Part shown: in pieces, positions 1-64,000 of the stretch
Layout: each line of letters begins with the position of its first letter
How positions within the stretch are numbered: position 1 is the first letter of the stretch
NCBI GenBank assembly: GCA_973895155.1
Contig: OZ316892.1
Span: 21,329,619 to 21,393,618, forward strand
DNA length: 64,000 bases
Origin: Marsupella aquatica
Taxonomy: Eukaryota > Plantae > Marchantiophyta
Direction of reading: 5' to 3'
Translations under genes and position numbers: made by a program
The notes under the pieces: generated by a model
What the model saw: the letters and a program-made list of their open reading frames with translations, nothing else
What the model was told of the DNA's origin: nothing
The model's database searches: none

Positions 1-2799
1 ACTCCAAACATTCCAAGACGGAACCTGTTTGTCTGTAACGCTTGTTCTATGCCCAGTTGGAAGAGAAATGAATCCCAAATGTGCTCCAATCCCAACATAT
101 GGCTTTCCATTAATTACGACATGGTTCGGGCACTCTACGCTCTTCGACATCCCAGTAATCCATCGATCTCCATCTCCCATCCAAGATGGCCTTGAGCACT
201 TTACTTTAATTGAGTTTGCAGTATCGGTCAAATTGCTACGAGCCAGGAAATGTCGCTGCCCATCCATCTTCAAACCACACATCCGAGCAACACCTTGAGC
301 AACTGAAACTTCCTCATCGTCGGAATCTGAAAGAATCTGGATGTTCCGCTTCCATTTCAAACGTTTTATACTTCCTAAATCCACTGCGCTCTTTGTTGTG
401 ACTTCGGCATCTGGGGACTGAGGTTCCTCACCATCATCTGCTCCACTCTTCAAACTCTCAGAAGCCGCTCCCTTCCTCCTCTCTATGAAGAAAAAGACAT
501 TAGTGTCTGTATATTCGACACCCATCCGGACTTAAAAATAAAAAGTAACATACAATTAACAGACTTACTTGGCTTTCCGGAAATCTGGGACCCATCTTTG
601 GATGTGTCCTTCAATGCTCCTTTTCTTGGCTTCCGTGCTCGACTCCTATCCACTATGGCAGCTACACCAAGACAAGCTTTTTCCATCGCCTCGCAACCAC
701 CAACTTCAGCATCAGTGGGTGCCAATTTGGACTCGGAGATGTAAGATTTCGGAAGGAATCCTCGATTGATCATGTGAAAAGCTGCTTTCTCTGTAGTGTC
801 AAATGTCACAGACCATTTGTCCGAGTCCAAATACCATGGACAATGAAGAACCTCCCACTCGCTCAATCTCCTCGGAGCTTCACTTCCCTTGCATGGAAAC
901 ATACAATATTCCCCAAACTTATCACTTGTAGGGTCCTCTTTAACCCCGGCTATCCATGGGGAGAAACAGGCTGGGTAGGACCACCAGTAAAATTTGTCTG
1001 CTACTTCTCTGTCTACAAAAAATCGATACGTGTATCTCTTCGCTCTCCTCCGAAACAATGTAATGTCTACCTTCTCTCCTGTCTTGGGTGGCCAAATCTG
1101 CTTGAAGAAACGAGTTTTCACACGAGTTTGGAAATCCTCAAAATCCTCCTCAATGTCAAGGATTAGCGAAGCTTTCGTCTTCTCTGAAGACGTAAGGATC
1201 CTCGACTTAGGGACAGTAGGCATTACCTCAGAAACAATTTCAGACATGAAGGAAGACGAAATTGACTCGACTTGCTCCCACACTGCCCAACGATGAAGCC
1301 AAAGCTTAGTCTCACCATCTGAGAATTGACCTGGATGAAAGAATTTTTTCCGAAGCTCAGGATGACACTATGCCTCCAGGAGTGTACATCGGAGCTCTGG
1401 GGATAAAGAGGTCACACCAGTGAACAATCGAGCTCGATCAAGACCACAAGAAACATTTCCCCTGCCTTTATCATCTGTTCTCTGGGCCTCCTTTGTCTCG
1501 TTCTCGCAGTAGTTATGCATTTCGACACATTTCTTGAAAAAGTCTCCAAACTCTGGATTTAGTAATGGACCGACCTTTGGAACTTTCACATTCCAATCAG
1601 CAAGTTGTTCTTTCATCATGTCACGCATTGCTAAGTCCTGTGCAGCCTTGGAAAGGGGCTTGCCTTGAGCCTCCTTAAGAGCAAATTTCTTCTTCAGGTC
1701 CTCGGTCTGCGATGCAATGTTAGCAGTGGATAGAATATAAGTGTAGGCATCCAGCGTCATGTTCTTCGAATACCATGCCGCCTTCCGCACATTGGCCATC
1801 TTCTGCTGGAAAAGTTTGTAATTCTCAGCGTCGATGATATCTTGGTAAACGGATAAGTCATTGTTCAGAATCTTCTGGACGCGTTCAGCCTCCAAAACCC
1901 AGGAATTCTCTACATGACATTGAGTTAACCTGCCACAACATGCCTCATGTTAGCGAGATCGCTAGCTAAAAGTGACCTGGTAAAAATGAAATTTCAGAAC
2001 TATCTTATCATGAGAAGTCCCACTTGTTCAATGCGTGCATAGCCGACTCGATCTGAACGAAAGAGTTCTTTTCACCCTTAAAGATCTTGCAGACCACTCG
2101 AGGATGGTACTTAATATCATCCGGATGTTCCTCCGCCAGTTGACTCCACGAATACAATCGGTGGTTCCCATCGAAAACACAGAACATTTTGTCCTTGAGG
2201 ATCTGGAAAGAAACATGAGAATCACATTCGCGCTCAAACTCCTTGTTTTGCAACACCCAAATATCATCCCAAGTTTCGCGGATGGCATCTGTACAGATCT
2301 GGATTTCTCCATCCTCGTTTGTCATCTGAACGTAAAATCGAGGCGCATCCTCGATGTAACCCTGGGTTTTGAACTCGGACTTCAATGTGTCTATCACAGT
2401 GGAATCCTTCTGCAGAGACCGGACAATCTGCATGTTTCTCATCTGGCACAGAGGAATTCGGGGGGGAGCCAATGCAAATCCGAACTTATTCACTCCAAAC
2501 GAGTGAAGATGACGGTTTATGACAACCGTGTAAGGTTCCGAAGTGCTCGGATCAAACATAGGAGCAACTACATCTACCGTTGTCACCATCTTGGGCCACC
2601 TTGGAGTCTTCAATCTCGCCGCAAGCGCTTTCTTGTTCGCTGTGGACCTAGTTTCTCTCCTTGTCGACTCCCTCGACTGAAATGATCCTCTCGAAGAAAT
2701 ACTCTCTGGAGACAACGATGACTCCATGAAATAAAACCCTTCGGAGAAGAGTGCTCGAGCCCGGAGATTGCAGCGGCTGCACGCGTCAAAAATGTCCAC
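1..2799 (-). pseudogene. Spliced ParB/Srx-like + DNA amino-methyltransferase-like fusion gene (copy 1, runs off window)
   Basis: Exons ~2727/2799-2024, 1929-569 and 482-<1 join in frame at GT-AG introns. RIPL...R...LK.EF...GY...FCVFDGNHRLYSW is a ParB/Srx-type motif. The last exon reads ...GAHLGFISLPTGHRTSVTDKQVPSWNV, matching the MTase motif-IV region of copy 2. One in-frame TAG at 1368-1370. Confidence 0.75.
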
Positions 2800-5700
2800 A
2801 GACCACCTCCTTTCGGAGAATTAGGACAGCCGTACAAACTGCTACGAACTCCCTCCGAAGCCTTACAGAGTTAGGATAGTGAATACTGACAACGATCGAT
2901 AGTACGATGTAAGGAATAACAGAAATCTCCTGGCAGGGACCACTAGTTGTACTTTTTGGAAAACACGAAGAACAACCTTCACGACCGATAGTCTTATCCA
3001 TACAAAATACTCCAGGTGTCCTGTGTAATTTGTACCGTTGACATTATGGTACCCGTTGACTATTCCCAACGGAATCCTAACGGTAAACTTCGTCAAAAAT
3101 CAGTTTGACTTTTTGGCTAGCGAGATCGCTGGCATAAACTCAATGACACAGATATCCTTAAAAAGAGTTGAAATCAACGGTTTGCTTGCCATAAAACTAT
3201 CAAAACCAAGCTAGCGAGATCGCTAGCATGGGAGACGTCCTATACGTTGAGTAAAAGACAAAATAACGGTAAAATCAACGGGAACAGATTAACAATCTGT
3301 TCGGATTGTTGTTTCCGTTGGGAAAAAACCCAGTTTTGGTCCTGCAAATAGGATTCGTATGGGCGATTCAAAACATAGTCGTTGTATTTTTGTATGCTGA
3401 GAAGAGATGATGTCGATGAATTCCAAGGTGGTTTTGGAGCGTAGAATGACGGGAGACGTGGTGGTACTCCCAAGTGCCCCTGACTCGTCAGAGGTTAGGG
3501 TGACAGAGTCATTCCTTGCAACTCGTTTTGGAATTCCAAAAGATGACCTTGTCATGAAGTTGTTTGAGTTGTATTCTCAAAATGGGCCACGGAGTCACGA
3601 GTTGAGAGAGGACAGTAGTACTTCCGAGAAGGTCTGGACGCTGAAGGTTGGATCTTGTGTCGAGGTTATGTCCAGTAAAGATGGTTTTCCTGATGTCATT
3701 TTGGAACCCATGGAATTAGATCCCATTCATCAAACTCCTGTGATTGATTTTGGGACGCCTCCCAAAGACAGAGCTCCCGAGGTCATTGAAATATCTCCAG
3801 AGAGTATAAGGCAAGACACATCTTGTGGTTCGATGAAGTCACAAGATGGTTCCGAACCCGAAGGGTTAGCGACAAATTTGATTGAAAGGAATGGGGATAG
3901 CATGACCACAGTGTATCAGATGAGTGCCTATGACGCTTTTCTCAATATCAGTGGAGCGAGTGAACTTGCACAATTTAGAAGAGGGAATCAATGGAATGAA
4001 TGTCAGGTTTCGACTTTGCCATCGACATACAATGGTAACGTTGTTTTTGAACTTCCTCCAGTCGAGGGGGCCGGGAGGGGAGGAGGTCTCCAAGATATGG
4101 ATCGAGAGAAGGACGGCTATCCTTGGACGAGACTAGTCACTACATCTGCGAATTTGAAGCCAAGGTTTCATTGGGCTGTGTCGAAAGTTCGTTGCGCTGG
4201 AATTCTTGAATGCCATAATTTGGGTTGCCGGAAGTTGAAACATACTGGAGTCAAAAATGACTGCGCTTTCAGAGGGAAAGGGTTGCTGACTAACATCTTT
4301 CGTCTTGGAGAGCAAGTGAGTGAGGGCGGACTTGTCTGTGGCTTCTGTGAAGAGAGGCCTCTCTGTATTCGAGAATGCCCGGCAAAACTGTTGTATGTTT
4401 ACCCTAAGCCAGGTTTGGAGAGTCACATTTCAATGCATATGTCCAGATTGGCTATGCATATGGGATTCCACGATCACCCTGTTTGGGAGGGAAAATCTCG
4501 TTCTGCGAGAAAAACAGCGGAAGATGTTGTTTTAGGGGTCCATCGGTTGAATCCAGTCTCAACTCCCGCACATCTGAGAAACCAGTCAATTGGGAACCTT
4601 GTCTCGCTATTGCATCCAGAATCATCGGCTCAATTTTTGAGAGAAGAACAACAAGAAATTTGGAGTTCGATTGGAGTAGTTTCTACCGCTCCAAAGTTCC
4701 AAGCTATTCTTCGGAGTGTGAAGATGGATAATCCTAAAAAAGGAGAACTTGACTCACTTTGTGAAATGCAATCACGTAACAATTTCCCTTTCGTGCAGAG
4801 GTACCTGTTTCCCAGTCAAGGAAACAGAAATGATCGAGCGCATGTATTCAAAATGAGTACAAATGGTCCTGGATCGGGTGTGGAAATTTTGAGGAGCATG
4901 GAGGCTGGAGGAGCATTGGAAGGTTTGTGGGTCAGTTTTGACGTGATGCATCGTATCACTAGTGGATGGTTGACCTTTAGCGCACACGTGTATGACCATA
5001 ATTACCGTGCTCTGTGTACAATTTTCACTTGCGAGTTGAGAGCCGAAGACACAGAGTCGCTTGAAACTGCGTGGAGGTTAATGGTAGATGTCGCATCCAA
5101 GAATGGAGTGCATAATCCCATTATTGGAGGATTCATAGCAGACAATGCGGAGGCTGGCTGGATTTCTGTGAGAAGGGTATTTTTTGGGGGTGTCAGAAAT
5201 CCTCTGAAAGAGCATAGTGATGCTTTCCATCTCTCTCAATCCCTCAGAAGACACACTTTGGAGGGGATCAAGGAGGGGTGTCATGCGGAGCACTATAAGA
5301 TGTGGGAGAAGTTAAGAATTGCTCCAACATACGTCGAAGCATATCGTATCGCCGAAGACATTCAAAAATGGTGGAAAGAGGGGAATTGTCACCCATCCAA
5401 GCTTCAATCACTACAAGGGTGGATTTCATGGTGGGTTGTGCGGTGGAGACAATGGGGTAACTTTATTCGTGTGGTGAGTAACGGTGAATTCTTTCTGATG
5501 AGTTTAAGCTAGCGAGATCGCTAGCAATAAAACTTATTTCGTAAATGTATTTTGGTCACCGACTGAAACATTAGACTGTCTCAAAATAGACATATCGCTA
5601 GTGAATACAAGTTGTAACTCTGCTCATTTTTCAGACGCAAACTGCGAAGGAGTCTGCTCTGATGCCAAACTGTGCTGGAGCTGAATCTGCTCACGCATCT

Positions 5701-7684
5701 ATGCGTTCCTGCCAGCCGAAGAAGAAAATTGGTTTGATTGAAGCCTGTGAAGTTGACCAAAATCGAGCAGCTGGACAGATTGCAGCGTTCACTGCATACT
5801 TGGAAGGGTGTCACCGTGGGAATGGTCCTACAATATTTGAGCTGGCCTTCAGAAATGCAGATACAATGGGGTCTATGGATGCCTATGAGAAGGCATCCAA
5901 TCTACTATTTGAATCATCTGGAAAATATGAGTTCTATAGAACTGTGCCTTTACATGGAGATCTTAGAACAACGTCAGGAAAACGGAAGGGTAGTGCTTCT
6001 GCTTCTATTCATGAAAACGATTCTCATAGACATGATAAGATATTGCGCACAATGGCGTCGCGGTCTAGTTTGAAAAGGAGAAATCTTTACACAGAATTTG
6101 GTAACTTCAGCGGTGCTTCTGATATTGGTGGACCTTCAGACTTTCCTGGTGATGAAGACAACCCCACTTGCCATGGACCTTCTCTTCCTCATGAAGTTAT
6201 AAATATATCAGATGATGGTGAAGATCTTAGCCGTGGAGATACAACATAGGACCCGAACTACGTTGGAGAAATACCATAGCCTCAAAATAATCGGGATGAA
6301 ATTCGGGATGCACCCCGAAGGATCCCTTTTGTTGAAGAGGTTGATGTGACATATGGGACCTGGCACTTGAGGCGGAGTGGAAAAGGGAGTGGACCTGTTT
6401 GCAATGGACGAGTGGAACGAAGTGTGTTTGGAAGAGATGAGTGCAGGAATCTCATCAAAGAAACTGGAATGAAGGCATTCCGGGCTGGAGTGGTTGGTGT
6501 TGCGATTCACGGATTGAGGTTGTCATCTCCACATCGTCAGCTTCTATACTTCTGTCCGAATAATAGGTGCCATAAAACAGGTGGCAGAAGGACTCTTGCC
6601 CAGCTTCCGGAACCACCTGAGGCATTGCAAGTCCAGCGTGGGACCAGGCTGACCCCAACAGAGATTGACTTTCTTCTTCGAAATGGGATTGAAATCAGAG
6701 GATTATCATACTCTGATCCAGCACCGATTGGGTCGTTCTCCTCTCCAAATCGTGTTGACCTCCGAATTGATGTGAACTCCTTCCCAGAAAGAGTTGACAT
6801 TGGTATTCCAAACCGTAGATTCAAGACCCGGAATGGGAAAGGCGTTCGTCAACGTTTCTAGAACACCCGGAGCTTGTCAAACGCATTCGATCTGCGACTG
6901 ACGAACATATGAGAGTCATTGGAAGTGAGAAGATATGCCTCGGAAATGGGTGGGGATGGCAATATCTTATCGTCACTCACGAGACAGATTCTAAAATTGC
7001 ACACAAGTACTGGGTCCAAGTGTGTTGCTTTCCTTCTTGCTCATGTGATGACTTCTACAAGAGACACACGAGAGGAAGACCCTATATGTCTTGTAAACAC
7101 CTCCTCTGGGTGTACTTAAACAAGTTCTCACTGAATCTAGATAGAGACGATCTTCACTACAACACTATCGGCCGGTTTTGCGAAGACAATCTCATCGCAA
7201 CTAACAAGCCCTTGATTTTCATAATTCTGGCTATTGCGAACATACACGCATCGCACCCCCTTCGCACTTTGCGAACCTAATAACTTCGCACGCGGACCAT
7301 CGCAACGGCATCGCAACATCATGGCAAACCCGACATATTTGGATCTGAAGTTCTGAAGTTAATTGACTCAAAAAGTGCGACGCCTTGGGGTTAATATTGT
7401 GCGATGGGAATGAGTTCTTAAAGGGTTCGCAAAATTATGATCACACAGGATTCAATACATTATTTGCGAGGGGTTTTCCTTGGAACCCAATGTGGAAGGC
7501 AAAATTGTTGTTTTATAAAATGGAAAAGCATGAACAAAATGATAGGGCTTCAAAGAACCCTATACATGGACAAGAGGGGGGAAATATCTGATGCTAGGTC
7601 CGCCCTTCTAAACCTATGCTGCCTCTTCCTACCCTAAGCTCCGGCATGACAAGTCACTCTCATGCATGTATCTCTACAAAATAA

Positions 7685-9739
7685 CTAGAATGGGCTCTTG
7701 CGGCTCCTCTTGGTTGGCTTCTTGGCTGGCTTCTTGCCCTTATCCTTCCGGGGATCCTGTTGGTGACGGGTGTGTGATGGCCGTTGGCGCTCCTGCTCCT
7801 GCTCCTGCTCCTGCTGCTCCTCTAGCTCCTCCTGCCCCTCCTGCTCCTCCTCCTCATCCTCAGGGTCCTCCTCCTCCCCCTGGTCATCAACGTGTGCTGA
7901 TGACACACGACTACCACCACTACCACGGTGGGAAGAACCTACCTCACGACTACTCCCCCCCCCCGAGCACCACTAGTACCAGGAGTAGCCCCCTCATCGT
8001 CATCACTACTGGTCACATCAGCACCCGACCCCTCAGGCTCATCCAAATCCTGCATCCATTACATATCATTAGTTTCCGCAAGACATAAAGGGTCACTCAC
8101 AATGTTCGCATGCTAATCATATGGTTCACACTTAGACACTTACAGTAGCCAACTCGGCATCTACCATCGCAAAGAGGTACTTTCGTCCATGCTCTATCGC
8201 CACCTCAATATGCTTTTTTGATATCTTCCTTTTGTACCTCCGATACTGCCATGCATAAAACCAATTAAAATTGGTTAAATTTGCCCTTAAGCATACCCTA
8301 TAGCCACAAGTGATGCCTAAATCCTCAACTACTAAACATGACCCAAAAAAAATTTAAAATTCAAATTTGCGAACCTATAAGCATAGCAACTTGCAAACCA
8401 CCTTTTTTTGCGAAGGCGTTGCGATGGAGTTTGCGATGCGCATTTGTTCGCAAAGGCATCGGAAAATTGAAATGGAAAAAGTCTATGATAGACTTTGCGA
8501 GGGGTTTGCGAACAAATACGCATCGCAACACCTTCGCAAACTGTGTTCCCGAGAGTTTTTAAAAATTTGCCAGAAATTCTAAGTGTCAGAGTTGCCCTAA
8601 ACTAGTAACCAAGCAAGCATGCACAACAGCAAGAACCTTCGGGGATGTCATTCACTTGCATTGCACAACTCTGAAAGGAATAGAGAGGTTAGGGAGGAGC
8701 AAGAGGCACTCACAAAGTGTGACTTGAGGCCGGGGAGCCCGCCTTGACCCAACTTGTGGACTGGATTGGGGGTGGATTTCACTCGTTTGGCTGCATCTGT
8801 GAAACGCTTGGGTGGCTTTCCCTCCTGGTCGGCCACCTTCTGCATCTCAGCTACCTTCTGCTCAAGTGGCTTCAGGTCGTGGTCAGGGGGGAGCTTCCCG
8901 GCCTCCTTTGCTTTCAAGGCTCGATCTAGATTGCCCTTCCACTCTTCCAACTCGTGAGCTGCCTTAATTTGCACCTCAATCTTGTAAAACGAATTCCAGA
9001 TGTCCTCGGTGAAGTGGAGGGGTCTGCGCAAGTTCCTGTATGATCTCAAGTCTTTCAGGTGGGCTCTAATCTTCATCCTGTCATGGTATCGCATTTGAGA
9101 CATAGAATTTGAAATCTTATCTGCCAACCATTGCTCATCTATGTCAGGCCCATTGCGAAATGCATCCTTGATTTGGTTGATGACCCTCTTTCGCTCTGCC
9201 TTCTCAATCTTCCCCCACTGCATGCCTCGTGAGAAATTGCTTGTGATAATCTGCTTGATTGTGCTCTTAGCCCCTGCATATGCTAGCTCAGTTGGAGTCC
9301 CACTCATCTCCAAGGCAATGAATGGAAGTTTTTTTCTTGCTTCCTCTTTCTGACGTTGCTCCTCCCTCTGTTTTCGAATTGAATCTCTCTCCTCTCTTCT
9401 CTTCTGCTTTTCTAGGGCTTGAGGAGAGGCAACTCCCGACTTAGTTCTTTCCTCTCTCTTCCTTTTTTTCTCTCTAGCCTTCTCTTCAGCTGCGGCCCTC
9501 TCCTCCCCCTCTCTAGTAGCTTGTCCTGCTACAATCCCAGTTTGCAAAACCTGTCCAAGAATGGCACTCAAAGAGGCAAGCCCTGCTGGAGAATTGAGAT
9601 TCACTTCTCCCAATTGTGCAGCACTGAGATGTTGGGCCACTAAGTCTGCCCAGGCATTCTTCTCTTTCTCTGGATTTCCCCCATTGCCACTACCACTACC
9701 ACTACCACCTTGCCCTCCACTCCCCTCACCGGTAGCCAT
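7685..9739 (-). CDS. CACTA second gene (TnpA/Ptta-like accessory protein), multi-exon
   Basis: 363-aa ORF 8648-9739 with a coiled-coil and a W..I...ER..V...I...F helical motif, ending H.LG.GG as in Ptta/En-Spm ORF2-like proteins. Acidic/basic ORF 7685-7906 is probably a downstream exon; exon structure not resolved. Confidence 0.55.
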
Positions 9740-10159
9740 AGCTCCCCTCTCTCACAGTCTCCCTCGTACTGTTGCGTGCGCCCCGGCCCTTCTCGTCTCG
9801 CTCAAAAACTGAAATGAGCCCGAATGCGAGCTCCCGCCGATGTTTATGCCGTTCAAAAACGGGTTTGCGATGACATACGCATGGGAAACTGCGAAGCCCG
9901 CGCCCTCGCAAATAGTCTCGCAACTTGCGAGGCACTTCCAAATCTATTCCCTTCGCAAAGCCATCGCAACCCGCAGAAGACCCAAAAAATTGTTCTCGAC
10001 CTCTGTTTTTGCGAAGCAAGTGCGAAGGTCATAGGTTCGCAAAAATATTCTCTAACTTGTGAAATAATTTGCGAGGCAGGTCTTATCGGTTTAGGGTTGG
10101 AAAACACTTTGGGGTGTCAAACGGCTATTAAGGTTTGTCAAACGACATTTAAGGTATGT

Positions 10160-11030
10160 TAAGTGCCCATAAGTTAACATGGAAGGGGTGTCAATGGATG
10201 TTTGGGTTGTAAGGATAACTAGAATATAAGTTAACAAAGGTTTGGGTTTAATTAAAGGTTAGGTTTATATTTGGTTTTAATCTAGGAGTATTTGGTTTAA
10301 TTAAGGGGGTTAAAACTTGGGTTAGGTTGGAATAAAAGGGTTGGGTTTAAATTAATGGGTTTGGCTTAGGGTTCAAGGTAGAGGTTTGCATTAGGTTGTG
10401 AGTAATTACAGGGGTTGGGTTTGGTTTTAGTTGAGGGGTTGAATTGTGGTTGTTTTTTAAAGGGATTGGGTTTGGTTTTTAGTTGGGGGGTTTAATTGTG
10501 GTTTTTTTAAAGGGGTTGGGTTTCTAATGTAAGTGTTTGGGTTGGGGTGTAACATGATATAGGGTTGGATTTGGTTCTAATTGAGGGGGTACAATTTTTG
10601 CTTAAGTTTTAAAAAAGGGCCTCAATTTAGGGGTTAGGGTGAAGTTTAGAATAACTATAGGGGTGGGGGTTGGCCTATATAGGTAAAGTAAGGTGTAGAT
10701 AGGGTAAGAGTTTTATATGTAATTGGGGGATTTGGGTTGGGTTTAGGGTAAAGGTTTGAAATTTTAATGAGGGATTTGGGTATTGGTTAGGATAAGGGTA
10801 AGGGTTTAGGGTGCTTGAGGGATTTGGGTTAGGTTTTAATGAAGGGTTTCATTTCATGGTTTGGGTTTAGGGTAGGGGTTTGGGTTTAGGGTAAAGGTTT
10901 GAATTTTTAATGAGGGATTTGGGTATTGGTTAGGATAAGGGTAAGGGTTTAGGGTGATTGAGGGATTTGGGTTAGGTTTTAATGAAGGGTTTCATTTCAT
11001 GGTTTGGGTTTAGGGTAGGGTTTGGGTTAC
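10160..11030 (+). repeat. G/T-rich telomere-like low-complexity tract inside CACTA
   Basis: Many GGGTTTAGGG/TTTGGGTT variants; internal ~150-bp duplication (about 10731-10877 vs 10880-11028). Confidence 0.85.
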
Positions 11031-11460
11031 TTATATTTCTTTGTCTATCTCATTAACATGGAGAGGAAAACTCTTTGGCGTTGTAGGGCACTTCCCCATG
11101 TTTTTTAAAGTTTTGGCTAATGCATGATAATGCCTTGCGAGAGCCCGGGCATCTGAAAGGTATAACATTTTCTCATGCATTTCTAGTCATTGCTGTAAAT
11201 ATGGAGGGTTACAATCTATCATCCTTTTTTTCTGGTTCACCATAAGGCATGGCTTAATTCATTGTATATTGGCAGATTTTCCCCTCCTTCCAGATTTGGT
11301 TCATGAAATTTGAGGCACAAGATCCGTCAAGGCATTGCTAAGCCCGGGTCTCATAAAGGTATTTTTCTGTCAATTCTTTTTAATATGTTTAGGTAGGGAT
11401 TATCAATGATGGTTTTGGTGAAGTTTTTACTAATCGCCTTCCAATTGCTATACTTGTCAG

Positions 11461-11694
11461 ATGTCTTCATCCTCTACAACTTCCACCACATCAGATTCCT
11501 CTTCCGATGAAGAAAGTCATCCTCCTCCTCAACCTGAACCAACCGTACGTCAACCTAGTGGTCCACCACGCCAACTTTGTGGTTGTAAAAAATGTGTGGG
11601 GATGGTTGTCCAAAAGTCATATGTATGTGCGGAGCACATTGCTCGATATGGCCAACATCGAGGTCTTACACCGGGAGCTTCTTCATCCCGTATG
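11461..11694 (+). CDS. CACTA transposase exon 1 (transposase-associated Zn domain)
   Basis: CGCKKC...VCAEHIARYG motif; phase-0 donor ATG|GTGAGT at 11695. Confidence 0.75.
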
Positions 11695-11806
11695 GTGAGT
11701 TGTAAACTTACTGTGATTTCCATTTTATTTTGTAAATCTTGCTAGGTAGCATAAAATAAAATTTGGGAGGTTCATCACACTCACTTGGTTCCATTTCTTC
11801 CTATAG

Positions 11807-12622
11807 GTATCCAGTAGGCCTACACCCACTACACCAACACCCTATGTTCCCTCACAAGGAGTTCTAGATGCTATAGGCTCGGCACTTTCACAAGCTTTTC
11901 GTTTAGTGGCAGCAGGGCAAGGTAGTGTTGGGACAATTAAGGGTGACGGTATTGTTACAAGAGGGAAAAAAAAGTCAAAAAGACAGCCTAGAGGGGAAGT
12001 GGATCAGTACACTTGTAGGGTTGATGGTAGATGGGGCCCTTGTACCTTCACAGGGAAGTGTGTTCCTATCATAAAGGATTGGAATCCGGAGTGCCTTGGT
12101 TTGCCATGTGATTTAACCTATGGTGAGGAGATAGAAGTTTGGGGAAGACGTTGGGTTGTCAAGAGTTCAACCCTAGGGGAGAGGCATGGGTATGGGATTT
12201 TCTCTTGTCAAGACATTATTGTGGATGATATGGGTGGAAAAGGGCGCTCTTCAGATGGACCAACGTTGTTCCCGTATGGTGGACCCATTTACAAGAGGAG
12301 ACATTGGAACATGATCCTTGTTCAACACCCTGAGTGGAAGACTTATGCATTGGACATGGATACTTTTGATGGTTGCACCAGAAAGTATTGTGACCAGCGT
12401 ATAATTGATGGTGATCCCATCCGTAGTGGGAATATTGCCGGTTTCATCAACAGTACTGTGGGGACCCGGCCTAAGCATAGGAAAAACTGTGAATGGGTTT
12501 TTGTTGATGGTCCCCCTCCAGCCCCTTATGGGCAGAGATATCATCATGACCATTGTCTAGTTGTAGCTAATAGGACCATTCTGGTTGGAGAGGAGTTGTT
12601 TACACATTATGAATGGGATTAG
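11807..12622 (+). CDS. SET-domain protein exon (putative lysine methyltransferase) within CACTA
   Basis: Acceptor CTATAG at 11806, open frame to stop at 12622. GYGIFSCQDI, YGGPIY, IDGD..GNIAGFINS, NCEW and LVVANRTILVGEELFTHY follow the SET motif order (GxG, RFINHS-like, GEELxxxY). Confidence 0.8.
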   Translation, partial: VSSRPTPTTPTPYVPSQGVLDAIGSALSQAFRLVAAGQGSVGTIKGDGIVTRGKKKSKRQPRGEVDQYTCRVDGRWGPCTFTGKCVPIIKDWNPECLGLPCDLTYGEEIEVWGRRWVVKSSTLGERHGYGIFSCQDIIVDDMGGKGRSSDGPTLFPYGGPIYKRRHWNMILVQHPEWKTYALDMDTFDGCTRKYCDQRIIDGDPIRSGNIAGFINSTVGTRPKHRKNCEWVFVDGPPPAPYGQRYHHDHCLVVANRTILVGEELFTHYEWD

Positions 12623-12772
12623 GATTACTTTAGGGACATGTATTATATGTTCATCGTATGTGAACGTATGTTTTGTAATGACATGTTCTTTTTATATTGT
12701 TAATAATATGTTTCAAGCACTACTATATTTGGCGTTAATTTCATTGTGAATACTTTATTGTATTTTCTATAG

Positions 12773-15700
12773 AATGTGCGGCCTAGTCAAGATATGTTGC
12801 CAAGGAGGTTGAGAGCTACATATCAAGAAATGGGCTTGCCACAAGACGGGGAAACATCATCAGCAGATTCCTCATCAAGTGACAATGATAATGACAGTCC
12901 AGATGAAGGGGCACCTCGGACAGATTATGAGGTCATGCAAGACCAAGAGTCAGCCATGGATGACTTCATGACAGATTGGTTTGGTGTAGACATTGGTGGT
13001 GAAGGAGGTGTCCCACCCAATGAAGGAGACCCTCCACCAAATGTTGCACATGATCCAAGGCCTCAACGTACACCTGAAGGACAAAAACAATGGGAAGAAG
13101 CTGAGGCACATGCTAGAACACCTATTTATGGGGGTGCTCGTTTGAATAGACTATCTGCCATCTTGGCATTGATGAATCTTCAGGCAAAACACAAGGCAAG
13201 CAATGCGCTACTATCGGATTTGTTTGCAATTTGCCATGATCTCTTGTTACCTAGTGAAAATGTGTTGCCAGGAACTTGGAAGGAGGCAAAGAGGGTTCTA
13301 TCATCCATTGGCATGGAATACCATATCATTCATGCTTGTGTGAATGACTGCATTCTCTATCATGAGACCAATGCCAGCGCAACTGAGTGTCCAATTTGTC
13401 AAGAGCCTCGATATGAAACCAACATGTTGACCTCAAAGGTGCCTAGAAAAGCTGTTCGTTGGTTTCCTATTATTCCTCGATTGTTGCACATGTACCGATG
13501 TTCTAACTTGGCAGAATTGATGGTATGGCATAAGACACATCGATCAGAGGCCGGTGTCATGCGGTTGCCAGTTGATTCCCCTGCTCACAAGCATGTGGAG
13601 TCACAATGGCCAAAATTTGCACGTGACCCTCGTCATGTGAGGTTGGGGTTGGCATCAGATGGGGTAAGCCCACACTCCCTTGGAGGGAAAGGGCGCCCTA
13701 CTTCGGTTTGGCCGGTGGTTGTTATGAATTACAACCTTCCCCATGGTTGTCCATGAAAAAGGGATTCTTATTGCTATCATTGATTATCCCAGGTCCATCT
13801 AAGGTAAAAAACATGGACACCTACTTGGCGCTCTTGGTTGGGGAACTCCATAAATTATGGGGGGGTGTATGGGCATATGATGGTCGGACAACTACAGGAG
13901 GGTTACCACGTGTCTTCCAATTGAAGGGAATCATTATGTGGACCATGCATGACTATCCAGGTGAGTGGTATGGATTTGTATTTTTTTCATGTATTGGAGA
14001 TCAAGTTTGTTTGGAAGGAAGTCCCTCTTTAATTCTATGTACATGAACTTTTCAATTCCTTTGACTCTAATTGAGAATGTTATTTTGTGAGCAGGGTTTG
14101 GGTTTGTTTCTGGGTTCCAAACTCAAGGGTACAAGGCATGCTCCACTTGTGGTCCAAGCCTTCACGATATGGCCAAGTACTCAAAATGGCTGCACAAGAT
14201 AATCTACCTTGGTCATACCAAGTTTCTTCCACTTGGGCATCACATGAGGTCTGACCCCCTTTTGTTTTCAGACTTTGACATGATCAATGATGATGAGCGT
14301 GAGATACCTGACCGCACAACATTTTCGTATTGGAAGTCCATAGCTGATAGGGTGGCCGACCCTGAAGATGCCATGGGATTTGATGGTAGTGGATTGACAA
14401 GGTGGGGTATACTGGCCACTTTGCCCTATTGGCCTGAGTTGAAGATTCATCACTTGTTAGACCCCATGCATATAGAGGGAAATGTTGGGAAGGCTTTGAT
14501 CAAGCACTTTTATGGGGAAAAGAACATTAATTTTAGGGAGGCATGCCAGGATCTAGAACGACATCTAGATGTATGGATAACAGTTGATGAATCCACAGGG
14601 ATGGAACATCGTCCTTCAGCTCCATGGGTTTTGAGTGTTGGTGAAAGAAGAGAGTTTCGACAACGCATAGGGCAGATGCGGTTTCCTACAGGCTATGGTG
14701 CCAATCTACGTAAGGCTTTTGGGATGGAGGACAGTCATAAATGGCCAATGTATCTCAAGACACATGACTATCATCATTTACTACAACATATACTTCCTGT
14801 GGCAATCATAGGTTTGGGGAGTGAAGAAGTGCAAGACGCCCTTTGGTCACTGGGCACTTTGTTGAGATGGATATGCTCAAAGGAAATATATGAAGAAGAG
14901 ATACCACGGATGGAGGTATTGGCAGCAGAGGTGGTATGCAAGTTGGAGAAGGCCCTCCCTCCTTCCTTCTTTGATTGTCAGGTGCATCTTCTCGTTCATC
15001 TTACAGTGAGGGAGGTTGCCATTGCCGGTCCGGTGCATTGTAGGTGGATGTATTGGCTGGAAAGGTATATGGCCGTGTTAAAGGCTTATGTACGGAACCG
15101 TGCACGAGTGGAGGGGAGCATGGCAACTGGATACTTGGCAGCTGAGAGTATGTTTTATTGTAGTAACATCTTAGCTACCATTGATCCTAGTTTTCCACGC
15201 ACTTGGATGGAAGAGAGGGAAGTGGAGGAGGACCGTTTAACAGGTGCAAAAAAAACACGCTTACTAACCGCAGTGGAGTTGACACAGGTTAGTACTTTCA
15301 TGTTGAGTAACAGCAATGTGATGGAAGATTGGAGAGAGTTTTATGAGGATGCAAAGAGGGAGAGTCGTCGCCCAAGGATCTTTCCAAAGTTCCTTGAGTA
15401 TATGAAGGAGAAAGTACTTCAGTTGGATGCTATGGTGGCCCAAGGTGAGAATGTATCACATTTTCCAGATATGACTCCTGAGGTTCGAACAATTGTTCAT
15501 GGTCCTTTAAGACTTGTTCAAACCAGAACAGCAATGTGGACACAAGGGAGGCATTTCAGGATTTCTGACCTTGATGAGAAGAGGGGAAGAACTTTTGATT
15601 GTGGAGTTCAAGGGCAGTTCATGCAAGATTCACAAAGTAGCCATCATGACACTAATGTAATCAGAGATGTGGTGCCTCACTATGGGAAGATTGAGGAGAT

Positions 15701-16043
15701 CTTGATCATATCCTATGATGCCGATTCCAAATTTGAAGAGTATGTCTTCAAGTGTAAGTGGTTCAAAATTCACCTGGTTGGTGATAATCGCACGGTACTT
15801 CTTGATGAGTGTGGGTTTACTCGACTGAAGACATCAGCAACTAGCTTTCAACCATCTCATTGGCAAACATCTGAACCATTTACATTCCCAAGTCACCTTG
15901 AGCAGTGTTTCTATATTCCGTACCCACCAGACCTAGAGTGGTCAGTTGTTATACCGTATGTGCCACGGTCCCGTTCCATTATCTCGGAAAAACCTGACGT
16001 TATTATTGTGTCAAATGGAGGCGAGGATGAGGACCAGGTTTGA
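12773..16043 (+). pseudogene. CACTA Tnp2/TnpD transposase (Transposase_21, DUF4218, DUF4216-like)
   Basis: HACVNDCILY, RLGLASDGVSP, YNLPP(W), HDYPG, LDPMHIEGNV, KTHDYH, GPVHCRWMYWLERYM, EPFTFPSHLEQCFY. Frameshift ~13740; intron ~13962-14095. Confidence 0.95.
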
Positions 16044-17408
16044 TGCACTAGTAGTAAAACTTGTTGTGGGCCCAGAATTTGACCCTAAACTAACTATCAT
16101 GGTTTTATTTATATTAACATATTACTTTTCTTCTTTTGTTTTACAAACACTTAATTGGACTTTGAAATTTCATCTCACTGTTATATATGCAACCTTAGCC
16201 GTTTCCAAAGCTATCCTCATGCATGCCACCTTTTCGAAAACCCTAGCTGTAACCTAAACACATGCATTCTCCATCTTGTAAAGAAACTCTCTCAAACATT
16301 TCCATTCTACAAAATTTTCAAACAACTCTCTTTGCAAAACATTTTCAAGCTTGTCAAGAAGCAACTTCTGAACACTTTGTGAATAACACACCATCGGTAA
16401 TTGTGATGCCAATGTGTTCTCAACTTTGCGAATCAACTGGATTCGGTAACTTGCGACTATTTATGCTTCACAATATTGTGCGAAGCTAATAGGTTCACAA
16501 TATATATTTGAGTACATTATTATCGCTAAATTATGAAACAAAAGAGATCCAAATGCAGTCGCGATGGTCGCGGATCCACAAATACTTTGCGAGACGAATA
16601 GTATCTGAAAGAGTTGCGAATTCAATCCGATCTCAAACAAATTGCGAGGTATTTAGCTTCGCAACACCATGTTGCGAACCTGTGAGCATGGTTTATTGTG
16701 ATGCGTGTTTGATCACAAAATATCTGAAGTCGATGACATTGCAAGACCATCCCGGCGTAAAAAAAAAGCTTCGCAAAAGGGGCCAATATGTAGTAGTGCT
16801 TGTGAAGCAGCCAATTCTGACTGTTGCTGAAGTAAGGAGTTTGATTCCGTTGTAGTGTAGTTGACTTAATCTCTATTATCCGTTGAGGTGAACGTTTCAG
16901 CGTCCCTAATTTTGTCGCCTTTTTGGTTTTCAGAACAGAGGAAAGTCGTCCACCTCACTAATTATATTGCGTATGCAATGTTAGCGAGGGTCTAGTACTA
17001 TTCTATACGTATCGGCAATAGTGTTTATTTTGCTAGCGAGGTCTCTGGCGTTAAACCCGTAAAGTAAAGTTTTATGTTTCCCGTAAACGGTTTCTTTTTG
17101 ACCAAGTTCTACATAACGTAGAGTTCAATAACTCATGTACTTTAATTGGTTTTTGGATATACATTCGGAGAAACAAACCATTTTAGTCACGCATAGTTTT
17201 GCTAGCGATGTCGCTAGCAAAACTAGTACTGTAAGTCCAAACATTGCAGTCGGAAATCTTCTCAAGAAGTTATTTCAAAATGAACAAAGATGTTCTCCCT
17301 TACAACTGTGTGTCGATATCACGTTTTCGGATCCCAGATCTACAAAATAGACACAGTCTACAAAATGTCTATGCCCTTACAACATGGACTACCGTTACTG
17401 TTTCCTAT

Positions 17409-17840
17409 TCAAGGGCTCGCTGCCTTGTACGCATCGGAGTCAGAGTCGGAGACTGTATCATAGTCGGAGGAAGCGAGGATGTTTTCCGTGAAATAGTCGT
17501 GGATCTCGAGGTCCCTCCAGTATGACTCCTCCTCTTCTCTCTTCCACTTCGCCGATACCCCCTTACAGACAGGCGCTTTCGAACGAGAAGAAACTTGTGT
17601 GTGGGAGACCGGATTCGTCAATGTCTCCTTACAAGGTGCGGCCGTCTTGTAGTCCTTGGACAGGACGGGAGCCTTGCTACCGGAAGGGGATGTACTCCTC
17701 TTAGGTTCGTCGACAGTACTCTGAGTCTGCTCCGATTATGTGGACCTTGGAGGTGAATCCAGTTGACCGTCAGTTTTGGCGTTATATCGCCGAACTTCCA
17801 GAATCCATTTACGAGAAGATCCACCCTCGTTCCGTGCCAT
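17409..17840 (-). other. Possible small third gene of MULE copy 1 (unknown function, disrupted)
   Basis: ATG at ~17840 just after an acceptor-like TTTCAG; ORF fragments with an acidic tail (YWRDLEIHDYF..SDSDSD); flanked by the element palindromes. No recognisable domain. Confidence 0.3.
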
Positions 17841-19652
17841 TTCTCCCTGAAACGAAAACAAATGCGATAAGTTTACTTGAAATCTTTCGAAAAGTCTTCT
17901 TATGTTGACGAACAAGAAAGCGAATGACAACGAATACCTGATAGAACACCAAACTGCAAGTGGACAACATATGATAGAGAACGGGGATACCTCGATCCGG
18001 ATCCGAGCGGAAAATGTATGCTCCTTGCTTCGACGATAGTAACGACAGTTTCCAGGATGACAGTAGCTTCGCTGACAGTAGCAGAGGTCACAGAAGGGCT
18101 TCGACAATCGGGAACACAACAAGCAAATCGCGCTTCGAGTAAGCGTCGAGCCCAATAAAAGTCTGAAAGAATGGCTGAAAGGAAATGAATGGAAATGTTT
18201 CTTAAGGAGCGAGTAAGATATAGGGGATGGTGGATAGCTGGAGATCCTTCCCAACGGATTGGGATCTTGTCTGTTGGTTGTACTTAGATCTTGTCTGTTG
18301 TGAATTTCACGCTCGGTGTCCGGATGAAGCTTTGGATTCTGTCCTTGGATGCGCTCCCGAGATTGTTTAAGTCAAAAGACATGCTTCCTTGTCCCGTGTC
18401 ATTATGATTTATTCACGTCTTTAACGACTGCACGCCAAAGTTCGTGCGAGAATTATGGGTGTCACGATTGCTAGCGATTTCGCTGGCCTGACGTACGTTC
18501 CATGATGATGGTCACTTATAGGGTCTTTAAGTGGACTGTTGTGCAACGATTACGTGATATGTAAAAATGTGCGAGAATGATGGGCATAGTTATGACTAGC
18601 GACTTCGCTGTCCTGATGTACGGTAGAATTATATGTTGAATTATGGTGCCGTAGACGACCGTTCGTGTCCGGGGAATACGTAATATGTACCAATGCATCG
18701 TCGGGATCGCTTTTTAAACCCAATGGGAGTTAAATAAATAGGTGGAATAGAAGGTTCCTTTTAGGCTAGCGAGTGTCACTTTTTGCTAGCGATGTTGTTT
18801 TCGTGCTAAATTTTGGGTATTCCAAGGAGAAAATGATCCCGTGCGAGGAAATATTTTACTGTTTCCTCACACGCTACAATGACCCCTTTATAAGGAGCAC
18901 TCTTCCTTCATTCTACTTCATTCTTCTCACTTTGTGTCTACGCTCACCTTGTTTTGGTACGTGTCCATTGCAGTAAGTCATCTGGCTTGTTCATGTTCAG
19001 CCTCTGATGTGAAAGCTCATCGCAGTTGTACTCCTTAGAAACATTATAGCATTCCAGTTCCACTTTTACTTTTGGGGGAAACCCCCTCTAAAGTCCCGAC
19101 TGTTATAGACAATCTCGGCCTCTCCCGAAATCTAACAGGAATTCTATATAATGTCGGAGTACTTTCTGACCACTTTTGCGTTTGGTGGAGGCTTCTCTAC
19201 AGCCCTGTTATAGACAATCTCCATCTCTTCCTACTTTTAATTCTTGCGCAGGTTCTGGTCCTACACAACACTACGCCGTCCGTTGGTTTCTTTGATCGTC
19301 ATCGAACTCCCTGTACGTACTTCAAACCCACTTGAAACCCTACGTCCCTCTTACTTCTAGCTTTGTGTATTATCAATCAATCGAATCAGTATTCCTCCTG
19401 CCAGTGTAGTGAGATGTACGTAGTTTCATGGATTTAATATAGATCGATCAAATATGCGGTCTGAACTTCTCAACAGGTTTTTGGCTCCATAAGGAGATAT
19501 CTTTGGTCAAGAAATTTCATCGCAGAAACTACGTACATGTCCTTTTAGTAAGGAGATCGGGAGGTATCAACTACTAATATGGTGACTGTTTTCTTGCGTC
19601 AAACTTCCACGTACTTCGAAGACCAGTTCATTTTGTGGACCCTCAAGACATC

Positions 19653-20778
19653 ATGTCATTTCGATCGGAAGAACTTCTTCCAGGGATACCCAATAATGTG
19701 GCGTTGATGAAGATTACGACCAGATTACGAAGGAGAGACGTGGCTCTCCTGTCTTCACTTAATCATAGTTGGCAGCAAGTGATTAGAAGCCGACTTGTGT
19801 ACAATGCCAGAGTTTGCTGCCATTCACTAGAAACTTCTATAATCCTCCGGATTGGCACTAGTTTTTCTCAAATACACGATGGGATTTATCTTTATTCCCC
19901 CAATGACGAGAGTCTGTACCAACTTCCTCAAGTTCCACATGCTGTATTCGGGGCTGTATTTAGGTCCTCCAAGTTCATGGCTCTGGACGGTAACCTATAT
20001 GCCTTGGGAGGGATGAGCACAAATAATCGGAGCTACCAAAGAATGCACGTGTTGGATCTGGCAGCTGGGGATATACACTGGAAGGAGTGTGCAGCTATGC
20101 TACAACCAAAAATCTCCTTCCAATGTGGTATTATGGATGAAAAGCTGTATGTATTCGGTGGTACTTCCCCTGAGGATCCAACGTCCTATAGTTGTGCATC
20201 AGAGTTGTATGATCCCAAACTGGATGCCTGGTCTCCAATAAAGCCAATGGTACATGAGCAACTCCCCGTTCGAGTTATACATATGGGCGAGGAACTCTTT
20301 GTGGCCTGTCGAAATGGACTGGCATCATCATGGCAGGTTTATCATCCACTCAAGGATGAGTGGAGAGTGGTGAAACCAAGGACGGATCTGGCTGACAGAT
20401 TTTCAAATATTGAAAGCGTTTTCATGATGCAAGGAAAGTTCTATTCAGCCGACTCTGATGGATTCCATGTTTACAACAGTGACAACAAAACATGGGATCG
20501 TTGGTCGTCCATAGCGTATGATGGATTGGGACCCAACGAACTCGGTCAAGCTTGATCCATATTCAATTGTAACAGTTAATAATGAACTGTTTGCAATGGT
20601 GCGGTGGAAAAGGCAAGACATTGACCGAACCAAAAGATGGTATGTCCTTCGAAGCAGCGGATTCAGTAGCAACAACAGACCGGTTGTGTGGTTGATTAGT
20701 GATTGCCCTCCGGCATATGATACTTTACTGTCAAATTACTTTAATCCTCTACAATTGCTGTGTCCTATTGAGCTTTGA
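19653..20778 (+). pseudogene. F-box/kelch-repeat protein with frameshift near the C-terminus
   Basis: LLPGIPNNVALMKI..L..SWQQVI F-box; kelch repeats LYALGG, LYVFGG..ELYDPKLDAWSPIKPM; frame change at ~20540-20555. Confidence 0.85.
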
Positions 20779-21684
20779 ACAGAATCATGGAGCCGATTCC
20801 TCAATAAAATTTGTTGACCTATTGCAGTAGTGTTTCCTTTCCTATATAAGATATATATGATATTCCTTGTGATCGAAATGTGATCATATGAAGATCTGAC
20901 ATTATTGTTCACCAAAAGGAGCTGAATCCTTCCCTTCCACTTATGTAAGTTTAAGATCTCCATCCTTTTAGTGGGTGTGCTACGAGTGGGTAGTATAAGA
21001 TTCTTCTGAGCAATTAATGTCTGGACTGATTAATTTCGATTTTCGTCTTCAAACCTCTTGTGAGGATTTTAATAATCAGCTGCGGTTTTGACATGTGTGA
21101 TTGATCAGTTCTCAACATAGAGGTGTTGGTGGTATATGAAGAGATACTGCAGTACGTTCTTTTCATTTTTTCAATAATGAAAAGTATTGAAAGACATTTC
21201 AAAGTATTGTGGATCATTGGTACACAATGAAATGATCCATTAAAATTAAGTGGATCATTGGTACACATGTATCATGATTGAAGTCAAATAGTAACTTATA
21301 AACAAGTTCACGGTGAAGTCAAGCGTCTCTCCATTATCATGGTAATTCAAATACAATTCATTGTCTAAAAATGCAATGTTGGGTATGCAATCAACTTGAC
21401 CTTACTGCAATTATGGTCAAATGTAAACAAAGTCTTTAGATATTGCATCTTGAGCCTCACTCACGACTTGTGATGCACTTATTCTAAATTTCTAGATGGA
21501 CAGATCCACTTTTACAATTAGAGACTAATCCGCTTAAAGTTGTCCTCAGAAAATATATCTGCACTACATATCTGCTCAAGATCTTCACGGAATATGTGAA
21601 GTACTGGCAATTGCTGTTGTTCCCTCCCTTCAATAATGAAAGTCTCGATGAAGCCATCGTCTAGACCCGGCCCTCCCGCCGGCC

Positions 21685-23364
21685 CTAAGCCATCATCTGG
21701 ACCCACGTTGCTTTGCTGGGGATTCCGTCGTGGACGACGAAGAGCATGTAGTAAGAGGCAGGTGCAATGATGACGCTTGGAGGCGCTATTCCAGAGATAG
21801 TATACGAATCGCCTCCAAGAGATACTGGACGTCCAGTGATGGCAAGAACTAGCTGCCGTTGCCCCTGACTGAAGGCGTGTGTTGTGAAGGGTGCACTGTT
21901 CATAACGAGAGTCACTGTTCCCACTGGAGCCGTGGCGATGGTGAAGTTAAGCGCGAACGCAGTACCATACTTTAGAGTGGCTGGGGCGGATGTAATGCTT
22001 GGCCTAGAGGCATCATTGGACGAATCCAAGTATGGTGGTGAGAATGCCTCCACTCGAAGCTCCGTGGGAAATGGTCCCGTGAAAGTGTAGAAATGATGGG
22101 TGTTGCTGCCAGCGATAAGAATGCGACCATCGGGAAGGAGATTTGCTGTGGAATGGTACATGCGAGGGATTGTGGTTGGACTCCAAGTGGTGAAACGGGA
22201 CCCGGCAGTTGCATTGGGGTTGTAGTTCACCGGACTCAAGCATGGATTGGTCGCGTCACCCCAGCCCTCAGAACCATTTTTTGCCCCGTTTACTATTAAT
22301 AAAGTCTGATCGGGAAGCAGGACCATGTCACCCATCGTGCGTGGTGTTGGCATGGTCTCCATAGACCAAGTCGGGGTTGGGTCCGTGGCAACAATACGGC
22401 CGCAGGAGTTAGTGGCTGGATACTGAGCACCCGGGTTCATGAACGCTCCCAGCTGGGCACCACCGCAAACTAGAATCTCAGCTCTCGCATATCCATCCGT
22501 GGATCGAAGGGCCAACATGACAGAGCTCCCCGCAGAAGGGTAGTTGCGAGGACCTCCTGGAAGCGGAGGAAAATTGGATATAGTTTTGGCCGTTGTGTAG
22601 TCGTAAAGGATGGACAGGTTGTTTGCGAATATGAAAAGATTGCCATTGGGGAGGAGATGCACGTACGGGTACAGATTGTCGTTCTCATGGTCGCTGGTGA
22701 CTACCAGTAAATCAAGAATTGTGGAGTTCGATCCAGCCGGAGGAACGAACTCAACATAGGGAGTCGCACGGCCACCCACCACAATCAGTCGCCCATCAGG
22801 CAAGAGCTGGTTAGTTGAATACCATCGAGGCTGCTGTAGGGATGTAGTTTCGTCCTCCACCCAATCACAGGTTCCATCTGATTCGGGACATGGAGTGAAG
22901 CGCCGTATCTTCGTCAGCCCGTCGAAGTCCCCTCCCGTCTGCACTAGCACTCCACTGGCATCGAACTGACCGGACGAGCACCAAGTGTCTGTTGATATGA
23001 AGAGAGGGTGAACGAGATTAGTATCGGGGTAGAATTCCACCGAATGCGCAGTGCAGTCGTGTTTCAATATGAGGTCGTTTGGATCGTCTCGGCACTTTCC
23101 ATTGGGCAGACTTATGTTTGATGGGCCTGTGTCAGTTCTGTCCAGAAAAATGGCCGTGCCAAAATGTGTGATTGCGGTATGCATCGACGCGATTCCTACG
23201 TTCTCAGATAAAAGAGACCAATTGCCCTGCGCGCTCACTCGCGGCAGCATTACAGCGTCCCTCCATAACTGCAACAACACAATGCACACCAAGGCCGCTG
23301 CTCCTCTATTCCATCTAACAAGAAGGCTGCCCTTCATCTGCGACTCCGACCAACTGCCCATCAT
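21685..23364 (-). CDS. Secreted copper-radical aldehyde/glyoxal oxidase (GLOX, AA5), intronless
   Basis: GIASMH, DCTAHS, TDTWCSSG, RWYSTNQLLPDG, NLYPYVHLLPNG, PRNYPSAGSS, RMYHSTANLLPDG, THAFSQGQR; N-terminal hydrophobic segment; intact frame. Confidence 0.95.
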   Translation of the reverse strand: MMGSWSESQMKGSLLVRWNRGAAALVCIVLLQLWRDAVMLPRVSAQGNWSLLSENVGIASMHTAITHFGTAIFLDRTDTGPSNISLPNGKCRDDPNDLILKHDCTAHSVEFYPDTNLVHPLFISTDTWCSSGQFDASGVLVQTGGDFDGLTKIRRFTPCPESDGTCDWVEDETTSLQQPRWYSTNQLLPDGRLIVVGGRATPYVEFVPPAGSNSTILDLLVVTSDHENDNLYPYVHLLPNGNLFIFANNLSILYDYTTAKTISNFPPLPGGPRNYPSAGSSVMLALRSTDGYARAEILVCGGAQLGAFMNPGAQYPATNSCGRIVATDPTPTWSMETMPTPRTMGDMVLLPDQTLLIVNGAKNGSEGWGDATNPCLSPVNYNPNATAGSRFTTWSPTTIPRMYHSTANLLPDGRILIAGSNTHHFYTFTGPFPTELRVEAFSPPYLDSSNDASRPSITSAPATLKYGTAFALNFTIATAPVGTVTLVMNSAPFTTHAFSQGQRQLVLAITGRPVSLGGDSYTISGIAPPSVIIAPASYYMLFVVHDGIPSKATWVQMMA

Positions 23365-23558
23365 GAATCTTGATCGCAGCAATGCAGGACGTTGAGTTGA
23401 ATTGCACTATGCCACACAATTCGAACTGTAAGCTTCAAGCAGGGTGTCACAATCCCAACATCGTTTGCTGCCCGCTTTCACATAGATAATTGAAGTTTTG
23501 CTGATGTCTAGTGACAGCCTTCTCTCTAGATACAGCACGGCTATCTGTTTAGGGTGAG

Positions 23559-23644
23559 AAAGAAACCCAAGTGTGTGAACGGTACACTAGCGGCAAGTGC
23601 AAAAGAAACCCAAGTGTGTGAACGGTACACTAGCGGCAAGTGCA
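23559..23644 (+). repeat. Perfect 43-bp tandem duplication upstream of GLOX
   Basis: AAAGAAACCCAAGTGTGTGAACGGTACACTAGCGGCAAGTGCA x2. Confidence 0.9.
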
Positions 23645-23869
23645 GTGAGATTTTTTCCCGGCAGCGCGCTGCTGGGTAGGAGTTCGCACTCCTCTAGCTC
23701 GTCTCTTGAAATTACTCTCAGCTCGTGCACAAGGAACTGGCCTCACCAGTGGTCATGCATGACACCTCCGTCCTGAGGTGGCTAGCAACTGTGGCTGCAC
23801 CTAGATGATTTGGTAACTCAGACAATTCTCAGGCCTTATGTATTGGGTCTTCTACTTCCGTGGATAACA

Positions 23870-25330
23870 CTACTGCCTTGGGCCATTAGCTTAGCTAATA
23901 CTGACCCGTGCTTAACGGTCTCAAGGCGTTTTTTAATCCGACCAATTGTTAAAATTTCTTATATCCTTACAAGCCCCTGTTTAACTATGGGTTTGATCAT
24001 AATGAATGCAGGGGTTACTTGGAATGCCCCAAGTCACCAGTACATGTGTCTAGGCATGGTAGCCCGGTATACATGGTTCAATATGTGCCTATAATAAGCA
24101 CATTTTTGGAGAATTCATTAGATGGTTGAGATCTCTTTTATTGGTATGAAACGCTAGACTGAGTGCGTGTTTTAACTCTCCCCGCCACACTCCCTCGCTC
24201 CCCAAAGTTTCGCACTCGGCCAGCGTCCCCCCTGACTCGGCCCCAGCTGGCATTCCTTGTCTTTCACTCAGTACTTTGTTTTTTGCAGGCTCGTTTTGTG
24301 CGTGTTTGTGTGAGTTTATGAGGTTTTTGTGAGGGATGCTTAGGGTTTACATGAGAAAACGTCAAGGCAGGCATTGAGGATACGCACGGGGTCAGACTTG
24401 GCATAAACCCCCCTAAACTACTGCCCTGGGCCATTAGCTTCACTAATACTGACCCATGCAACATCTCAAGGCATTTTTTAATCGTGTTTCCCCACTAATT
24501 GTTATAATGTCTTATAACCTTACAAGCCCTTGTTTAACAATGCGTTTATTATAATGAATGTAGGAGTTATTAAATCACAAATAACACTAGCCCTACTACC
24601 TCTCTTTGAACATGAGTAGTGGGGAGGACAATAAAATGTCCCCAAAATATATTCCTTAATCATAGTCTTTGAAGATCAATAAAATGATAAAAAAAATTCT
24701 GATGCATGTCATCATTTTGATAATCATACATTGGGTATGATATTCTTTCCTATGCACATCCCTGTTTCTTTGCACATATGTTATGGTGGAGCCATAGAGC
24801 ACTTTTTAAAATGTAAACAAAAACTTGACAAAGAGCATGCATGCCTATAGTTTGACATGCATCATAGTCATGTGTTTTCCCATCCACATAATGAGTCAGA
24901 CATGGAGTTCCTATCTAGACCCTTCACTCTAGAAGCCTAGGCCCCAACTCTAGCTTATAGTTGACACTTTATAAGTAGGATTTGACAAAGGTGTATAATA
25001 TGAGCTTGGAATGCCCCACTTGACCTCGGTACATGTGTTCAGACATGGTAGGCTGGACATGATTTAAAATGTGCATATAATAAGCACCTTTTTGGAGCAT
25101 TTATTAGACGTTTGAGATCTCTTTTATGGCTATAATGCAGTCCCCCCCCAAAAGTTATCCCAGCTCACTCGGCTCCCCCCTGGCATTAAGTGAGTGTCCC
25201 TGATTGAGTACTCGTTTTCTGCTTGTTTGGGTGAGTTTTTTAGGTTTTTGGGAGGGATGCTTAGGGTTTACACGAGAAAAATGTCAAGGCAGGCATTGAG
25301 GATACGCGCGGGGTCAACCTTGGCGGCGGG
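23870..25330. repeat. Degenerate, locally duplicated repeat fragments (probable non-autonomous TE remnants)
   Basis: CTACTGCC.TGGGCCATTAGCTT..CTAATACTGACCC at ~23870 and ~24420; TTGGAATGCCCC..TACATGTGT at ~24020 and ~25005; GAGGGATGCTTAGGGTTTACA..GTCAAGGCAGGCATTGAGGATACGC at ~24330 and ~25250. Confidence 0.6.
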
Positions 25331-26582
25331 TTTGGAGGTTGGAGGTTCTTTTGTTTGCTTTCCCAGCTTGTCATCGCCACCATGTAGCTTTGAGCTCGAT
25401 GATGCTGGCGCCACTCCGAAGGAAGGAAGAAGAGTGTTGCTTGGAAGGAACAGCATTGCTTAGGAAGGTAGGTACCAAACGTCTGCAGCAATCACGGCGC
25501 TACTGCTCTTCAATTCCTGTGACGCGCCCGAGTCCCAAGTTGTTGCTCCTCTTGCAGATTTTAGGTAAGAGGATTTTATTTCTTTTTGTGTTCCTTCCGC
25601 TTCTCCTTCCCATGCTCAAGTTCTTCCGCTTCTCCTTCATATGTTCAAGTTGCGCGCTGAATGCAAAAACCCGAGTGACTGCGCTGAATACAACACCTAT
25701 CTCTTTGACAAGAGTTTTTTTATAACAGGTGAAGAGCACTGAAAGGTGTTGGAGTTGGAGGGGATCGCGGAGGCCTTTCACAGGTGGGTTTTCGTTACGG
25801 ACCCCCATGAGAGGTCTCTTGCAAATTCTTTAGCATACACCTCAGGTTTTGGGAGGGAGTCCGTTCACAAGTGGGTTTCGTTAACAAACACACGTTAACA
25901 TACACATCTACACCAAGAGTGAGGGCCCACGGGACTACTGAAAGCATATATATAAGTGCCCTTGGCACCAGTACATACTCAACAGCCTGTTCAGACGCCT
26001 TTCCCGACCTGTCACGGCCACTCCCTTAGTTTCCACTGTAGTAACTCGGCCTACTTTGCAATTCAACCATTGCATGCTCTCCTGCCAAGTGACTAAGCTA
26101 GAGACCAAAGACTTGGATATCCCCTTGAGTTCATTCAGCAGCATCATATATACCAAACTGACCAAAGATTACAACATCTCTAGAGCAAGGATCATTTGTT
26201 CAGGTTTTGGTTGAGGCAGATGTTTGTTTGAACGCTAGCATCTTCAGAGTACGTACGTAACCACATCTTCAGATCGGGCTTCAGGCTTTTAGTTAAGCTT
26301 CACCGTCAGAAATCGCCTGGTGGAAAGAGCAACTAGGGTATATATAAGGCTGACCGGATGGTCCTGTCCTCTACTCGAAAGTAACACCCTCCATCTCCAA
26401 CCCTGGAAACTAGAATACTATCTCTCCATTAAATTAATTACTACTCACTAGCCTGGACAGTGTTGGGTTAGTATGGACTGCTTTACTCATATATTGGAAA
26501 ATGACCAGAACAATCTTGGACTTGGGGGATGTAAACCCAAGCTATCCAAGTTCTATTGGATATGCCTAAATATATATTGAAT

Positions 26583-28518
26583 TTACTCGGGTCCGGCCCC
26601 AAGATTTCCTAGCTTTACAGCGCCGGTCTTGATGCAGGATTCCCACACATCTAGTCGCAAAGCTTCTAATCCTTGTTCTTCAGGTTCTGAGTCGTCGAAT
26701 AGCCATCCCTCGATCTTCGCCAATTGATTTTTCTCCAATTTATAGGCAAGTTTCCGTTGCTTCCTACAATAATTCTCGAACCAGTATGATACCTGCATTT
26801 AAGATTCCAGAATATAAGCTACTCCAGATGACACTCTGCATTTAAAATTCCAGAATATAAGCTACTCCAGATGACACGGTTGGGGTTTTTTCGACAGAGT
26901 TGAAGGAAAATTGTGCCAGGAGTTGTGCTGGGAAAGTGCGCGCCTTTACTTACTTTTTTCAAGGTGAGTTTGGCTTCGTTAGCCAGCTGAATTTTCTCCT
27001 CCTTAGTTGGCCTTGCATTTTCAGGGTGGGTTTCGACCCATGCTCTGAATAAACACCACGCAGATTGTCAAGCAGTTGTTCACAGAATGCTACAGGTACA
27101 GAGAGATTTACAACACAAGTGTAAGTTGCATTTCACTAGCTGGACTAGCTAGCGCACTACGTAGGTAGATACTATACCTGGATAATCATTGTGTATTCAA
27201 AACATTGCAAGCTATTAAAGTTTCAACAACTAGAAGCAGAACCAGTCTCTGCCAATTAATTACTTGTTACAAGTACGTACTGTCTACTAGCAATGAAGTC
27301 AATTAGCTACAGTAGTGAAGCTCTTTTGGTCTTGGTAGCGAATTTATACTTCAACACACTGATTGCATCGTCAGGGTGGTGGTTGTTTCTCTTATAGCTG
27401 ACACCAGCACTGTTTGTGCCCATCGCCCGTTTCTTCTCCCTTTCATTGCCGAACCAGGTGTTGACCTACAAGTGTTAATTTTCGAAAGCTGAAATTAATA
27501 ATTGCGGCTGAAATATACTTTGATAGTTAAAAAACTCGTGTGATTTTCAGGTAGCTAACAATTCAAAAATTCTGGCCCCCTTCTAGTTTCTGAGGTGCAC
27601 CAAAAGGAAATTAACTGCTACCTGCTTTATTGTGAGCCCAGAGAGCTTCGAAAGCTTGTAAAGCTGCCTATCGTTGGGATAAGGAGTTTCGTTATCATAA
27701 AAGTTCCTGCAACCGAAGTAGAGAAGTTAAAAATATTGTCTATTCATATTCATCGGAAATGCATGCCAGCCAGATAACATTCACTTCCAAACCCCCAAAA
27801 AGTGGAAATTTTGATACTTGCATGAATGATGAGAGCTCGCCAAGTTAGTTCATTTGTTCAATCAAATACATTACGATCACCTAGAGGTGTAAACCTACTC
27901 ATGGAATATAATCCTTAAATGTTACCTCATGCTCAACACAGCTGCTTTAGAGTGGCGATGAATCCTTGTCTGTTGGCAATCGTCGGCTCCCAGGGAGATC
28001 CCCTTCCTCGCGGACTTTATTCCGATGATGTCCGGGAGTGCAATATCTTGATCCTTGGCCCGTGTCTTCTCACGTTCGTCCAGCCTGCCACTCATACCTA
28101 TCCCATCTGCAACTCCACAACTGCTTCGGGTCTCTGATGGTAGATTTTTTTTGGTCTGCATTTCCACCTTCAACTCGTAAGTCCTGTCACTCATATCCAG
28201 GGATTCAATTTCCTCCGCGGTGAGGTAGTCCTCGAAAAGTACAGTATCCAGGACAGCTTGCATGCCAGCTTGCATGACGACCTCCCCGGTGGTCAGCGAC
28301 GGTGAAACTCCTGCAGTCGATATGTTGCTTACATTCTCCCATAAATTGAGCATGTCCTTGTCTTGGTCCATCGTGGTGAGCACAGAACTTGGCATCTTGC
28401 AATTGCTTTGACCGTCCCATCCACTTGGGTCTTCATATGTTGAGCTTGCCGTGTGCAGATGTACAGAACTCGGAGAAGGACCCACGTAGGTCAAATTACC
28501 AGCAGGGTTGCTGTCCAT
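26583..28518 (-). CDS. Double-homeodomain (TALE-like) transcription factor, 5 exons, ~364 aa
   Basis: Exons 28518-27926, 27706-27622, 27465-27350, 27044-26954 and 26792-26583 splice in frame (GT-AG). HD1: HSKAAVLSMRNFYDNETPYPNDRQLYKLSKLSGLTIKQVNTWFGNEREK. HD2: HPDDAISVLKAWVETHPENARPTKEEKIQLANEAKLTLKKVSYWFENYCRK. Confidence 0.85.
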
Positions 28519-29982
28519 ATTGACTGCAATTCAGATATATTTCATTGAAATGTTTAGTACACCTTCATATTGACTAGAATCTAAACTTGAACACATCACT
28601 TCCAAGAGTAAATTAATTCATGCCGCGTACGCATATCTCACTGAGAGCAAGCTACGCTCTTGCACTTATTGGTATAGCTTACGTGAGAGACCAAAAGAAT
28701 ACACACATCGCCTCCCCACCATTGTTTAATTCGAGAAAAAAAAACACTGTTAATTGGCGACCCACTCAGGACTCAGAATCAGCAATTTGACACTGGCCAG
28801 ATACGAAAGTTGACATTGGTCTCGCAACCAGAGTATCTAAACTTACAGTGCCCACCTCGTTGAATGCGCTCCCGAAATGCAACACCAGTCCTACAGAGTG
28901 CAAAGCTCCTCACCAAAATTAAGATGACAGAATGCAAAAGGCAAAATGCTTGAGATGCTGCGAATTGAGTGGGGGCATCCGGCTTAAATGAGACAGACCT
29001 GCAACCTAGACCAGAAGAAGTCCCAGCAACAATCCCAACCAGTGACTAAGAAAGAGCCTGCCGTTACAATTCTAGTAATGGTTAGATAACCCCAGTCACA
29101 GTAATAACCCTACTTATACATTGGCTAAGAACATGTACCAGCTGTAGGAGTTCTAGACGCAACGTACCATCAGGCCTGGAAGCTCGCACAGCACTAAGTA
29201 ATAATCCCATGCCAGTGACTAATTAACACAGAGGTCTGCCGTTAATTAAGGCTGCGCGCGCACAGGCGGGAAGAGTTCCCTGAGGTTACTGTGAGGCTAT
29301 ATAGTTAAAGGAAACAAACCCTAATAATTAAGTTCCACCAATAGATATCACGCGCAATAACCTCGGGCTCATTGGCTGATGACATGCAGACTGTGCTATT
29401 AAGATTGCCCAGGCTACCAAAAGGCTAAGGTGATGTCCAAGGCATAACACGAGTAACCGATTTAGCATTGGCAGGGAACAGATCGGAAGAGTATGTACAC
29501 ATGTAACCAGGAGCAAATGATAGTACTTGTTGGTCAGATAATAGCTGTTAACATTCACAGGGAAAAACTGTCACATGCCCCCGTTGGAAATCAAATATAT
29601 ACTACCTTATGTGTGACTTTTACCTAGTTTGATATTGGTGTTCTTAAATACTACTTATATATTTGTATTTTCCTTTGGTAATAAGTGATTTTTGCCTATT
29701 CTCTTGTGTTCAGATGTGAATTTGTAGATTTACCTACAAACGCTAAAACACACATGTATGAGACTCTATGGTAACAAGGATATAGCTAAGAAACAGCTTC
29801 ATCATGGTTGACAACAATTGTAATATATCCACATGACCAAAACCTTTCAACAGGAGGAATTTGTTCGCAGTCCTGCTGGGCTACAAGCAGAAACCGTCTG
29901 GATCGAGGGAATAGCAACTAGTGTACAAGGCTGACCCGTAGTCAAGCAAGCATGCAACGACCAGATCACCAGATCAACCAAC

Positions 29983-30124
29983 ATGTCAATCGACAGGAAG
30001 GTGGAGCTCCAGTCATCAGATGATGTTATATTTGAAGTGTACATGTCCGTTGTGCAATACTAAAAAAAATGAGAGAAAGATGTAATTGAGATCACTGGAA
30101 ACGGAAGGTACGATTCCCTTGCCT
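29983..30124 (+). pseudogene. SKP1-like N-terminal (POZ) fragment
   Basis: MSIDRKVELQSSDDVIFEVYMSVVQY*...DVIEITG...TIPL resembles SKP1 (K.VLKSSDG..FEV...IPLPNV); stops and frameshift, truncated. Confidence 0.65.
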
Positions 30125-30129
30125 TTTGC

Positions 30130-30455
30130 TCAATTTCACATTTTTTACTTTTGTTCACCTCAACATATTTACCGTCTCTTTAACATCTTTTCTCCATCTC
30201 CTTGACATATTTTCCTCATCTTTATATTTTTTTTCACCTTGAGTTCTTTTCTCTCCTCGACCTCCGGCCTTTTTTCACCTTGACCTCATTTCCTCGCCTC
30301 AACATTTTTTTCTCTCATCAACATATTTTTTCACCTCAATATCTTTACCTCACCTCCCTATCTTTGCCTCGCCTCAAAATGTTGTCCTCTCTTTGATATC
30401 TTGCCCTTGCCCCAACATCTTTGTCTCATCTTGTTCTCACCTCAAAATCTTTTGT
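30130..30455 (+). repeat. Pyrimidine-rich degenerate tandem repeat
   Basis: Recurrent CACCTCAACAT(A/C)TTTT-like units. Confidence 0.6.
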
Positions 30456-30544
30456 GTAACACACATGCATCAGGCTAATAACATGTAGTATCCCAAAACT
30501 AAGGGAGGTAGTGAAACAACCCGTCACTTAGAGAACTCAAGCAT

Positions 30545-30580
30545 CACTAGAAGGAAATTGGGTTTTTACAACTATGTCCT
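30545..30580 (+). mobile_element. Possible CACTA terminus (partner end not found in window)
   Basis: CACTAGAAGGAAATTGGGTTTTTAC preceded by CAT; no matching TAGTG-CAT end seen. Confidence 0.4.
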
Positions 30581-30804
30581 TTTTTACTCCTGGTCGGAAA
30601 CAACTCTTAAGCAATCCCAACAACTGTGTTTTCGAAGAGTGGTATCTGGCTTGTAAAAGCAACTAAGTTTACCACTGCAATAGAAAGAATAACTCATTTG
30701 TTCTATTTGAGTGACTAAGGACAATTTAAGAAACTACTCTAATTATAGATGAAGAGGATTCTAGTTACTTGTTTAAGGTAGTTTTGTAGTTATTTGGGTG
30801 ACGG

Positions 30805-30987
30805 TGGCTAATGACTATGACACTTAGAGTTATATGGGACAACGGTGAGAAAGGACTGGCCCAACATAAACCTTGAGACATTGGTGTTTTCCATGGTGGC
30901 TAATGATTATGACACATAGAGTTATATGGGACAATGGTGAGAAAAGACTGGCCGAACAGAAACCTTGAGACATCAGTGTTTTCCATT
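30805..30987 (+). repeat. ~90-bp imperfect tandem duplication
   Basis: GGTGGCTAATGA.TATGACAC.TAGAGTTATATGGGACAA.GGTGAGAAA.GACTGGCC.AACA.AAACCTTGAGACAT..GTGTTTTCCAT x2. Confidence 0.85.
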
Positions 30988-32458
30988 AAAAGACTTGGTC
31001 AGGAACATATAGTTGTACACTTCTATCTTGAGCAGCTGCTATATATTTGCTGAACAAATATATGTTGGACCATTAATTTGTAGTTTGATTTGGCCTACAA
31101 ATCATTTCTTAGTAGCAACCAGGGTAGCAAGCTCTTTACGCAGTTAAATGTGGATTTGCATGGGCCAGTTGGTAATGAGCACGGAACTACTACAATGCAA
31201 GCTCTGCGGTTGGGAGTATAAATATTCTGGTGGAAATACAATCTTGCAACTTTAGGATTGCAAGAGAGTTTGCTGGTTACTCAACCATAAGTAGACTTCA
31301 TCTTGTACAACGTGTGAGTACAAATAAACATTGAAATTGTTTTAATTTTACAAAATATATGTATTACAATGTGCAGTGCAACAACACTCCCAATTTAGAT
31401 CCGCAAAAGTTTTTATAAATTGCTATGTAGACCTTCTATCGGCATATGACCCAGTAACCAGTTCTCTGCTTCTTCTATAGGGGTATTTACATAAGACAGG
31501 AAACAGGAAAACAGGAAACCCAAAAGAGGAACCGATGACAGGAAACAGGAAACCGAATATAGAAAACTTCAGCGAAGAATTACGGAAATTTTTCTGGTGT
31601 GAACAAAGAACTTGACATTCAAAACAGGACGTTTAGAAGATTCGAGTTGAATGCACAAAAAATGGTTAAGAATAGCGCCAGGCGCTCGTTTAATAAGCTT
31701 ATGGGAACTGTACATTGAAAACCATTTTGACTGCTATCCGTTAGCAAATAGCAAATCCGTCCCGAAGAACAAAAACTCGTGTACAAGAAGATATCAAAGA
31801 ACGTTGGGCGTCTCGGTCGGGCAAGTGAGCACACTAGCGCCTGGCGCTAGTTCTCTCGGTTGTGGAAGAACTGTTGTCGTCCTCGATGCCAGCCATAGAT
31901 GTGGCTGTGTTGGGAGTAAAACCATTCTCACGAGGAGATTCTCCTTGGATTATCCATGGCAGGTCAGCGTAAGAGCTCGAACACAATCAAAAGTGGAAAG
32001 CACTGTAAGACGATAATGGCGGATCACCTTGAGAACTGATGCAATACTGGGCATTCAGGACTTAATCGCTCAAAGTTTATAGGGATTAGGGTGTAATATC
32101 ATGGCTCCCTGAACCGCCCGCTCCATCTGGAAATGGTGGTTGCATCCTCAAACTCCCGTTATGGTCTAAAACGAAAACGGCCGTCTCAACATCAAACGGG
32201 CGTTTTCACCTCACATGACCATCGCGACAGACCAGACAAAGATTCACGGGAAAATTTGACTGACGTCATCCAGAAAGTATGGGAGTACCAATGTACCAAC
32301 ATCATGACCGTTATACAATTATAGTAGTGTCGGGCGCTACTATAACAGAAAGTGTACTTCGAGCGGACACTCCATGGTTGCAACTGACATATAATATCTT
32401 TTATTGTACAATATTTCTTGCATACATTTGGGTAGCGCCCGACACTAGCATAGTTCCA

Positions 32459-35400
32459 CTAAAAAATACCTAAAAAATCTGAGCACTCCGATTCACTTGA
32501 TTCGGACCTGTCGGTAGATTCTGCCTCGATGTCTAAAAATTCGCTCTTGGCCATATCATCCACAAATTGGTTCCGCATAAATTTTCTATCAGACCCCCTC
32601 CTTAATCTCAAGCCTTTATTCTCCCAGTGCAGGGTCCGCACACTGTCAACTCTTCTAGCAACATTTTCAGCATAGGAAGGTAAGACAAATGGTTTCTCGG
32701 GAGTTTCAATATATCGCCTAGCTACTTTCCGTCTGAGTTGGAAACGTCGGCGTAGATTCCAGTCTGACCTGAGGAGGAGAATATTGGATTTTATGTCAAC
32801 GGTCGAAATATTTGCAAAAAAGGAAATAAAAAATGTGACATCAAAGAAAGAAGAAGGGAATCGACCGTAATAAAAAACTGGGTTAGCTTATGAGCTTACT
32901 CGGTAGTTTCTTACTCAGAAGAGTCTCCGCTATCACTCCCTCCATTAGATTCCAAATCTTCTCCGGTTAAAGACACTCTGGGAGGTGGCCCATTGGAGGT
33001 GGTCTGCTGGCTATTCTTGATGCATCGACAGGACCGGAGCCTATTCACACTGCTAGGATCTTTTGTGTATATCAGACTCTCTGGATGATTTGGCTGGGAA
33101 GAAATGAACATATGTTCTCTGACAAGGTGGGACGTTCATTTGACTTGGGCCTGATGCTTGCTGAGACTGCCAATCACATCCATGCGGTTGGGGCTGGTTT
33201 ACGCTTTGGGCGGCGTCGCTCTCGGTTGAACCGGGCTCAGGAATGGTTGCGGGGAACGAGGCAAATCTGGCTGAGACGGGGTGGGGACAGGATTCTCTTG
33301 GTGCCCTCTAGCGGCGGCGGTGCTGATTGAGGGGTCTGCTTTTTGGGGGGCTGCTGTGGGAAGGGCATGGGTGCTCTCTTGATCGGTGTTATTTCCCTTC
33401 TTTGAGGGGGGGCTCTCCCTGGGGCTTTGATGCTCTCTTTTGTGCTTTTGGGCTCTCTTTGTGGCTCGCTAGTGTGTTGTTGCTGTCCCTGTATTAAGGG
33501 CTGTTGTTCCCCCTATCCGTGGGGTCTTTCACGGTATTAAAATTTATTAAAAAAACCATTCCAAGGAAAGACACTCTGGGAATGTTGGGATCCTCCTCTT
33601 CTTCTTCCCCCTCTTCTGCTTCATTCTCATCTTCGGAGTCAAAATTTAATACTGATTTAAGTTTGTCTCTCTTTTGTTTTGCAAGCACAGGCTTCGGAGG
33701 GGCTTTGGACTCAGATACTTTGGGAGTTAGAAGGTCAAGAAATATTTTTGAAGCGGATTCAACGAACTCCTTCCTATTCTTGAGCCCAATTACAAATCGA
33801 CCACAATTGTCACCTGCCACAAATGTACTCCCAGAACCTACAGCCTAATCCAGAACAATATCTCCAGGACACGTGATTAGTTCGAAAATAGACTGCATAA
33901 ACCCTGGATGTAGTCTGGCATTCCCGACAAATTCAAGCTCTGGAGTTGTATCCACCTTCGCAAACGGAAGTCCGATCAGATTTGTGATAAAGGGATCCTC
34001 TGTTCTTGAAAGAGGTTTGAACTTAGGATCCTTTGGGACTTTCACCTTGGATGATACCCGACAAAATATATCCAAACGTAAAGTGAATACCTGAAAAGGG
34101 AACATGAACTGTAAGTAAGGACCTAAGAATTGTCATAGCGCCGGGCGCTAGCAAAGAATTAAGAGCATGATTAGTAGTGTACCTAGGAAAAGATTAAAAT
34201 TTCTAATCAAGCACCAGATAAAATGAGCAGCGCCTAGCGCTAGCAAAACTTTGAAATTGTGATGAATAGATTTACCTGCAAATCAGACTTGGCCTTGTAC
34301 ATGGGGAACCCCATGACAACATTATGTGTACACAAACATTGGAATTTCTTAGACTCTTGACATGCTGAGATGACCTGTGAAATCTGATTATACTCCCCCG
34401 TATGGAGTATCGCAATAATTCCGTCATCCAACAAAAAGGGATCCATTGCCCGGAAAAAACATCGGGCTAGCGTACAGTCGGGAACGTTCCATTTAGGGAC
34501 CTTCCTATCAAGCAAAGTTGGTTTTAGCCCAGTTGGCAAATAAATAAAACCAGCGTCAACACCAAAAGGCCTTTCTTTCCCACCCCTCACCACCCCTTTC
34601 AGTTGGCATCCCGATTTGATTAAGTCCTTCCCCAACTTTTTGGCATCATTAACCCATTCTGGCTTTTCCTCCTTGTTAAACATACTATCCACTAATTCAC
34701 TGACACTGGTCTCAACGAAACAATGACGAGATGCCTTGGATTTAAAATTCCCAACATCACGTTGGAGCCTGGTGGCCGCCAGAGAATCCCTTTCTGATTG
34801 CCCAGCATCGCGAGTCCTCCTGCTTTTCTTCTTTGTACTCGTTGCATCAACTAGTACAACTGATTTTCCAGAATTAACTGGTGTAAGTGAATCTGGCAAA
34901 GTGCTAGTATTTGCTTCTAAAGCTTTCGGGGTAACCTTTGTATCATCAGTGGCGTCTGCATCTGACTTCTTTTGACCTATTCACACAATGCAGAGAATGT
35001 GGTAGTGTCAGAAAGAAAAAAATGGATTAAGGTTGAAGTACAGGAATAGTATTGCCAAGCGCTAGCAAAGAACTAAACTGGGTTTGAATGAAAACATACG
35101 TTTCTTTCCGGATCGCGTTGATGCACTTGGCAGTGCTGTGTCTACTTTCACTTTCCCTCTCGGCTTGCGGCTCCTGTCTACATGGACAACTACTGTCTCG
35201 CAGATTGTTTGTAACTCAGAAGATGATTTGTCAACGTCGCTCAGGAGCCCTAGCTTGCTTCATCTCAAAAACTATGTTGGGTAGAATCTGCAACTTGGCT
35301 AGTTTAAGAAACCAATCCTTCTCTACTTTGTCAAATGGTGAATCCCACTTGTCTGTGTCAAGATACCACAGGCAATGAATTCTTTCCCACTCAGACATTT

Positions 35401-37396
35401 CCCGTGGTGGAAGTTTACCCTCGGCAGGATACATCAAATAAAAGTCAGCAACATGATCTCCCTCCAAGTTTGCAACAATCCACTTGTGAAATGCAGCTGG
35501 ATACGCCCAAAGTGCATTCGGGGAATGTACTTCCATCCATATGTAAAAACAATACAAATACCTCTTGGCCCTCTTCTGATTTTTCTCTGTATATACCTCT
35601 TTATTAGTGTATTTTGATGGCCACATGGTGTTGAAGAACTTTGCCTTCACAAGATCCCCATACCTTCTGAACTCACTTGAAATAATTTCAATCAGACCCT
35701 CTACTGAGTCACACCTTGAATGGGCAAGCCTATCAACTGGGAGTGTTTCAATGGCTGCGGAAATTGCAGACTGCAACATCCCAATTGTGATTCCCTCGAC
35801 GGTATTCTAGGTCTGCCATGTGTGACACCACTGCTCAGTGGATCATCATTCACACTGGCAGGGTGGAAGAATTGTTTTCTCAACTCTGGAGTACAGTGAG
35901 CAACAAGCAAAGTGCATCTCACTTTTGGATCGAGAGCAGAAATTGCTGTGAATAGTCTAGCACGGTCCATAGTACAAACAACCGAATCGGGTTTTTTCTC
36001 TCGGTTGTTCAAGATTCTCCGTCAATACGTACATCTCTGCACAAGTACCTAGAAAATCTTCAAACTCAGGACTAAGAAGAGGAGTGATTTTGGATGTTTT
36101 CGTAGACCAGTCTTTGGTGGCCTCTTTCAACATGAGTGATTGCTGCTTTGCAACCTCATCAGCCGACCAAGGATTGCCTTGACTTGCTGCCAATGCTATG
36201 TCCATCTTGAACTGGTTAGTGTAAGCTTTGATTTTGTTTTTGCATAAAATATAAACAAGAGCTTCCAGAGGCATTTTTTGTGTGTACCAAGAATGTTTTC
36301 AAGTCTTCTATTTTATATACTCAAACTTAGCATAATTGGCGCTGTCAATTATTGACTTATAGTACTCTAGATTGTGAGAGAGAATCCTTCAGATTCTGTC
36401 TGCGTCAAGGATCCACGACGGTTCAACAACGGCCTGCCCTAACCTACAATAGGCCATGTTTGAAATTAGTAGCGCCAGGCGCTAGCATAAAAACAAACAC
36501 TCTCTTTAGTATTTATTTAACAACAACGGATTGTGGAAATGTTTAATTACAAGTTTGGGCCGAATTACTTACTGGTTGACTGTGTGCATAGCCGCCTCAA
36601 TCTGAATTTGCAAAGCTTTATCACCCTTGAAAATGCTGCAGAGAACTTTGGGATGATACTTGGCATTGTCTGGATTTTCCTTCAATGTGAACATAGTCCA
36701 CGAGTAAAGTCGGTGATTCCCGTCAAAGACTGAGAACATTTTGTCTTTCAAGATCGTAAAAGCTGGATCTGCCGCGCATTCTAACTCAAATTTCTCGTTC
36801 TCAGCAACCCAAATAGCATCCCAAGTCTCCCTGATCGCCTCAGTGCATATTTGCTCCACACCATCGGAATCGGTCGGTTGCACAAAAAACCGCATTCCAA
36901 TCCTTGGATTGTAGCCACTACTTCGGAACAAGTCTTTCAATTTCTCAATTGACGCACTCTCCTTCTGAAGCGTCTGCACTGCCTCCATGAGGATCAACCG
37001 ACAAAGCGGAATCCTAGGCGGTTTCTTCTTGTTTCCACGGAAATCTTTTCCAAATGACATTATGTGTCGCGAGATGACTTCATCCATCCCTAATCCAACC
37101 TCGTTGCCCTCTCCCAGCGCGTAATTGGTCATGCTATCCGTGTCCATTTGGACCCTTCTGGACTTCTGGAGTGGTAGTGTTGCGTTGAAGGAAGTGATTG
37201 CTCCGCTCGACCTTGTAACTCGACGCAAGTAAAATGCCCTAGAGAACAAAGATTGTGTAGACTCGCAATGACCCTGATCTCCCTCTAGAACTGTGGTATA
37301 CCCTCTTGGAGAGCTTGGGGCGCTTGAAGGTTGCATTGTGGAGCATGTCAATACGTGAAGGTCTTTGTACGACACAGAGCCAGTCTCTATCCTCAC
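32459..37396 (-). pseudogene. ParB/Srx-like + N6/N4 DNA methyltransferase-like fusion gene (copy 2)
   Basis: ParB-like FSVFDGNHRLYSW exon ends at 36573 (same phase-2 intron as copy 1). Middle exon homologous to copy 1. VDAGFIYLPTG..W..FFRAMDPFLLDDGIIAIL (motif IV-VI region) precedes LHPGFMQSIFELITCPGDIVLD*AVGSGSTFVAGDNCGRFVIGLKNRKEF (motif X-I-II), i.e. beta-class order. Several stops and frameshifts; 3' exons uncertain. Confidence 0.8.
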
Positions 37397-38233
37397 GCTC
37401 CGAACAAATTACTGTACACAAAGAACAACATAAAACCTTTAAAACTTTTCCATCATAGTGCAGTTGACATCATGTGACGGAGAACGAGAAGGATTGAAAG
37501 AATCTCATTGACCAATCCAAACAAAGACAGGTGGCAGGGACTATTTGAAATGAGTAGAATTCACGTCTATTTTCAAGTCATTTGTGGATGCAATGATGAA
37601 CGGGAGTGTATTGTTAAACAATCCAACGAAAAACAACACAAAGTAAGGAATTCATTCATACATGTTACCGTTAGAGGTAACCGTTGGGCAAACCAAAGTC
37701 ATCTCCATCGATACTAGCGCCCAACGCTAGTATCAAAAACCATTAAAAATACTCTCATACATGACAATGACATGAAGGAGATTATGTTAGCGCTGGGCGC
37801 TAGCTATGTATACCCCTTGTATTTTCCCAAGAAGTAACGATTCCAAAACAAAATGAAACGTTGAAATTGATTTTTTCAGCAATTCCATCAAAATCAATAA
37901 AATATTTCGCTCTGACTTGACAGTCCGCTAATGATAGCGCCTGGCGCTAGCACATTCAGTCTGGTTTCTAAGTTGAAACCCGAGTACTTCTTTATGGTAG
38001 CGTCGGGCGTTAATAATTATATGATCGCATTTTTTACACGTTACCGGTAAGTAGTGTCGTTGGCAAAACGACAAACTACATTTATGTGTCTGCATCTAAC
38101 GACTAGTACCCGTTTTGTCGTTTACAAATGATAATCTTCTGAGGTTTGGAATGAGTTTACTTAACTTAAGTCGAGTAATGTTCTCCTATTTTCTCAGTTC
38201 CTTTGTTTATCAAATTAACATCATTCTCCCGCA

Positions 38234-41200
38234 ATGTCTAATTCAGTCGTGCTTCTTCGTCCTGATACTGGGGAGATTGTAAGCATCCCTGTAGGTTCAT
38301 CCAACACGTACAAATAGGTTAGTGAGAACTATCTTTGTGGAAGATTTGACATTGCCATCAACGACATCCATTCCATCAAACCTGACCATGCATCTGGAGA
38401 GGAGACAGATGACGCACTGTTTGATATCGATGATGGAGTCAGATTTTGGCACCTCAATGCTGGAAAGAGATACATTATCAATATCCGACAACATTCCGTT
38501 ATGAATGAAATACATCCAGTTCCATTCATTGACCTTTTCGAGAGTGATGAGGAGGAGGTCGCCGTAGATTTGCAGACATCGGCCAATCCAGGGCCTTCTA
38601 TCAAGATAGAAGGTCACTCTCCTTCCAAGACAAACGTTTTGGGGGGTGTTGTGTACTATCAAAGCGCGATGGATGCCATTCTCAAATCAACTGGCCATAG
38701 TGAACTGTCGCGGTTCATCCGAACAAGCGATTTCAGGCATGAGCAGGTGAATTGTCTACCAAGTAAATACAATGGAAATGTTGTGTTTGAATTGCCTCCC
38801 ACAGAAGGTCTGCTATCAAAAGGTTCGAGGCTCCGTGCATGGACTGGCCTAAAGACTGCTACTTCTGGACACGGATATTTCCAACTTCTGCAAATGTCCA
38901 ACCTAAAAAGTTTTGGGAATTTGGTAAAGTGACGTGTACCGGTGCACTCAAATGTCAAAATCAGAAATGTGATTATCTGTTGCGGAAGAAAAGAAGAAAT
39001 TCAAAACCTTGGGATGGGACACCCAAACTTGCAGGGCCACATACCGTGGGAAAGATTATTGAGGAGGTTGGGGTAGTTTGTCACTACTGCCAACAATTGC
39101 CCTTTTGTACTGAAGCTTGTTCAGCAATGCTTTTTTATATGTACCCGCAATTACTTCTCGACGCGGATACATGTAAACATATGTCGCGGACCTTGTTGTG
39201 CATGTCGGAACTCATGCGCATCCCAGTCGTAAAGTTTTTTCTCGAGGTGCGGAAAAGATTGCTCATGAGTTCATAAAGAAGCAACATGAAGCTACACCAT
39301 GTGCCACACCATCGGGTATGAAGAATGCCATAATTGGATCTTTAAGGAAGGCTCTCTGTGTGTCCAACAATGACATCGGAGAATCGGAGGAAAGAGAAAT
39401 TTGGGAGTTGTTAATGGTTGTTTCGACCCCTCAAAAGTTTGCATCTCTTTTTCGGAGTGTTCAGCAAGACCAAAAAGGTAAAGGTGAGTTAGAGTTTCTT
39501 GTGGAAATGCAGAAATGCATAAACTTTCCCTTTCTACAACGTTACATGCTCCCAAGTCAAGGCTGTAAGGAGGAGAGGCCATATATTTTCAAAATGACGG
39601 TAAAAGGGCACGGATCTGGAGTTGATTTATTGCGCCAAATGCAACCTGGAGGTCGACTAGAAGGCGCGTGGGTTAGTTTTGATGGGATGAGGAGAATGAC
39701 CAAGGATTGGGTAACTTTTAGCACTCACATTTATGATCACAATTACCGTGCTCTTTGCACAATCTTCACATGTGAGTTGAAAGCTAAAGATTCTAAGTCG
39801 TTAGAAAAAGCCTGGAAATTGATGATTGAGGTTTGCCATGAAAATGGGTTAGACAACGTAGTAATCCATGGATTCATGGCTGACAATGCTCAAGCTGGAT
39901 GGAATGTTGTTCGGAACATGTTTTTTGGTGGACATCCTAACCCGGAAAAGGAGCGATCGGATGCATTTCACTTCTATCAATTGTTTCATCGTCATTCAAT
40001 TGAAGGAGTATTGGAAGAAAAACAAGAAGAGCACCAGAAGATGTGGGACTCTTTAAGGAATGCGTCAACATTTCTTGGAGCCTACAGAATTTCTAGGGAA
40101 ATCGATGTGTGGTGGAGATCAGGGAATTGTGTTCCAGGAAAGCTTCGGATGCTCCAAGGTTGGCTTGCGTGGTGGGTGGTCTGATGGCGTCAATGGGGAA
40201 ATTTTATTCGTTTGGTGAGTTTCAACATCCATAAACAAGTAAACACTCAAAATCAACATTTTAAAAGAAGGAATCAAACAAAGTCATACTAGCGCTTGGC
40301 GCTATCATTATTTCCAGTGACTTTTGTGTCCTAGTTCCACTCCAATATTTGCCTGAGTTTTGATACTAGCGCCCGACGCTAGTTTTATTAACCACTTGTT
40401 ACTCGTATTTATCCATATTCTAGTGTGAATGGTGGTAGCGCCAGGCGCTGGCATTGATTAAACCCGAAAACCTAACAAAATGATTTGGTTCAAATGTTTC
40501 TTTATTGAATGCAGTGACTAAGTCATATTTCCTAAACTGTGCTCCAAATGTTTTATGCAGAACAAAAGCATAGAGGAAAGCGCTATGATTCCTAACTGTA
40601 CTACTTCAGAGGCGGCACATTCCATAATGAAGGCTTGGCAAACTAAGAAAAAGGCTGGTCTATTTGAAGCATGTGAGATGGATCAAAATAGGGCTATTTC
40701 ACAAGTTGCTGCGTATACGGCGTATAAGAGAGGTCTTAACCGAGGAACCGGACCTACAATTTGGGAATTGGCATTCCGTTCGGCAGACCAGGCAGGTTCT
40801 TCAAAACTTTTCCAAGATGCTTCCAATATGCTTCTTTCCGGTGCGGCTGAATTTGACCTGGAAAGGAGTGGCCCTCTCAATGGGGATGTTACCACAAAGT
40901 CTATGAAGAGGAAAGGTCAAGCCTCTGGGAACATCTCAGCACAAGACTCCCATCGGCATGACACTATTCTTGTAACATCACCAAATACTCGAGGCATGAA
41001 AAGGAAAAACTTAAACAAGACTGAATTCTCCCCCGTTGCATCGGGTCCTGTTCACCATGACATTGGCGTTGTGGACCTGTCAGAAAGTGAAATTGAAGAA
41101 GGCAGTCATTGGAGTACTCCGCCCCGGAGGAGGTCAACAAGGTCGTCTGCAGCCCTGCAAAGTGCACCTCTCAACCTCCAAAAGGTTGTCCATGACTCAG

Positions 41201-42078
41201 CTATGTTGGAGACAGATGTGCGACCAGGGGCGTGGCACCTACAAAGAGTGACGAGACATGGTGCAGGGCCTCAGTGTAATGGATCTCTTGGTGGAAAATC
41301 GGATCGAGATGACTATCGCAATCATCTTAAAAAGGTTGGTTACTCGTCAACGGATGGTGTAGTTGGCATTGTTGTCAAAGGATATCACGTGTTCAGGGGA
41401 GAACCACACCCTGAGATGATTTGGTTTTGTCCCAATAGTGCATGCTATAAGAGCCGGCCCCGTCGTAATGTGGTGAATCTTCCCCCATTTCCTCATAGCC
41501 TGCCCATTTTGAAAGGAACTAATCTTTCCAAGGCTGAGGTCCAATTCCTGACTCAGCAAGGGATTGCTATCAAGCCAGAGGCCGGACGTTAGGCTGCTCC
41601 ATCTCCTTTTGACTTGTGAATCAATGTGAACCTTTTCCCCGAGAAAACCAATCTCCTTGAGCCAAATATCCGCCTTCGGAGCAGGAATGGTAAAAATACA
41701 ATCCCATGTTCAAATCTTTTGCAAGGGCACAACAAAAGAATTGAATCCGCAAACAAGGAGTTGATGACCCTCGTTCAACAATTTGATGTTTCTGTCGGGA
41801 ACTCTTGGGGCAAACAATTTCAGATCCAAACCCAAGAGAGACTTCGCACGGCAAACACTTATTGGGTACAGATTTTCATTTTCCCATGTTGTTCTTGTGA
41901 GGACTTCTATCATCGCCATTCTCATGGTAGGCCCTTCATGCCGTGCAAGCATCTCTATTGGGTGTATACCAACGTCCTACAACTAGATGTGGTGGATTCA
42001 ACTTTGGCTAGTCAGCCAATTCTGACTGTAGGTGAGGTGAGGCTCATTCTAGCTAGGCAGAATTCTCTGGACTTATAG
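38234..42078 (+). pseudogene. MULE transposase (GCM-like, DDE, SWIM), copy 2
   Basis: Colinear with copy 1: YNGNVVFELPP, CTGALKCQNQKC..CHYC, HVGTHAHP, SFDGMRR, FMADNAQ, DAFHF, SEAAH, CSCEDF..CKHLYW. Intron ~40215-40560; multiple frameshifts and stops. Confidence 0.88.
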
Positions 42079-44394
42079 ACTAGACATTTAGTAACGTTCA
42101 ACGGCTCCAAACTAATTTGTCGCATTGGAACTTTTCACATATTTTCAATGATACCAAATCAGATAGTCATTTTGAATACACATTTTGTTATAACATATGG
42201 CTAGCGTCGGGCGCTAGCTTCAGTTTGTCCCTTTTTGGTGAATCTTGTTTGGTTATGGTCCGAATGCTTTCCAGTACTTATCTTTGCGATCGGAATCAAT
42301 CTCCGTTTGTGAACTTTCCTATATTTGAGTTCTTCTCGTGGGATATAAATCTTCCCCTTCCAGGTCACACTTCATTGAAGTGTACTTAATTATTTATTTA
42401 TGAACACCATTCAATCCATTTGGTCTCATCTCAAACCCCTTGGTTTTTTTGTTAGCGCCTAGCGCTATTACATAGTACCTTACCAATTCCGATGATATTT
42501 TTAAGACTGGTATTTTTTGAGTGTGCCTTGCCTCAGTAGCCTGTGTATGGTGGGACCCACTCTATGGTTTACGCATATATGGTGGAGAAGTAATTCAGTT
42601 ACAGAGACAGCATGTGAATTTGTTGTTGCAAGGAACCCGATCAAGTCTTACCTTTCCATCAAAAATGGGCCAAAAACTTCATATATTTACTGGTAACAGT
42701 TCCTGTTTTCCTGTTAACAGGAATCCTGTTTTCCTATTTCCTGTCTCGGTGGTGATGCCCCTTCTATAAGCCTAAAAGACTTGTGTTTATTGTCACTAAA
42801 ACCTGAGACTTTGTGCTCTGCTTCTTCCCAACATTCATAGATACCAGGATTCCCCGGCAAGATTCCGGCCTTTCCCCACTGCATACCACCGTTTCCTACT
42901 ATGCAAGGAGGGATGATTGCATCTAAAATATAACATCAAAGCTTGGATCAATCTGATGTTGGCCATGCCCTAAAACTTGAGCTGCCTGCCCATGCTCATA
43001 TAGTAGATGTTGCTCTCTCACTGTCGGTTGTTGAGCTGGAATTTGAGCTCGCTGGCTATGGTGCTCATATACAGGATGCATCCATTGCTGCTCTCCATGC
43101 TCATCTTTTGGATTCTTAGCAGGATGAGGGCTCCCTGGGCCCTTAGCGTTACTAATGCAGGGAGGCCGTGCGAACAACGCAAGGGTATTTTTAATGTAAT
43201 GCAAACTAATTTTTATAATATTTTTTAAAGTAGGCAACATCCATGTATATACATTCATCACAATATTAGTAATAAGGCTCTTATCAAATACATGTCACAT
43301 TAATCTTATGCAAGGGTACCTAAAATGTCAAGGACACGTGTCACTATATGGTTGGCACACATGTCATCACTTCATTGGCACACATGTCCATATAGTAAAT
43401 CAGACATTTAATTATTTATCCTCTTAAGGCAAGTTTGGTTTCATGGGTTTGCATGGTAGACTTGTTTACCCGCATGTGTTAAGTTGGGAGTTAAGTAAAT
43501 GTTGGGCCAGGATTTTGGGGCCCAACTCGTTTGGGGTTCTGGGATTGATGGGGACCCATGAATCAATCCCACATAGACAAACAAGATTACTTTTGAATTC
43601 CCTTGAATCAAATGGCCAGGTATGAGGCCAGGTGTGTTTGTGTGTGGGGTGTACTCCCTTGATCATTGGGTTGGGGGGGGGGTACTCGGTGCTCACAATT
43701 GTTTGATTGCAGAGATGGCAGGAAAATTACCCACCATGTCTAAGTAACAATTTCAGCCAAAGGAGATTTGATGGTATTACTCTCCACAATTTTCAGTAGT
43801 CATTTTTTGTATTATTAGTACTTTGTGTCTAGAATATGTATGATTAATGTGTGGTTTGATGTGTCAGGTTGCATGAAAGAAGTTGCCAAAAACTCTACTT
43901 ATCATTTGGTGTTAATGGTTGATGTCATACCATTCTTAGTCAAGATAGAATAATTTAGCAATTGGAGTTTACATAAGTAGTATATATGCAATTATTCCTC
44001 CAAGGATATAGCATAGCATAATAATGCATTTGTACTAGTTTAGTTTATCTCTATGAGGTCTACAAGTTGCCTGAGTTATAGTCATATACTCTAGAAAGAA
44101 CTATAAATCTTTAGTACTAGTTTTGTTATGATCTATATAAAATATGTACCGTGAACATCAGCGTAACATAATATTCCCCTATGCAAAATAGAATATTTTA
44201 TGTTTCAGTATGATATTACAATTTTTAAAAATTCAAGGTTTTTTTTAATTCCTTGAAAAACTCTGTTATAATTTACAAAAGGATAAATTTGTATAGGAAA
44301 AAATAATGTTTTTACATTAACAAGGGATTTTTTTTTGTGAACAAAAATATTAAGAAGGGGTACACGGGGGGTGTCTGTTCTCAGGGGGGTTCAC

Positions 44395-46192
44395 TTAATA
44401 TAGTAAGAGTGAGGGCCCAGGGTGAGGGCTGGAACTATGTCCTTCTGGTTGAGGACGAGCAACAGTAGTGAGATTCTCAACAGGCTGGGGGCTGAACCTC
44501 CTCATCAAGAACCCATTGTCCACTACCCCCTCGGCCGGGAAGCTAGAGGACTGGTATTTAGCTCCCTTGCCCCTATGAGCCCGTGACTCTACTCGGTTTA
44601 TTCCCTCGGGTAAGCCAAAAATCATCTTCAGACGTGCCTCATTGAGACACATCACTCTCCCGTGTCCTTGGGTTTGTTGGTGGGCCTCGTCAAAGTTCTG
44701 AATGAACTCCGTCATATCCTGCCCATAGTACCTGCTTCCATTCCAAGGGAGAGAGGCGAGGTGCTCAAACCCTTGGGTTGTCAGATAGCATGCATGTTTG
44801 GGGTGGAGGATGTTCTTGTGAACATTCTCCCCCATGCGATGCATGGTCAATTTGGCCACCGCAACCGTGGCCAAAGGCAACCCGGATATGGCTGCGGGTT
44901 CCTTCCTCTTCCTACCCCAAGACTGATTCCTGGGGTGACTAGAAGAGGGGGACATCTCTCCTTCCTCTCGGTCAGGTGGTGGTAGTGCGACTGCCGTGAG
45001 TATTGGTGTCGGGGCCGCTAGAGTTATCGTGTTATCCCCTCGGGCTTGCTGGAGTGATGCTGGGTTGTTTGGCGCTTGTTGAGTTGTACCCTGCGGCCGT
45101 CGATTCAGAGGAGGGTGAGCCTCCTTGTCTTCGGAGCTAATATTCATTGCATTCACCACGGATCATCCTCGGAGAGGTGGTGGGACCGGTGGTGGGGACT
45201 GGCTCGGCTGAGGCCGAGGAAGTGTAGGTGCGGGTACGGGCACGGGTTGGCCGGCACTGGTCATTGATGGTAGAGTTGTCATGAAGTTCTGCAGGTGCCG
45301 GTGGAGGTTTTTTGAAGCAAGTGTAGACGGCCCTGTCGACCGGGTAGTGTTGAACTCGTTGTTGATGATAGCCTGGACTCGAGCGGGGATGTGGTCGAAG
45401 TGGTGCCGCTGCAAGTCAATCGTGCCCGGGATATTGAAGACCTCGTCCAGAAGCCGAAGAAATGCCTCCCAGAAGCCAATGTATTTGCCTCCGTCAAAGA
45501 AGTACCCTGATACTTCTTTGGGTTGGTAAAGCTTGCTCTAGGACGGGTAATCAAAGTTAAGGAGATAGTGGTGTCGGCCTGCTAGCTTGCGGATGGCTCT
45601 CTCGTACTCGTGTTTGATTTCGTATTGGCGCGGGTTGGCGTGTTTTAATGAGTCGGCCAAGTGCCCTCCGATAGACAAGAACTGCGTCCAGAATCGTATG
45701 GCCAAACTGGAAAGGATCGTGTGCAACATTCAGAGGAGATAGAAGGCGACTAAGACTGGTCGAGAGAACTGGGGTCGAAGCTGGCGCATGGGCTGAAGAA
45801 CTGGTGCACTGCAAAGGATCGGCCCCCATTTATACCCTGAGACCTCGTCGGTCGCCCGACGCCTCCTCATTGCTTATAGGCTGAGCCTTTCACGCTTGCA
45901 ACATACCGGCCACATTGCCAGTCCGGGTCAGCGCGTGCTAGTGGCCGCTTCTTGGAGTTCATTATATGGACCCGAGGGGGGGGCTCATTACACGCTCGCA
46001 ACCCGGCGTGCGAATGGCGACCCGCCGCCAGCCCAAACACGAGTGCCCCTTATTGGCTAATGATTTCCTACTCATAATGGCTACCTAAATACTGTCAATA
46101 CGCTAATAATCATTGCCTAAGATACCCCTAACGCTCGTGCTAAGCGTGGTTAGGTTGAATCACTCATTACCCGCCATACCGGCGGCGTCACA
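44395..46192 (-). mobile_element. Truncated LTR-like fragment with ORFs related to those in the 51111-60555 LTRs
   Basis: Begins TGTGACGCC (minus strand) exactly where the CACTA transposase frame (..CMKVWD) breaks. ORF 44395-45159 (EFIQNFD..LNEARLKMIFGLPEG..DNGF) aligns with EFISNFD..LTEHRLTQIFGLPTG..DNGY. Confidence 0.7.
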
Positions 46193-49180
46193 ATCCCACA
46201 CTTTCATACATATACAGCGAAATACATTGCACAGTCAAAGAATGACATTATGGACTGGTTTTTGCATGAGACCTCTAAGGCATAGGGGCAGAATATGTTG
46301 CATCAACACATGGTAGTCATGTGTTTTCATACTGCCAAGTTTATTCTTTGTAATATGCTTCTTGAAGGCGCCAACATAGCTAGAGGGCACTTTCAGACAG
46401 CTCAATCTATACAAGAATGTCTTCCATTCTTCCTGTGTGCACACATAGGGAGCTTGGAACTTGAGAAGTACATTGGGATTGCTTGCATGGGGCTTCAACC
46501 AAAGGTGAGGGCGAATCCCCTTCTGTTGCATATCAGCTCAAACTGCTCCTGTATCTTTCTCACCCAACAAGAACTTCAGCAAGCTCTCACAAATATTTTT
46601 CTCAATGTGCATGACATCCACATTGTGTTTGCTGGGCTCGAATTCCTGCACTCCACAAAGCAAAGAATTCAACAACAAAAACACTAATTAACCAAATAGG
46701 AGGATTGTAACCAACATCAATCCACCATTGCTCCAATCTAAAATTGCCATCATGCAGGGGCTGTCCGAGGCTAAGTACATTACCCTCCAGTACTCCAGCT
46801 CCAAGTCCATCAAGGTCTATCTTTTCACACCGTGTTTCACCATTGGATCCTCAGGTTCTCGATCAGTGGCACTTCTCTTGTCCCAGTCAGCCTTCTTGGC
46901 TGCCCACCTCAGGACTTGCTCTCTGGTGACCCTCTGTGGTGGGCCACGAAGCTCTATTTTTTGTTGAAGTGTGCAATTTGAGACCGTGTGTGCCTATAAG
47001 GATGATCAGCAGGCAGATACCTTCTATGCCCCTGAAATTTCATACTGTGCAGGGCATGCAACCACTCACTTGTCACATTTTTCCCACATGGTGTGCACCC
47101 CACATAGCCCTTTGTCACTCGTCCAGATATGATGCCATGGCTTGGGTAATCTGCTATATCCAGCAAACAAATTGCATGCAGTCTAAAAGGGCTGGGTCGA
47201 AGAAGCCCCTTCAGAACATCATGGGTTAACACCCCTTCTATCCACAAAGTCTTCCACTCTTCCACTACTGGAGCCAACATGATATCTATGAATTGCTCGG
47301 TCACAGAAGCTGGTCCAGGGATTAGCAGCACCATCATCACAAAAAACCTCTTTGTAGTCATCCATGGGGGAAGGTTGTAATTTAGCAGTGTAACCGGCCA
47401 ACATGAATAACGGTTGTTTTTGTCTCCAAATAAGTTTACTCCATCCAGTGATAGACCAAATCGAAAGTTCCGCTTCTCTGTAGCAAACTGTGGCCACCTC
47501 TCATCAACAAATTTCCAATGGTTGGAATCTCCAATGTGATGCTGCAGGCCATCACTGCTCTTGTTATCAGGAGTCCATGTCATCATCTTGGAAATGGCAG
47601 GGCATCTAAACAGACGTTGTAGTCTAGGAATGAGAGGAAAATGACGAAGAACCTTGGCAGGGTGTGTACATTTCCCTACATTCTTGTACCTGTGCTTACC
47701 ACAATGAGGGCATGTCAATTTATCTGCATGCTCTTTGCAAAAGAGAACACACCCATCAGGGCATGCGTCAATAGACACATAGTTTAGCCCAAGGTTAGAC
47801 ATCAATTGAATTACCATCTGGTAACACATTTCGGCGCAGGAAGGTCAACAACTTTGTCACAAATATATTGGGAACATTGTGATTGCCACAGATGTTCAAC
47901 AACAACACAACAAAACCCAGCTTGGAGCAGTTTGACCCCTCGTAGATAGGAATGCAAGCTTCTTTGATGTGTTTTGGGCCCCCAAACACCCACTCCCTCT
48001 CTGCTGCACCTTCCCCAATGTCAAAGTCAGGTTCAGGTGGGCCGTGTCCAATGTGTGGCTACGGTTCATTGTCCTCTTCTGAGTCCACTGTGTCGTAAAA
48101 AGCATCAAGGTCTTCAAAAATCTCTTGAACCATTCTTGGGACATCCATCCCACCGTCCTCACTGACTGCCTCTACATCTCCATCTTGGTCATCCATGTTC
48201 TCATGTTGTACCCCAGGACCATCCTCTGCACCGTCTATGTCATGCTCTACGTAGTCTCTACGCCTAGCTGTATTAGAATCCACAAAGTCAGCTCTCCACT
48301 CTTCATCAGAGGAGTCTTCTTCTGCTGGTACATTCCAAACCCTCCACCAAGGGTGCCTTTCATGTCGCAGCAGGTGAAGGTGCATAGTGTTCCAACTCAA
48401 TGACTTGAATCCTTGGCACTGTGTGCATGGCCTCATTCACAATTGGAGGACCCAAAAGGAATGTCACACTCAAAAGTGACCATAGTTTATTATGCTTTAG
48501 GATATCATTTGTAGGGTGTAATGAGATGATATAGAAAATTTGATGTACTATACTTAATAAACATCCTGTAGGTAACATTCATTAAACTATCTAGCATTTG
48601 AGACTTTGAAGATTCCTTATATGTCCTTCAAAGATTGATAAAAGGACTTGTCACGCAATGAGTCACATCATTTCAGGACTCAAAAGGACTCTAAAAATAT
48701 GCATTTTTGACAATGAAATTTTACCAAAGCATGCATACTAATAGAATAATCTTATATTTCAAAACTCAAATACTGACACACACTAAACCTTTATGTACAG
48801 GACAAAAATAATCACTAATTTTGGCTTATTTAGGGCCAACAATAATAGGATCCCTTAAAACAGTTGAAAACTTGATTTATCTACATGGTGAGGTAGGTTA
48901 CACCATGTCAAATAGTCTTGTGAAAAAATTAGAGTTAAATGTCTTCAGATAAAATCATGGTGAAACTTTTTCCACGTTACAAAAGTCATTTTTCAAAAAA
49001 AATATGTTTTTGAGTCCTGAAAGTGGTTCCTGCGAGGTACACCCAATTGTGAATGAGGCCGCATGGGCATCTCATCCTCCTACTCCTACCTTGGGCGGCC
49101 CGGGCTTGTTCACGCATCCACAATTTAGAATCATGATGCCTAATCCTAAATGGGTTGTGAAGAGGCAACCTTGGAGCCAT
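46193..49180 (-). pseudogene. Second CACTA Tnp2 transposase, decayed and 3'-truncated
   Basis: MRCPC|TQC..HLHLLRH (transposase-associated domain), IDACPDGCVLF, FGLSLDGVN, YNLPPW, DIADYPSHG, DVMHIEKN, MKTHDYHVLMQHILP. Confidence 0.9.
48429..49060. mobile_element. 632-bp MITE with 18-bp TIRs
   Basis: GGCCTCATTCACAATTGG ... CCAATTGTGAATGAGGCC, flanked by GCAT on both sides; removal restores the MRCPCTQCQ frame. Confidence 0.9.
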
Positions 49181-49509
49181 CACTATACACACGCACTCAA
49201 CGCCCTGTCATTTTATTATGCAAGTGAAAAATACATTCCCTGTTAAGGATTTCACCCCCGACTGTACTTGCCAAAAGACGTAGCATAACGTTCCAAAAAA
49301 ACAAAAAAACAAAAAATATAGGTGCCTGAGTCATGTACCTATTCTCAAGTGAATGAGACAAAATTCCTAAATGTTTGAGGGTGTCAACTCCTTCGTTGTC
49401 CTCACATGTACTGCCTCTGCACGTACATCCATGACCATATCAGAGTCCAATCATGTATAGTTATAGACACAGGTGCCAGGTGCGAGACCAGTGTGAGATG
49501 TCCTCATCT

Positions 49510-50450
49510 TACTACCACATCAAATACGGATACCAATCCTATTGTTGATGCCACTCAGCCCTGAGGTACTCAGGCATGTACATTAAGTCATCAAGGTCTA
49601 AACCCTGCTCATGCCATGGTGGTCTTTGATCCGTGCCTACAAGCAGTGGCAGCAATGCCCTCCACGGTGCACATGTTGCTACCAAGTCCCTCCACTGGGT
49701 ACTAATTAGTCTATATTTGCAGATATCTTGTGCGCCAGACACCACAAGAACCCTCGGCTAGACATGTGTAAGAACTATATCATCTGCCAAATCAGGCAAC
49801 AAGGAACCACCTACAGCATCGTGCTTGTCTAACTCATCTACTGAAAAGTAAATGTCCTCTTCAGACTGTGCATCCTCATTCACCATGGCATTCACAACAC
49901 ATCCAAGGTCTGCAGGCATTATCTTGGTTGGAGCTACAATCTGTCTGGTTACCAATCCACACATGTAAGCCCAAGCAGTAGCCATGCACGATGCAACCCG
50001 TAGGAGGGAGGTGTTTACAAAAGACAGCAAACAGGAAACAAGATTTAATAACAGAAACTGGTAACAGGAAAAAAACTGGTAACAGGAAAAAAACTGGTAA
50101 CAGGAAAATGGGTGGAATTTTTTTTTGAATTTTTTTTTGAGAAAAAAAAAGTTTTTTTGGTCGACCAGTTTTTTTTGCTAGCGCCCGGCGTTGCTAATAG
50201 TAGCGCCCAAAGCTAGCCAAAAATGTTGCATTGTTAATTTGTTTTGGAAATAATATGTTTTAGGAGACATTTTTAAATTGTCATTTTTCCTGGTAATAGT
50301 GATTTTTTCCTGGTAACAGCATATTAAAAATAGGAAAAAAAATTCCTGTTTACCTGTTTCCTGTCTCCGTCGTTATACCCGTAGGAGGACCCTACATAGG
50401 GCCTGTTGGTTTGGAAGAGGCAGCATACCCACCAAAGTCTTCAGCCAAAC
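49510..50450 (-). pseudogene. F-box-like gene fragment interrupted by MULE-derived MITE
   Basis: LLPDLADDIVLTHV*PRV..DICKYRLISTQWRDLV F-box motif; frame CRVLL|RVASC restored across the TSD. Confidence 0.65.
50008..50380. mobile_element. 373-bp non-autonomous derivative (MITE) of the ParB-MTase MULE family
   Basis: Ends GAGGTGTTTACAAAAGACAGCAAACAGG and (rc) GGGTATAACGACGGAGACAGGAAACAGG match copy-2 termini; 8-bp TSD GTAGGAGG; retains two TAGCGCC..-type palindromes at 50177-50217. Confidence 0.9.
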
Positions 50451-51775
50451 AGAGCCCAGCAAGTAGATTCACAGTCACACCCCACACAGCAAGAAACAAC
50501 AATCACTTCAACTGCGACCAACCATGACAAGATGAGTTAGTTCAAAGATCACATTTATTACAAAATTGTGATTTATACAAAAATATGAGGGACTCCTACT
50601 CCTCACTCTCTCCCACCATTGCTAAGCATACATCTCCGCTGAATCTTGGAGGGCCAGGCCTCAAAAATATCAAAGTCCCAAGCATTCTATTGCTTCCCTG
50701 TCGCTGCTGATTCCAGAAGCCAATCAGGGGAAAGCACCCAAAGATTGTTGTTCATGACAAAATCATGCACTATTGTCTTAAAGAATTTTCTGCATATTTT
50801 CATGTATGACAGACCTACAACATGAGTGGAGGTTTCTGTTAGACTCTCCTCCACTGTCCCACCTAGCTCAACAACTATGGACTTGTATAGTCTGCACTTA
50901 GTCTCCCCAATTCCCTCTTCTGCAAATACCACATTGAACCCCTTCATAATGGTATTTCTCTCCTTGCCATGCTCATTCAATATAGCATCTGCACGCATAG
51001 GATGGTGTCCTATGTTGACAACAGGTCCATATTGGACAGAAGCAAAGTTGGGTTTCTCTGCCGCTGCTTCATAGGCTTCCTTTTCAGCCAAAGCCTCTGC
51101 AGTGGCCTCCTGTCGCACCCCTACCCTGGGCCTTAAATCCGGGTTAGTGTCGTGGTGCGACCTCGACCACCAGTAGGGGTGAGGGTTCGGGCAAGGAGGT
51201 GTGTAGTGACCTTCAATAGCCCTAAGTCGGGCTAAGCCGCTATACTTACTGGTATAACACTCGCATAATTCGTACTTGTCATAGGTATATTTATTTTCCA
51301 CTGCTGGAATTTTCCCTCAGTTAGTGACGCGGACTAACTCCCGACTTGGGGCTTTTCAAGCCATCGACGTGACAGGACCTTGTGACATGCAATGAGTGGC
51401 AATCCCTACCATTAGTCCGCACCCGGTACGTCCCTTAAAATGGCGCCTTTGCCCGGACAAAGCATACACACAACACCAGTTACTCTCATAAACATTAAGG
51501 GGAAAAGACTACATTTACTCAGCGAAGCATCAGTTTACATGGTTAACTCGACTTCAAAGGGGGTCAGCAGGCCCAACGGCAGTCGATGCCCAGTCTCTAC
51601 GAGGCCCTGCCTCGCACTTGCAACGTTGGCTGATCCTAACTGACCGGCCCTAATTCTTCCTACTGCCGCTAATCGGCGCCTAATGACAGTCATTCTGTCG
51701 TTACGCCTAACTAAAAGATGTCGCTGACTTAACCGCCTCGTGCGGCGCCTGCTTCTACCCTTCGCTAACTACCCC

Positions 51776-53323
51776 TTACGTGTGTGCAGTGGTTGGACCA
51801 GGGCTGGTCCCCTTGTCGGGGCGAGACCTTGAGCCGCCTTGATCAGAGGTGGGCCCAGGTTTTCCCCGCTGGAGGACGAGCAGGGTGACGCGGTCCTGCA
51901 AAGCCTTGTTGTCCCGTAATGCTTCCTCCGCCTCGTTTGCGGCTTCGTCGGCTTCAGTCTGGAGCCGCGCCACCTCCAAGTTGAGCTGGTCGATGGCGTC
52001 GCGATGGACCTGGTCCTGCGCTAGCAATTTATCTCGTTCAGCGGAGAGACTAGCCACTTGCTGTGCTGCCTGCAGGAATTGTTTGTTGAGGTCGGTCAGG
52101 CTGGTAACCCGAGCCAAAGATTCTGAGCGTAATTGAAGCACGGTGTCGTCCAGCTTCTTGAGTTCGGCCTGCGCTCCGCTTAACTCCTGGGTTAGTCCGT
52201 CCCTCTGTTCGACAGTGCGGACTAAATCCTCGCGGTGGGTCGTTGCCTCCTCCTCGAGGTGCTCTATCAGCATCTGGAGACGCCCTATCTCATTCCCCTT
52301 CGCCATGAGTTCTTCTTCCAAGCGGCTGACAATCCGTGGTTGGTGCTCTAACATGAAGAAGGCTGGCTGAAAGTACGCCGAGACTTGTTGTCCGATGTAT
52401 GTCACCAACTCCCCAGACATAGTCTGGCTAAACTTCTGGACCAGGTCGTAGGCCATGGTCCCCGGGGCTACTTGGTAGTCCTCCATCCTCTCGGGTACCG
52501 GTGGTTCCTCGGCAGGGGCAATGAGCTCCTCCGTAGTCAGCGCTGGGGAGGGGAAGGTTTCTTCAGGTGGTGGAGGGATTGGGGGTGGTTGTACTGCAGG
52601 TAGCGGAGGCTCAACGGAAGGAGGCGGTGGAATTTCGGCAGGGTGCGGTTGCGGAGTATTAGTCGGGGCTTCCGGCTCGGGGTTTTTCCGAGGGACAGTA
52701 GTCCGCGTAGTCGGGGTTGCCTCCTCTGGGGCGGGGGTGTCATTACCCGGGGCTGAGGTGGCCGTATTCTTTCCTCTGGCCTCTCGCCGTGCCTTGTACC
52801 AGGCGAGGATAATGGCGATATGACTCCCCAAGTAAGTCTTCCCTCCAATAGCCATACCACCCTGAGCCCGCTTCAGCTCCCCCGAGAATCTTCGGTAGAA
52901 GAATTGGGCCCAGTTTTGTCGTTTGTACTGTTCCACCTGCACTATCGTGCAAAGGGAAATCTCAGATTGTGGCTCAATCATGTGTAGGGTAGTCCGTATG
53001 AAGTTAAGCCGCTCCATACAGGTTAAGTTGGTGCACGCCCCCTGCTTGTATCCGTTGTCCGTCTTACCCTCGGGTTTGAAGTGCCGCGGCGTATACTCCT
53101 TATCCCGAATTCGGATTTCCACCGGCACCGGCCCGGTTGGTAGGCCAAAAATTTGCGTTAACCGATGCTCCGTGAGTGATAAGGTCTGCCCCGAAACCTT
53201 GGTGGTTGACGCATCAGTGTCGAAATTGGAGATGAACTCACAAATCTCCTTCGGCCCGGTGGCGCACGGCCTCCATAGTAAGTGGGCGAACCACTCCAAC
53301 TGATGCTCCTTGAGATAGTCCAC
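51776..53323 (-). CDS. LTR-encoded ORF B (Athila-ORF/plant-mobile-domain-like N-terminus, Pro-rich linker, coiled coil)
   Basis: Intact 515-aa ORF (no ATG start; probably spliced to upstream sequence via TTACAG at ~53376); duplicated at 58037-59296. Confidence 0.65.
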   Translation of the reverse strand: MDYLKEHQLEWFAHLLWRPCATGPKEICEFISNFDTDASTTKVSGQTLSLTEHRLTQIFGLPTGPVPVEIRIRDKEYTPRHFKPEGKTDNGYKQGACTNLTCMERLNFIRTTLHMIEPQSEISLCTIVQVEQYKRQNWAQFFYRRFSGELKRAQGGMAIGGKTYLGSHIAIILAWYKARREARGKNTATSAPGNDTPAPEEATPTTRTTVPRKNPEPEAPTNTPQPHPAEIPPPPSVEPPLPAVQPPPIPPPPEETFPSPALTTEELIAPAEEPPVPERMEDYQVAPGTMAYDLVQKFSQTMSGELVTYIGQQVSAYFQPAFFMLEHQPRIVSRLEEELMAKGNEIGRLQMLIEHLEEEATTHREDLVRTVEQRDGLTQELSGAQAELKKLDDTVLQLRSESLARVTSLTDLNKQFLQAAQQVASLSAERDKLLAQDQVHRDAIDQLNLEVARLQTEADEAANEAEEALRDNKALQDRVTLLVLQRGKPGPTSDQGGSRSRPDKGTSPGPTTAHT

Positions 53324-53396
53324 ATGTTCGAGTTTCTTGATCGCGATCCAGACTACCTCGGGGACGCGGATTACCTGTAATAAGTTGGACTTCGGG

Positions 53397-54149
53397 TTAT
53401 CCAGGGGCCGTCGTAGTACTTGACCGCTTACGAGGACGCTGTTCGAGTTGCAGACTAGCTCGCTCGGAACCCGAAGAACACTCCGCGTTGATTACTGGAT
53501 GGACTTGGGATTGGTTCGGCGGTACTCCGATGGTCACCGGTTGAGGCGCTGGGGTAGCCATATCCCAGTTGAAGGCGTTGGAGCTTTCCCCGAGGAACGT
53601 GAGATTACGCGCCGCTTCCCATTGTCTGCTGATGTCTTCTTGGTGCTTTTCGGCTGCGATCTGCTGGTCTAGGTACCCCAGAATCTTGTCGAACTCCGCT
53701 TGAGTAAGCCGCTGGTTGCCCTTCAGCTTAAAGAACTTAGCTGGAACCTCAAGAATCGCCTCTGCTACCGATCTAAGCCCTTCCTCGCTAAGATATAGTT
53801 CGGCGATGTAGTCTCGCAGCTCCTTATAGCTAGAATCCCTGGTGATGGCTGCCCTTTCGCAATTAACCAGTGCTACCTTGGTTACCAGCTTCACGTACCT
53901 TCGTTCGTAAGCGGCTTTCTCGGGGCAAGAGTACCAGTAAGTCTCGGAGAACTTAGCACCTACCTCGCCAAACAAGGTCCAAAATCCCAAGGCTGTGAGG
54001 GTCATACTAACCTCGTAGTCCGGTTCGTTGCGTCCACGTTCCCACCTGGCTGGTCCTTTTTTGCGGAGGCCTCGCTCGTCCTGACTAAATCTCGCCACAT
54101 TCCGCTCTTCTCCCTCGATAATTTCCTCATAAAGGTCGACTGGATTCAA
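53397..54149 (-). CDS. LTR-encoded ORF A, unknown function
   Basis: 250-aa open frame conserved in both LTRs (59394-60146). Confidence 0.55.
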   Translation of the reverse strand: MNPVDLYEEIIEGEERNVARFSQDERGLRKKGPARWERGRNEPDYEVSMTLTALGFWTLFGEVGAKFSETYWYSCPEKAAYERRYVKLVTKVALVNCERAAITRDSSYKELRDYIAELYLSEEGLRSVAEAILEVPAKFFKLKGNQRLTQAEFDKILGYLDQQIAAEKHQEDISRQWEAARNLTFLGESSNAFNWDMATPAPQPVTIGVPPNQSQVHPVINAECSSGSERASLQLEQRPRKRSSTTTAPG

Positions 54150-54511
54150 TCAAAAAGGCGAGCGGATGGCAGCGTCCGTGAATTCCAAAAAAAGGTAAAC
54201 GTGAGCGAATGGCCCGCAGTGCCATCGGCTCCTCTCTTATGGGGGTGCCCGGACGAGCCCGAGCGTGAGAAGGTCAGGCCGTTTGGTCATTGATAACGAG
54301 CTGAAGTCGGCGTCTCGGTCCAAGCGTGATTCTTCTAACTGATTTTTACTCCACTGCCGCCACCGTACCTCGGTCGTGCGTAATAATCCCTTTCCTGAAC
54401 TCGTAATTATTCGGTTATCTTAACCTACTCCTAATCTAATCATAATGGCAACTTGACGGCTATACGTGCTATTCTACGCTATGGCTACGGTCCTAATGAC
54501 CGTATAAGTCC

Positions 54512-55130
54512 TTCTGTGGGCGTCGCTCCTCATGTGGATTGCAGAGCGTTGGAGTACAACTGGTTGGGTGGTGGACGCTTCAGAAAGCGTCGTGGTCTTT
54601 GGGTGGACGCTTTTCAAAGCGTCCAAAAATACAAGGGACGCTTCACAAAGCGTCGGCGAAGTCGCGGCTATGCAAAAAACAGCAAAAATAAATTAATTCT
54701 AACTTTCAAACCACATGTCGGTTTGAGATGAAACTTGCAGGGATGATTCTACTACGCAACTACTACCTCCTGAAAAAATATGAGACTTTTCTGACCATGA
54801 TAGCTATTTAACTAAAATAGCAGAGATCGGCTGATTGTGATAATTGTATACAGAGCTCATTCTTGTTGAAAAAGTGTTTTGGAGGCCGGTTCTTGAATCT
54901 TCTAGTCTGCATTGCTTCTCCAATGATGTCCAGTCTTCTTTCTTGGTAGCATGTAAAGAGCAAGGATTTATATTGGCGATCCTTGTCCAATACAATAGCC
55001 TCCGATGAAGCATAACATTAGGTTAAGTGTTCAGTTGATCTAAATTTCTACAAAAGGTAACTAGATTGTACCTTGAGTTAGAAAAAGTTTAAAATTTATA
55101 AAATTTCCATCATTTCTAACTAATGTACAG
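54512..55130. mobile_element. Foreign ~620-bp fragment replacing pol/PPT and the LTR end
   Basis: LTR homology stops abruptly at 54511; AT-rich; three GGACGCTT-N4-AAGCGTC palindromes at ~54573-54654. Confidence 0.55.
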
Positions 55131-55132
55131 CA

Positions 55133-56669
55133 TTACATGGAATGTGCTTCGGTTCGACAGACCTGGCACAATGGAAGCGCTCTCCCATCCCCTTGCTTCC
55201 TTTGCTCCGTGCACTCTCGGGCAAAGTGACCAGGTTTCTCGCAATTATAGCAAACCGGGGTCCGCCAAACTCCGGGTTTAGGTGGGATACTTGACCATCT
55301 GGGGGCCACGCCCATTTACCAGATACGGATAAGGGGTATGGAACCCTGGATTATGGCCGCTTAGGGTGCGAGGTCCCGTCATACTCATCTGGAACACCGC
55401 CTCACCTGGATCCTCGAAGAAGTACTCCATCGTGCATCCCTCTGGCTCGGACTGTCCGGGCTCCAACTCCATCTGGTGCACGCGAGTGTTCCATCTTGGA
55501 CATTCTTGCACCACATGTCCCGACTGATAACACTTGGAGCACCAAGCATGCGCTCGGATTTCCGGTGGTTTCTTCTTGTCCGGAGGCTTTTCCGCCAAGT
55601 GCACCGATAGTGCCTTCAGCCGGTCTATGATTTCGTTCAGCTTTTCTACCTCCGCAGCCTTTGGGTCCGTGGTGACGACTTTGGCTTGCAGTTTATGTTT
55701 ACCCGTATCTGACCGTGATCCCTTCTTTCTTCTATGGTTTTGAGACTCTGACTCGGTCTCGCTGGAGGATGAGCCAGTTGACGTCGGGCTACTGGACAGG
55801 GAATCACTAGACTCTGAATCAGAGTCTGACGAAGAGCTGGTCCGGCCCTTCTTCTTATGTCGTCGTTTCTTCCTCCTCTTCTTCTCGTCGTACTCAGAGT
55901 CGGAGTCGCTGAAGGTATGATACCTCCTGCTCTTCTTATGTTTGGTCCTCCTATTAAGCTGAGAGGCGTAGTGCGATTCCCTGAAGGATTCGGCACTATC
56001 AATTGCTTGCTGTAGAGTGGTGGTCTTCTTTTCTAGCACCGAGAACGCCATCCTCTGGGGTAGCGCGTTGACGAACCATTTCCTCAGCAGAGAGTCATCT
56101 GGCTTAGGCCGAATCTTGGCGGCAACCTTCTAGAACCGTTGCAGAAATTTGCGAAGTGAGTCATGCTTACCCATTTGCATTCGCCCGATTTTTGACAGGG
56201 CCCAAGATTCGATCCCGACGGGCCGAAATTCTTGCAAGAACGCCGTTTGGAACTGGCCCCATGTACAACCCGGGGGTTGTAAGTTATACCACGGGCGCGC
56301 TTCTCCTTGTAGTATGCCTGGAAGAATGGTTAGCTTAATGGCTTCCTCACCATTCGCCTTGGCCGTGGCCTCGAACTCAGCTATCCATTCATCAGGGTCG
56401 TCTGTGGGTCGTCCCTTAAAGGGTCGATAGTGAAACCGGGATCTCTGCGACACGTTCTGAGCCGCAGGGGGCCGCAACGCACCTGGTACCTGCGGGGCTG
56501 GTGGAACCGGTGGAGTTCCTCCCGCGATCGGTGCTTGGGTACCCATCACAACACGCGATCCTGCTTGGGAAGCCGAGCTCCCCGCTTCGCTGGTCGCGGT
56601 ATTCTCTTCCAACCTTGATGCTCCGTCCGGTTGTTGTAAATACGCAGAACGTGACCGGGTAAGGGGCAT
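55133..56669 (-). pseudogene. gag: Retrotransposon gag with CCHC zinc knuckles
   Basis: PFKGRPTDDPDEWIAEFE..LQGEARPWY..TWGQFQTAFLQEF (Retrotrans_gag); CSKCYQSGHVVQEC, CYNCEKPGHFARECT; TAG at 56130, frameshift ~55310. Confidence 0.9.
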
Positions 56670-56795
56670 GCCCCTTCCTTCACGTTGAGTACAAAATCAA
56701 AAGTTACTAGCTCACTACACGGCTCCACTCGTAAGGCAAAATGAGTGCCCCCTCCATCTAGCGCCAAAAAACCGGTCGCCGTATGTCGCACCCCT

Positions 56796-57055
56796 CCACT
56801 GTCCCACCTAGCTCAACAACTATGGACTTGTATAGTCTGCACTTAGTCTCCCCAATTCCCTCTTCTGCAAATACCACATTGAACCCCTTCATAATGGTAT
56901 TTCTCTCCTTGCCATGCTCATTCAATATAGCATCTGCACGCATAGGATGGTGTCCTATGTTGACAACAGGTCCATATTGGACAGAAGCAAAGTTGGGTTT
57001 CTCTGCCGCTGCTTCATAGGCTTCCTTTTCAGCCAAAGCCTCTGCAGTGGCCTCC
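56796..57055 (+). repeat. 260-bp copy of outer flank 50851-51110 inserted into the second LTR
   Basis: TGTCGCACCCCT (56784-56795) is followed by an exact-looking copy of 50851-51110, then the LTR restarts at 57056. Confidence 0.9.
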
Positions 57056-58036
57056 TGTCGCACCCCTACCCTGGGCCTTAAATCCGGGTTAGTGTCGTGG
57101 TGCGACCTCGACCACCAATAGGGGTGAGGGTTTGGGCAAGGAGGTGTGTAGTGACCTTCAATAGCCCTAAGTCGGGCTAAGCCGCTATACTTACTGGTAT
57201 AACACTCGCATAATTCGTACTTGTCATAGGTATATTTATTTTCCACTGCTGGAATTTTCCCTCAGTTAGTGACGCAAACTAACTCCCGACTTGGGGCTTT
57301 TCAAGCCATCGACGTGACAGGACCTTGTGACATGCAATGAGTGGCAATCCCTACCATTAGTTCGCACCCGGTACGTCCCTTAAAATGGCGCCTTTCCCCA
57401 GACAAAGCATACACACAACACCAGTTACTCTCATAAACATTAAGGGGAAAAGACTACATTTACTCAGCGAAGCATCAGTTTACATGGTTGACTCGACTTC
57501 AAAGGGGGTCAGCAGGCCCAACGGCAGTCGATGCCCAGTCTCTACAAGGCCCTGCCTCGCACTTGCCCAGCAAGCTCGACTCTGGCTCTCACTCCTTGGT
57601 ACGCTCTGACCCTACTCAGGCCGGGACTCCCCGTGCCTCGCCTTTCTCTTGCTGAGATAACTAAGCCTTCTCCCCCTTCCCATCGCGGAAGGGGAAGCCT
57701 AAATACTACCATAGCGGAGAGAACCGGAGGATACTACCTTCCGGGTACTACCTACTGACTAACTAACTGCTGACTACCGGTCGCGCTGTACTGACCGGTT
57801 GACCGTCGACTACGAGTGTGCCAACCGGAATGGCGGGGGCCAAGCCTACTGACAACCTCTAGTCCGTTGATGGACTCAATCCTACGTTGGCTGATCCTAA
57901 CTGACCGGCCCTAATTCTTCCTACTGCCGCTAATCGGCGCCTAATGACAGTCATTCTGTCGTTATGCCTAACTAAAAGATGCCGCTGACTTAACCGCCTC
58001 GCACGGCGCCTGCTTCTACCCTTCGCTAACTACCCC

Positions 58037-59296
58037 TTACGTGTGTGCAGTGGTTGGACCAGGGCTGGTCCCCTTGTCGGGGCGAGACCTCGAGCCGCCT
58101 TGATCAGAGGTGGGCCCAGGTTTTCCCCGCTGGAGGACGAGCAGGGTGACGCGGTCCTGCAAAGCCTTGTTGTCCCGTAATGCTTCCTCCGCCTCGTTTG
58201 CGGCTTCGTCGGCTTCAGTCTGGAGCCGCGCCACCTCCAAGTTGAGCTGGTCGATGGCGTCGCGATGGACCTGGTCCTGCGCTAGCAATTTATCTCGTTC
58301 GGCGGAGAGACTAGCCACCTGCTGTGCTGCCTGTAGGAATTGTTTGTTGAGGTCGGTCAGGCTGGTAACCCGAGCCAAAGATTCTGAGCGTAATTGAAGC
58401 ACGGTGTCGTCCAGCTTCTTGAGTTCGGCCTGCACTCCGCTTAACTCCTGGGTTAGTCCGTCCCTCTGTTCGACAGTGCTGACTAAATCCTTGCGGCGGG
58501 TCGTTGCCTCCTCCTCGAGGTGCTCTATCAGCATCTGGAGACGCCCTATCTCATTCCCCTTCGCCATGAGTTCTTCTTCCAAGCGGCTGACGATCCGTGG
58601 TTGGTGCTCTAACATGAAGAAGGCTGGCTGAAAGTACGCCGAGACTTGTTGTCCGATGTATGTCGCCAACTCCCCAGACATAGTCCGAGGGACAGTAGTC
58701 CGCGTAGTCAGGGTTGCCTCCTCTGGGGCGGGGGTGTCATTACCCGGGGCTGAGGTGGCCGTATTCTTTCCTCTGGCCTCCCGCCGTGCCTTGTACCAGG
58801 CGAGGATAATGGCGATATGACTCCCCAAGTAAGTCTTCCCTCCAATAGCCATACCACCCTGAGCCCGCTTCAGCTCCCCCGAGAATCTTCGGTAGAAGAA
58901 TTGGGCCCAGTTTTGTTGTTTGTACTGTTCCACCTGCACTATCGTGCAAAGGGAAATCTCAGATCGTGGCTCAATCATGTGTAGGGTAGTCCGTATGAAG
59001 TTAAGCCGCTCCATACAGGTTAAGTTGGTGCACGCCCCCTGCTTGTATCCATTGTCCGTCTTACCCTCGAGTTTGAAGTGCCGCGGCGTATACTCCTTAT
59101 CCCGAATTCGGATTTCCACCGGCACCGGCCCGGTTGGTAGGCCAAAAATTTGCGTTAACCGATGCTCCGTGAGTGATAAGGTCTGCCCCGAAACCTTGGT
59201 GGTTGACGCATCAGTGTCGAAATTGGAGATGAACTCACAAATCTCCTTCGGCCCGGCGGCGCACGGCCTCCATAGTAAGTGGGCGAACCACTCCAA
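58037..59296 (-). CDS. LTR-encoded ORF B, second copy (in-frame ~264-bp deletion)
   Basis: Near-identical to 51776-53323 but lacking the Pro-rich linker. Confidence 0.6.
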   Translation of the reverse strand: MEWFAHLLWRPCAAGPKEICEFISNFDTDASTTKVSGQTLSLTEHRLTQIFGLPTGPVPVEIRIRDKEYTPRHFKLEGKTDNGYKQGACTNLTCMERLNFIRTTLHMIEPRSEISLCTIVQVEQYKQQNWAQFFYRRFSGELKRAQGGMAIGGKTYLGSHIAIILAWYKARREARGKNTATSAPGNDTPAPEEATLTTRTTVPRTMSGELATYIGQQVSAYFQPAFFMLEHQPRIVSRLEEELMAKGNEIGRLQMLIEHLEEEATTRRKDLVSTVEQRDGLTQELSGVQAELKKLDDTVLQLRSESLARVTSLTDLNKQFLQAAQQVASLSAERDKLLAQDQVHRDAIDQLNLEVARLQTEADEAANEAEEALRDNKALQDRVTLLVLQRGKPGPTSDQGGSRSRPDKGTSPGPTTAHT

Positions 59297-59393
59297 CTGA
59301 TGCTCCTTGAGATAGTCCGCATGTTCGAGTTTCTTGATCGCGATCCAGACTACCTCGGGGACACGGATTACCTGTAATAAGATGGACTTCGGG

Positions 59394-60146
59394 TTATCCG
59401 GGGGCCGTCGTAGTCCTTGACCGCTTACGAGGACGCTGTTCGAGTTGCAGACTAGCTCGCTCGGAACCCGAAGAACACTCCGCGTTGATTACTGGATGGA
59501 CTTGGGACTGGTTCGGCGGTACTCCGGTGGTCATCGGTTGAGGCGCTGGGGTAGCCATATCCCAGTTGAAGGCGTTGGAGCTTTCCCCGAGGAACATGAG
59601 ATTACACGCCGCTTCCCGTTGTCTGCTGACGTCTTCTTGGCACTTTTTGGCTGCGATCTGCTGGTCTAGGTACCCCAGAATCTTGTCGAACTCCGCTTGA
59701 GTAAGCCGCTGGTTGCCCTTCAGCTTAAAGAACTTAGCTGGAACCTCAAGAATCGCCTCTGCTACCGATCTAAGCCCTTCCTCGCTAAGATATAGTTCGG
59801 TGATGTAGTCTCGCAGCTCCTTATAGCTAGAATCCCTGGTGATGGCTGCCCTTTCGCAATTAACCAGTGCTACCTTGGTTACCAGCTTCACGTACCTTCG
59901 TTCGTAAGCGGCTTTCTCGGGGCAAGAGTACCAGTAAGTCTCGGAGAACTTAGCACCTACCTCGCCAAACAAGGTCCAAAATCCCAAGGCTGTGAGGGTC
60001 ATACTAACCTCGTAGTCCGGTTCGTTGCGTCCACGTTCCCACCTGGCTGGTCCTTTTTTGCGGAGGCCTCGCTCGTCCTGACTAAATCTTGCCACATTCC
60101 GCTCTTCTCCCTCGATAATTTCCTCGTAAAGGTCGACTGGATTCAA
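59394..60146 (-). CDS. LTR-encoded ORF A, second copy
   Basis: Near-identical to 53397-54149. Confidence 0.55.
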   Translation of the reverse strand: MNPVDLYEEIIEGEERNVARFSQDERGLRKKGPARWERGRNEPDYEVSMTLTALGFWTLFGEVGAKFSETYWYSCPEKAAYERRYVKLVTKVALVNCERAAITRDSSYKELRDYITELYLSEEGLRSVAEAILEVPAKFFKLKGNQRLTQAEFDKILGYLDQQIAAKKCQEDVSRQREAACNLMFLGESSNAFNWDMATPAPQPMTTGVPPNQSQVHPVINAECSSGSERASLQLEQRPRKRSRTTTAPG

Positions 60147-61897
60147 TCAAAAAGGCGAGCGGATGGCAGCGTCTGTAAATTCCAAAAAAAGGTAAACGTG
60201 AGCGAATGGCCCGCAGTGCCATCGGCTCCTCTCTTATGGGGGTGCCCGGACGAGCCCGAGCGTGAGAAGGTCAGGCTGTTTGGTCATTGATAACGAGCTG
60301 AAGTCGGCGTCTCGGTCCAAGCGTGATTCTTCTAACTGATTTTTACTCCACTGCCGCCACCGTACCTCGGTCGTGCGTAATAATCCCTTTCCTGAACTCG
60401 TAATTATTCGGTTATCTTAACCTACTTCTAATCTAATCATAATGGCAACTTGACGGCTATACGTGCTATTCTACGCTATGGCTACGGTCCTAATGACCGT
60501 ATAAGTCCTAATCTACGACCTGGGTTCGGTCAAGTGACACGTTACCCGTGTCACACCTCCTCACTCTCCCACAACTCATATTTCTTAGTACTCTGTACAC
60601 ACCTATGTTGAACAGAATCGGTCAGCCAAGAGACTTCAACTACTTTTAGACCTTGGTTGGTAATGGCAAAATCAATGAAGGACCACGACTACTTGTTCAT
60701 CACATCCAGCCATGTCCCCACAACAACATGTGTAGTTTGTGGAGTGATGTCCTTGACCTCAGTCCCATGGAACTCTGAGAATCGTTTTTGTACGATTGGC
60801 CAACTCACTTGGGTGAACCTATAGTGGCCAGGAATCAAAATGGCTTTGATTCCAGCCAACAGAGGCGGGTGTCAACCTGTGTACGTTTCCTAGAGGCCAT
60901 GTACACACACCCCACCTAATCACTGCAGACCGGAAGATAATGCGTTCACCTGATAATCGGAGGGCCCCTAAAATGCTGCATTTATAACTTGGTCCAGTCC
61001 AGTCATTTGGTGAGTCTCTGCTCCAAACAAGAGAAATATTGGGACAAACGTACTAGACACCTGCAAGGATGCACCTCATGTAGTTTGAATATGTGCCTTC
61101 ACAATATTGAAGGTGACAAGTGCAATTGTTTTGTGATGCCACATACAGATGTTGTAAATGGCAGACATTCAATGAGAATACAAAATGTTGGTACACTTCT
61201 GCGCATTCTCGCAAATTAAATAGCCTTGTAACTTATATGCTCATAATGAGAAGTCCTGATTTAATTTAAGCAGTGTCATGTAAGTCGTGATCAAAATGAT
61301 TGCAGAGTTAAAAAAGTTCCTAGAAGGCTTAAGGGGAGTTTTTGAAGGCATGTACCCAGGAACAAGTAATGAACTTAGGGTACTTGTTGCCTAAGCATCC
61401 TCTCCTACAGAGGTCCTTCTCAAAATTGGAATGTCTGCAATCTCCAAGGTATCCACATCAGGTGCACTATGCATGTACATTATTCAGGTTCAAAGCCAAG
61501 AAATGTGATCTCTCATAGGAGTGTGCAAGTAGGATCTATGGCATGGCGATGACAATAGAAGATCCATCGATCAACACCATGTGCACAGTGATGATAGATG
61601 TGTCTGTCACAAGCATAGCCTTCTGCTTGACCCTGGGGAATCACTTAGAGTAAAACCCCTAAAACACGTGAGAACAAACCAATGAAATTTGAAAAAATAA
61701 ATTAATAAATAAATTCAATTAAAAATACCCTTGTACCCTTTATTATATGACTTTGACAAATTTTTAAATACCTTGCTGAATATAAAAACTAATATTTTTA
61801 CCCAAATTGGATTTGTAAATGCCTTTAGTACAAATTTTTGATTATAATTATTACACCAACAAGATTAAAAATAACCTTCATTTGTTCACACCCCGTT

Positions 61898-62455
61898 CTA
61901 ATAATCCAACGAGTGATTCCCCAGGGCTGCTTGATGCTCCTTCAAACAATGAAAGTGCCACATGGTGGGACACCTAACACAGTGGACTATGTCCACCCAG
62001 AAATCTTCATCGTGTTGACCACATGCCTTGCACTTATGAAGTGGGCAAGCTGTGGCAAGATCGGGCAAACATGAAAAACAAAAGAACCTCACACAATATC
62101 TGTCAAGGCATTTCCTAACAAGTGGTGGAGCATCAACAGAGCCCTCATAAGACCCCAACATTCCACACTGTGCACACTTAGCCTGCTTCTCCAAGCAATC
62201 AGTGCACATCCAGCCTCCCTGGTGTGCTGACGGGAGGCCCACCCCTGGACAGTTGTTTTCTGCAGCAAGGTCAGACTCCGGGTTGAGGTGGAAATGCCTC
62301 ATGCAAGGGCCCTCACATATGGCTAAGCCTCCACCATCGTCACAAATGGCACAACAATGAGCTGCCTTCTGAAGTTACTACCATTTGGCCCAACTACACT
62401 TGTGTTGCTCACCCTCTGTCCCCCGCTTCTTGGCTCGGATTTTAGGGCGTGCCAT
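61898..62455 (-). pseudogene. EDM2/NSD-like tandem PHD-finger module
   Basis: CAICDDGGGLAICEGPCMRHFH..C.GVG..WMCTDCLEKQAKCAQCGMLGS..KC..C.RFF..C..CPLHKCKAC..CVRCPTMWHFHCL follows the EDM2 PHD Cys/His pattern; two in-frame stops (TAG TAA) upstream. Confidence 0.75.
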
Positions 62456-63746
62456 GCCTACGCATGAGACAGATAGTAGAATTTAGCAGAGTGCACAGAC
62501 AATACAATTTAGCAATGTACAAAAAGTACAATGTAGCATATAAACTAGAGTGGCAATTGCTACTACAATGAAATGATCACACACAGATGCAGAGTAGACA
62601 TACTTTTTGGTTTGTTGAGCCCACACTGAAAACTGATCCCCTAGTACAATAGCTCCACCTACACCTCAATTTGTGGCTATGATTCACCAAAGGAGATCTG
62701 CAACAAGATTTAATGCATTTGAATCACATACAATAGTCATGACATGTAAAACAGGCATTTTTTGAACAGGATTGGTATCAAGCAGTGTGATCAGGGTTGT
62801 AATTTATACATCCTAAATAGGCTATGATAGTGAATGAGACAAATAAGTTAGGCATAAATCACTTTTTCTAGGTTATCACATGGCCCATAAATTCCAGTCT
62901 TTGAAAGGAGACTTTTAAGTGAGCTTGCTAGCCTCGTAAATTAGGATATTCTACTTAGTGCAACCATAATAGGATAAGTTATGTACTGTTGACCCTAAAA
63001 CCTGGACCCAAAATTGCTCATAATTCAAAATTTTAAGTAAATATCCTCTCTGTTCAAGTCCGAGTGTTAAGTTATAGGTCAATGGTCTCTGGTCTGTGCA
63101 TGCGGTGTGACAAGTGGTCCTCTAGAGCGTGTGATCCAAACATGTGTAGACACCAAAGTCATCGGTGGTGGGGTCTGGGAGGGCAAGACAAGTGACATTG
63201 CCAGGCACACTGTAGGATGGCGAGTGGTTCCAGATGATACATTGTGCTCTGTGCAAAAACCGACATCCAAGAGAATGGTCATCCAACTCTGGGACAGAAG
63301 CCCTACAGGCAGGACAGTCATATTGGCAACTATGCACACACCCTTGGCACCTAATTTGTGGTGGGTCATGTACAAGAGACACAAATACCAAGGATGTCGG
63401 GAAGGGTACTGAAGCAGGTAGAGGCCGGCTGTAGTTGTTCCTGGCAACAACAAGGTACTCAAAGTACCATGCAGACTAGGCTGGAAGGATCCCAAGTCTG
63501 ACATACTCAAGGCGCAACATCTTTGCCTTGCGTGCAAGCCGCACATGTTCAGCGTTGTGGGTCCTCACCATAAGTGCTACTTTTGTGGAGATGTCCTGTG
63601 TTCACATCCTCGGATAAGCACCTTCAATCAGCAAGGTGAGCAGGAGCTGTACTTGCCTCACCAACAGCAACCAACCTTAAATTATCAGTTCCCACTCACT
63701 GTGTCATTCCCTTGGTTCCAGCTAGAGGTCACAGTATAAACATAGT

Positions 63747-64000
63747 TGTCACGTTGTCAGCTTTGGCCTTAACTCGGGCTGCAGCTTAGACGGGCACATC
63801 CTTCATAAATATGAGGGTTCGGGCAGGGAGGGAAGCATGTAATGCACCTAATTCGTGTAAACTAGCGCTAAGTGCGCCCATTGTTAGATACGAACACCTC
63901 CTAGGTATGGTTTGTATTCCGCCACCGGAACATACCTTAGTCGATAGCAGGATAAGGGCTTCTAAGCCTTCGTGTTGCCCGCCTTCGATCCGGATTTGAT
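63747..64000. mobile_element. Probable start of another LTR
   Basis: TGTCACG start with an abrupt shift to CpG-containing sequence; partner not in window. Confidence 0.35.

Follow-up and report, generated by a model that had tools for sequence, protein, structure and literature searches.

Can a plant DNA transposon use one gene to make both its transposase and an enzyme that acts on chromatin? This question is raised by a locus of the liverwort Marsupella aquatica, for which a sequence-only reading had proposed that a SET-domain exon is an alternative splice partner of the first transposase exon in a CACTA element. Throughout, the window refers to the whole 64,000-nucleotide stretch of contig OZ316892.1 that was analyzed. 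On balance we lean, if only slightly, towards an affirmative answer, in which a conserved SET exon belongs to a transcript that would be spliced in two ways, to give either the transposase or a 349-residue predicted zinc-motif lysine methyltransferase, the latter likely acting on chromatin for the element.

The CACTA Element and Its Host

The element and its surroundings comprise the following features (window positions):

3401–16855, forward strand: frames of the host MULE-like transposase, broken at 7154/16799 within the end that bears SWIM
7155–16798, no strand assigned: complete CACTA (En/Spm) element of 9644 bp, with CACTAC...GTAGTG ends, a CTT target-site duplication and an empty site
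7155–7185, forward strand: left terminal inverted repeat, with the CTT duplication at 7152–7154
16769–16798, reverse strand: right terminal inverted repeat, with the CTT duplication at 16799–16801
8648–9751, reverse strand: divergent accessory frame of 367 codons, TnpA-like by position only
9865–10069, no strand assigned: TTGCGA/TCGCAA motif cluster (further clusters near both element ends, 8367–8534)
10080–11030, forward strand: G-rich stretch that separates the divergent genes and contains telomere-like TTTAGGG units

The CACTA...TAGTG terminal inverted repeats are present at both ends, agreeing in 26/31 columns with one gap, and the empty site is seen in 4/4 runs from two studies as a joint from 7151 to 16799 that skips 9647 positions. 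The MULE-like frame continues uninterrupted across this empty site and matches an intact relative at 38231–42078, in which SWIM is weak (E = 0.066). The earlier view that the CACTA element is nested inside a MULE is thus borne out, as the insertion breaks the SWIM-bearing end of this frame, with the MULE label assigned by motif inspection (Pfam gives no MULE match). The companion claim, that this MULE has its own methyltransferase-like gene, needs correcting: that gene lies mostly past the left window edge, and the motif is found only in a second related element (33608–34980), with weak scores (PF01555 E = 0.074, Atlas scores 0.81–0.85) that make it no more than a lead.

The accessory frame gave no match of note against Pfam and PDB, and no Transposase_24 match. 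It is present in 11/34 loci, is 58% identical to its counterpart in one of these (L028), and has dN/dS values of 0.07–0.17 in 10/11 loci, the remaining one being saturated. The CACTA element contains 22 of the 28 TTGCGA and 15 of the 27 TCGCAA motifs of the whole window; their clusters are likely binding sites. The G-rich region holds 8 of the window's 15 TTTAGGG units and a 143-nt tandem duplication (10734–11019). The second CACTA element of the window (Tnp2 at 46286–47844) gave no SET match in a SET-family profile search.

The gene of interest is laid out as follows:

11160–11460, forward strand: likely 5′ untranslated exon/intron region, with donors at 11160 and 11359 and an AG at 11459–11460
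11461–11694, forward strand: first coding exon, with a Ser-rich start and a CxCxxC-x13-H-x4-G motif; transposase-associated-like, predicted zinc site
11695–11806, forward strand: short phase-0 intron of 112 nt, with GT in 19/19 loci and an in-frame AG in 16/19
11807–12622, forward strand: intact SET exon, comprising a linker with a predicted helix, an N-terminal extension of ~55 residues, the SET core and a stop
12623–12772, forward strand: AT-rich 150-nt spacer, which makes up the 3′-terminal part of the long intron as well as of the SET message (identity 0.44)
12773–13960, forward strand: Tnp2 exon, PF02992 in two frames, with a frame shift near 13740 in the window copy
14095–16043, forward strand: last transposase exon (end of Tnp2, DUF4218, DUF4216), after a GT-AG intron at 13961–14094

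The Tnp2, DUF4218 and DUF4216 hallmark of CACTA transposases is therefore present, in a window copy that is frameshifted near 13740; relative to this copy, contigs from 4/4 and 4/4 runs carry an extra base at 13738–13740. Exon 1 starts with the ATG at 11461, spans 234 nt, and closes with the phase-0 donor ATG/GTGAGT at 11695, exactly where the sequence-only reading had placed it. That reading is right about the donor; as an AG immediately precedes the ATG, with two strong donors further upstream (scores of 4.4 and 5.6 at 11160 and 11359 vs 3.9 for 11695), and as most loci likewise have a donor and AG ahead of the ATG, this is probably only the first coding exon rather than the first exon overall. 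Similarly, of the Zn-binding transposase-associated domain ascribed to it, the Cys/His motif stands and is found in 16 database proteins, whereas the PF13963 match is weak and below the cutoff (15.4 vs 27.7 bits, E = 0.022), as is that of the Riccia protein P0089 (14.9 bits, same cutoff).

Predicted Fold, Motifs and Possible Substrate of the SET Domain

The SET exon scores above the PF00856 cutoff (24.5 vs 22.4 bits, E = 3.6e-5), and 55 of the 69 family members match this profile at E ≤ 0.1. A model built from the 69-sequence alignment has a mean pLDDT of 90.9 (39.9 when folded from 20 close sequences only) and superimposes on solved SET structures (top match: Z = 12.1, rmsd of 2.5 over 124 residues). 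Histone lysine methyltransferases head its list of structural matches, with Z values tied within 1 and identities of 14–26%, and Foldseek gives E values of 3e-7 to SET8 and 8e-7 to LegAS4. A single-sequence PDB search returned no matches for the SET domain, nor did a PHROGs search.

As the sequence-only reading had described, this is a compact SET domain with a divergent FINST motif and no post-SET region. Across the 69 aligned proteins (exon numbering), the hallmarks of active SET domains are present family-wide, namely the glycines of motif I (G128 63/66, G130 65/66), the knot-motif Asn (N215 62/69) and the ELxxxY tyrosine (E263 59/61, Y268 57/60), along with Y162 (67/67) and Y180 (65/69). 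The family departs from the canonical R-F-I-N-H-S motif, with G-F/Y-I-N-S instead: the usual His is Ser in 66/69, and Gly takes the place of the preceding Arg in 63/69. The window SET stops two residues past its last Tyr, tails have at most 8 residues in 39/53 cases, and none of the 53 tails contains a Cys cluster. The altered His and Arg positions, together with short tails lacking this cluster, mean that the cofactor pocket may be incomplete.

A dead SET domain is thus possible on sequence grounds, as GFINS replaces RFINH and no post-SET region follows. The most serious alternative to our preferred reading keeps the same splicing and takes the SET domain to be a pseudo-enzyme, with no methyl transfer, that would serve as reader, shield or decoy by binding either a histone tail or a silencing protein of the host. 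The family-wide loss of the usual His, Arg and post-SET region speaks for this, and PR-type domains lie ~1 Z or less below the top matches (10.8 vs 12.1). However, the motif I glycines, the Asn and three Tyr positions are nearly invariant across sequences of 25–80% identity, and the His is missing, too, from LegAS4, which is the solved structure best matched in sequence and contains an H3 peptide. LegAS4 is an active enzyme. Furthermore, vSET is described as active without a post-SET domain in the available text of PMC3914023, and an aromatic residue two places past the last Tyr, present in 40/53 tails, could close the pocket. Taken together, we consider the pseudo-enzyme unlikely and the SET domain probably catalytically active.

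The substrate is not readable from the fold, as no subfamily stands out: among the named histone SET subfamilies (SET8, ATXR5/6, SET1/MLL, E(z), Su(var)3-9, vSET), there is no clear best match, with Z values within 1. An active enzyme with a non-histone substrate, be it a silencing factor of the host or a product of the element itself (transposase or accessory protein), would fit this lack of a favored histone-specific subfamily; both element proteins are Lys-rich and encoded at the same locus, and SET7/9 and SET8, for which non-histone targets are known, rank high among the matches. Against this, the top structural matches are nearly all histone enzymes, and published transposon SET domains are interpreted as histone methyltransferases, without an assay in the part of that source available (PMC12730594). 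We mildly favor a histone lysine as the substrate, and judge a non-histone target somewhat less probable even than the pseudo-enzyme.

Splice Sites, Start Codons and Selection

The near acceptor (TAG/ at 11806) opens a 271-codon SET frame with its own stop at 12620–12622, so the exon is intact as claimed, and the far acceptor (TAG/ at 12772) opens the Tnp2 frame. The two acceptors had been read as phase 0, and both are exactly so; with the donor also in phase 0, exon 1 joins either SET or Tnp2 in frame. In the preferred reading, use of the near acceptor by donor 11695 would yield the Cys/His module fused to SET, ending at 12620, and use of the far acceptor would skip SET and give the transposase. 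The two products would likely be mutually exclusive, with the N-terminal Cys/His module common to both. Among the joints listed for contigs from eight of nine sequencing runs, of unrecorded library type, neither 11694→11807 nor 11694→12773 occurs, a result that speaks neither for nor against the splicing.

Identity within the short intron falls to 0.48, vs 0.70 in the exons. The donor is kept in 19/19 loci, the near acceptor in 16/19, and the far acceptor and the SET stop in 19/20 each, counts that are not independent since the loci are mostly of one family. An in-frame stop precedes the far acceptor, and the seven codons leading up to the Tnp2 start Met are conserved at 0.67, one Ser among them being kept as AGT vs TCT. 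This coding-like conservation, with a similar stretch ahead of the Tnp2 Met in a Riccia gene model, points to an upstream coding exon.

The exon order of the window element recurs in gene models of Calypogeia, Sphagnum and Riccia, and is unchanged in Riccia families that are ~36–37% identical. Layout and splice sites are also retained in Sphagnum-like copies with nearly saturated synonymous sites (dS 1.1–2.8, window vs loci). The models that link exon 1 to SET are predictions; in P0054, a single record of 423 residues from a 2.1-kb contig, SET occurs together with the Cys/His motif. None of the 11 exon-1 relatives joins exon 1 straight to Tnp2, three Riccia models and one Sphagnum model join SET into Tnp2, and a longer-protein search with the Tnp2 piece gave one match at E ≤ 1e-40, a SET-Tnp2 model. 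The SET tree (60 of 69 rows, nine being dropped for fewer than 150 aligned positions; unrooted, and built from this family rather than cellular or viral SET domains) places the window in a 12-row clade with Calypogeia and Sphagnum (100/99), with Riccia and other Calypogeia rows far from it. Pattern searches of viral contigs and of prokaryote genomes, which reach close relatives only, gave 19 matches each, none confirmed.

It is improbable, in our view, that SET forms a separate gene nested in a transposase intron, with a start of its own that leaves exon 1 unused. Sphagnum-like copies do carry an ATG right after the near acceptor, where many database records begin. Yet in the window copy a stop directly precedes the SET exon and its first Met is codon 142, past motif I at 128–130, so that an upstream exon is needed; Calypogeia P0001 likewise lacks an early Met, and the near-acceptor phase is conserved. 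Less probable again is that a donor within the SET exon is used to make, as the main product, a single zinc-SET-transposase fusion. The models P0027, P0084, P0123 and P0164 join SET or its linker to Tnp2, but P0027, P0123 and P0164 truncate SET ahead of its last motif, at differing places, and the SET stop is retained as noted above. Nor was a conserved donor of useful score found near the SET exon end: the 24 conserved GTs of the SET core and spacer reach a best window score of 0.24, vs 3.85 for donor 11695, on a rough home-made matrix.

By its dN/dS of 0.10–0.20 (27 loci), compared to 0.09–0.27 for Tnp2 (window vs loci), the SET exon is under purifying selection equal to that on the transposase; the corresponding range for exon 1 is 0.12–0.29 (19 loci). 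Of the 15 full-span SET loci, only 5 have neither stops nor frame changes. Passive capture of a host exon without a role, for which the decay of most Sphagnum-like copies might speak, is largely refuted by these dN/dS values and scarcely credible, given also that stops per 100 codons are 0.37 in SET vs 0.49–0.50 in Tnp2, that the exon order persists in the diverged Riccia families, and that no cellular SET gene was recognised among the named matches. The concerns that the SET exon might lack a profile match or be degenerate in other copies are thus allayed, and its proposed status as a transposon-encoded part of the element is supported: it is a real domain, kept by selection, with splice sites in phase in diverged copies.

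Proposed Role and Known Systems

Beyond this we go only tentatively. That the Cys/His module brings SET to the protein partner or DNA sites of the transposase, where the mark would offset silencing, is a suggestion we consider rather unlikely. Slightly more doubtful is the fullest picture, of a widespread bryophyte CACTA lineage with a histone methyltransferase splice isoform of a new SET family, which the zinc module would guide to the element's own copies, with the mark countering silencing and splice choice toggling between self-activation and jumping. If true, a transposon of land plants would encode a catalytic writer of chromatin marks belonging to a new SET family; the plant anti-silencing factors VANC and TnpA are DNA-binding proteins. 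The element offers a small, intact and confidently folded predicted SET domain, from a family not described before, which occurs in land plants and can be studied in Marchantia or Physcomitrium. Whether histone marks are written by a transposon itself can thereby be tested directly. If active, a GFINS motif without a post-SET region would widen SET chemistry. The particular contribution of the window copy is a SET exon without an early ATG, and thus splicing-dependent.

SET genes on transposons and the alternative splicing of En/Spm are each known on their own; their combination in a land-plant CACTA element was not found in the literature searched. In the available texts, transposon SET genes so far come from oomycetes and red algae, without assays. 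In maize En/Spm and Arabidopsis EN/SPM3, a single alternatively spliced gene encodes both TnpD and TnpA (PMC13547354; bioRxiv 10.64898/2026.08.24.746577). As far as these texts were available, the likeness extends to the CACTA ends, the duplication of 3 bp, a Tnp2 transposase, a single transcript predicted to give two products and an accessory product tied to epigenetic control, and the hallmark of this splicing, conserved in-phase alternative acceptors, is present in the window element. Their alternative product, however, is a DNA-binding TnpA without a catalytic SET (the term "SET domain" does not occur in the available text), whereas the window element has SET as its alternative exon, placed ahead of the catalytic exons, and keeps the TnpA-like frame apart, in divergent orientation.

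Red algal Plavaka elements (EnSpm superfamily) likewise carry a PF00856 SET, of putative activity, in the accessory gene PAG2 (bioRxiv 10.1101/2025.02.11.637652). Going by the description in the available text, PAG2 is a separate gene in elements of 17–19 kb, with an N6-adenine methylase fused to SET, in contrast to our exon inside a transposase gene with a Cys/His module. The Phytophthora HarbingerS and MuDR families are also DNA transposons with SET genes (cited in PMC12730594), but of other superfamilies and hosts, with no shared exon in the available part of the citing text. Among minimal SET domains, vSET of chlorella virus PBCV-1 (PMC3914023, as available), SET8 and LegAS4/RomA are similarly compact and lack Cys-rich pre- and post-SET clusters; identity is just 14–26%, the window family has its own N-terminal extension and GFINS motif, and vSET was absent among the structural matches listed for our model. 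Finally, SETMAR, in the available text of PMC8704517, likewise combines SET with transposase exons in a gene subject to alternative splicing, but it is a host gene present in a single copy, in which SET is followed by a fused, dead mariner transposase, whereas the window gene lies inside a mobile element and its SET and transposase products are predicted to be mutually exclusive.

The CACTA element and its surroundings

The SET exon lies within a CACTA (En/Spm) transposon arranged as follows.

Features of the element (window coordinates)
7155–16798: CACTA element, with terminal inverted repeats and CTT at either side
11461–11694, plus strand: ATG-initiated exon of 234 nt, ending at the donor 11695
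11807–12622, plus strand: SET exon of 271 codons after the acceptor at 11806, with its own stop
150 nt between the SET exon and the acceptor at 12772: AT-rich spacer
From 12773, plus strand: Tnp2 exons, after the acceptor at 12772

The ATG, the donor and both acceptors are all where the sequence-only reading had placed them, the SET exon has its own stop as it had read, and both joins are in frame. Its label "exon 1" probably holds only for the coding part: with an AG directly ahead of the ATG and two strong donors further upstream, the 11461 exon is probably the first coding exon and not the first exon. Its join to the SET exon gives a conceptual 349-residue product. The transposase frame of the window copy shifts near 13740, reflecting either a real lesion or an assembly error within a string of Cs; forms with one extra base near this position occur among contigs of all eight sequencing runs aligned there.

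Contigs from four of four runs join 7151 to 16799, and thus an element-free site exists. The insertion breaks a MULE-like frame at its SWIM-bearing end; this frame is continuous over the empty site and has an unbroken relative at 38231–42078 that it matches. The closest named relatives are Calypogeia fissa and Sphagnum, which points to a bryophyte host. The CACTA element's divergent frame at 8648–9751 is conserved, and an acidic low-complexity frame downstream (7700–7960, minus strand) is probably a second exon of this accessory gene. Between the element's divergent genes, 10080–11030 is strongly G-skewed and contains a 143-nt tandem duplication as well as TTTAGGG units resembling telomere repeats; it is a possible telobox promoter.

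Elsewhere in the window lie a second, degraded CACTA Tnp2 of a different family (46286–47844, minus), with SET absent nearby; a near-identical duplication of about 6 kb (50700–60300), probably of retrotransposon origin, whose frames are gag-like and coiled-coil; an exon bearing NSD-like PHD fingers (61901–62374, minus); and host genes resembling, by eye, an F-box kelch protein (19578–20555, plus) and a glyoxal or galactose oxidase (21685–23406, minus).

SET fold and predicted activity

The SET identity first proposed from sequence is borne out, as the exon passes the Pfam SET cut-off. Searching 1.84 billion representatives gave 93 matches at E ≤ 0.001, at least two of them false (long repeat proteins); among the 30 looked up, nine carry an organism name, in every case Riccia or Calypogeia. 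The structural model (69 aligned sequences) has a pLDDT of 90.9, all 41 Foldseek matches listed are SET proteins, and a wide structure search tied Set1, EZH2, SET7/9, SET8, NSD2 and LegAS4 at Z 12.1 to 11.1. The glycines of motif I, three tyrosines, an Asn and a Glu are near-invariant in the family, while in the knot motif (usually RFINH, here GFINS) Gly replaces the usual Arg and Ser the usual His; no post-SET cluster was found in the family sequences. Excerpts of PMC3914023 call N, H and Y invariant catalytic residues and describe vSET as active without a post-SET region. The SET fold is therefore secure and the predicted activity likely.

Most likely, one transcript would yield a short zinc-motif SET protein, or the transposase when the SET exon is skipped; methylation of a histone lysine is the predicted role of the SET protein, which the shared module may lead to the element. 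Of five alternatives, the best placed is a dead SET domain serving as reader or decoy; the altered knot motif and the missing post-SET region speak for it, the near-invariant motif I glycines, Asn and tyrosines against it. An active enzyme with a non-histone substrate ranks second; the tie among structural matches, favouring no histone-specific subfamily, speaks for it, and the predominance of histone enzymes among the top matches against it.

In the SET family tree, moss and liverwort members at about 69–77% identity form one tight clade, and several widely separated lineages occur in a single liverwort genome. Bryophytes may have exchanged these sequences by horizontal transfer.

Conservation and predicted splicing of the SET exon

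The arrangement is real and conserved. The comparison drew on 34 metagenome loci, mostly 80–97% identical to the Sphagnum record P0003 where exon-only matches permit comparison. The first coding exon is present in 18 of the 19 loci with 300 nt upstream and Tnp2 in 19 of the 23 with 300 nt downstream, the four exceptions being truncated SET matches; the CACTA left end is visible in five long loci. Among Riccia protein models, SET follows the Cys/His motif in P0089 (by pattern) and in P0049, P0066 and P0075 (by eye), and Tnp2 follows SET in P0084, P0123 and P0164.

Against the window, dN/dS is 0.10–0.20 for SET (27 loci), 0.09–0.27 and 0.09–0.13 for parts of Tnp2 (14 and 7 loci) and 0.12–0.29 for the first coding exon (19 loci), in effect one deep comparison, given the kinship of the loci and a dS close to saturation. 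Among the loci themselves the ratio is 0.48–0.68, and only five of 15 full-span loci have intact SET exons, both reflecting the decay expected after insertion. A passenger SET, ranked last, sits poorly with the finding that SET decays no more quickly than Tnp2.

All 19 of 19 loci retain donor 11695, 16 of 19 have an in-phase near acceptor and 19 of 20 have the far acceptor; identity across nine loci is 0.44–0.48 in introns versus 0.70 in exons. From these DNA comparisons we infer the two-isoform model. A nested SET gene, third among the alternatives, would find a Met close to the near acceptor in Sphagnum-like copies; in the window copy a self-starting gene is unlikely, since the first Met is codon 142, beyond motif I. 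A SET-transposase fusion ranks fourth: Riccia models that run from SET into Tnp2 speak for it, while the window exon's own stop speaks against it, as does the finding that neither the SET core nor the spacer has another conserved donor of useful score. Codon 8 of the Tnp2 exon is a conserved Met and could serve as a separate transposase start, but conservation extends over the seven preceding codons even though an in-frame stop lies ahead of them (small sample).

Comparison with known elements

We found no land-plant CACTA element with a SET exon in the literature searched; Repbase, subscription journals and preprint supplements may contain one. Alternative splicing of En/Spm is published (excerpts of PMC13547354 and bioRxiv 10.64898/2026.08.24.746577). 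Two related MULE-like elements in the window (32300–42200; 1–7154 plus 16799–18800), 30–55% identical in protein, both have a divergent cassette that contains a ParB-like frame (at 2011–2820, PHROG ParB-like, E 0.032) and a methyltransferase-like gene (at 33608–34980, minus, containing a stop, with weak PF01555 and Atlas leads). SET genes are described in HarbingerS and MuDR of Phytophthora (excerpts of PMC12730594) and, in excerpts of bioRxiv 10.1101/2025.02.11.637652, in red-algal Plavaka elements and Helitrons; the MULE-like cassettes recall the ParB and adenine-methylase accessory genes that the latter source describes in red-algal Plavaka and Mutator elements.

Follow-up and report, generated by a model that had tools for sequence, protein, structure and literature searches.

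The 64,000-nucleotide stretch of Marsupella aquatica DNA analysed here (the window; coordinates given without a sign carry no strand) contains a family of Mutator-like land-plant transposons with a helper gene that joins a predicted ParB-type domain to a methyltransferase-like domain. By analogy with ParB/parS and with VANC of Arabidopsis, we tentatively favour a model, to which we attach somewhat less than even confidence, in which the helper would load at the palindromes of its own element, spread from them and prevent silencing.

Copy 1 (31480..42760) is a whole transposon of a multi-copy family, as indicated by its ends, its target-site duplication (TSD) and an empty site. The TSD CTTCTATA lies at 31472..31479 and again at 42761..42768, and imperfect terminal inverted repeats (TIRs) occupy 31480..31570 on the + strand, starting with GGGG and containing ACAGGAAA units, and 42670..42760 on the - strand. 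Aligned with each other, the 90-bp ends scored 80, against 61 for the best of 500 shuffles. In contigs from two of four other sequencing runs, 31471 is joined directly to 42761, so the bounded element proposed in the first-pass annotation is real. One C makes the TSD ambiguous, giving either 8 bp with GGGG...CCC ends or 7 bp (TTCTATA) with GGGG...CCCC ends; the empty site is compatible with both. TSDs of the Mutator/MULE superfamily measure 8-11 bp (PMC6446971), and the short imperfect TIR of that superfamily is present in copy 1 above the shuffled level. Copy 1 measures about 11 kb, and the source is plant DNA.

Judged from its sequence, the transposase of copy 1 is a broken enzyme that appears to be of the Mutator/IS256-like DDE-SWIM type. 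Exon 1 (38231..40215, +) carries a Cys/His cluster, the catalytic Asp residues at 39681 and 39882 and a DxxH motif with its His at 39969, while exon 2 (40561..42078, +) carries the catalytic Glu at 40609 and a SWIM-like CxC...CxH motif at 41890; stops, as well as frameshifts near 38837 and 39189, interrupt its reading frame. W-x-x-x-D, F-x-A-D, D/C-x-F-H and the Glu are conserved in the transposase alignment, as is the Cys/His cluster of the N-terminal part. The Mutator/MULE signature is a DDE core whose second Asp is followed by (C/D)xxH, which the transposase matches, and many groups of the superfamily have a C-terminal SWIM finger. The Pfam MULE profile matched none of 10 homologues or the ORFs of the window, the IS256 profile reached E 0.009 in one of the three transposases scanned, far below the cut-off, and the Pfam SWIM profile gave E 0.066-0.17, likewise below the cut-off. 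The transposase had been described as GCM-like/DDE/SWIM; the DDE residues and the SWIM-like motif bear this out, but a WRKY-GCM1-type zinc finger found no Pfam or PDB sequence match, and of the GCM-like label only the Cys/His cluster is left. ToxA_barrel on a transposase ORF (Pfam E 0.0013, below the cut-off) was taken as a chance match.

A second copy from a diverged subfamily occupies 1..18886, its left end lying outside the window. Its right terminus is CCCC, as in the 7-bp reading of the copy 1 TSD. The helper gene lies at 1-~2820 (-), with SLPT at the motif-IV place, and the transposase at 3410-7155 and 16799-16856 (+), split by a nested CACTA element of about 9.6 kb (7156-16798). In the best blocks, the transposases of copies 1 and 2 are 59% identical and the helpers 55-61%. 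The claim that copy 2 has the same architecture holds for introns 1 and 2, which share position and phase between the copies, but the window starts just after the motif-IV place, so the SAM-binding half lies outside view, and some 9.6 kb of the copy is CACTA sequence.

The helper gene runs divergently from the transposase and is spliced, with three GT-AG introns. Exon 1 (36573..37230, -; start codon uncertain) encodes the predicted ParB/Srx-fold domain (~36573-37087), with DGNHR at 36710-36724. Exon 2 (35100..36443, -), which has stops and frameshifts in copy 1, encodes a helical middle region of unknown family. Exon 3 (34276..34976, -) encodes a linker and the N-terminal methyltransferase-like half, with YLPT at the motif-IV place (34531-34542), and exon 4 (33560..34090, -; 3' end uncertain) encodes the SAM-binding half with methyltransferase motifs X-I-II. 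The stop at 33845-33847 in exon 4 is specific to this copy, other copies having a different letter at 33846. A last exon at 32462..32887 (-) is possible from a weak pairwise match to the C terminus of Riccia P0029 (E 0.008). For exon 3 there was an Atlas lead only (0.82-0.86).

The helper gene is a family trait, as the first reading had proposed in preference to a one-off capture, and is under purifying selection. Apart from the shared introns, this is supported by a pN/pS of 0.37-0.59 between copies 1 and 2 and by exon 3 variants among copies, 30 of 40 listed being synonymous against 29% expected; inside DAGFIYLPT all four listed variants are synonymous. The liverwort Riccia has a colinear homologue of 1207 aa in a single gene model (P0164), 33-35% identical to the window exons, and relatives are present in Adiantum ferns. 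This one model suggests, indirectly, that both domains share a transcript. The stops and frameshifts that break copy 1 might suggest that the helper is neutral cargo captured in the manner of a Pack-MULE, or a misreading of unrelated fragments. This very improbable explanation is largely refuted by the intron positions and phases common to two diverged copies, the pN/pS values, the synonymous bias, the colinear Riccia model and the same divergent helper/transposase layout in some distant loci. Linkage of helper and transposase is found in some distant elements, but of the 13 distant transposase loci offering 4.5 kb or more of upstream sequence 7 showed no helper gene, and the locus tags of the Riccia helper and transposase are not adjacent (two transposase models; closest pair 25 tags apart). 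A word-index search yielded longer homologues of helper exon 1 in none of 114 candidates, and a metagenome scan for this exon gave 0 of 72.

The assignment of the N-terminal domain to the ParB fold is not significant from sequence alone; the fold is shown by structure comparison. Neither Pfam nor PDB profiles matched the domain. Of 64 rows, 3 reached E 0.017-0.032 with PHROG ParB-like profiles, the DGQHR profile gave E 0.032, and tblastn against phages returned chance matches only. Exon 1 folded from two sequences had too low a confidence to be used (pLDDT 43). In the AlphaFold2 model built for 1026 aa of Riccia P0164, however, the ParB domain has pLDDT mostly above 90, and it superimposes on Caulobacter ParB with a VIA Z score of 9.1 and an r.m.s.d. 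of 2.2 Å over 97 aligned residues. The top 14 rows of the VIA comparison are ParB/Noc/KorB/PadC-type chains throughout; a wide search made independently of Foldseek placed KorB first (Z 7.8), and Foldseek itself gave E 0.088 at best. The ParB/Srx domain of the earlier reading is supported by structure; sequence profiles gave no significant match.

The GxxR-type motif and its flanking Arg and Asn residues are kept across the 64-row helper alignment (Arg38 in 55 rows, Gly122 in 60, Asn123 in 63, His124 in 60, Arg125 in 53 and Asn169 in 60). We take the conserved VR, DGNHR and terminal Asn to be the residues of the ParB CTP site. The nearest look-alikes of the ParB domain, ahead of ParB_N, are DUF3723 of Ascomycota and an unnamed cluster of Cnidaria. 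DUF3723 is linked to Starship elements; our searches found no literature that treats it together with ParB. The direct capture of a prokaryotic fusion that had been suggested stays hypothetical, these nearest look-alikes being eukaryotic and the ParB and methyltransferase-like domains being set apart, in the Riccia model, by about 550 aa peculiar to the family. The helper resembles the ParB/Noc/KorB clamps (PDB 7bm8, 6sdk, 8qa8) in its predicted N-terminal fold, its GxxR-type motif and the parS-like length of the palindromes described below. It differs in a long insertion within the domain, an identity of 10-12%, the absence of a visible ParA partner and the attached long helical region and methyltransferase fold; the 1026-aa Riccia model shows helices in the middle region and gave no clear HTH match.

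Two features had escaped the first-pass annotation, a non-canonical motif IV and family-specific palindromes. A pattern search for palindrome A (TAGCGCCNGGCGCTA, with at most 2 mismatches) found 16 copies in copy 1 (31673..42467), starting at 31673, 31835, 32325, 32433, 34136, 34228, 36470, 37715, 37788, 37935, 37998, 40290, 40367, 40436, 42202 and 42453, whereas 20 shuffles each gave none. Palindrome B (CTAGCGANNTCGCTAG, with the same tolerance) occurs eight times in copy 2 (1950..18611), starting at 1950, 3117, 3211, 5509, 17033, 17202, 18471 and 18596, with none in the nested CACTA element. All 16 copies of A lie in introns, intergenic or terminal non-coding DNA and all eight of B are non-coding, a confinement with a chance probability of 6e-9 and 1.5e-4, respectively, under our own exon model and for patterns picked from the same data. 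A and B do not cross-match at up to 3 mismatches. The palindromes are 15-16 bp long, rich in CG and evenly spread along the element, and C>T or G>A changes account for 14 of the 17 mismatches of palindrome A, the pattern expected of 5mC decay. The length of bacterial parS is comparable, and perfect two-fold symmetry of a site suits a ParB-type dimer. At the distant helper loci L020, L045, L053 and L056, which are decayed copies, no palindrome recurs and none is present more than twice.

These sites could also belong to the N-terminal zinc domain of the transposase and serve synapsis or self-activation, the helper acting otherwise, for example by sequence-independent DNA binding or chromatin access. 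The Cys/His cluster is conserved, the transposases have diverged about as much as the helpers, and the available text of one report holds that a Mutator transposase can by itself activate cognate copies in a sequence-specific manner (bioRxiv 2026.08.24.746577). We nevertheless consider this explanation unlikely, since the ends carry ACAGGAAA units of their own that would be better suited as a transposase site, the palindromes are mostly intronic or intergenic, at distances from either end that reach about 5 kb, and their symmetry fits a ParB-type dimer.

The methyltransferase-like half is recognisable in its C-terminal part. Exon 4 passes the Pfam profile PF01555 (N6_N4_Mtase) with 31.5 bits against a cut-off of 26.7 (E 2.2e-7) and matches PDB 5hek with E 3.1e-6; the SAM-binding half of Riccia comes near to passing PF01555 (E 5e-5 to 9e-6). 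Motifs X-I-II stand at the C-terminal end of the helper, which is the beta-class order. The N-terminal half, in contrast, had no score with PDB sequences or a three-phage profile, and hhalign aligned only the C-terminal 60 columns of the methyltransferase-like part. In the Riccia model the whole methyltransferase part has pLDDT mostly below 50, and at that low confidence neither PDB nor viral libraries returned a methyltransferase for it. The canonical motif IV, (D/N/S)PP(Y/F/W) N-terminal to motif I, is absent. By eye, the motif-IV place reads YLPT in copy 1, SLPT in copy 2 and DLPT in Riccia, with no DPPY or SPPY, and across members YLPT, SLPT, DLPT, DMPS, DMPT, DVPF, DFPI, DVPK and NVPS occur. 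The aromatic fourth residue is missing from 10 of 11 variants, one fern model with DVPF retaining it. We therefore class this part as methyltransferase-like and not as a beta-class member. The beta-class layout claimed earlier stands for the SAM-binding half but not for motif IV, which makes methylation activity, and with it an epigenetic accessory that writes methyl marks, doubtful.

That the helper is a working amino-methyltransferase despite its unusual motif IV, brought to the palindromes by the ParB domain and marking the element that carries it with 4mC or 6mA, for example to block host 5mC, is an unlikely explanation that nonetheless has several observations on its side. The PF01555 scores are consistent with it, as are the purifying selection on exon 3 and the CG-rich palindromes. 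Asp or Asn is kept at the first position of motif IV in most distant members and, together with the fern DVPF, suggests that the domain may be active. Riccia has Asp in motif IV and Glu in motif II; the window copy has Lys at motif II, where a contig end at 33780 points to an acidic residue in another copy (2 contigs, 11 letters). DIPY occurs in the GMA4 methylase, a phage-type variant active by annotation only. Against activity stand the loss of the aromatic residue, a first position occupied by Tyr (copy 1 and P0011) or Ser (copy 2), and an N-terminal half that scores with no methyltransferase profile. This explanation is that of the earlier reading and the proposal of the algal papers discussed below.

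The degenerate motif IV would also suit a structural transposition factor, in which ParB-like spreading and bridging condenses the 11-19 kb element, joins its ends or aids inheritance, the methyltransferase fold being a scaffold for dimerisation or DNA binding with no epigenetic role. The predicted ParB fold with its conserved nucleotide-site residues and the even spread of the sites agree with such a factor. We regard it as improbable: the helper went undetected in 7 of 13 relatives, and algal ParB domains are, in the available parts of those reports, paired with DNA- or chromatin-modifying domains, which indicates an epigenetic role.

In the anti-silencing model that we favour, a helper dimer would bind a palindrome through the helical middle region, as ParB binds parS and VANC its motif; the bound clamp would close on CTP and slide along the element, as in ParB/parS, and spreading from its own palindromes would keep the element unsilenced, as VANC does. 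The methyltransferase-like part may mainly grip or shield cytosines in CG or CHG context without methylating them, as suggested by the loss of the stacking aromatic of motif IV in nearly all members and the replacement of D/N/S by Tyr in the copy-1 subfamily. The likening to parS sites and VANC targets derives from the non-coding and subfamily-specific nature of the palindromes. Counting against the model are the lack of a recurrent palindrome at the four distant loci, the transposase loci without a helper, the self-activation of which a Mutator transposase is capable, and the Cys/His domain of the transposase itself. It is possible, but doubtful, that the family amounts to a parS/ParB system of the plant nucleus, in which a CTP-gated clamp would co-evolve with subfamily palindromes and the methyltransferase fold would shield or write 4mC/6mA.

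Although the earlier reading took the architecture to be undescribed, the ParB-methyltransferase-like pairing is already published from algae. The accessory gene of Ectocarpus Sola1-1_Ec32, in the available text, encodes about 1100 aa with ParB-like and N4C/N6A methyltransferase domains, lies opposite the transposase strand and is proposed to bind and modify its own element (PMC12477816); that text mentions neither motif IV nor dispersed palindromes. The helper agrees with this description: inside the element, a single gene on the strand opposite the transposase encodes both ParB-like and N4/N6 methyltransferase-like domains. Compared by description alone, Sola1-1_Ec32 differs as a 21.5-kb brown-algal element of the Sola-1 superfamily with a 4-bp TSD. 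Related genes, PAG2 and PAG3, are described in available portions of a report on red-algal Plavaka elements of Bostrychia, which have an EnSpm-type transposase, with homologues in Mutator elements of Chondrus (bioRxiv 10.1101/2025.02.11.637652). There too a transposon-borne ParB-like domain, nearby inverted repeats as its proposed sites and a PF01555 methylase belong to the same element, but one gene fuses the ParB domain with a 2OG oxygenase and a separate gene fuses the methylase with a SET domain, and the repeats form tandem arrays adjoining the PAG3 genes, whereas the palindromes of the helper element are single and lie throughout its non-coding parts. As far as the available text goes, these algal proposals of ParB proteins that bind and modify their own elements rest on domain predictions and nearby repeats.

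The VANDAL elements of Arabidopsis are likewise Mutator-type and also combine an accessory gene with a short non-coding motif particular to the family; according to the part of the literature available, the motif bound by VANC21 occurs in introns, between genes and in the non-coding ends (PMC5735166), and VANC motifs, tandemly repeated and 8-9 bp long, are not palindromic, unlike the 15-16-bp palindromes here. The helper has bacterial-type folds, and Pfam detected no VANC homology in it. Bacterial-type beta-class amino-methyltransferases of eukaryotes include MpDN4MT1 of Marchantia and N4CMT of bdelloid rotifers, which the available text describes as host genes with an intact SPPY and shown activity and which have no ParB domain (bioRxiv 2021.02.12.428880, PMC8885841); the helper is transposon-borne with a non-canonical motif IV, and its match to the N4CMT structure 8s9m is weak (E 0.24). 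The accessible part of Iyer 2016 (PMC4738411) reports chlorophyte Dam-like enzymes that carry a fused ParB-type HTH and does not mention the helper architecture.

Our literature searches found no report of a ParB-methyltransferase transposon gene in land plants. New here are the non-coding, subfamily-specific palindromes, and the class is extended to liverworts, ferns and a Mutator-like lineage outside Pfam recognition, with the caution that its methyltransferase half may be something other than an ordinary enzyme. If the nuclear parS/ParB system were real, it would stand beside VANC as another anti-silencing system, built independently, and would be a candidate for a sequence-targeted epigenetic tool; a CTP clamp working on plant chromatin would explain how one protein acts on a whole element with sequence specificity. 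Two adjacent subfamilies, each with its own palindrome and protein, make cognate and non-cognate binding directly measurable. A fragment of a third family member, with a right-end-like repeat, lies at 50020..50372; it shares ACAGGAAA units with copy 1 and has two palindrome-A-like sites, at 50179 and 50201.

The transposon at 31480-42760 (copy 1) is bordered on either side by CTTCTATA, and its ends bear ACAGGAAA units. Its terminal 90 bp align with each other with a score of 80, whereas none of 500 shuffles exceeded 61. Contigs linking 31471 to 42761 were found in two of four sequencing runs (in one run, the shorter side of the contig is 242 letters), and therefore the insertion site exists without the element. 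The first-pass annotation of an element bounded by terminal inverted repeats and an 8-bp target-site duplication thus stands for the ends, but the duplication is ambiguous by one C: it is 8 bp if the ends are GGGG...CCC, and 7 bp if they are GGGG...CCCC. Numerous diverged contig pieces from each of the four runs (284-3720 per run) cover all 30 bins of copy 1, which shows that it belongs to a repeat family but does not translate into a copy number. Among the best-supported contig variants listed, other copies differ from copy 1 at its stops (33845-33847 and 35231-35233) and carry indels at its frame-change points (36011, 38837 and 39189-39190); these breaks are therefore specific to copy 1.

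Copy 2, a diverged subfamily at 1-18886, provided the exon used as the query for transposase homologues, of which ten were found among 7242 candidates (eight unnamed and two from Riccia sorocarpa). When aligned, they share a conserved Cys/His cluster, a pair of aspartates and a (D/C)xFH motif, and exon 2 holds a glutamate and a SWIM-like finger, which we take to be the Mutator/IS256 layout. A Pfam search of the transposase gave no MULE match, and an NCBIfam IS256 match (E = 0.009) was obtained for one of three transposase proteins. We name the transposase Mutator-like, as a putative assignment. The GCM-like label of the first-pass annotation is compatible with the Cys/His pattern and is likewise putative. 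Its pN/pS between copies 1 and 2 is 0.36 (482 codons), with pS near saturation.

In copy 1, the helper gene is encoded on the minus strand and interrupted by three GT-AG introns (36572-36444, 35099-34977 and 34275-34091). The first-intron position proposed to be common to both copies was borne out, and copy 2 shares intron 2 as well, with position and phase unchanged for both introns. Searching 1.84 billion proteins with a profile built from exon 1 of both copies retrieved 274 at E ≤ 0.001; among the best 150 of these, the 18 long homologues looked up comprised 13 Riccia sorocarpa and five Adiantum gene models. Where homologues of the two element genes carry a name, they come from plants. One Riccia cluster member, P0164 (R1sor_027256, 1207 aa), includes the exon-1 domain at 33-35% identity and matches the pieces of exon 2 (E = 2e-11 and 2e-7), exon 3 (1e-4) and exon 4 (1e-15) colinearly; an independent gene model therefore backs the predicted one-gene fusion. 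With pS near saturation, pN/pS between the two copies is 0.37 for the ParB exon (168 codons), 0.45 for the middle part (297) and 0.59 for the start of the methyltransferase-like part (42). The 1176-aa Adiantum model P0134 combines a ParB-like domain, a methyltransferase-like remnant and an FCP1/NIF phosphatase domain (Pfam E = 2e-12), which could reflect a true fusion or faulty gene prediction.

The ParB assignment failed by sequence alone with Pfam, PDB profiles and PHROG. We modelled 1026 aa of P0164 with AlphaFold2 from a 78-row alignment, and the ParB-like domain had pLDDT mostly above 90. The first ten Foldseek rows were all ParB or Noc, with a best E of only 0.088. VIA-align superimposed the domain on Caulobacter ParB with a Z of 9.1 (r.m.s.d. 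of 2.2 Å over 97 residues), and its first 14 rows were chains of ParB, Noc, KorB or PadC, with sulfiredoxin next. In a structure search without Foldseek, the top match was KorB (Z = 7.8), ahead of PadC and a plasmid ParB. These comparisons uphold the ParB/Srx-like N-terminal domain as a predicted fold. Residues kept in a 64-row alignment are R38 (55), G122 (60), N123 (63), H124 (60), R125 (53) and N169 (60). In the Atlas, the closest clusters are eukaryotic, namely DUF3723 (31-47% of members; 0.95-0.96) and an unnamed cluster (0.96); ParB_N ranks after them at 0.92 (on 32% of members).

Exon 4, with X read at the stop, passes PF01555 (31.5 bits; cut-off 26.7) and matches a DpnA-type methylase (E = 3.1e-6) and CcrM (8.8e-4) in structure-sequence comparison, as well as 920 phage methylase records at E ≤ 10 (best 7e-7). 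The matches are restricted to motifs X-I-II. No profile scores on the N-terminal half, for which Atlas rows are mostly amino-methyltransferase families (0.82-0.86, a lead only), and we therefore located the motif-IV place by eye and from the order of the motifs. Copy 1 and the homologue P0011 have YLPT there, copy 2 has SLPT, Riccia has DLPT, DMPS or DMPT, ferns have DVPF or DFPI, and distant decayed loci have DVPK, NVPS, NIHR or EVLR. Canonical motif IV is SPPY or DPPY (PMC8885841). Within 34380-34640, 30 of 40 listed variants among copies are synonymous, where 29% would be expected (P = 3e-9; 40 listed of 50 rows, which are not independent events), as are all four listed in DAGFIYLPT. YLPT is thus maintained in the copy-1 subfamily and is not a product of decay. 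The beta-class layout noted at first holds for motifs X-I-II but departs at the motif-IV place and lacks a profile match in the N-terminal half; with this mixed picture, we regard the helper as a rather doubtful candidate for an active methylase.

A scan with the transposase alignment confirmed 58 of 241 stretches, giving 57 loci in 31 clusters, and linkage was scored in the 13 clusters whose sequence reaches 4.5 kb or further upstream of the transposase match. The expected co-occurrence was seen in part: four clusters (L020, L045, L053 and L056) have a ParB-like exon on the other strand, upstream of the transposase, but seven have neither helper exon. At L045 this exon is separated by 8.7 kb and may be part of a different element. 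A methyltransferase-like exon lies further along the helper strand at L020 and L053 (the latter spotted by eye and then added to the profile); L025 has such an exon without a ParB-like one, and at L038 one is present but reversed in orientation. The linked distant transposases are 24-30% identical to that of copy 2, so the pairing is old, though not obligatory. A structural role of the helper in transposition seems improbable. The methyltransferase-like exons at L038:1082-1351 and L045:17639-17860, oriented opposite to the helper layout of copies 1 and 2, may come from neighbouring elements, possibly with other transposases.

Recurring short palindromes emerged from a repeat scan of the window. 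Within the 64 kb, pattern A (TAGCGCCNGGCGCTA, at most two mismatches) occurs 17 times. Sixteen of these matches are in copy 1, every one outside modelled exons, against none in 20 shuffles of copy 1; 14 of the 17 mismatches in A are C>T or G>A. The remaining match, at 50179, lies beside a third end-like fragment, of copy-1 right-end type (50020-50372, with ACAGGAAA units and two palindrome-A-like sites), which adjoins a CACTA-type region. The eight matches of pattern B (CTAGCGANNTCGCTAG) all fall in non-coding sequence of copy 2, outside its nested CACTA element, and A and B do not cross-match even at three mismatches. The probability of such confinement by chance is 6e-9 for copy 1 (31% non-coding) and 1.5e-4 for copy 2 (33%), for patterns chosen from the data. 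No recurrent palindrome was found in the decayed loci L020, L045, L053 and L056, which counts against the generality of the sites or is neutral. The palindromes are, in our estimate, unlikely to be transposase-bound sites. The family-specific motif that VANC21 of Arabidopsis binds lies in introns, in intergenic DNA and in the non-coding ends of VANDAL MULEs (PMC5735166). Our leading, still tentative, reading is that the helper would act on its own element as a ParB-type clamp and counter silencing.

The architecture, first taken to be undescribed, is a known class of transposon accessory gene of predicted function, represented by Ectocarpus Sola1-1_Ec32 in PMC12477816, which cites two sources, one being a 2011 chapter by Iyer and colleagues. 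In Bostrychia, bioRxiv 10.1101/2025.02.11.637652 describes inverted-repeat arrays next to a gene that fuses ParB with an oxygenase, and another gene that joins a methylase to SET; homologues are present in Mutator elements of Chondrus. The literature searched, covering few subscription papers, yielded no report of a ParB-methyltransferase gene in land-plant transposons. Unlike the known class, the Marsupella helper occurs in another host group and with another transposase lineage, has a maintained non-canonical motif IV, and is accompanied by subfamily-specific palindromes throughout all non-coding parts.

The CACTA element nested in the SWIM exon of copy 2 (7156-16798; 3-bp duplication CTT) has TTCGCAAA-type subterminal repeats and ORFs for Transposase_21, DUF4218 and DUF4216, together with a SET-domain ORF above the Pfam cut-off (11807-12619) and a second divergent ORF (8651-9751). 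After the transposase, copy 2 (16860-18886) is about 1.3 kb longer than copy 1, and a 211-codon minus-strand ORF without a Pfam match lies at 17739-18371. A second, more decayed CACTA transposase region occupies 46238-48436 on the minus strand (Transposase_21, E = 1e-54). A recent tandem duplication (50848-54512 and 56793-60509; about 98% identical, spaced by about 6 kb) includes a BRCT-domain ORF (50690-51316). Between the two copies, at 19578-28530, are host genes for a kelch-repeat protein, KN-type homeobox exons and a glyoxal oxidase, the last an intronless ORF of 573 codons.

Follow-up and report, generated by a model that had tools for sequence, protein, structure and literature searches.

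The MULE-like DNA transposon located at positions 31480–42760 of the 64-kb window, which is the whole stretch of DNA analysed here and likely comes from a seed-free land plant, carries dispersed copies of a 15-bp palindrome, TAGCGCC-N-GGCGCTA, in its non-coding parts, and these copies are probably VANC-like self-recognition sites for the element's own ParB-like cargo protein. The general idea that a ParB-like protein targets its own transposon has already been proposed for algal transposons; new here are the variant palindromes that a sister element and an independent metagenome contig carry in the same transposase intron.

Distribution of the palindromes in the transposon

The borders of the element (hereafter copy 2; 11,281 bp) were obtained from a contig joint and from its termini. 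The empty site was seen in contigs from three of four runs, which join position 31471 to 42761 with eight letters in common, and the transposon is flanked by the target-site duplication CTTCTATA (forward strand, 31472–31479; right copy at 42761–42768). Target-site duplications of the MULE superfamily measure 8–11 bp (PMC6446971), and the 8-bp length found both here and at the 373-bp derivative described below is found in other superfamilies as well. The ends consist of terminal inverted repeats, short and imperfect, followed by subterminal ACAGGAA repeats, detected by a repeat scan at 31496–31553 (forward strand) and as a mirror array near 42686–42745; these arrays are likely the transposase sites and distinct from the palindromes, which start ~190 and ~290 bp inside the two ends and then fill the interior. 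The element has two genes only, a MULE-like transposase gene placed head-to-head with a ParB-fold/beta-class methyltransferase-like (ParB-MTase) gene, both broken in this copy, the former by frameshift and the latter by stops and frameshifts. A parA ATPase gene was sought in copy 2 and not found, and the label of a ParABS partition system was therefore ruled out.

All 16 palindromes listed in the first-pass annotation proved to be real, with coordinates right to within 1 bp: four are perfect, seven have one mismatch and five have two. A 17th site, absent from that list, was found at 35050 with three mismatches. The count of 16 sites with up to two mismatches between 31001 and 43000 compares with an average of 0.003, and never more than one, in 300 dinucleotide shuffles. 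According to the motif scan, four palindromes lie between the left end and the ParB-MTase stop codon (31673–32447; at 31673, 31835, 32325 and 32433), two in the predicted ParB-MTase intron 3 (34136–34242; at 34136, which is perfect, and 34228), the degenerate 17th site in predicted intron 2 (35050–35064), one perfect copy in predicted intron 1 (36470–36484), four in the divergent intergenic region (37715–38012; at 37715, 37788, 37935 and 37998), three in the transposase intron (40290–40450; at 40290, 40367 and 40436), where they are kept among family contigs, and two downstream of the transposase (42202–42467; at 42202 and 42453). No palindrome was present in the predicted ParB-MTase intron 4 (32769–32899). 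Some contigs connect the 34136 site with sequence just past 35050, which suggests that better copies of the 35050 site may occur in relatives.

The non-coding placement claimed for the 16 sites was confirmed and extended to the 17th, all of them lying outside exons whose borders were predicted from GT-AG sites and homology (P ~4e-9, with non-coding DNA making up 32% of the element). Confinement to copy 2, which had also been claimed, stood for positions 1–31000, where no site with up to three mismatches was detected, and failed for the short derivative, which holds two more. No site with up to two mismatches occurs in the ~43 kb of the window outside both elements and the derivative.

The sites do not decay evenly. 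Changes across the 17 copies affect 8 of 170 outer half-site positions and 12 of 68 inner positions (P 0.003), which indicates that the half-site with its CpG is resistant to decay. Across contigs of the family, the three transposase-intron palindromes contain one of the 39 listed variable positions, against 5.3–6.6 expected (P 0.004–0.018, in a test biased by unitig ends and an 80% identity floor), and that single position restores the consensus. The CpG observed/expected ratio was 0.77 near the sites and 0.68 farther off, a difference too small to use.

Variant palindromes in related elements

The sister element, copy 1, was delimited by homology and motif scan to positions 1–7150 and, beyond a nested CACTA element, 16798–19130, the right end being approximate. 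It carries the same two genes, with 52–55% protein identity to copy 2 in the best segments, and its palindrome is TAGCG-ANNT-CGCTA, found nine times: at 1951, 3118, 3212, 5510 and 5587 in the left part and at 17034, 17203, 18472 and 18597 in the right part, where a further copy at 18787 has three mismatches. The palindrome of copy 2 is missing from copy 1, and that of copy 1 from copy 2. The variant at 1951 occupies the same ParB-MTase intron as the 36470 site of copy 2, and the copy 1 intron at ~484–568 contains no palindrome.

A third family was represented by the independent metagenome contig L001, which has TAGCG-CCGG-CGCTA in the matching transposase intron; palindromes thus stand in the same transposase intron in three families, with the half-site TAGCG fixed and the spacer specific to the family (CCNGG, ANNT or CCGG). 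The earlier description of the sites as family-specific was borne out by this third variant and by the reciprocal exclusivity of the first two. L001 shows a transposase alone, and its sites were seen beside this gene only. Two related loci were found in metagenomes, and L001 alone covers the intron; scans of viral contigs and genome contigs for related loci gave none. One viral motif match (L003) lies inside a phage ORF and was treated as chance.

A scan, together with the termini, also revealed a 373-bp non-autonomous derivative at 50008–50380, flanked by the 8-bp duplication GTAGGAGG, with termini 83–96% identical to those of copy 2 over 24–36 bp. Its two palindromes are both degenerate (50179 with two mismatches, 50201 with three).

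The two encoded proteins

The ParB-MTase gene (reverse strand, 32459–37156) was delineated from ORFs, tblastn with the Riccia proteins P0153 and P0015, Pfam searches on homologues and folds. Five exons are predicted, separated by introns at ~36444–36572, 34977–35099, 34091–34275 and 32769–32899, and the last exon may not belong to the gene. The predicted order in the protein is a ParB nucleotide-binding domain, a DNA-binding region of ParB-like type that holds a long helical insertion, and a beta-class methyltransferase-like domain. Near full-length natural homologues occur in Riccia sorocarpa, and the structure model of the ParB part is of a Riccia homologue (P0155), which stands in for the window protein.

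The N-terminal domain of this model (residues 21–182) aligned with the B. subtilis-type ParB structure 6sdk over 98 residues (Z 8.3, rmsd 2.7), and its 14 top structural matches all have the ParB/Srx fold. Over residues 27–390, the model matched 193 of 194 residues of the M. xanthus ParB N-terminal and DNA-binding domains (Z 8.6, rmsd 4.8); it also matched 199 of 199 residues of Noc (Z 8.0, rmsd 5.0) and 185 of 201 residues of KorB (Z 7.5, rmsd 6.0), the latter being the top match of 48,161 chains. A Z of ~8 is middling for helical proteins by the scale of the tool itself, with an rmsd of ~5. The isolated DNA-binding domain 6s6h matched weakly (Z 4.1), Foldseek returned no match at E ≤ 0.001, and Pfam gave no domain match for the ParB N-terminal domain. 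Profile-profile comparison with nine KorB/ParB proteins missed even the N-terminal domain and is therefore uninformative on the DNA-binding domain. A box-II-like [DE]GNHR motif, which is not the GERRxR consensus, was present in 81 of 96 matched homologues, with its arginine conserved in 84% and a downstream asparagine in 88%; judging from position, these residues would be the equivalents of KorB R117 and N146. The ParB nature that had been assigned to the cargo protein agrees with the predicted nucleotide fold, the ParB-like DNA-binding region predicted to follow it and the conserved arginine of the box-II-like motif.

A HMMER search found 202 ParB homologues, and a search for longer ones by shared words found none. 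In a quickly built tree, which also took in four non-homologous rows from the window, both window ParB domains grouped with Riccia in a set of 34 rows (SH-aLRT 95). By language-model features, the ParB exon was nearest to DUF3723 clusters (0.95–0.96), and Pfam yielded no DUF3723 match.

In the methyltransferase-like domain, motif IV precedes motif I in the alignment, a permuted order. Homologues match Pfam N6_N4_Mtase (PF01555, E 5e-5, below the cut-off), and the best match of the domain is CcrM, both by profile (E 0.0025) and by a low-confidence model (pLDDT 46; E 1.6e-4). Beta-class amino-methyltransferases have the catalytic consensus (D/N/S)PP(Y/F/W), which is absent from every member examined; in its place stand DLPTG, DLPSG or DMPTG types in Riccia, DLPTR in P0131, DVPFG in P0108, DFPIG in P0127, SLPTG in copy 1 and YLPTG in copy 2. 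For this reason, it is doubtful that the protein is an active methyltransferase.

The transposase gene (forward strand, 38236–42078), identified from ORFs and homology, has two predicted exons separated by an intron at 40215–40560 and is frameshifted in copy 2. MULE transposases combine a DDE domain containing C/D-x-x-H and W with zinc fingers (PMC5225508). The N-terminus here has a Cys/His region that looks GCM/WRKY-like by eye, and the series D, D, DAFH (DxxH), a W-rich segment and E was likewise read by eye; the C-terminal SWIM-like finger is weak (Pfam, E 0.066). Pfam detected neither a MULE nor a KDZ match in the transposase and nothing above the cut-off in the copy 2 ORFs, and a PDB comparison gave no match. 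A ToxA_barrel match in the N-terminus (E 0.0013, below the cut-off) was dismissed.

Candidate readers of the palindromes and comparison with known systems

The ParB-like protein is favoured as the reader of the palindromes because their number far exceeds the shuffle maximum of one and all 17 are non-coding, because the motifs of the two copies are mutually exclusive and sites stand in the same intron in three families, and because the half-site resists decay and the intron palindromes are poor in variable positions. The alignment of the Riccia model with ParB, Noc and KorB and the conserved [DE]GNHR point the same way; ParB and KorB read palindromes, and the terminal ACAGGAA arrays already give the transposase separate sites. 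In such a mechanism, a dimer of the ParB-like protein would read the two half-sites, load with CTP or some other nucleoside triphosphate and spread over the roughly 0.1–2.5 kb between sites. By analogy with VANC on VANDAL elements, spreading could protect the divergent promoter and the introns from host silencing, or, as with KorB and its plasmid, it could adjust promoter activity; the methyltransferase-like domain may add a 4mC/6mA mark or act without catalysis. Against a ParB-like reader stand the middling Z, the high rmsd, the empty Foldseek search and the use of a model of a Riccia homologue in place of the window protein, as well as the non-canonical catalytic motif. The change of spacer from 4 to 5 bp would need an altered dimer geometry, there are two site-free introns (one in each copy), and the protein–motif pairs compared are two only (copy 1 and copy 2), too few to judge co-variation.

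The main rival reader is the transposase, whose N-terminal zinc-binding domain would bind the sites as internal synapsis enhancers or for activation of its own family; this we consider unlikely. The 373-bp derivative, which keeps just the termini and two sites, also fits a transposase role, L001 shows the sites beside the transposase alone, and the AtMu1 transposase is reported to bind its cognate motifs and to hypomethylate its family on its own (10.64898/2026.08.24.746577). However, the binding peak described for AtMu1 lies at the terminal repeats (10.64898/2026.08.24.746577), whereas the palindromes of copy 2 are interior to a separate ACAGGAA array, and the element encodes a second, predicted ParB-like candidate. 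A transcription or chromatin factor of the host, exploited by the element, would agree with the placement in promoter region, introns and 3' regions, as is typical for enhancers, but is improbable in view of the mutually exclusive spacers of two families in one genome and of the site-free remainder of the window.

A role as RNA hairpins (in splicing, termination or small RNA production) or as DNA cruciforms is quite improbable. Most sites do fold, up to −18 kcal/mol with flanks, the fixed arms and the variable 4–5 nt centre resemble stem and loop, self-complementarity reaches 25–38 bp in some sites, and of six flank tests, the one on positions 7–12 of copy 2 gave P 0.02. The arm sequence is nevertheless identical in three families, without compensatory change; near-flank pairing was 42 of 102 within sites against 41.5 when permuted between sites, the changes are strand-symmetric (G>A 10, C>T 9), the Rfam search found no family match, and positions within introns vary. 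The first-pass annotation had seen in the best copies a CC(A/T)GG core and in this core a methyltransferase target. The core is indeed intact in three of the four perfect sites, and the domain belongs to the beta class related to CcrM, but only five of 17 sites have it, the centre base is unbiased (A4 T5 G5 C3), the inner C positions decay fastest, both sister motifs have ANNT or CCGG instead, and the catalytic motif is non-canonical; the target claim is therefore not supported, and we regard mere substrates of restriction-modification style as very improbable. Finally, a neutral origin from local duplication or insertion footprints, suggested by the 85% identity over 33 nt of the 37710 and 40362 pair, has been largely refuted already and is extremely improbable: the best flank identity among the 17 sites (21 of 40) shows no excess over random non-coding positions (mean maximum 19), no tandem repeat covers a site, and families that have diverged by ~50% in protein still agree in site position and half-site.

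The ParB-like reader proposed here has a close parallel in VANDAL/VANC of Arabidopsis, in which a Mutator-like element likewise has an accessory gene and family-specific motifs that differ between related families and occupy introns, intergenic and terminal non-coding regions (PMC5735166). The VANC motifs are 8–9 nt long, lie in tandem repeats and are not described as palindromes in the text consulted, whereas the sites here are dispersed palindromes of 14–15 bp; binding and demethylation have been demonstrated for VANC (PMC5735166), and the predicted ParB-fold protein, the candidate reader here, has no known relation to VANC. ParB-like accessory genes are reported for Sola1-1_Ec32 of Ectocarpus (PMC12477816) and, as PAG3, for Plavaka of Bostrychia, where tandem inverted-repeat arrays adjoin the gene (10.1101/2025.02.11.637652), and in both papers the authors suggest that proteins of this kind act on the transposon that encodes them, by binding and modifying it. 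Transposon superfamily and host differ from the present ones in both cases. PAG3 carries a fused 2OG-oxygenase, and its repeats form local tandem arrays; the consulted portion of the Ectocarpus work names no sites, and the consulted parts of neither paper report family-specific palindromes that are scattered through an element and vary in their spacer.

KorB-OB of IncP plasmids and ParB-parS also place palindromes over a mobile element (PMC11790492), and KorB and ParB are the top structural matches over both domains of the Riccia model. R751 has 11 KorB operators in 50 kb, and the site density of copy 2 is about seven times higher; the TAGC/GCTA common to OB and the copy 2 half-sites is a short likeness and may be chance. 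Unlike these systems, copy 2 has no parA gene and a eukaryotic host, and its type of protein has a long helical insertion, an extra helical domain, a methyltransferase-like tail and GNHR in place of GERRxR/GARRYR. The same domain pair is described in ParB–N6_N4 methyltransferase fusions of phages and prophages, whose ParB fold binds CTP, ATP or GTP, with differences between families; those genes are prokaryotic and intron-less, and the survey, in the sections consulted, names one main member in eukaryotes, sulfiredoxin, and mentions neither plants nor transposons (10.1101/2025.10.10.680097). In Marchantia, the beta-class amino-methyltransferase MpDN4MT1 is reported to be active, so that 4mC exists in the host group, but it is a host sperm enzyme with TSPPY (10.1101/2021.02.12.428880), in contrast to the D/S-L/M-P-T/S-G and ParB fusion found here. 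DUF3723 of fungal Starships is likewise a conserved cargo of a eukaryotic transposon, of a different class and with no sites described in the consulted text (10.1101/2021.12.13.472469), and the likeness to it is a lead only. A literature search returned neither a land-plant ParB-methyltransferase transposon nor these palindromes; the green-algal chapter of Iyer 2011 and the Bostrychia supplements (Fig. S13, Table S6), which were beyond its scope, may bear on novelty.

The locus offers precisely located candidate sites, natural specificity variants of three kinds, a short derivative retaining sites and homologues from Riccia sorocarpa, and binding to cognate and non-cognate sites, with or without nucleoside triphosphates, is therefore directly testable. 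If the self-recognition reading is true, this would be a second, independently evolved VANC-like system, possibly with a ParB clamp functioning in a eukaryotic host. A more far-reaching proposal, which we put forward tentatively and with limited expectation, is that the bacterial ParB-parS load-and-slide clamp has been turned into a self-addressing epigenetic device in transposons of seed-free land plants: it would load at palindromes of its own family, present in all non-coding compartments, spread along its own element, and mark the element or shield it from silencing via the divergent amino-methyltransferase domain, and new families would escape cross-talk by a change of spacer between fixed half-sites. 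If true, eukaryotic chromatin would have a sliding clamp that is gated by nucleotide and whose target sites are known.

Palindromes of the copy-2 transposon

The palindromes lie in copy 2, a DNA transposon of 11,281 bp (31480–42760). In three of four runs, public contigs pass directly from 31471 to 42761, sharing 8 letters that could belong to either flank, and this junction fixes the ends and the 8-bp duplication CTTCTATA; because the flanking DNA is itself repetitive, the empty site could be allelic or paralogous. Each end of the element has an inverted repeat, short and imperfect, together with an ACAGGAA array, and the 1,326–3,858 contigs per run on its stretch (80–100% identity; a depth that is no copy number) indicate a multi-copy family. 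Two genes in divergent orientation, both with frameshifts or stops, have named homologues in Riccia sorocarpa and Adiantum: a putative transposase (38236–42078, plus strand) and a ParB-fold/methyltransferase-like fusion (37156–32459, minus strand). These homologues point to a seed-free land plant as the likely host. In the transposase, D, D, DxxH, W-rich and E motifs were recognised by eye, and the SWIM match is weak; these motifs and the 8-bp duplication would fit the MULE description in PMC6446971 and PMC5225508, an assignment that none of the profiles searched confirmed. The last predicted exon of the fusion gene (32459–32770) encodes an 'LPxYAE...FVDD' peptide that recurs C-terminally in several Riccia methyltransferase-like models; either a conserved tail or a third, small gene may be present here.

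The common core of the sites is the 15-bp palindrome TAGCGCC-N-GGCGCTA, frequently extended as (G)C...G(C). All 16 palindromes claimed by the first-pass annotation were found, its coordinates being right to within 1 bp; four match the core exactly, seven with one mismatch and five with two, and these 16 sites with ≤2 mismatches in 31001–43000 compare with a mean of 0.003 and a maximum of 1 in 300 dinucleotide shuffles. A 17th (three mismatches) lies at 35050. The proposed confinement to copy 2 stood on the left, where 1–31000 held no site with ≤3 mismatches, and gave way on the right, where two more, and only two, occur at 50179 and 50201. Both belong to a 373-bp element (50008–50380) with the termini of copy 2 and its own 8-bp duplication, which is a non-autonomous derivative pared down to the ends and two degenerate sites. 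On exon models drawn from homology and GT-AG borders, non-coding DNA makes up 32% of the element and contains 17 of 17 copy-2 sites (P about 4e-9), so the earlier claim of exclusion from exons holds for these models. On the 3' side of the ParB gene there are four sites, and its introns contain another four (three of four predicted introns occupied); the divergent intergenic region has four, the transposase intron three and the DNA 3' of the transposase two.

Sister families and constraint on the sites

Copy 1, the sister element at 1–7150 and 16798–19130, has the same two genes (52–55% protein identity in the best segments), interrupted by a nested CACTA, and carries nine TAGCG-ANNT-CGCTA sites (≤2 mismatches). 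The copy-2 motif was sought in copy 1, and the copy-1 motif in copy 2, and neither was found, which bears out the suggested family specificity. The copy-1 sites occupy the matching first ParB-gene intron, intergenic region, transposase intron and 3' region; no site lies in the intron at about 484–568. A further variant, consensus TAGCG-CCGG-CGCTA, occurs three times in the corresponding transposase intron of L001, an independent metagenome contig whose transposase reaches 63% identity in the best segment; the second locus found, L002, does not extend over that intron. Across the three families, therefore, TAGCG is a constant half-site around spacers of varying length and sequence. At L001:1103–1307, the palindromes extend to 26–38 bp of near-perfect self-complementarity, longer than in the window's families, with ATATTGC-like flanks in common.

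The palindromes are a real, constrained feature. C>T or G>A accounts for 19 of the 25 consensus departures counted over 19 sites; within the 17 sites of the element, changes hit the CpG-bearing outer five positions in 8/170 cases and the inner two in 12/68 (P 0.003). Of the 39 variable positions listed for the transposase intron (40 of 43 variable rows), one falls within the three palindromes, where 5.3–6.6 were expected (P 0.004–0.018, in a test biased by unitig ends and the identity floor), and that change restores the consensus. In several contigs, the DNA between splice site and palindrome is replaced and the palindrome retained. No tandem repeats cover the palindromes, and the likeness of flanks among sites is no greater than random.

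Several neighbouring features were also recorded. The nested CACTA/EnSpm element (7151–16797; Transposase_21, DUF4218; 3-bp duplication CTT) lies inside the 3' end of the copy-1 transposase and carries a SET-domain ORF (11807–12622; E 3.6e-5, above the cut-off) as well as dense TTGCGA/TCGCAA arrays of its own, both internally and close to each end. A small ORF-like region between the downstream palindromes of copy 1 (17400–17850, minus strand) has no copy-2 counterpart found, and an overlapping ORF lacks a Pfam match. A second CACTA-like region (46954–62374, minus strand) encloses the 373-bp derivative, along with what is probably a retroelement with long direct repeats (50848–60500); its Transposase_21 (46954–47844), BRCT ORF (50687–51316) and NSD-type PHD fingers (61898–62374), all on the minus strand, suggest chromatin-reader cargo. 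Probable host genes are a prematurely terminated Kelch-repeat ORF (19578–20777) and an intact-looking glyoxal oxidase/galactose-oxidase-like ORF (21685–23406).

The ParB-like protein as candidate reader

A Riccia sorocarpa homologue (P0155) stood in for the window protein in structure modelling (135-row alignment; pLDDT >70 in most 10-residue blocks over about residues 10–580). Foldseek gave no match at E≤0.001, its top three rows nevertheless being ParB proteins. KorB ranked first among 48,161 chains (Z 7.5, rmsd 6.0, 185/201 residues, model 26–392), ahead of four more ParB/Srx-fold proteins; a second comparison picked out M. xanthus ParB (Z 8.6, rmsd 4.8, 193/194), C. crescentus ParB (Z 8.5) and Noc (Z 8.0), all middling scores, and sequence-profile comparison was uninformative. 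Since the matched ParB chains include the DNA-binding domain, such a region, broken by a long helical hairpin, is predicted in P0155. Of 150 hits, 96 matched the motif pattern and 81 of these have [DE]GNHR; conservation of an Asn further downstream is 88%. The Arg of the motif and this Asn would be equivalent to KorB R117 and N146, described in PMC11790492 as required for CTP binding and hydrolysis, respectively. The fold is reported to bind CTP, ATP or GTP (10.1101/2025.10.10.680097), and CTP is therefore not implied for the element's protein. The KorB operator, with 11 occurrences in 50 kb of R751, has TAGC/GCTA in common with the palindrome half-sites, a likeness short enough to be chance. 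By language-model features, the ParB exon (36572–37156, minus strand) lies nearest to fungal clusters of DUF3723, a Starship cargo, and to one cnidarian cluster, a hint that DUF3723 is also a ParB-fold transposon accessory.

The methyltransferase-like domain is of the beta order, with CcrM nearest. Its activity is uncertain, because every member examined lacks the (D/N/S)PP(Y/F) catalytic motif and has DLPTG-type (Riccia), SLPTG (copy 1) or YLPTG (copy 2) residues instead. The idea of a CC(A/T)GG methyltransferase core fails: it survives in 5 of 17 sites, is absent from either sister motif, and the central base shows no bias.

Rival readers, related systems and the probable reading

The main rival, that the transposase reads the palindromes, is unlikely; the derivative retains two sites and the AtMu1 transposase alone can reportedly activate its family, but the same source places AtMu1 binding at the terminal repeats (10.64898/2026.08.24.746577). 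Binding by host factors fits worse and appears improbable. Hairpin formation, which also fits worse, is quite improbable: near flanks pair no better within a site than between sites, which argues for double-stranded sequence reading, although P was 0.02 in one of six pairing tests, which looked at positions farther out. That the sites are plain methylation substrates is a poorer fit too, and highly improbable, and neutral palindromes are barely credible.

The general idea is already in print, because an Ectocarpus Sola1 element with a ParB-like/N4C-N6A methyltransferase gene, for which self-binding and modification were proposed (PMC12477816), red-algal Plavaka with tandem inverted repeats adjoining a ParB-like gene (10.1101/2025.02.11.637652) and ParB-HTH/N6A-methyltransferase fusions in chlorophytes and chytrids (PMC4738411) have been described. 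Neither a land-plant case nor dispersed palindromes with varying spacers turned up in the literature searched; supplements and one chapter beyond this scope may bear on the matter. The layout resembles that of VANDAL elements, in whose non-coding parts VANC is reported to bind family-specific motifs (PMC5735166), and the predicted reader is of the ParB/KorB type, but the element is a member of neither system. Loading, sliding and methylation would be further steps, and their occurrence all together is doubtful. Binding of the palindromes by the ParB-like protein as a dimer, letting the element address its own family, is the reading that we consider probable; such occupancy would serve anti-silencing or promoter control.
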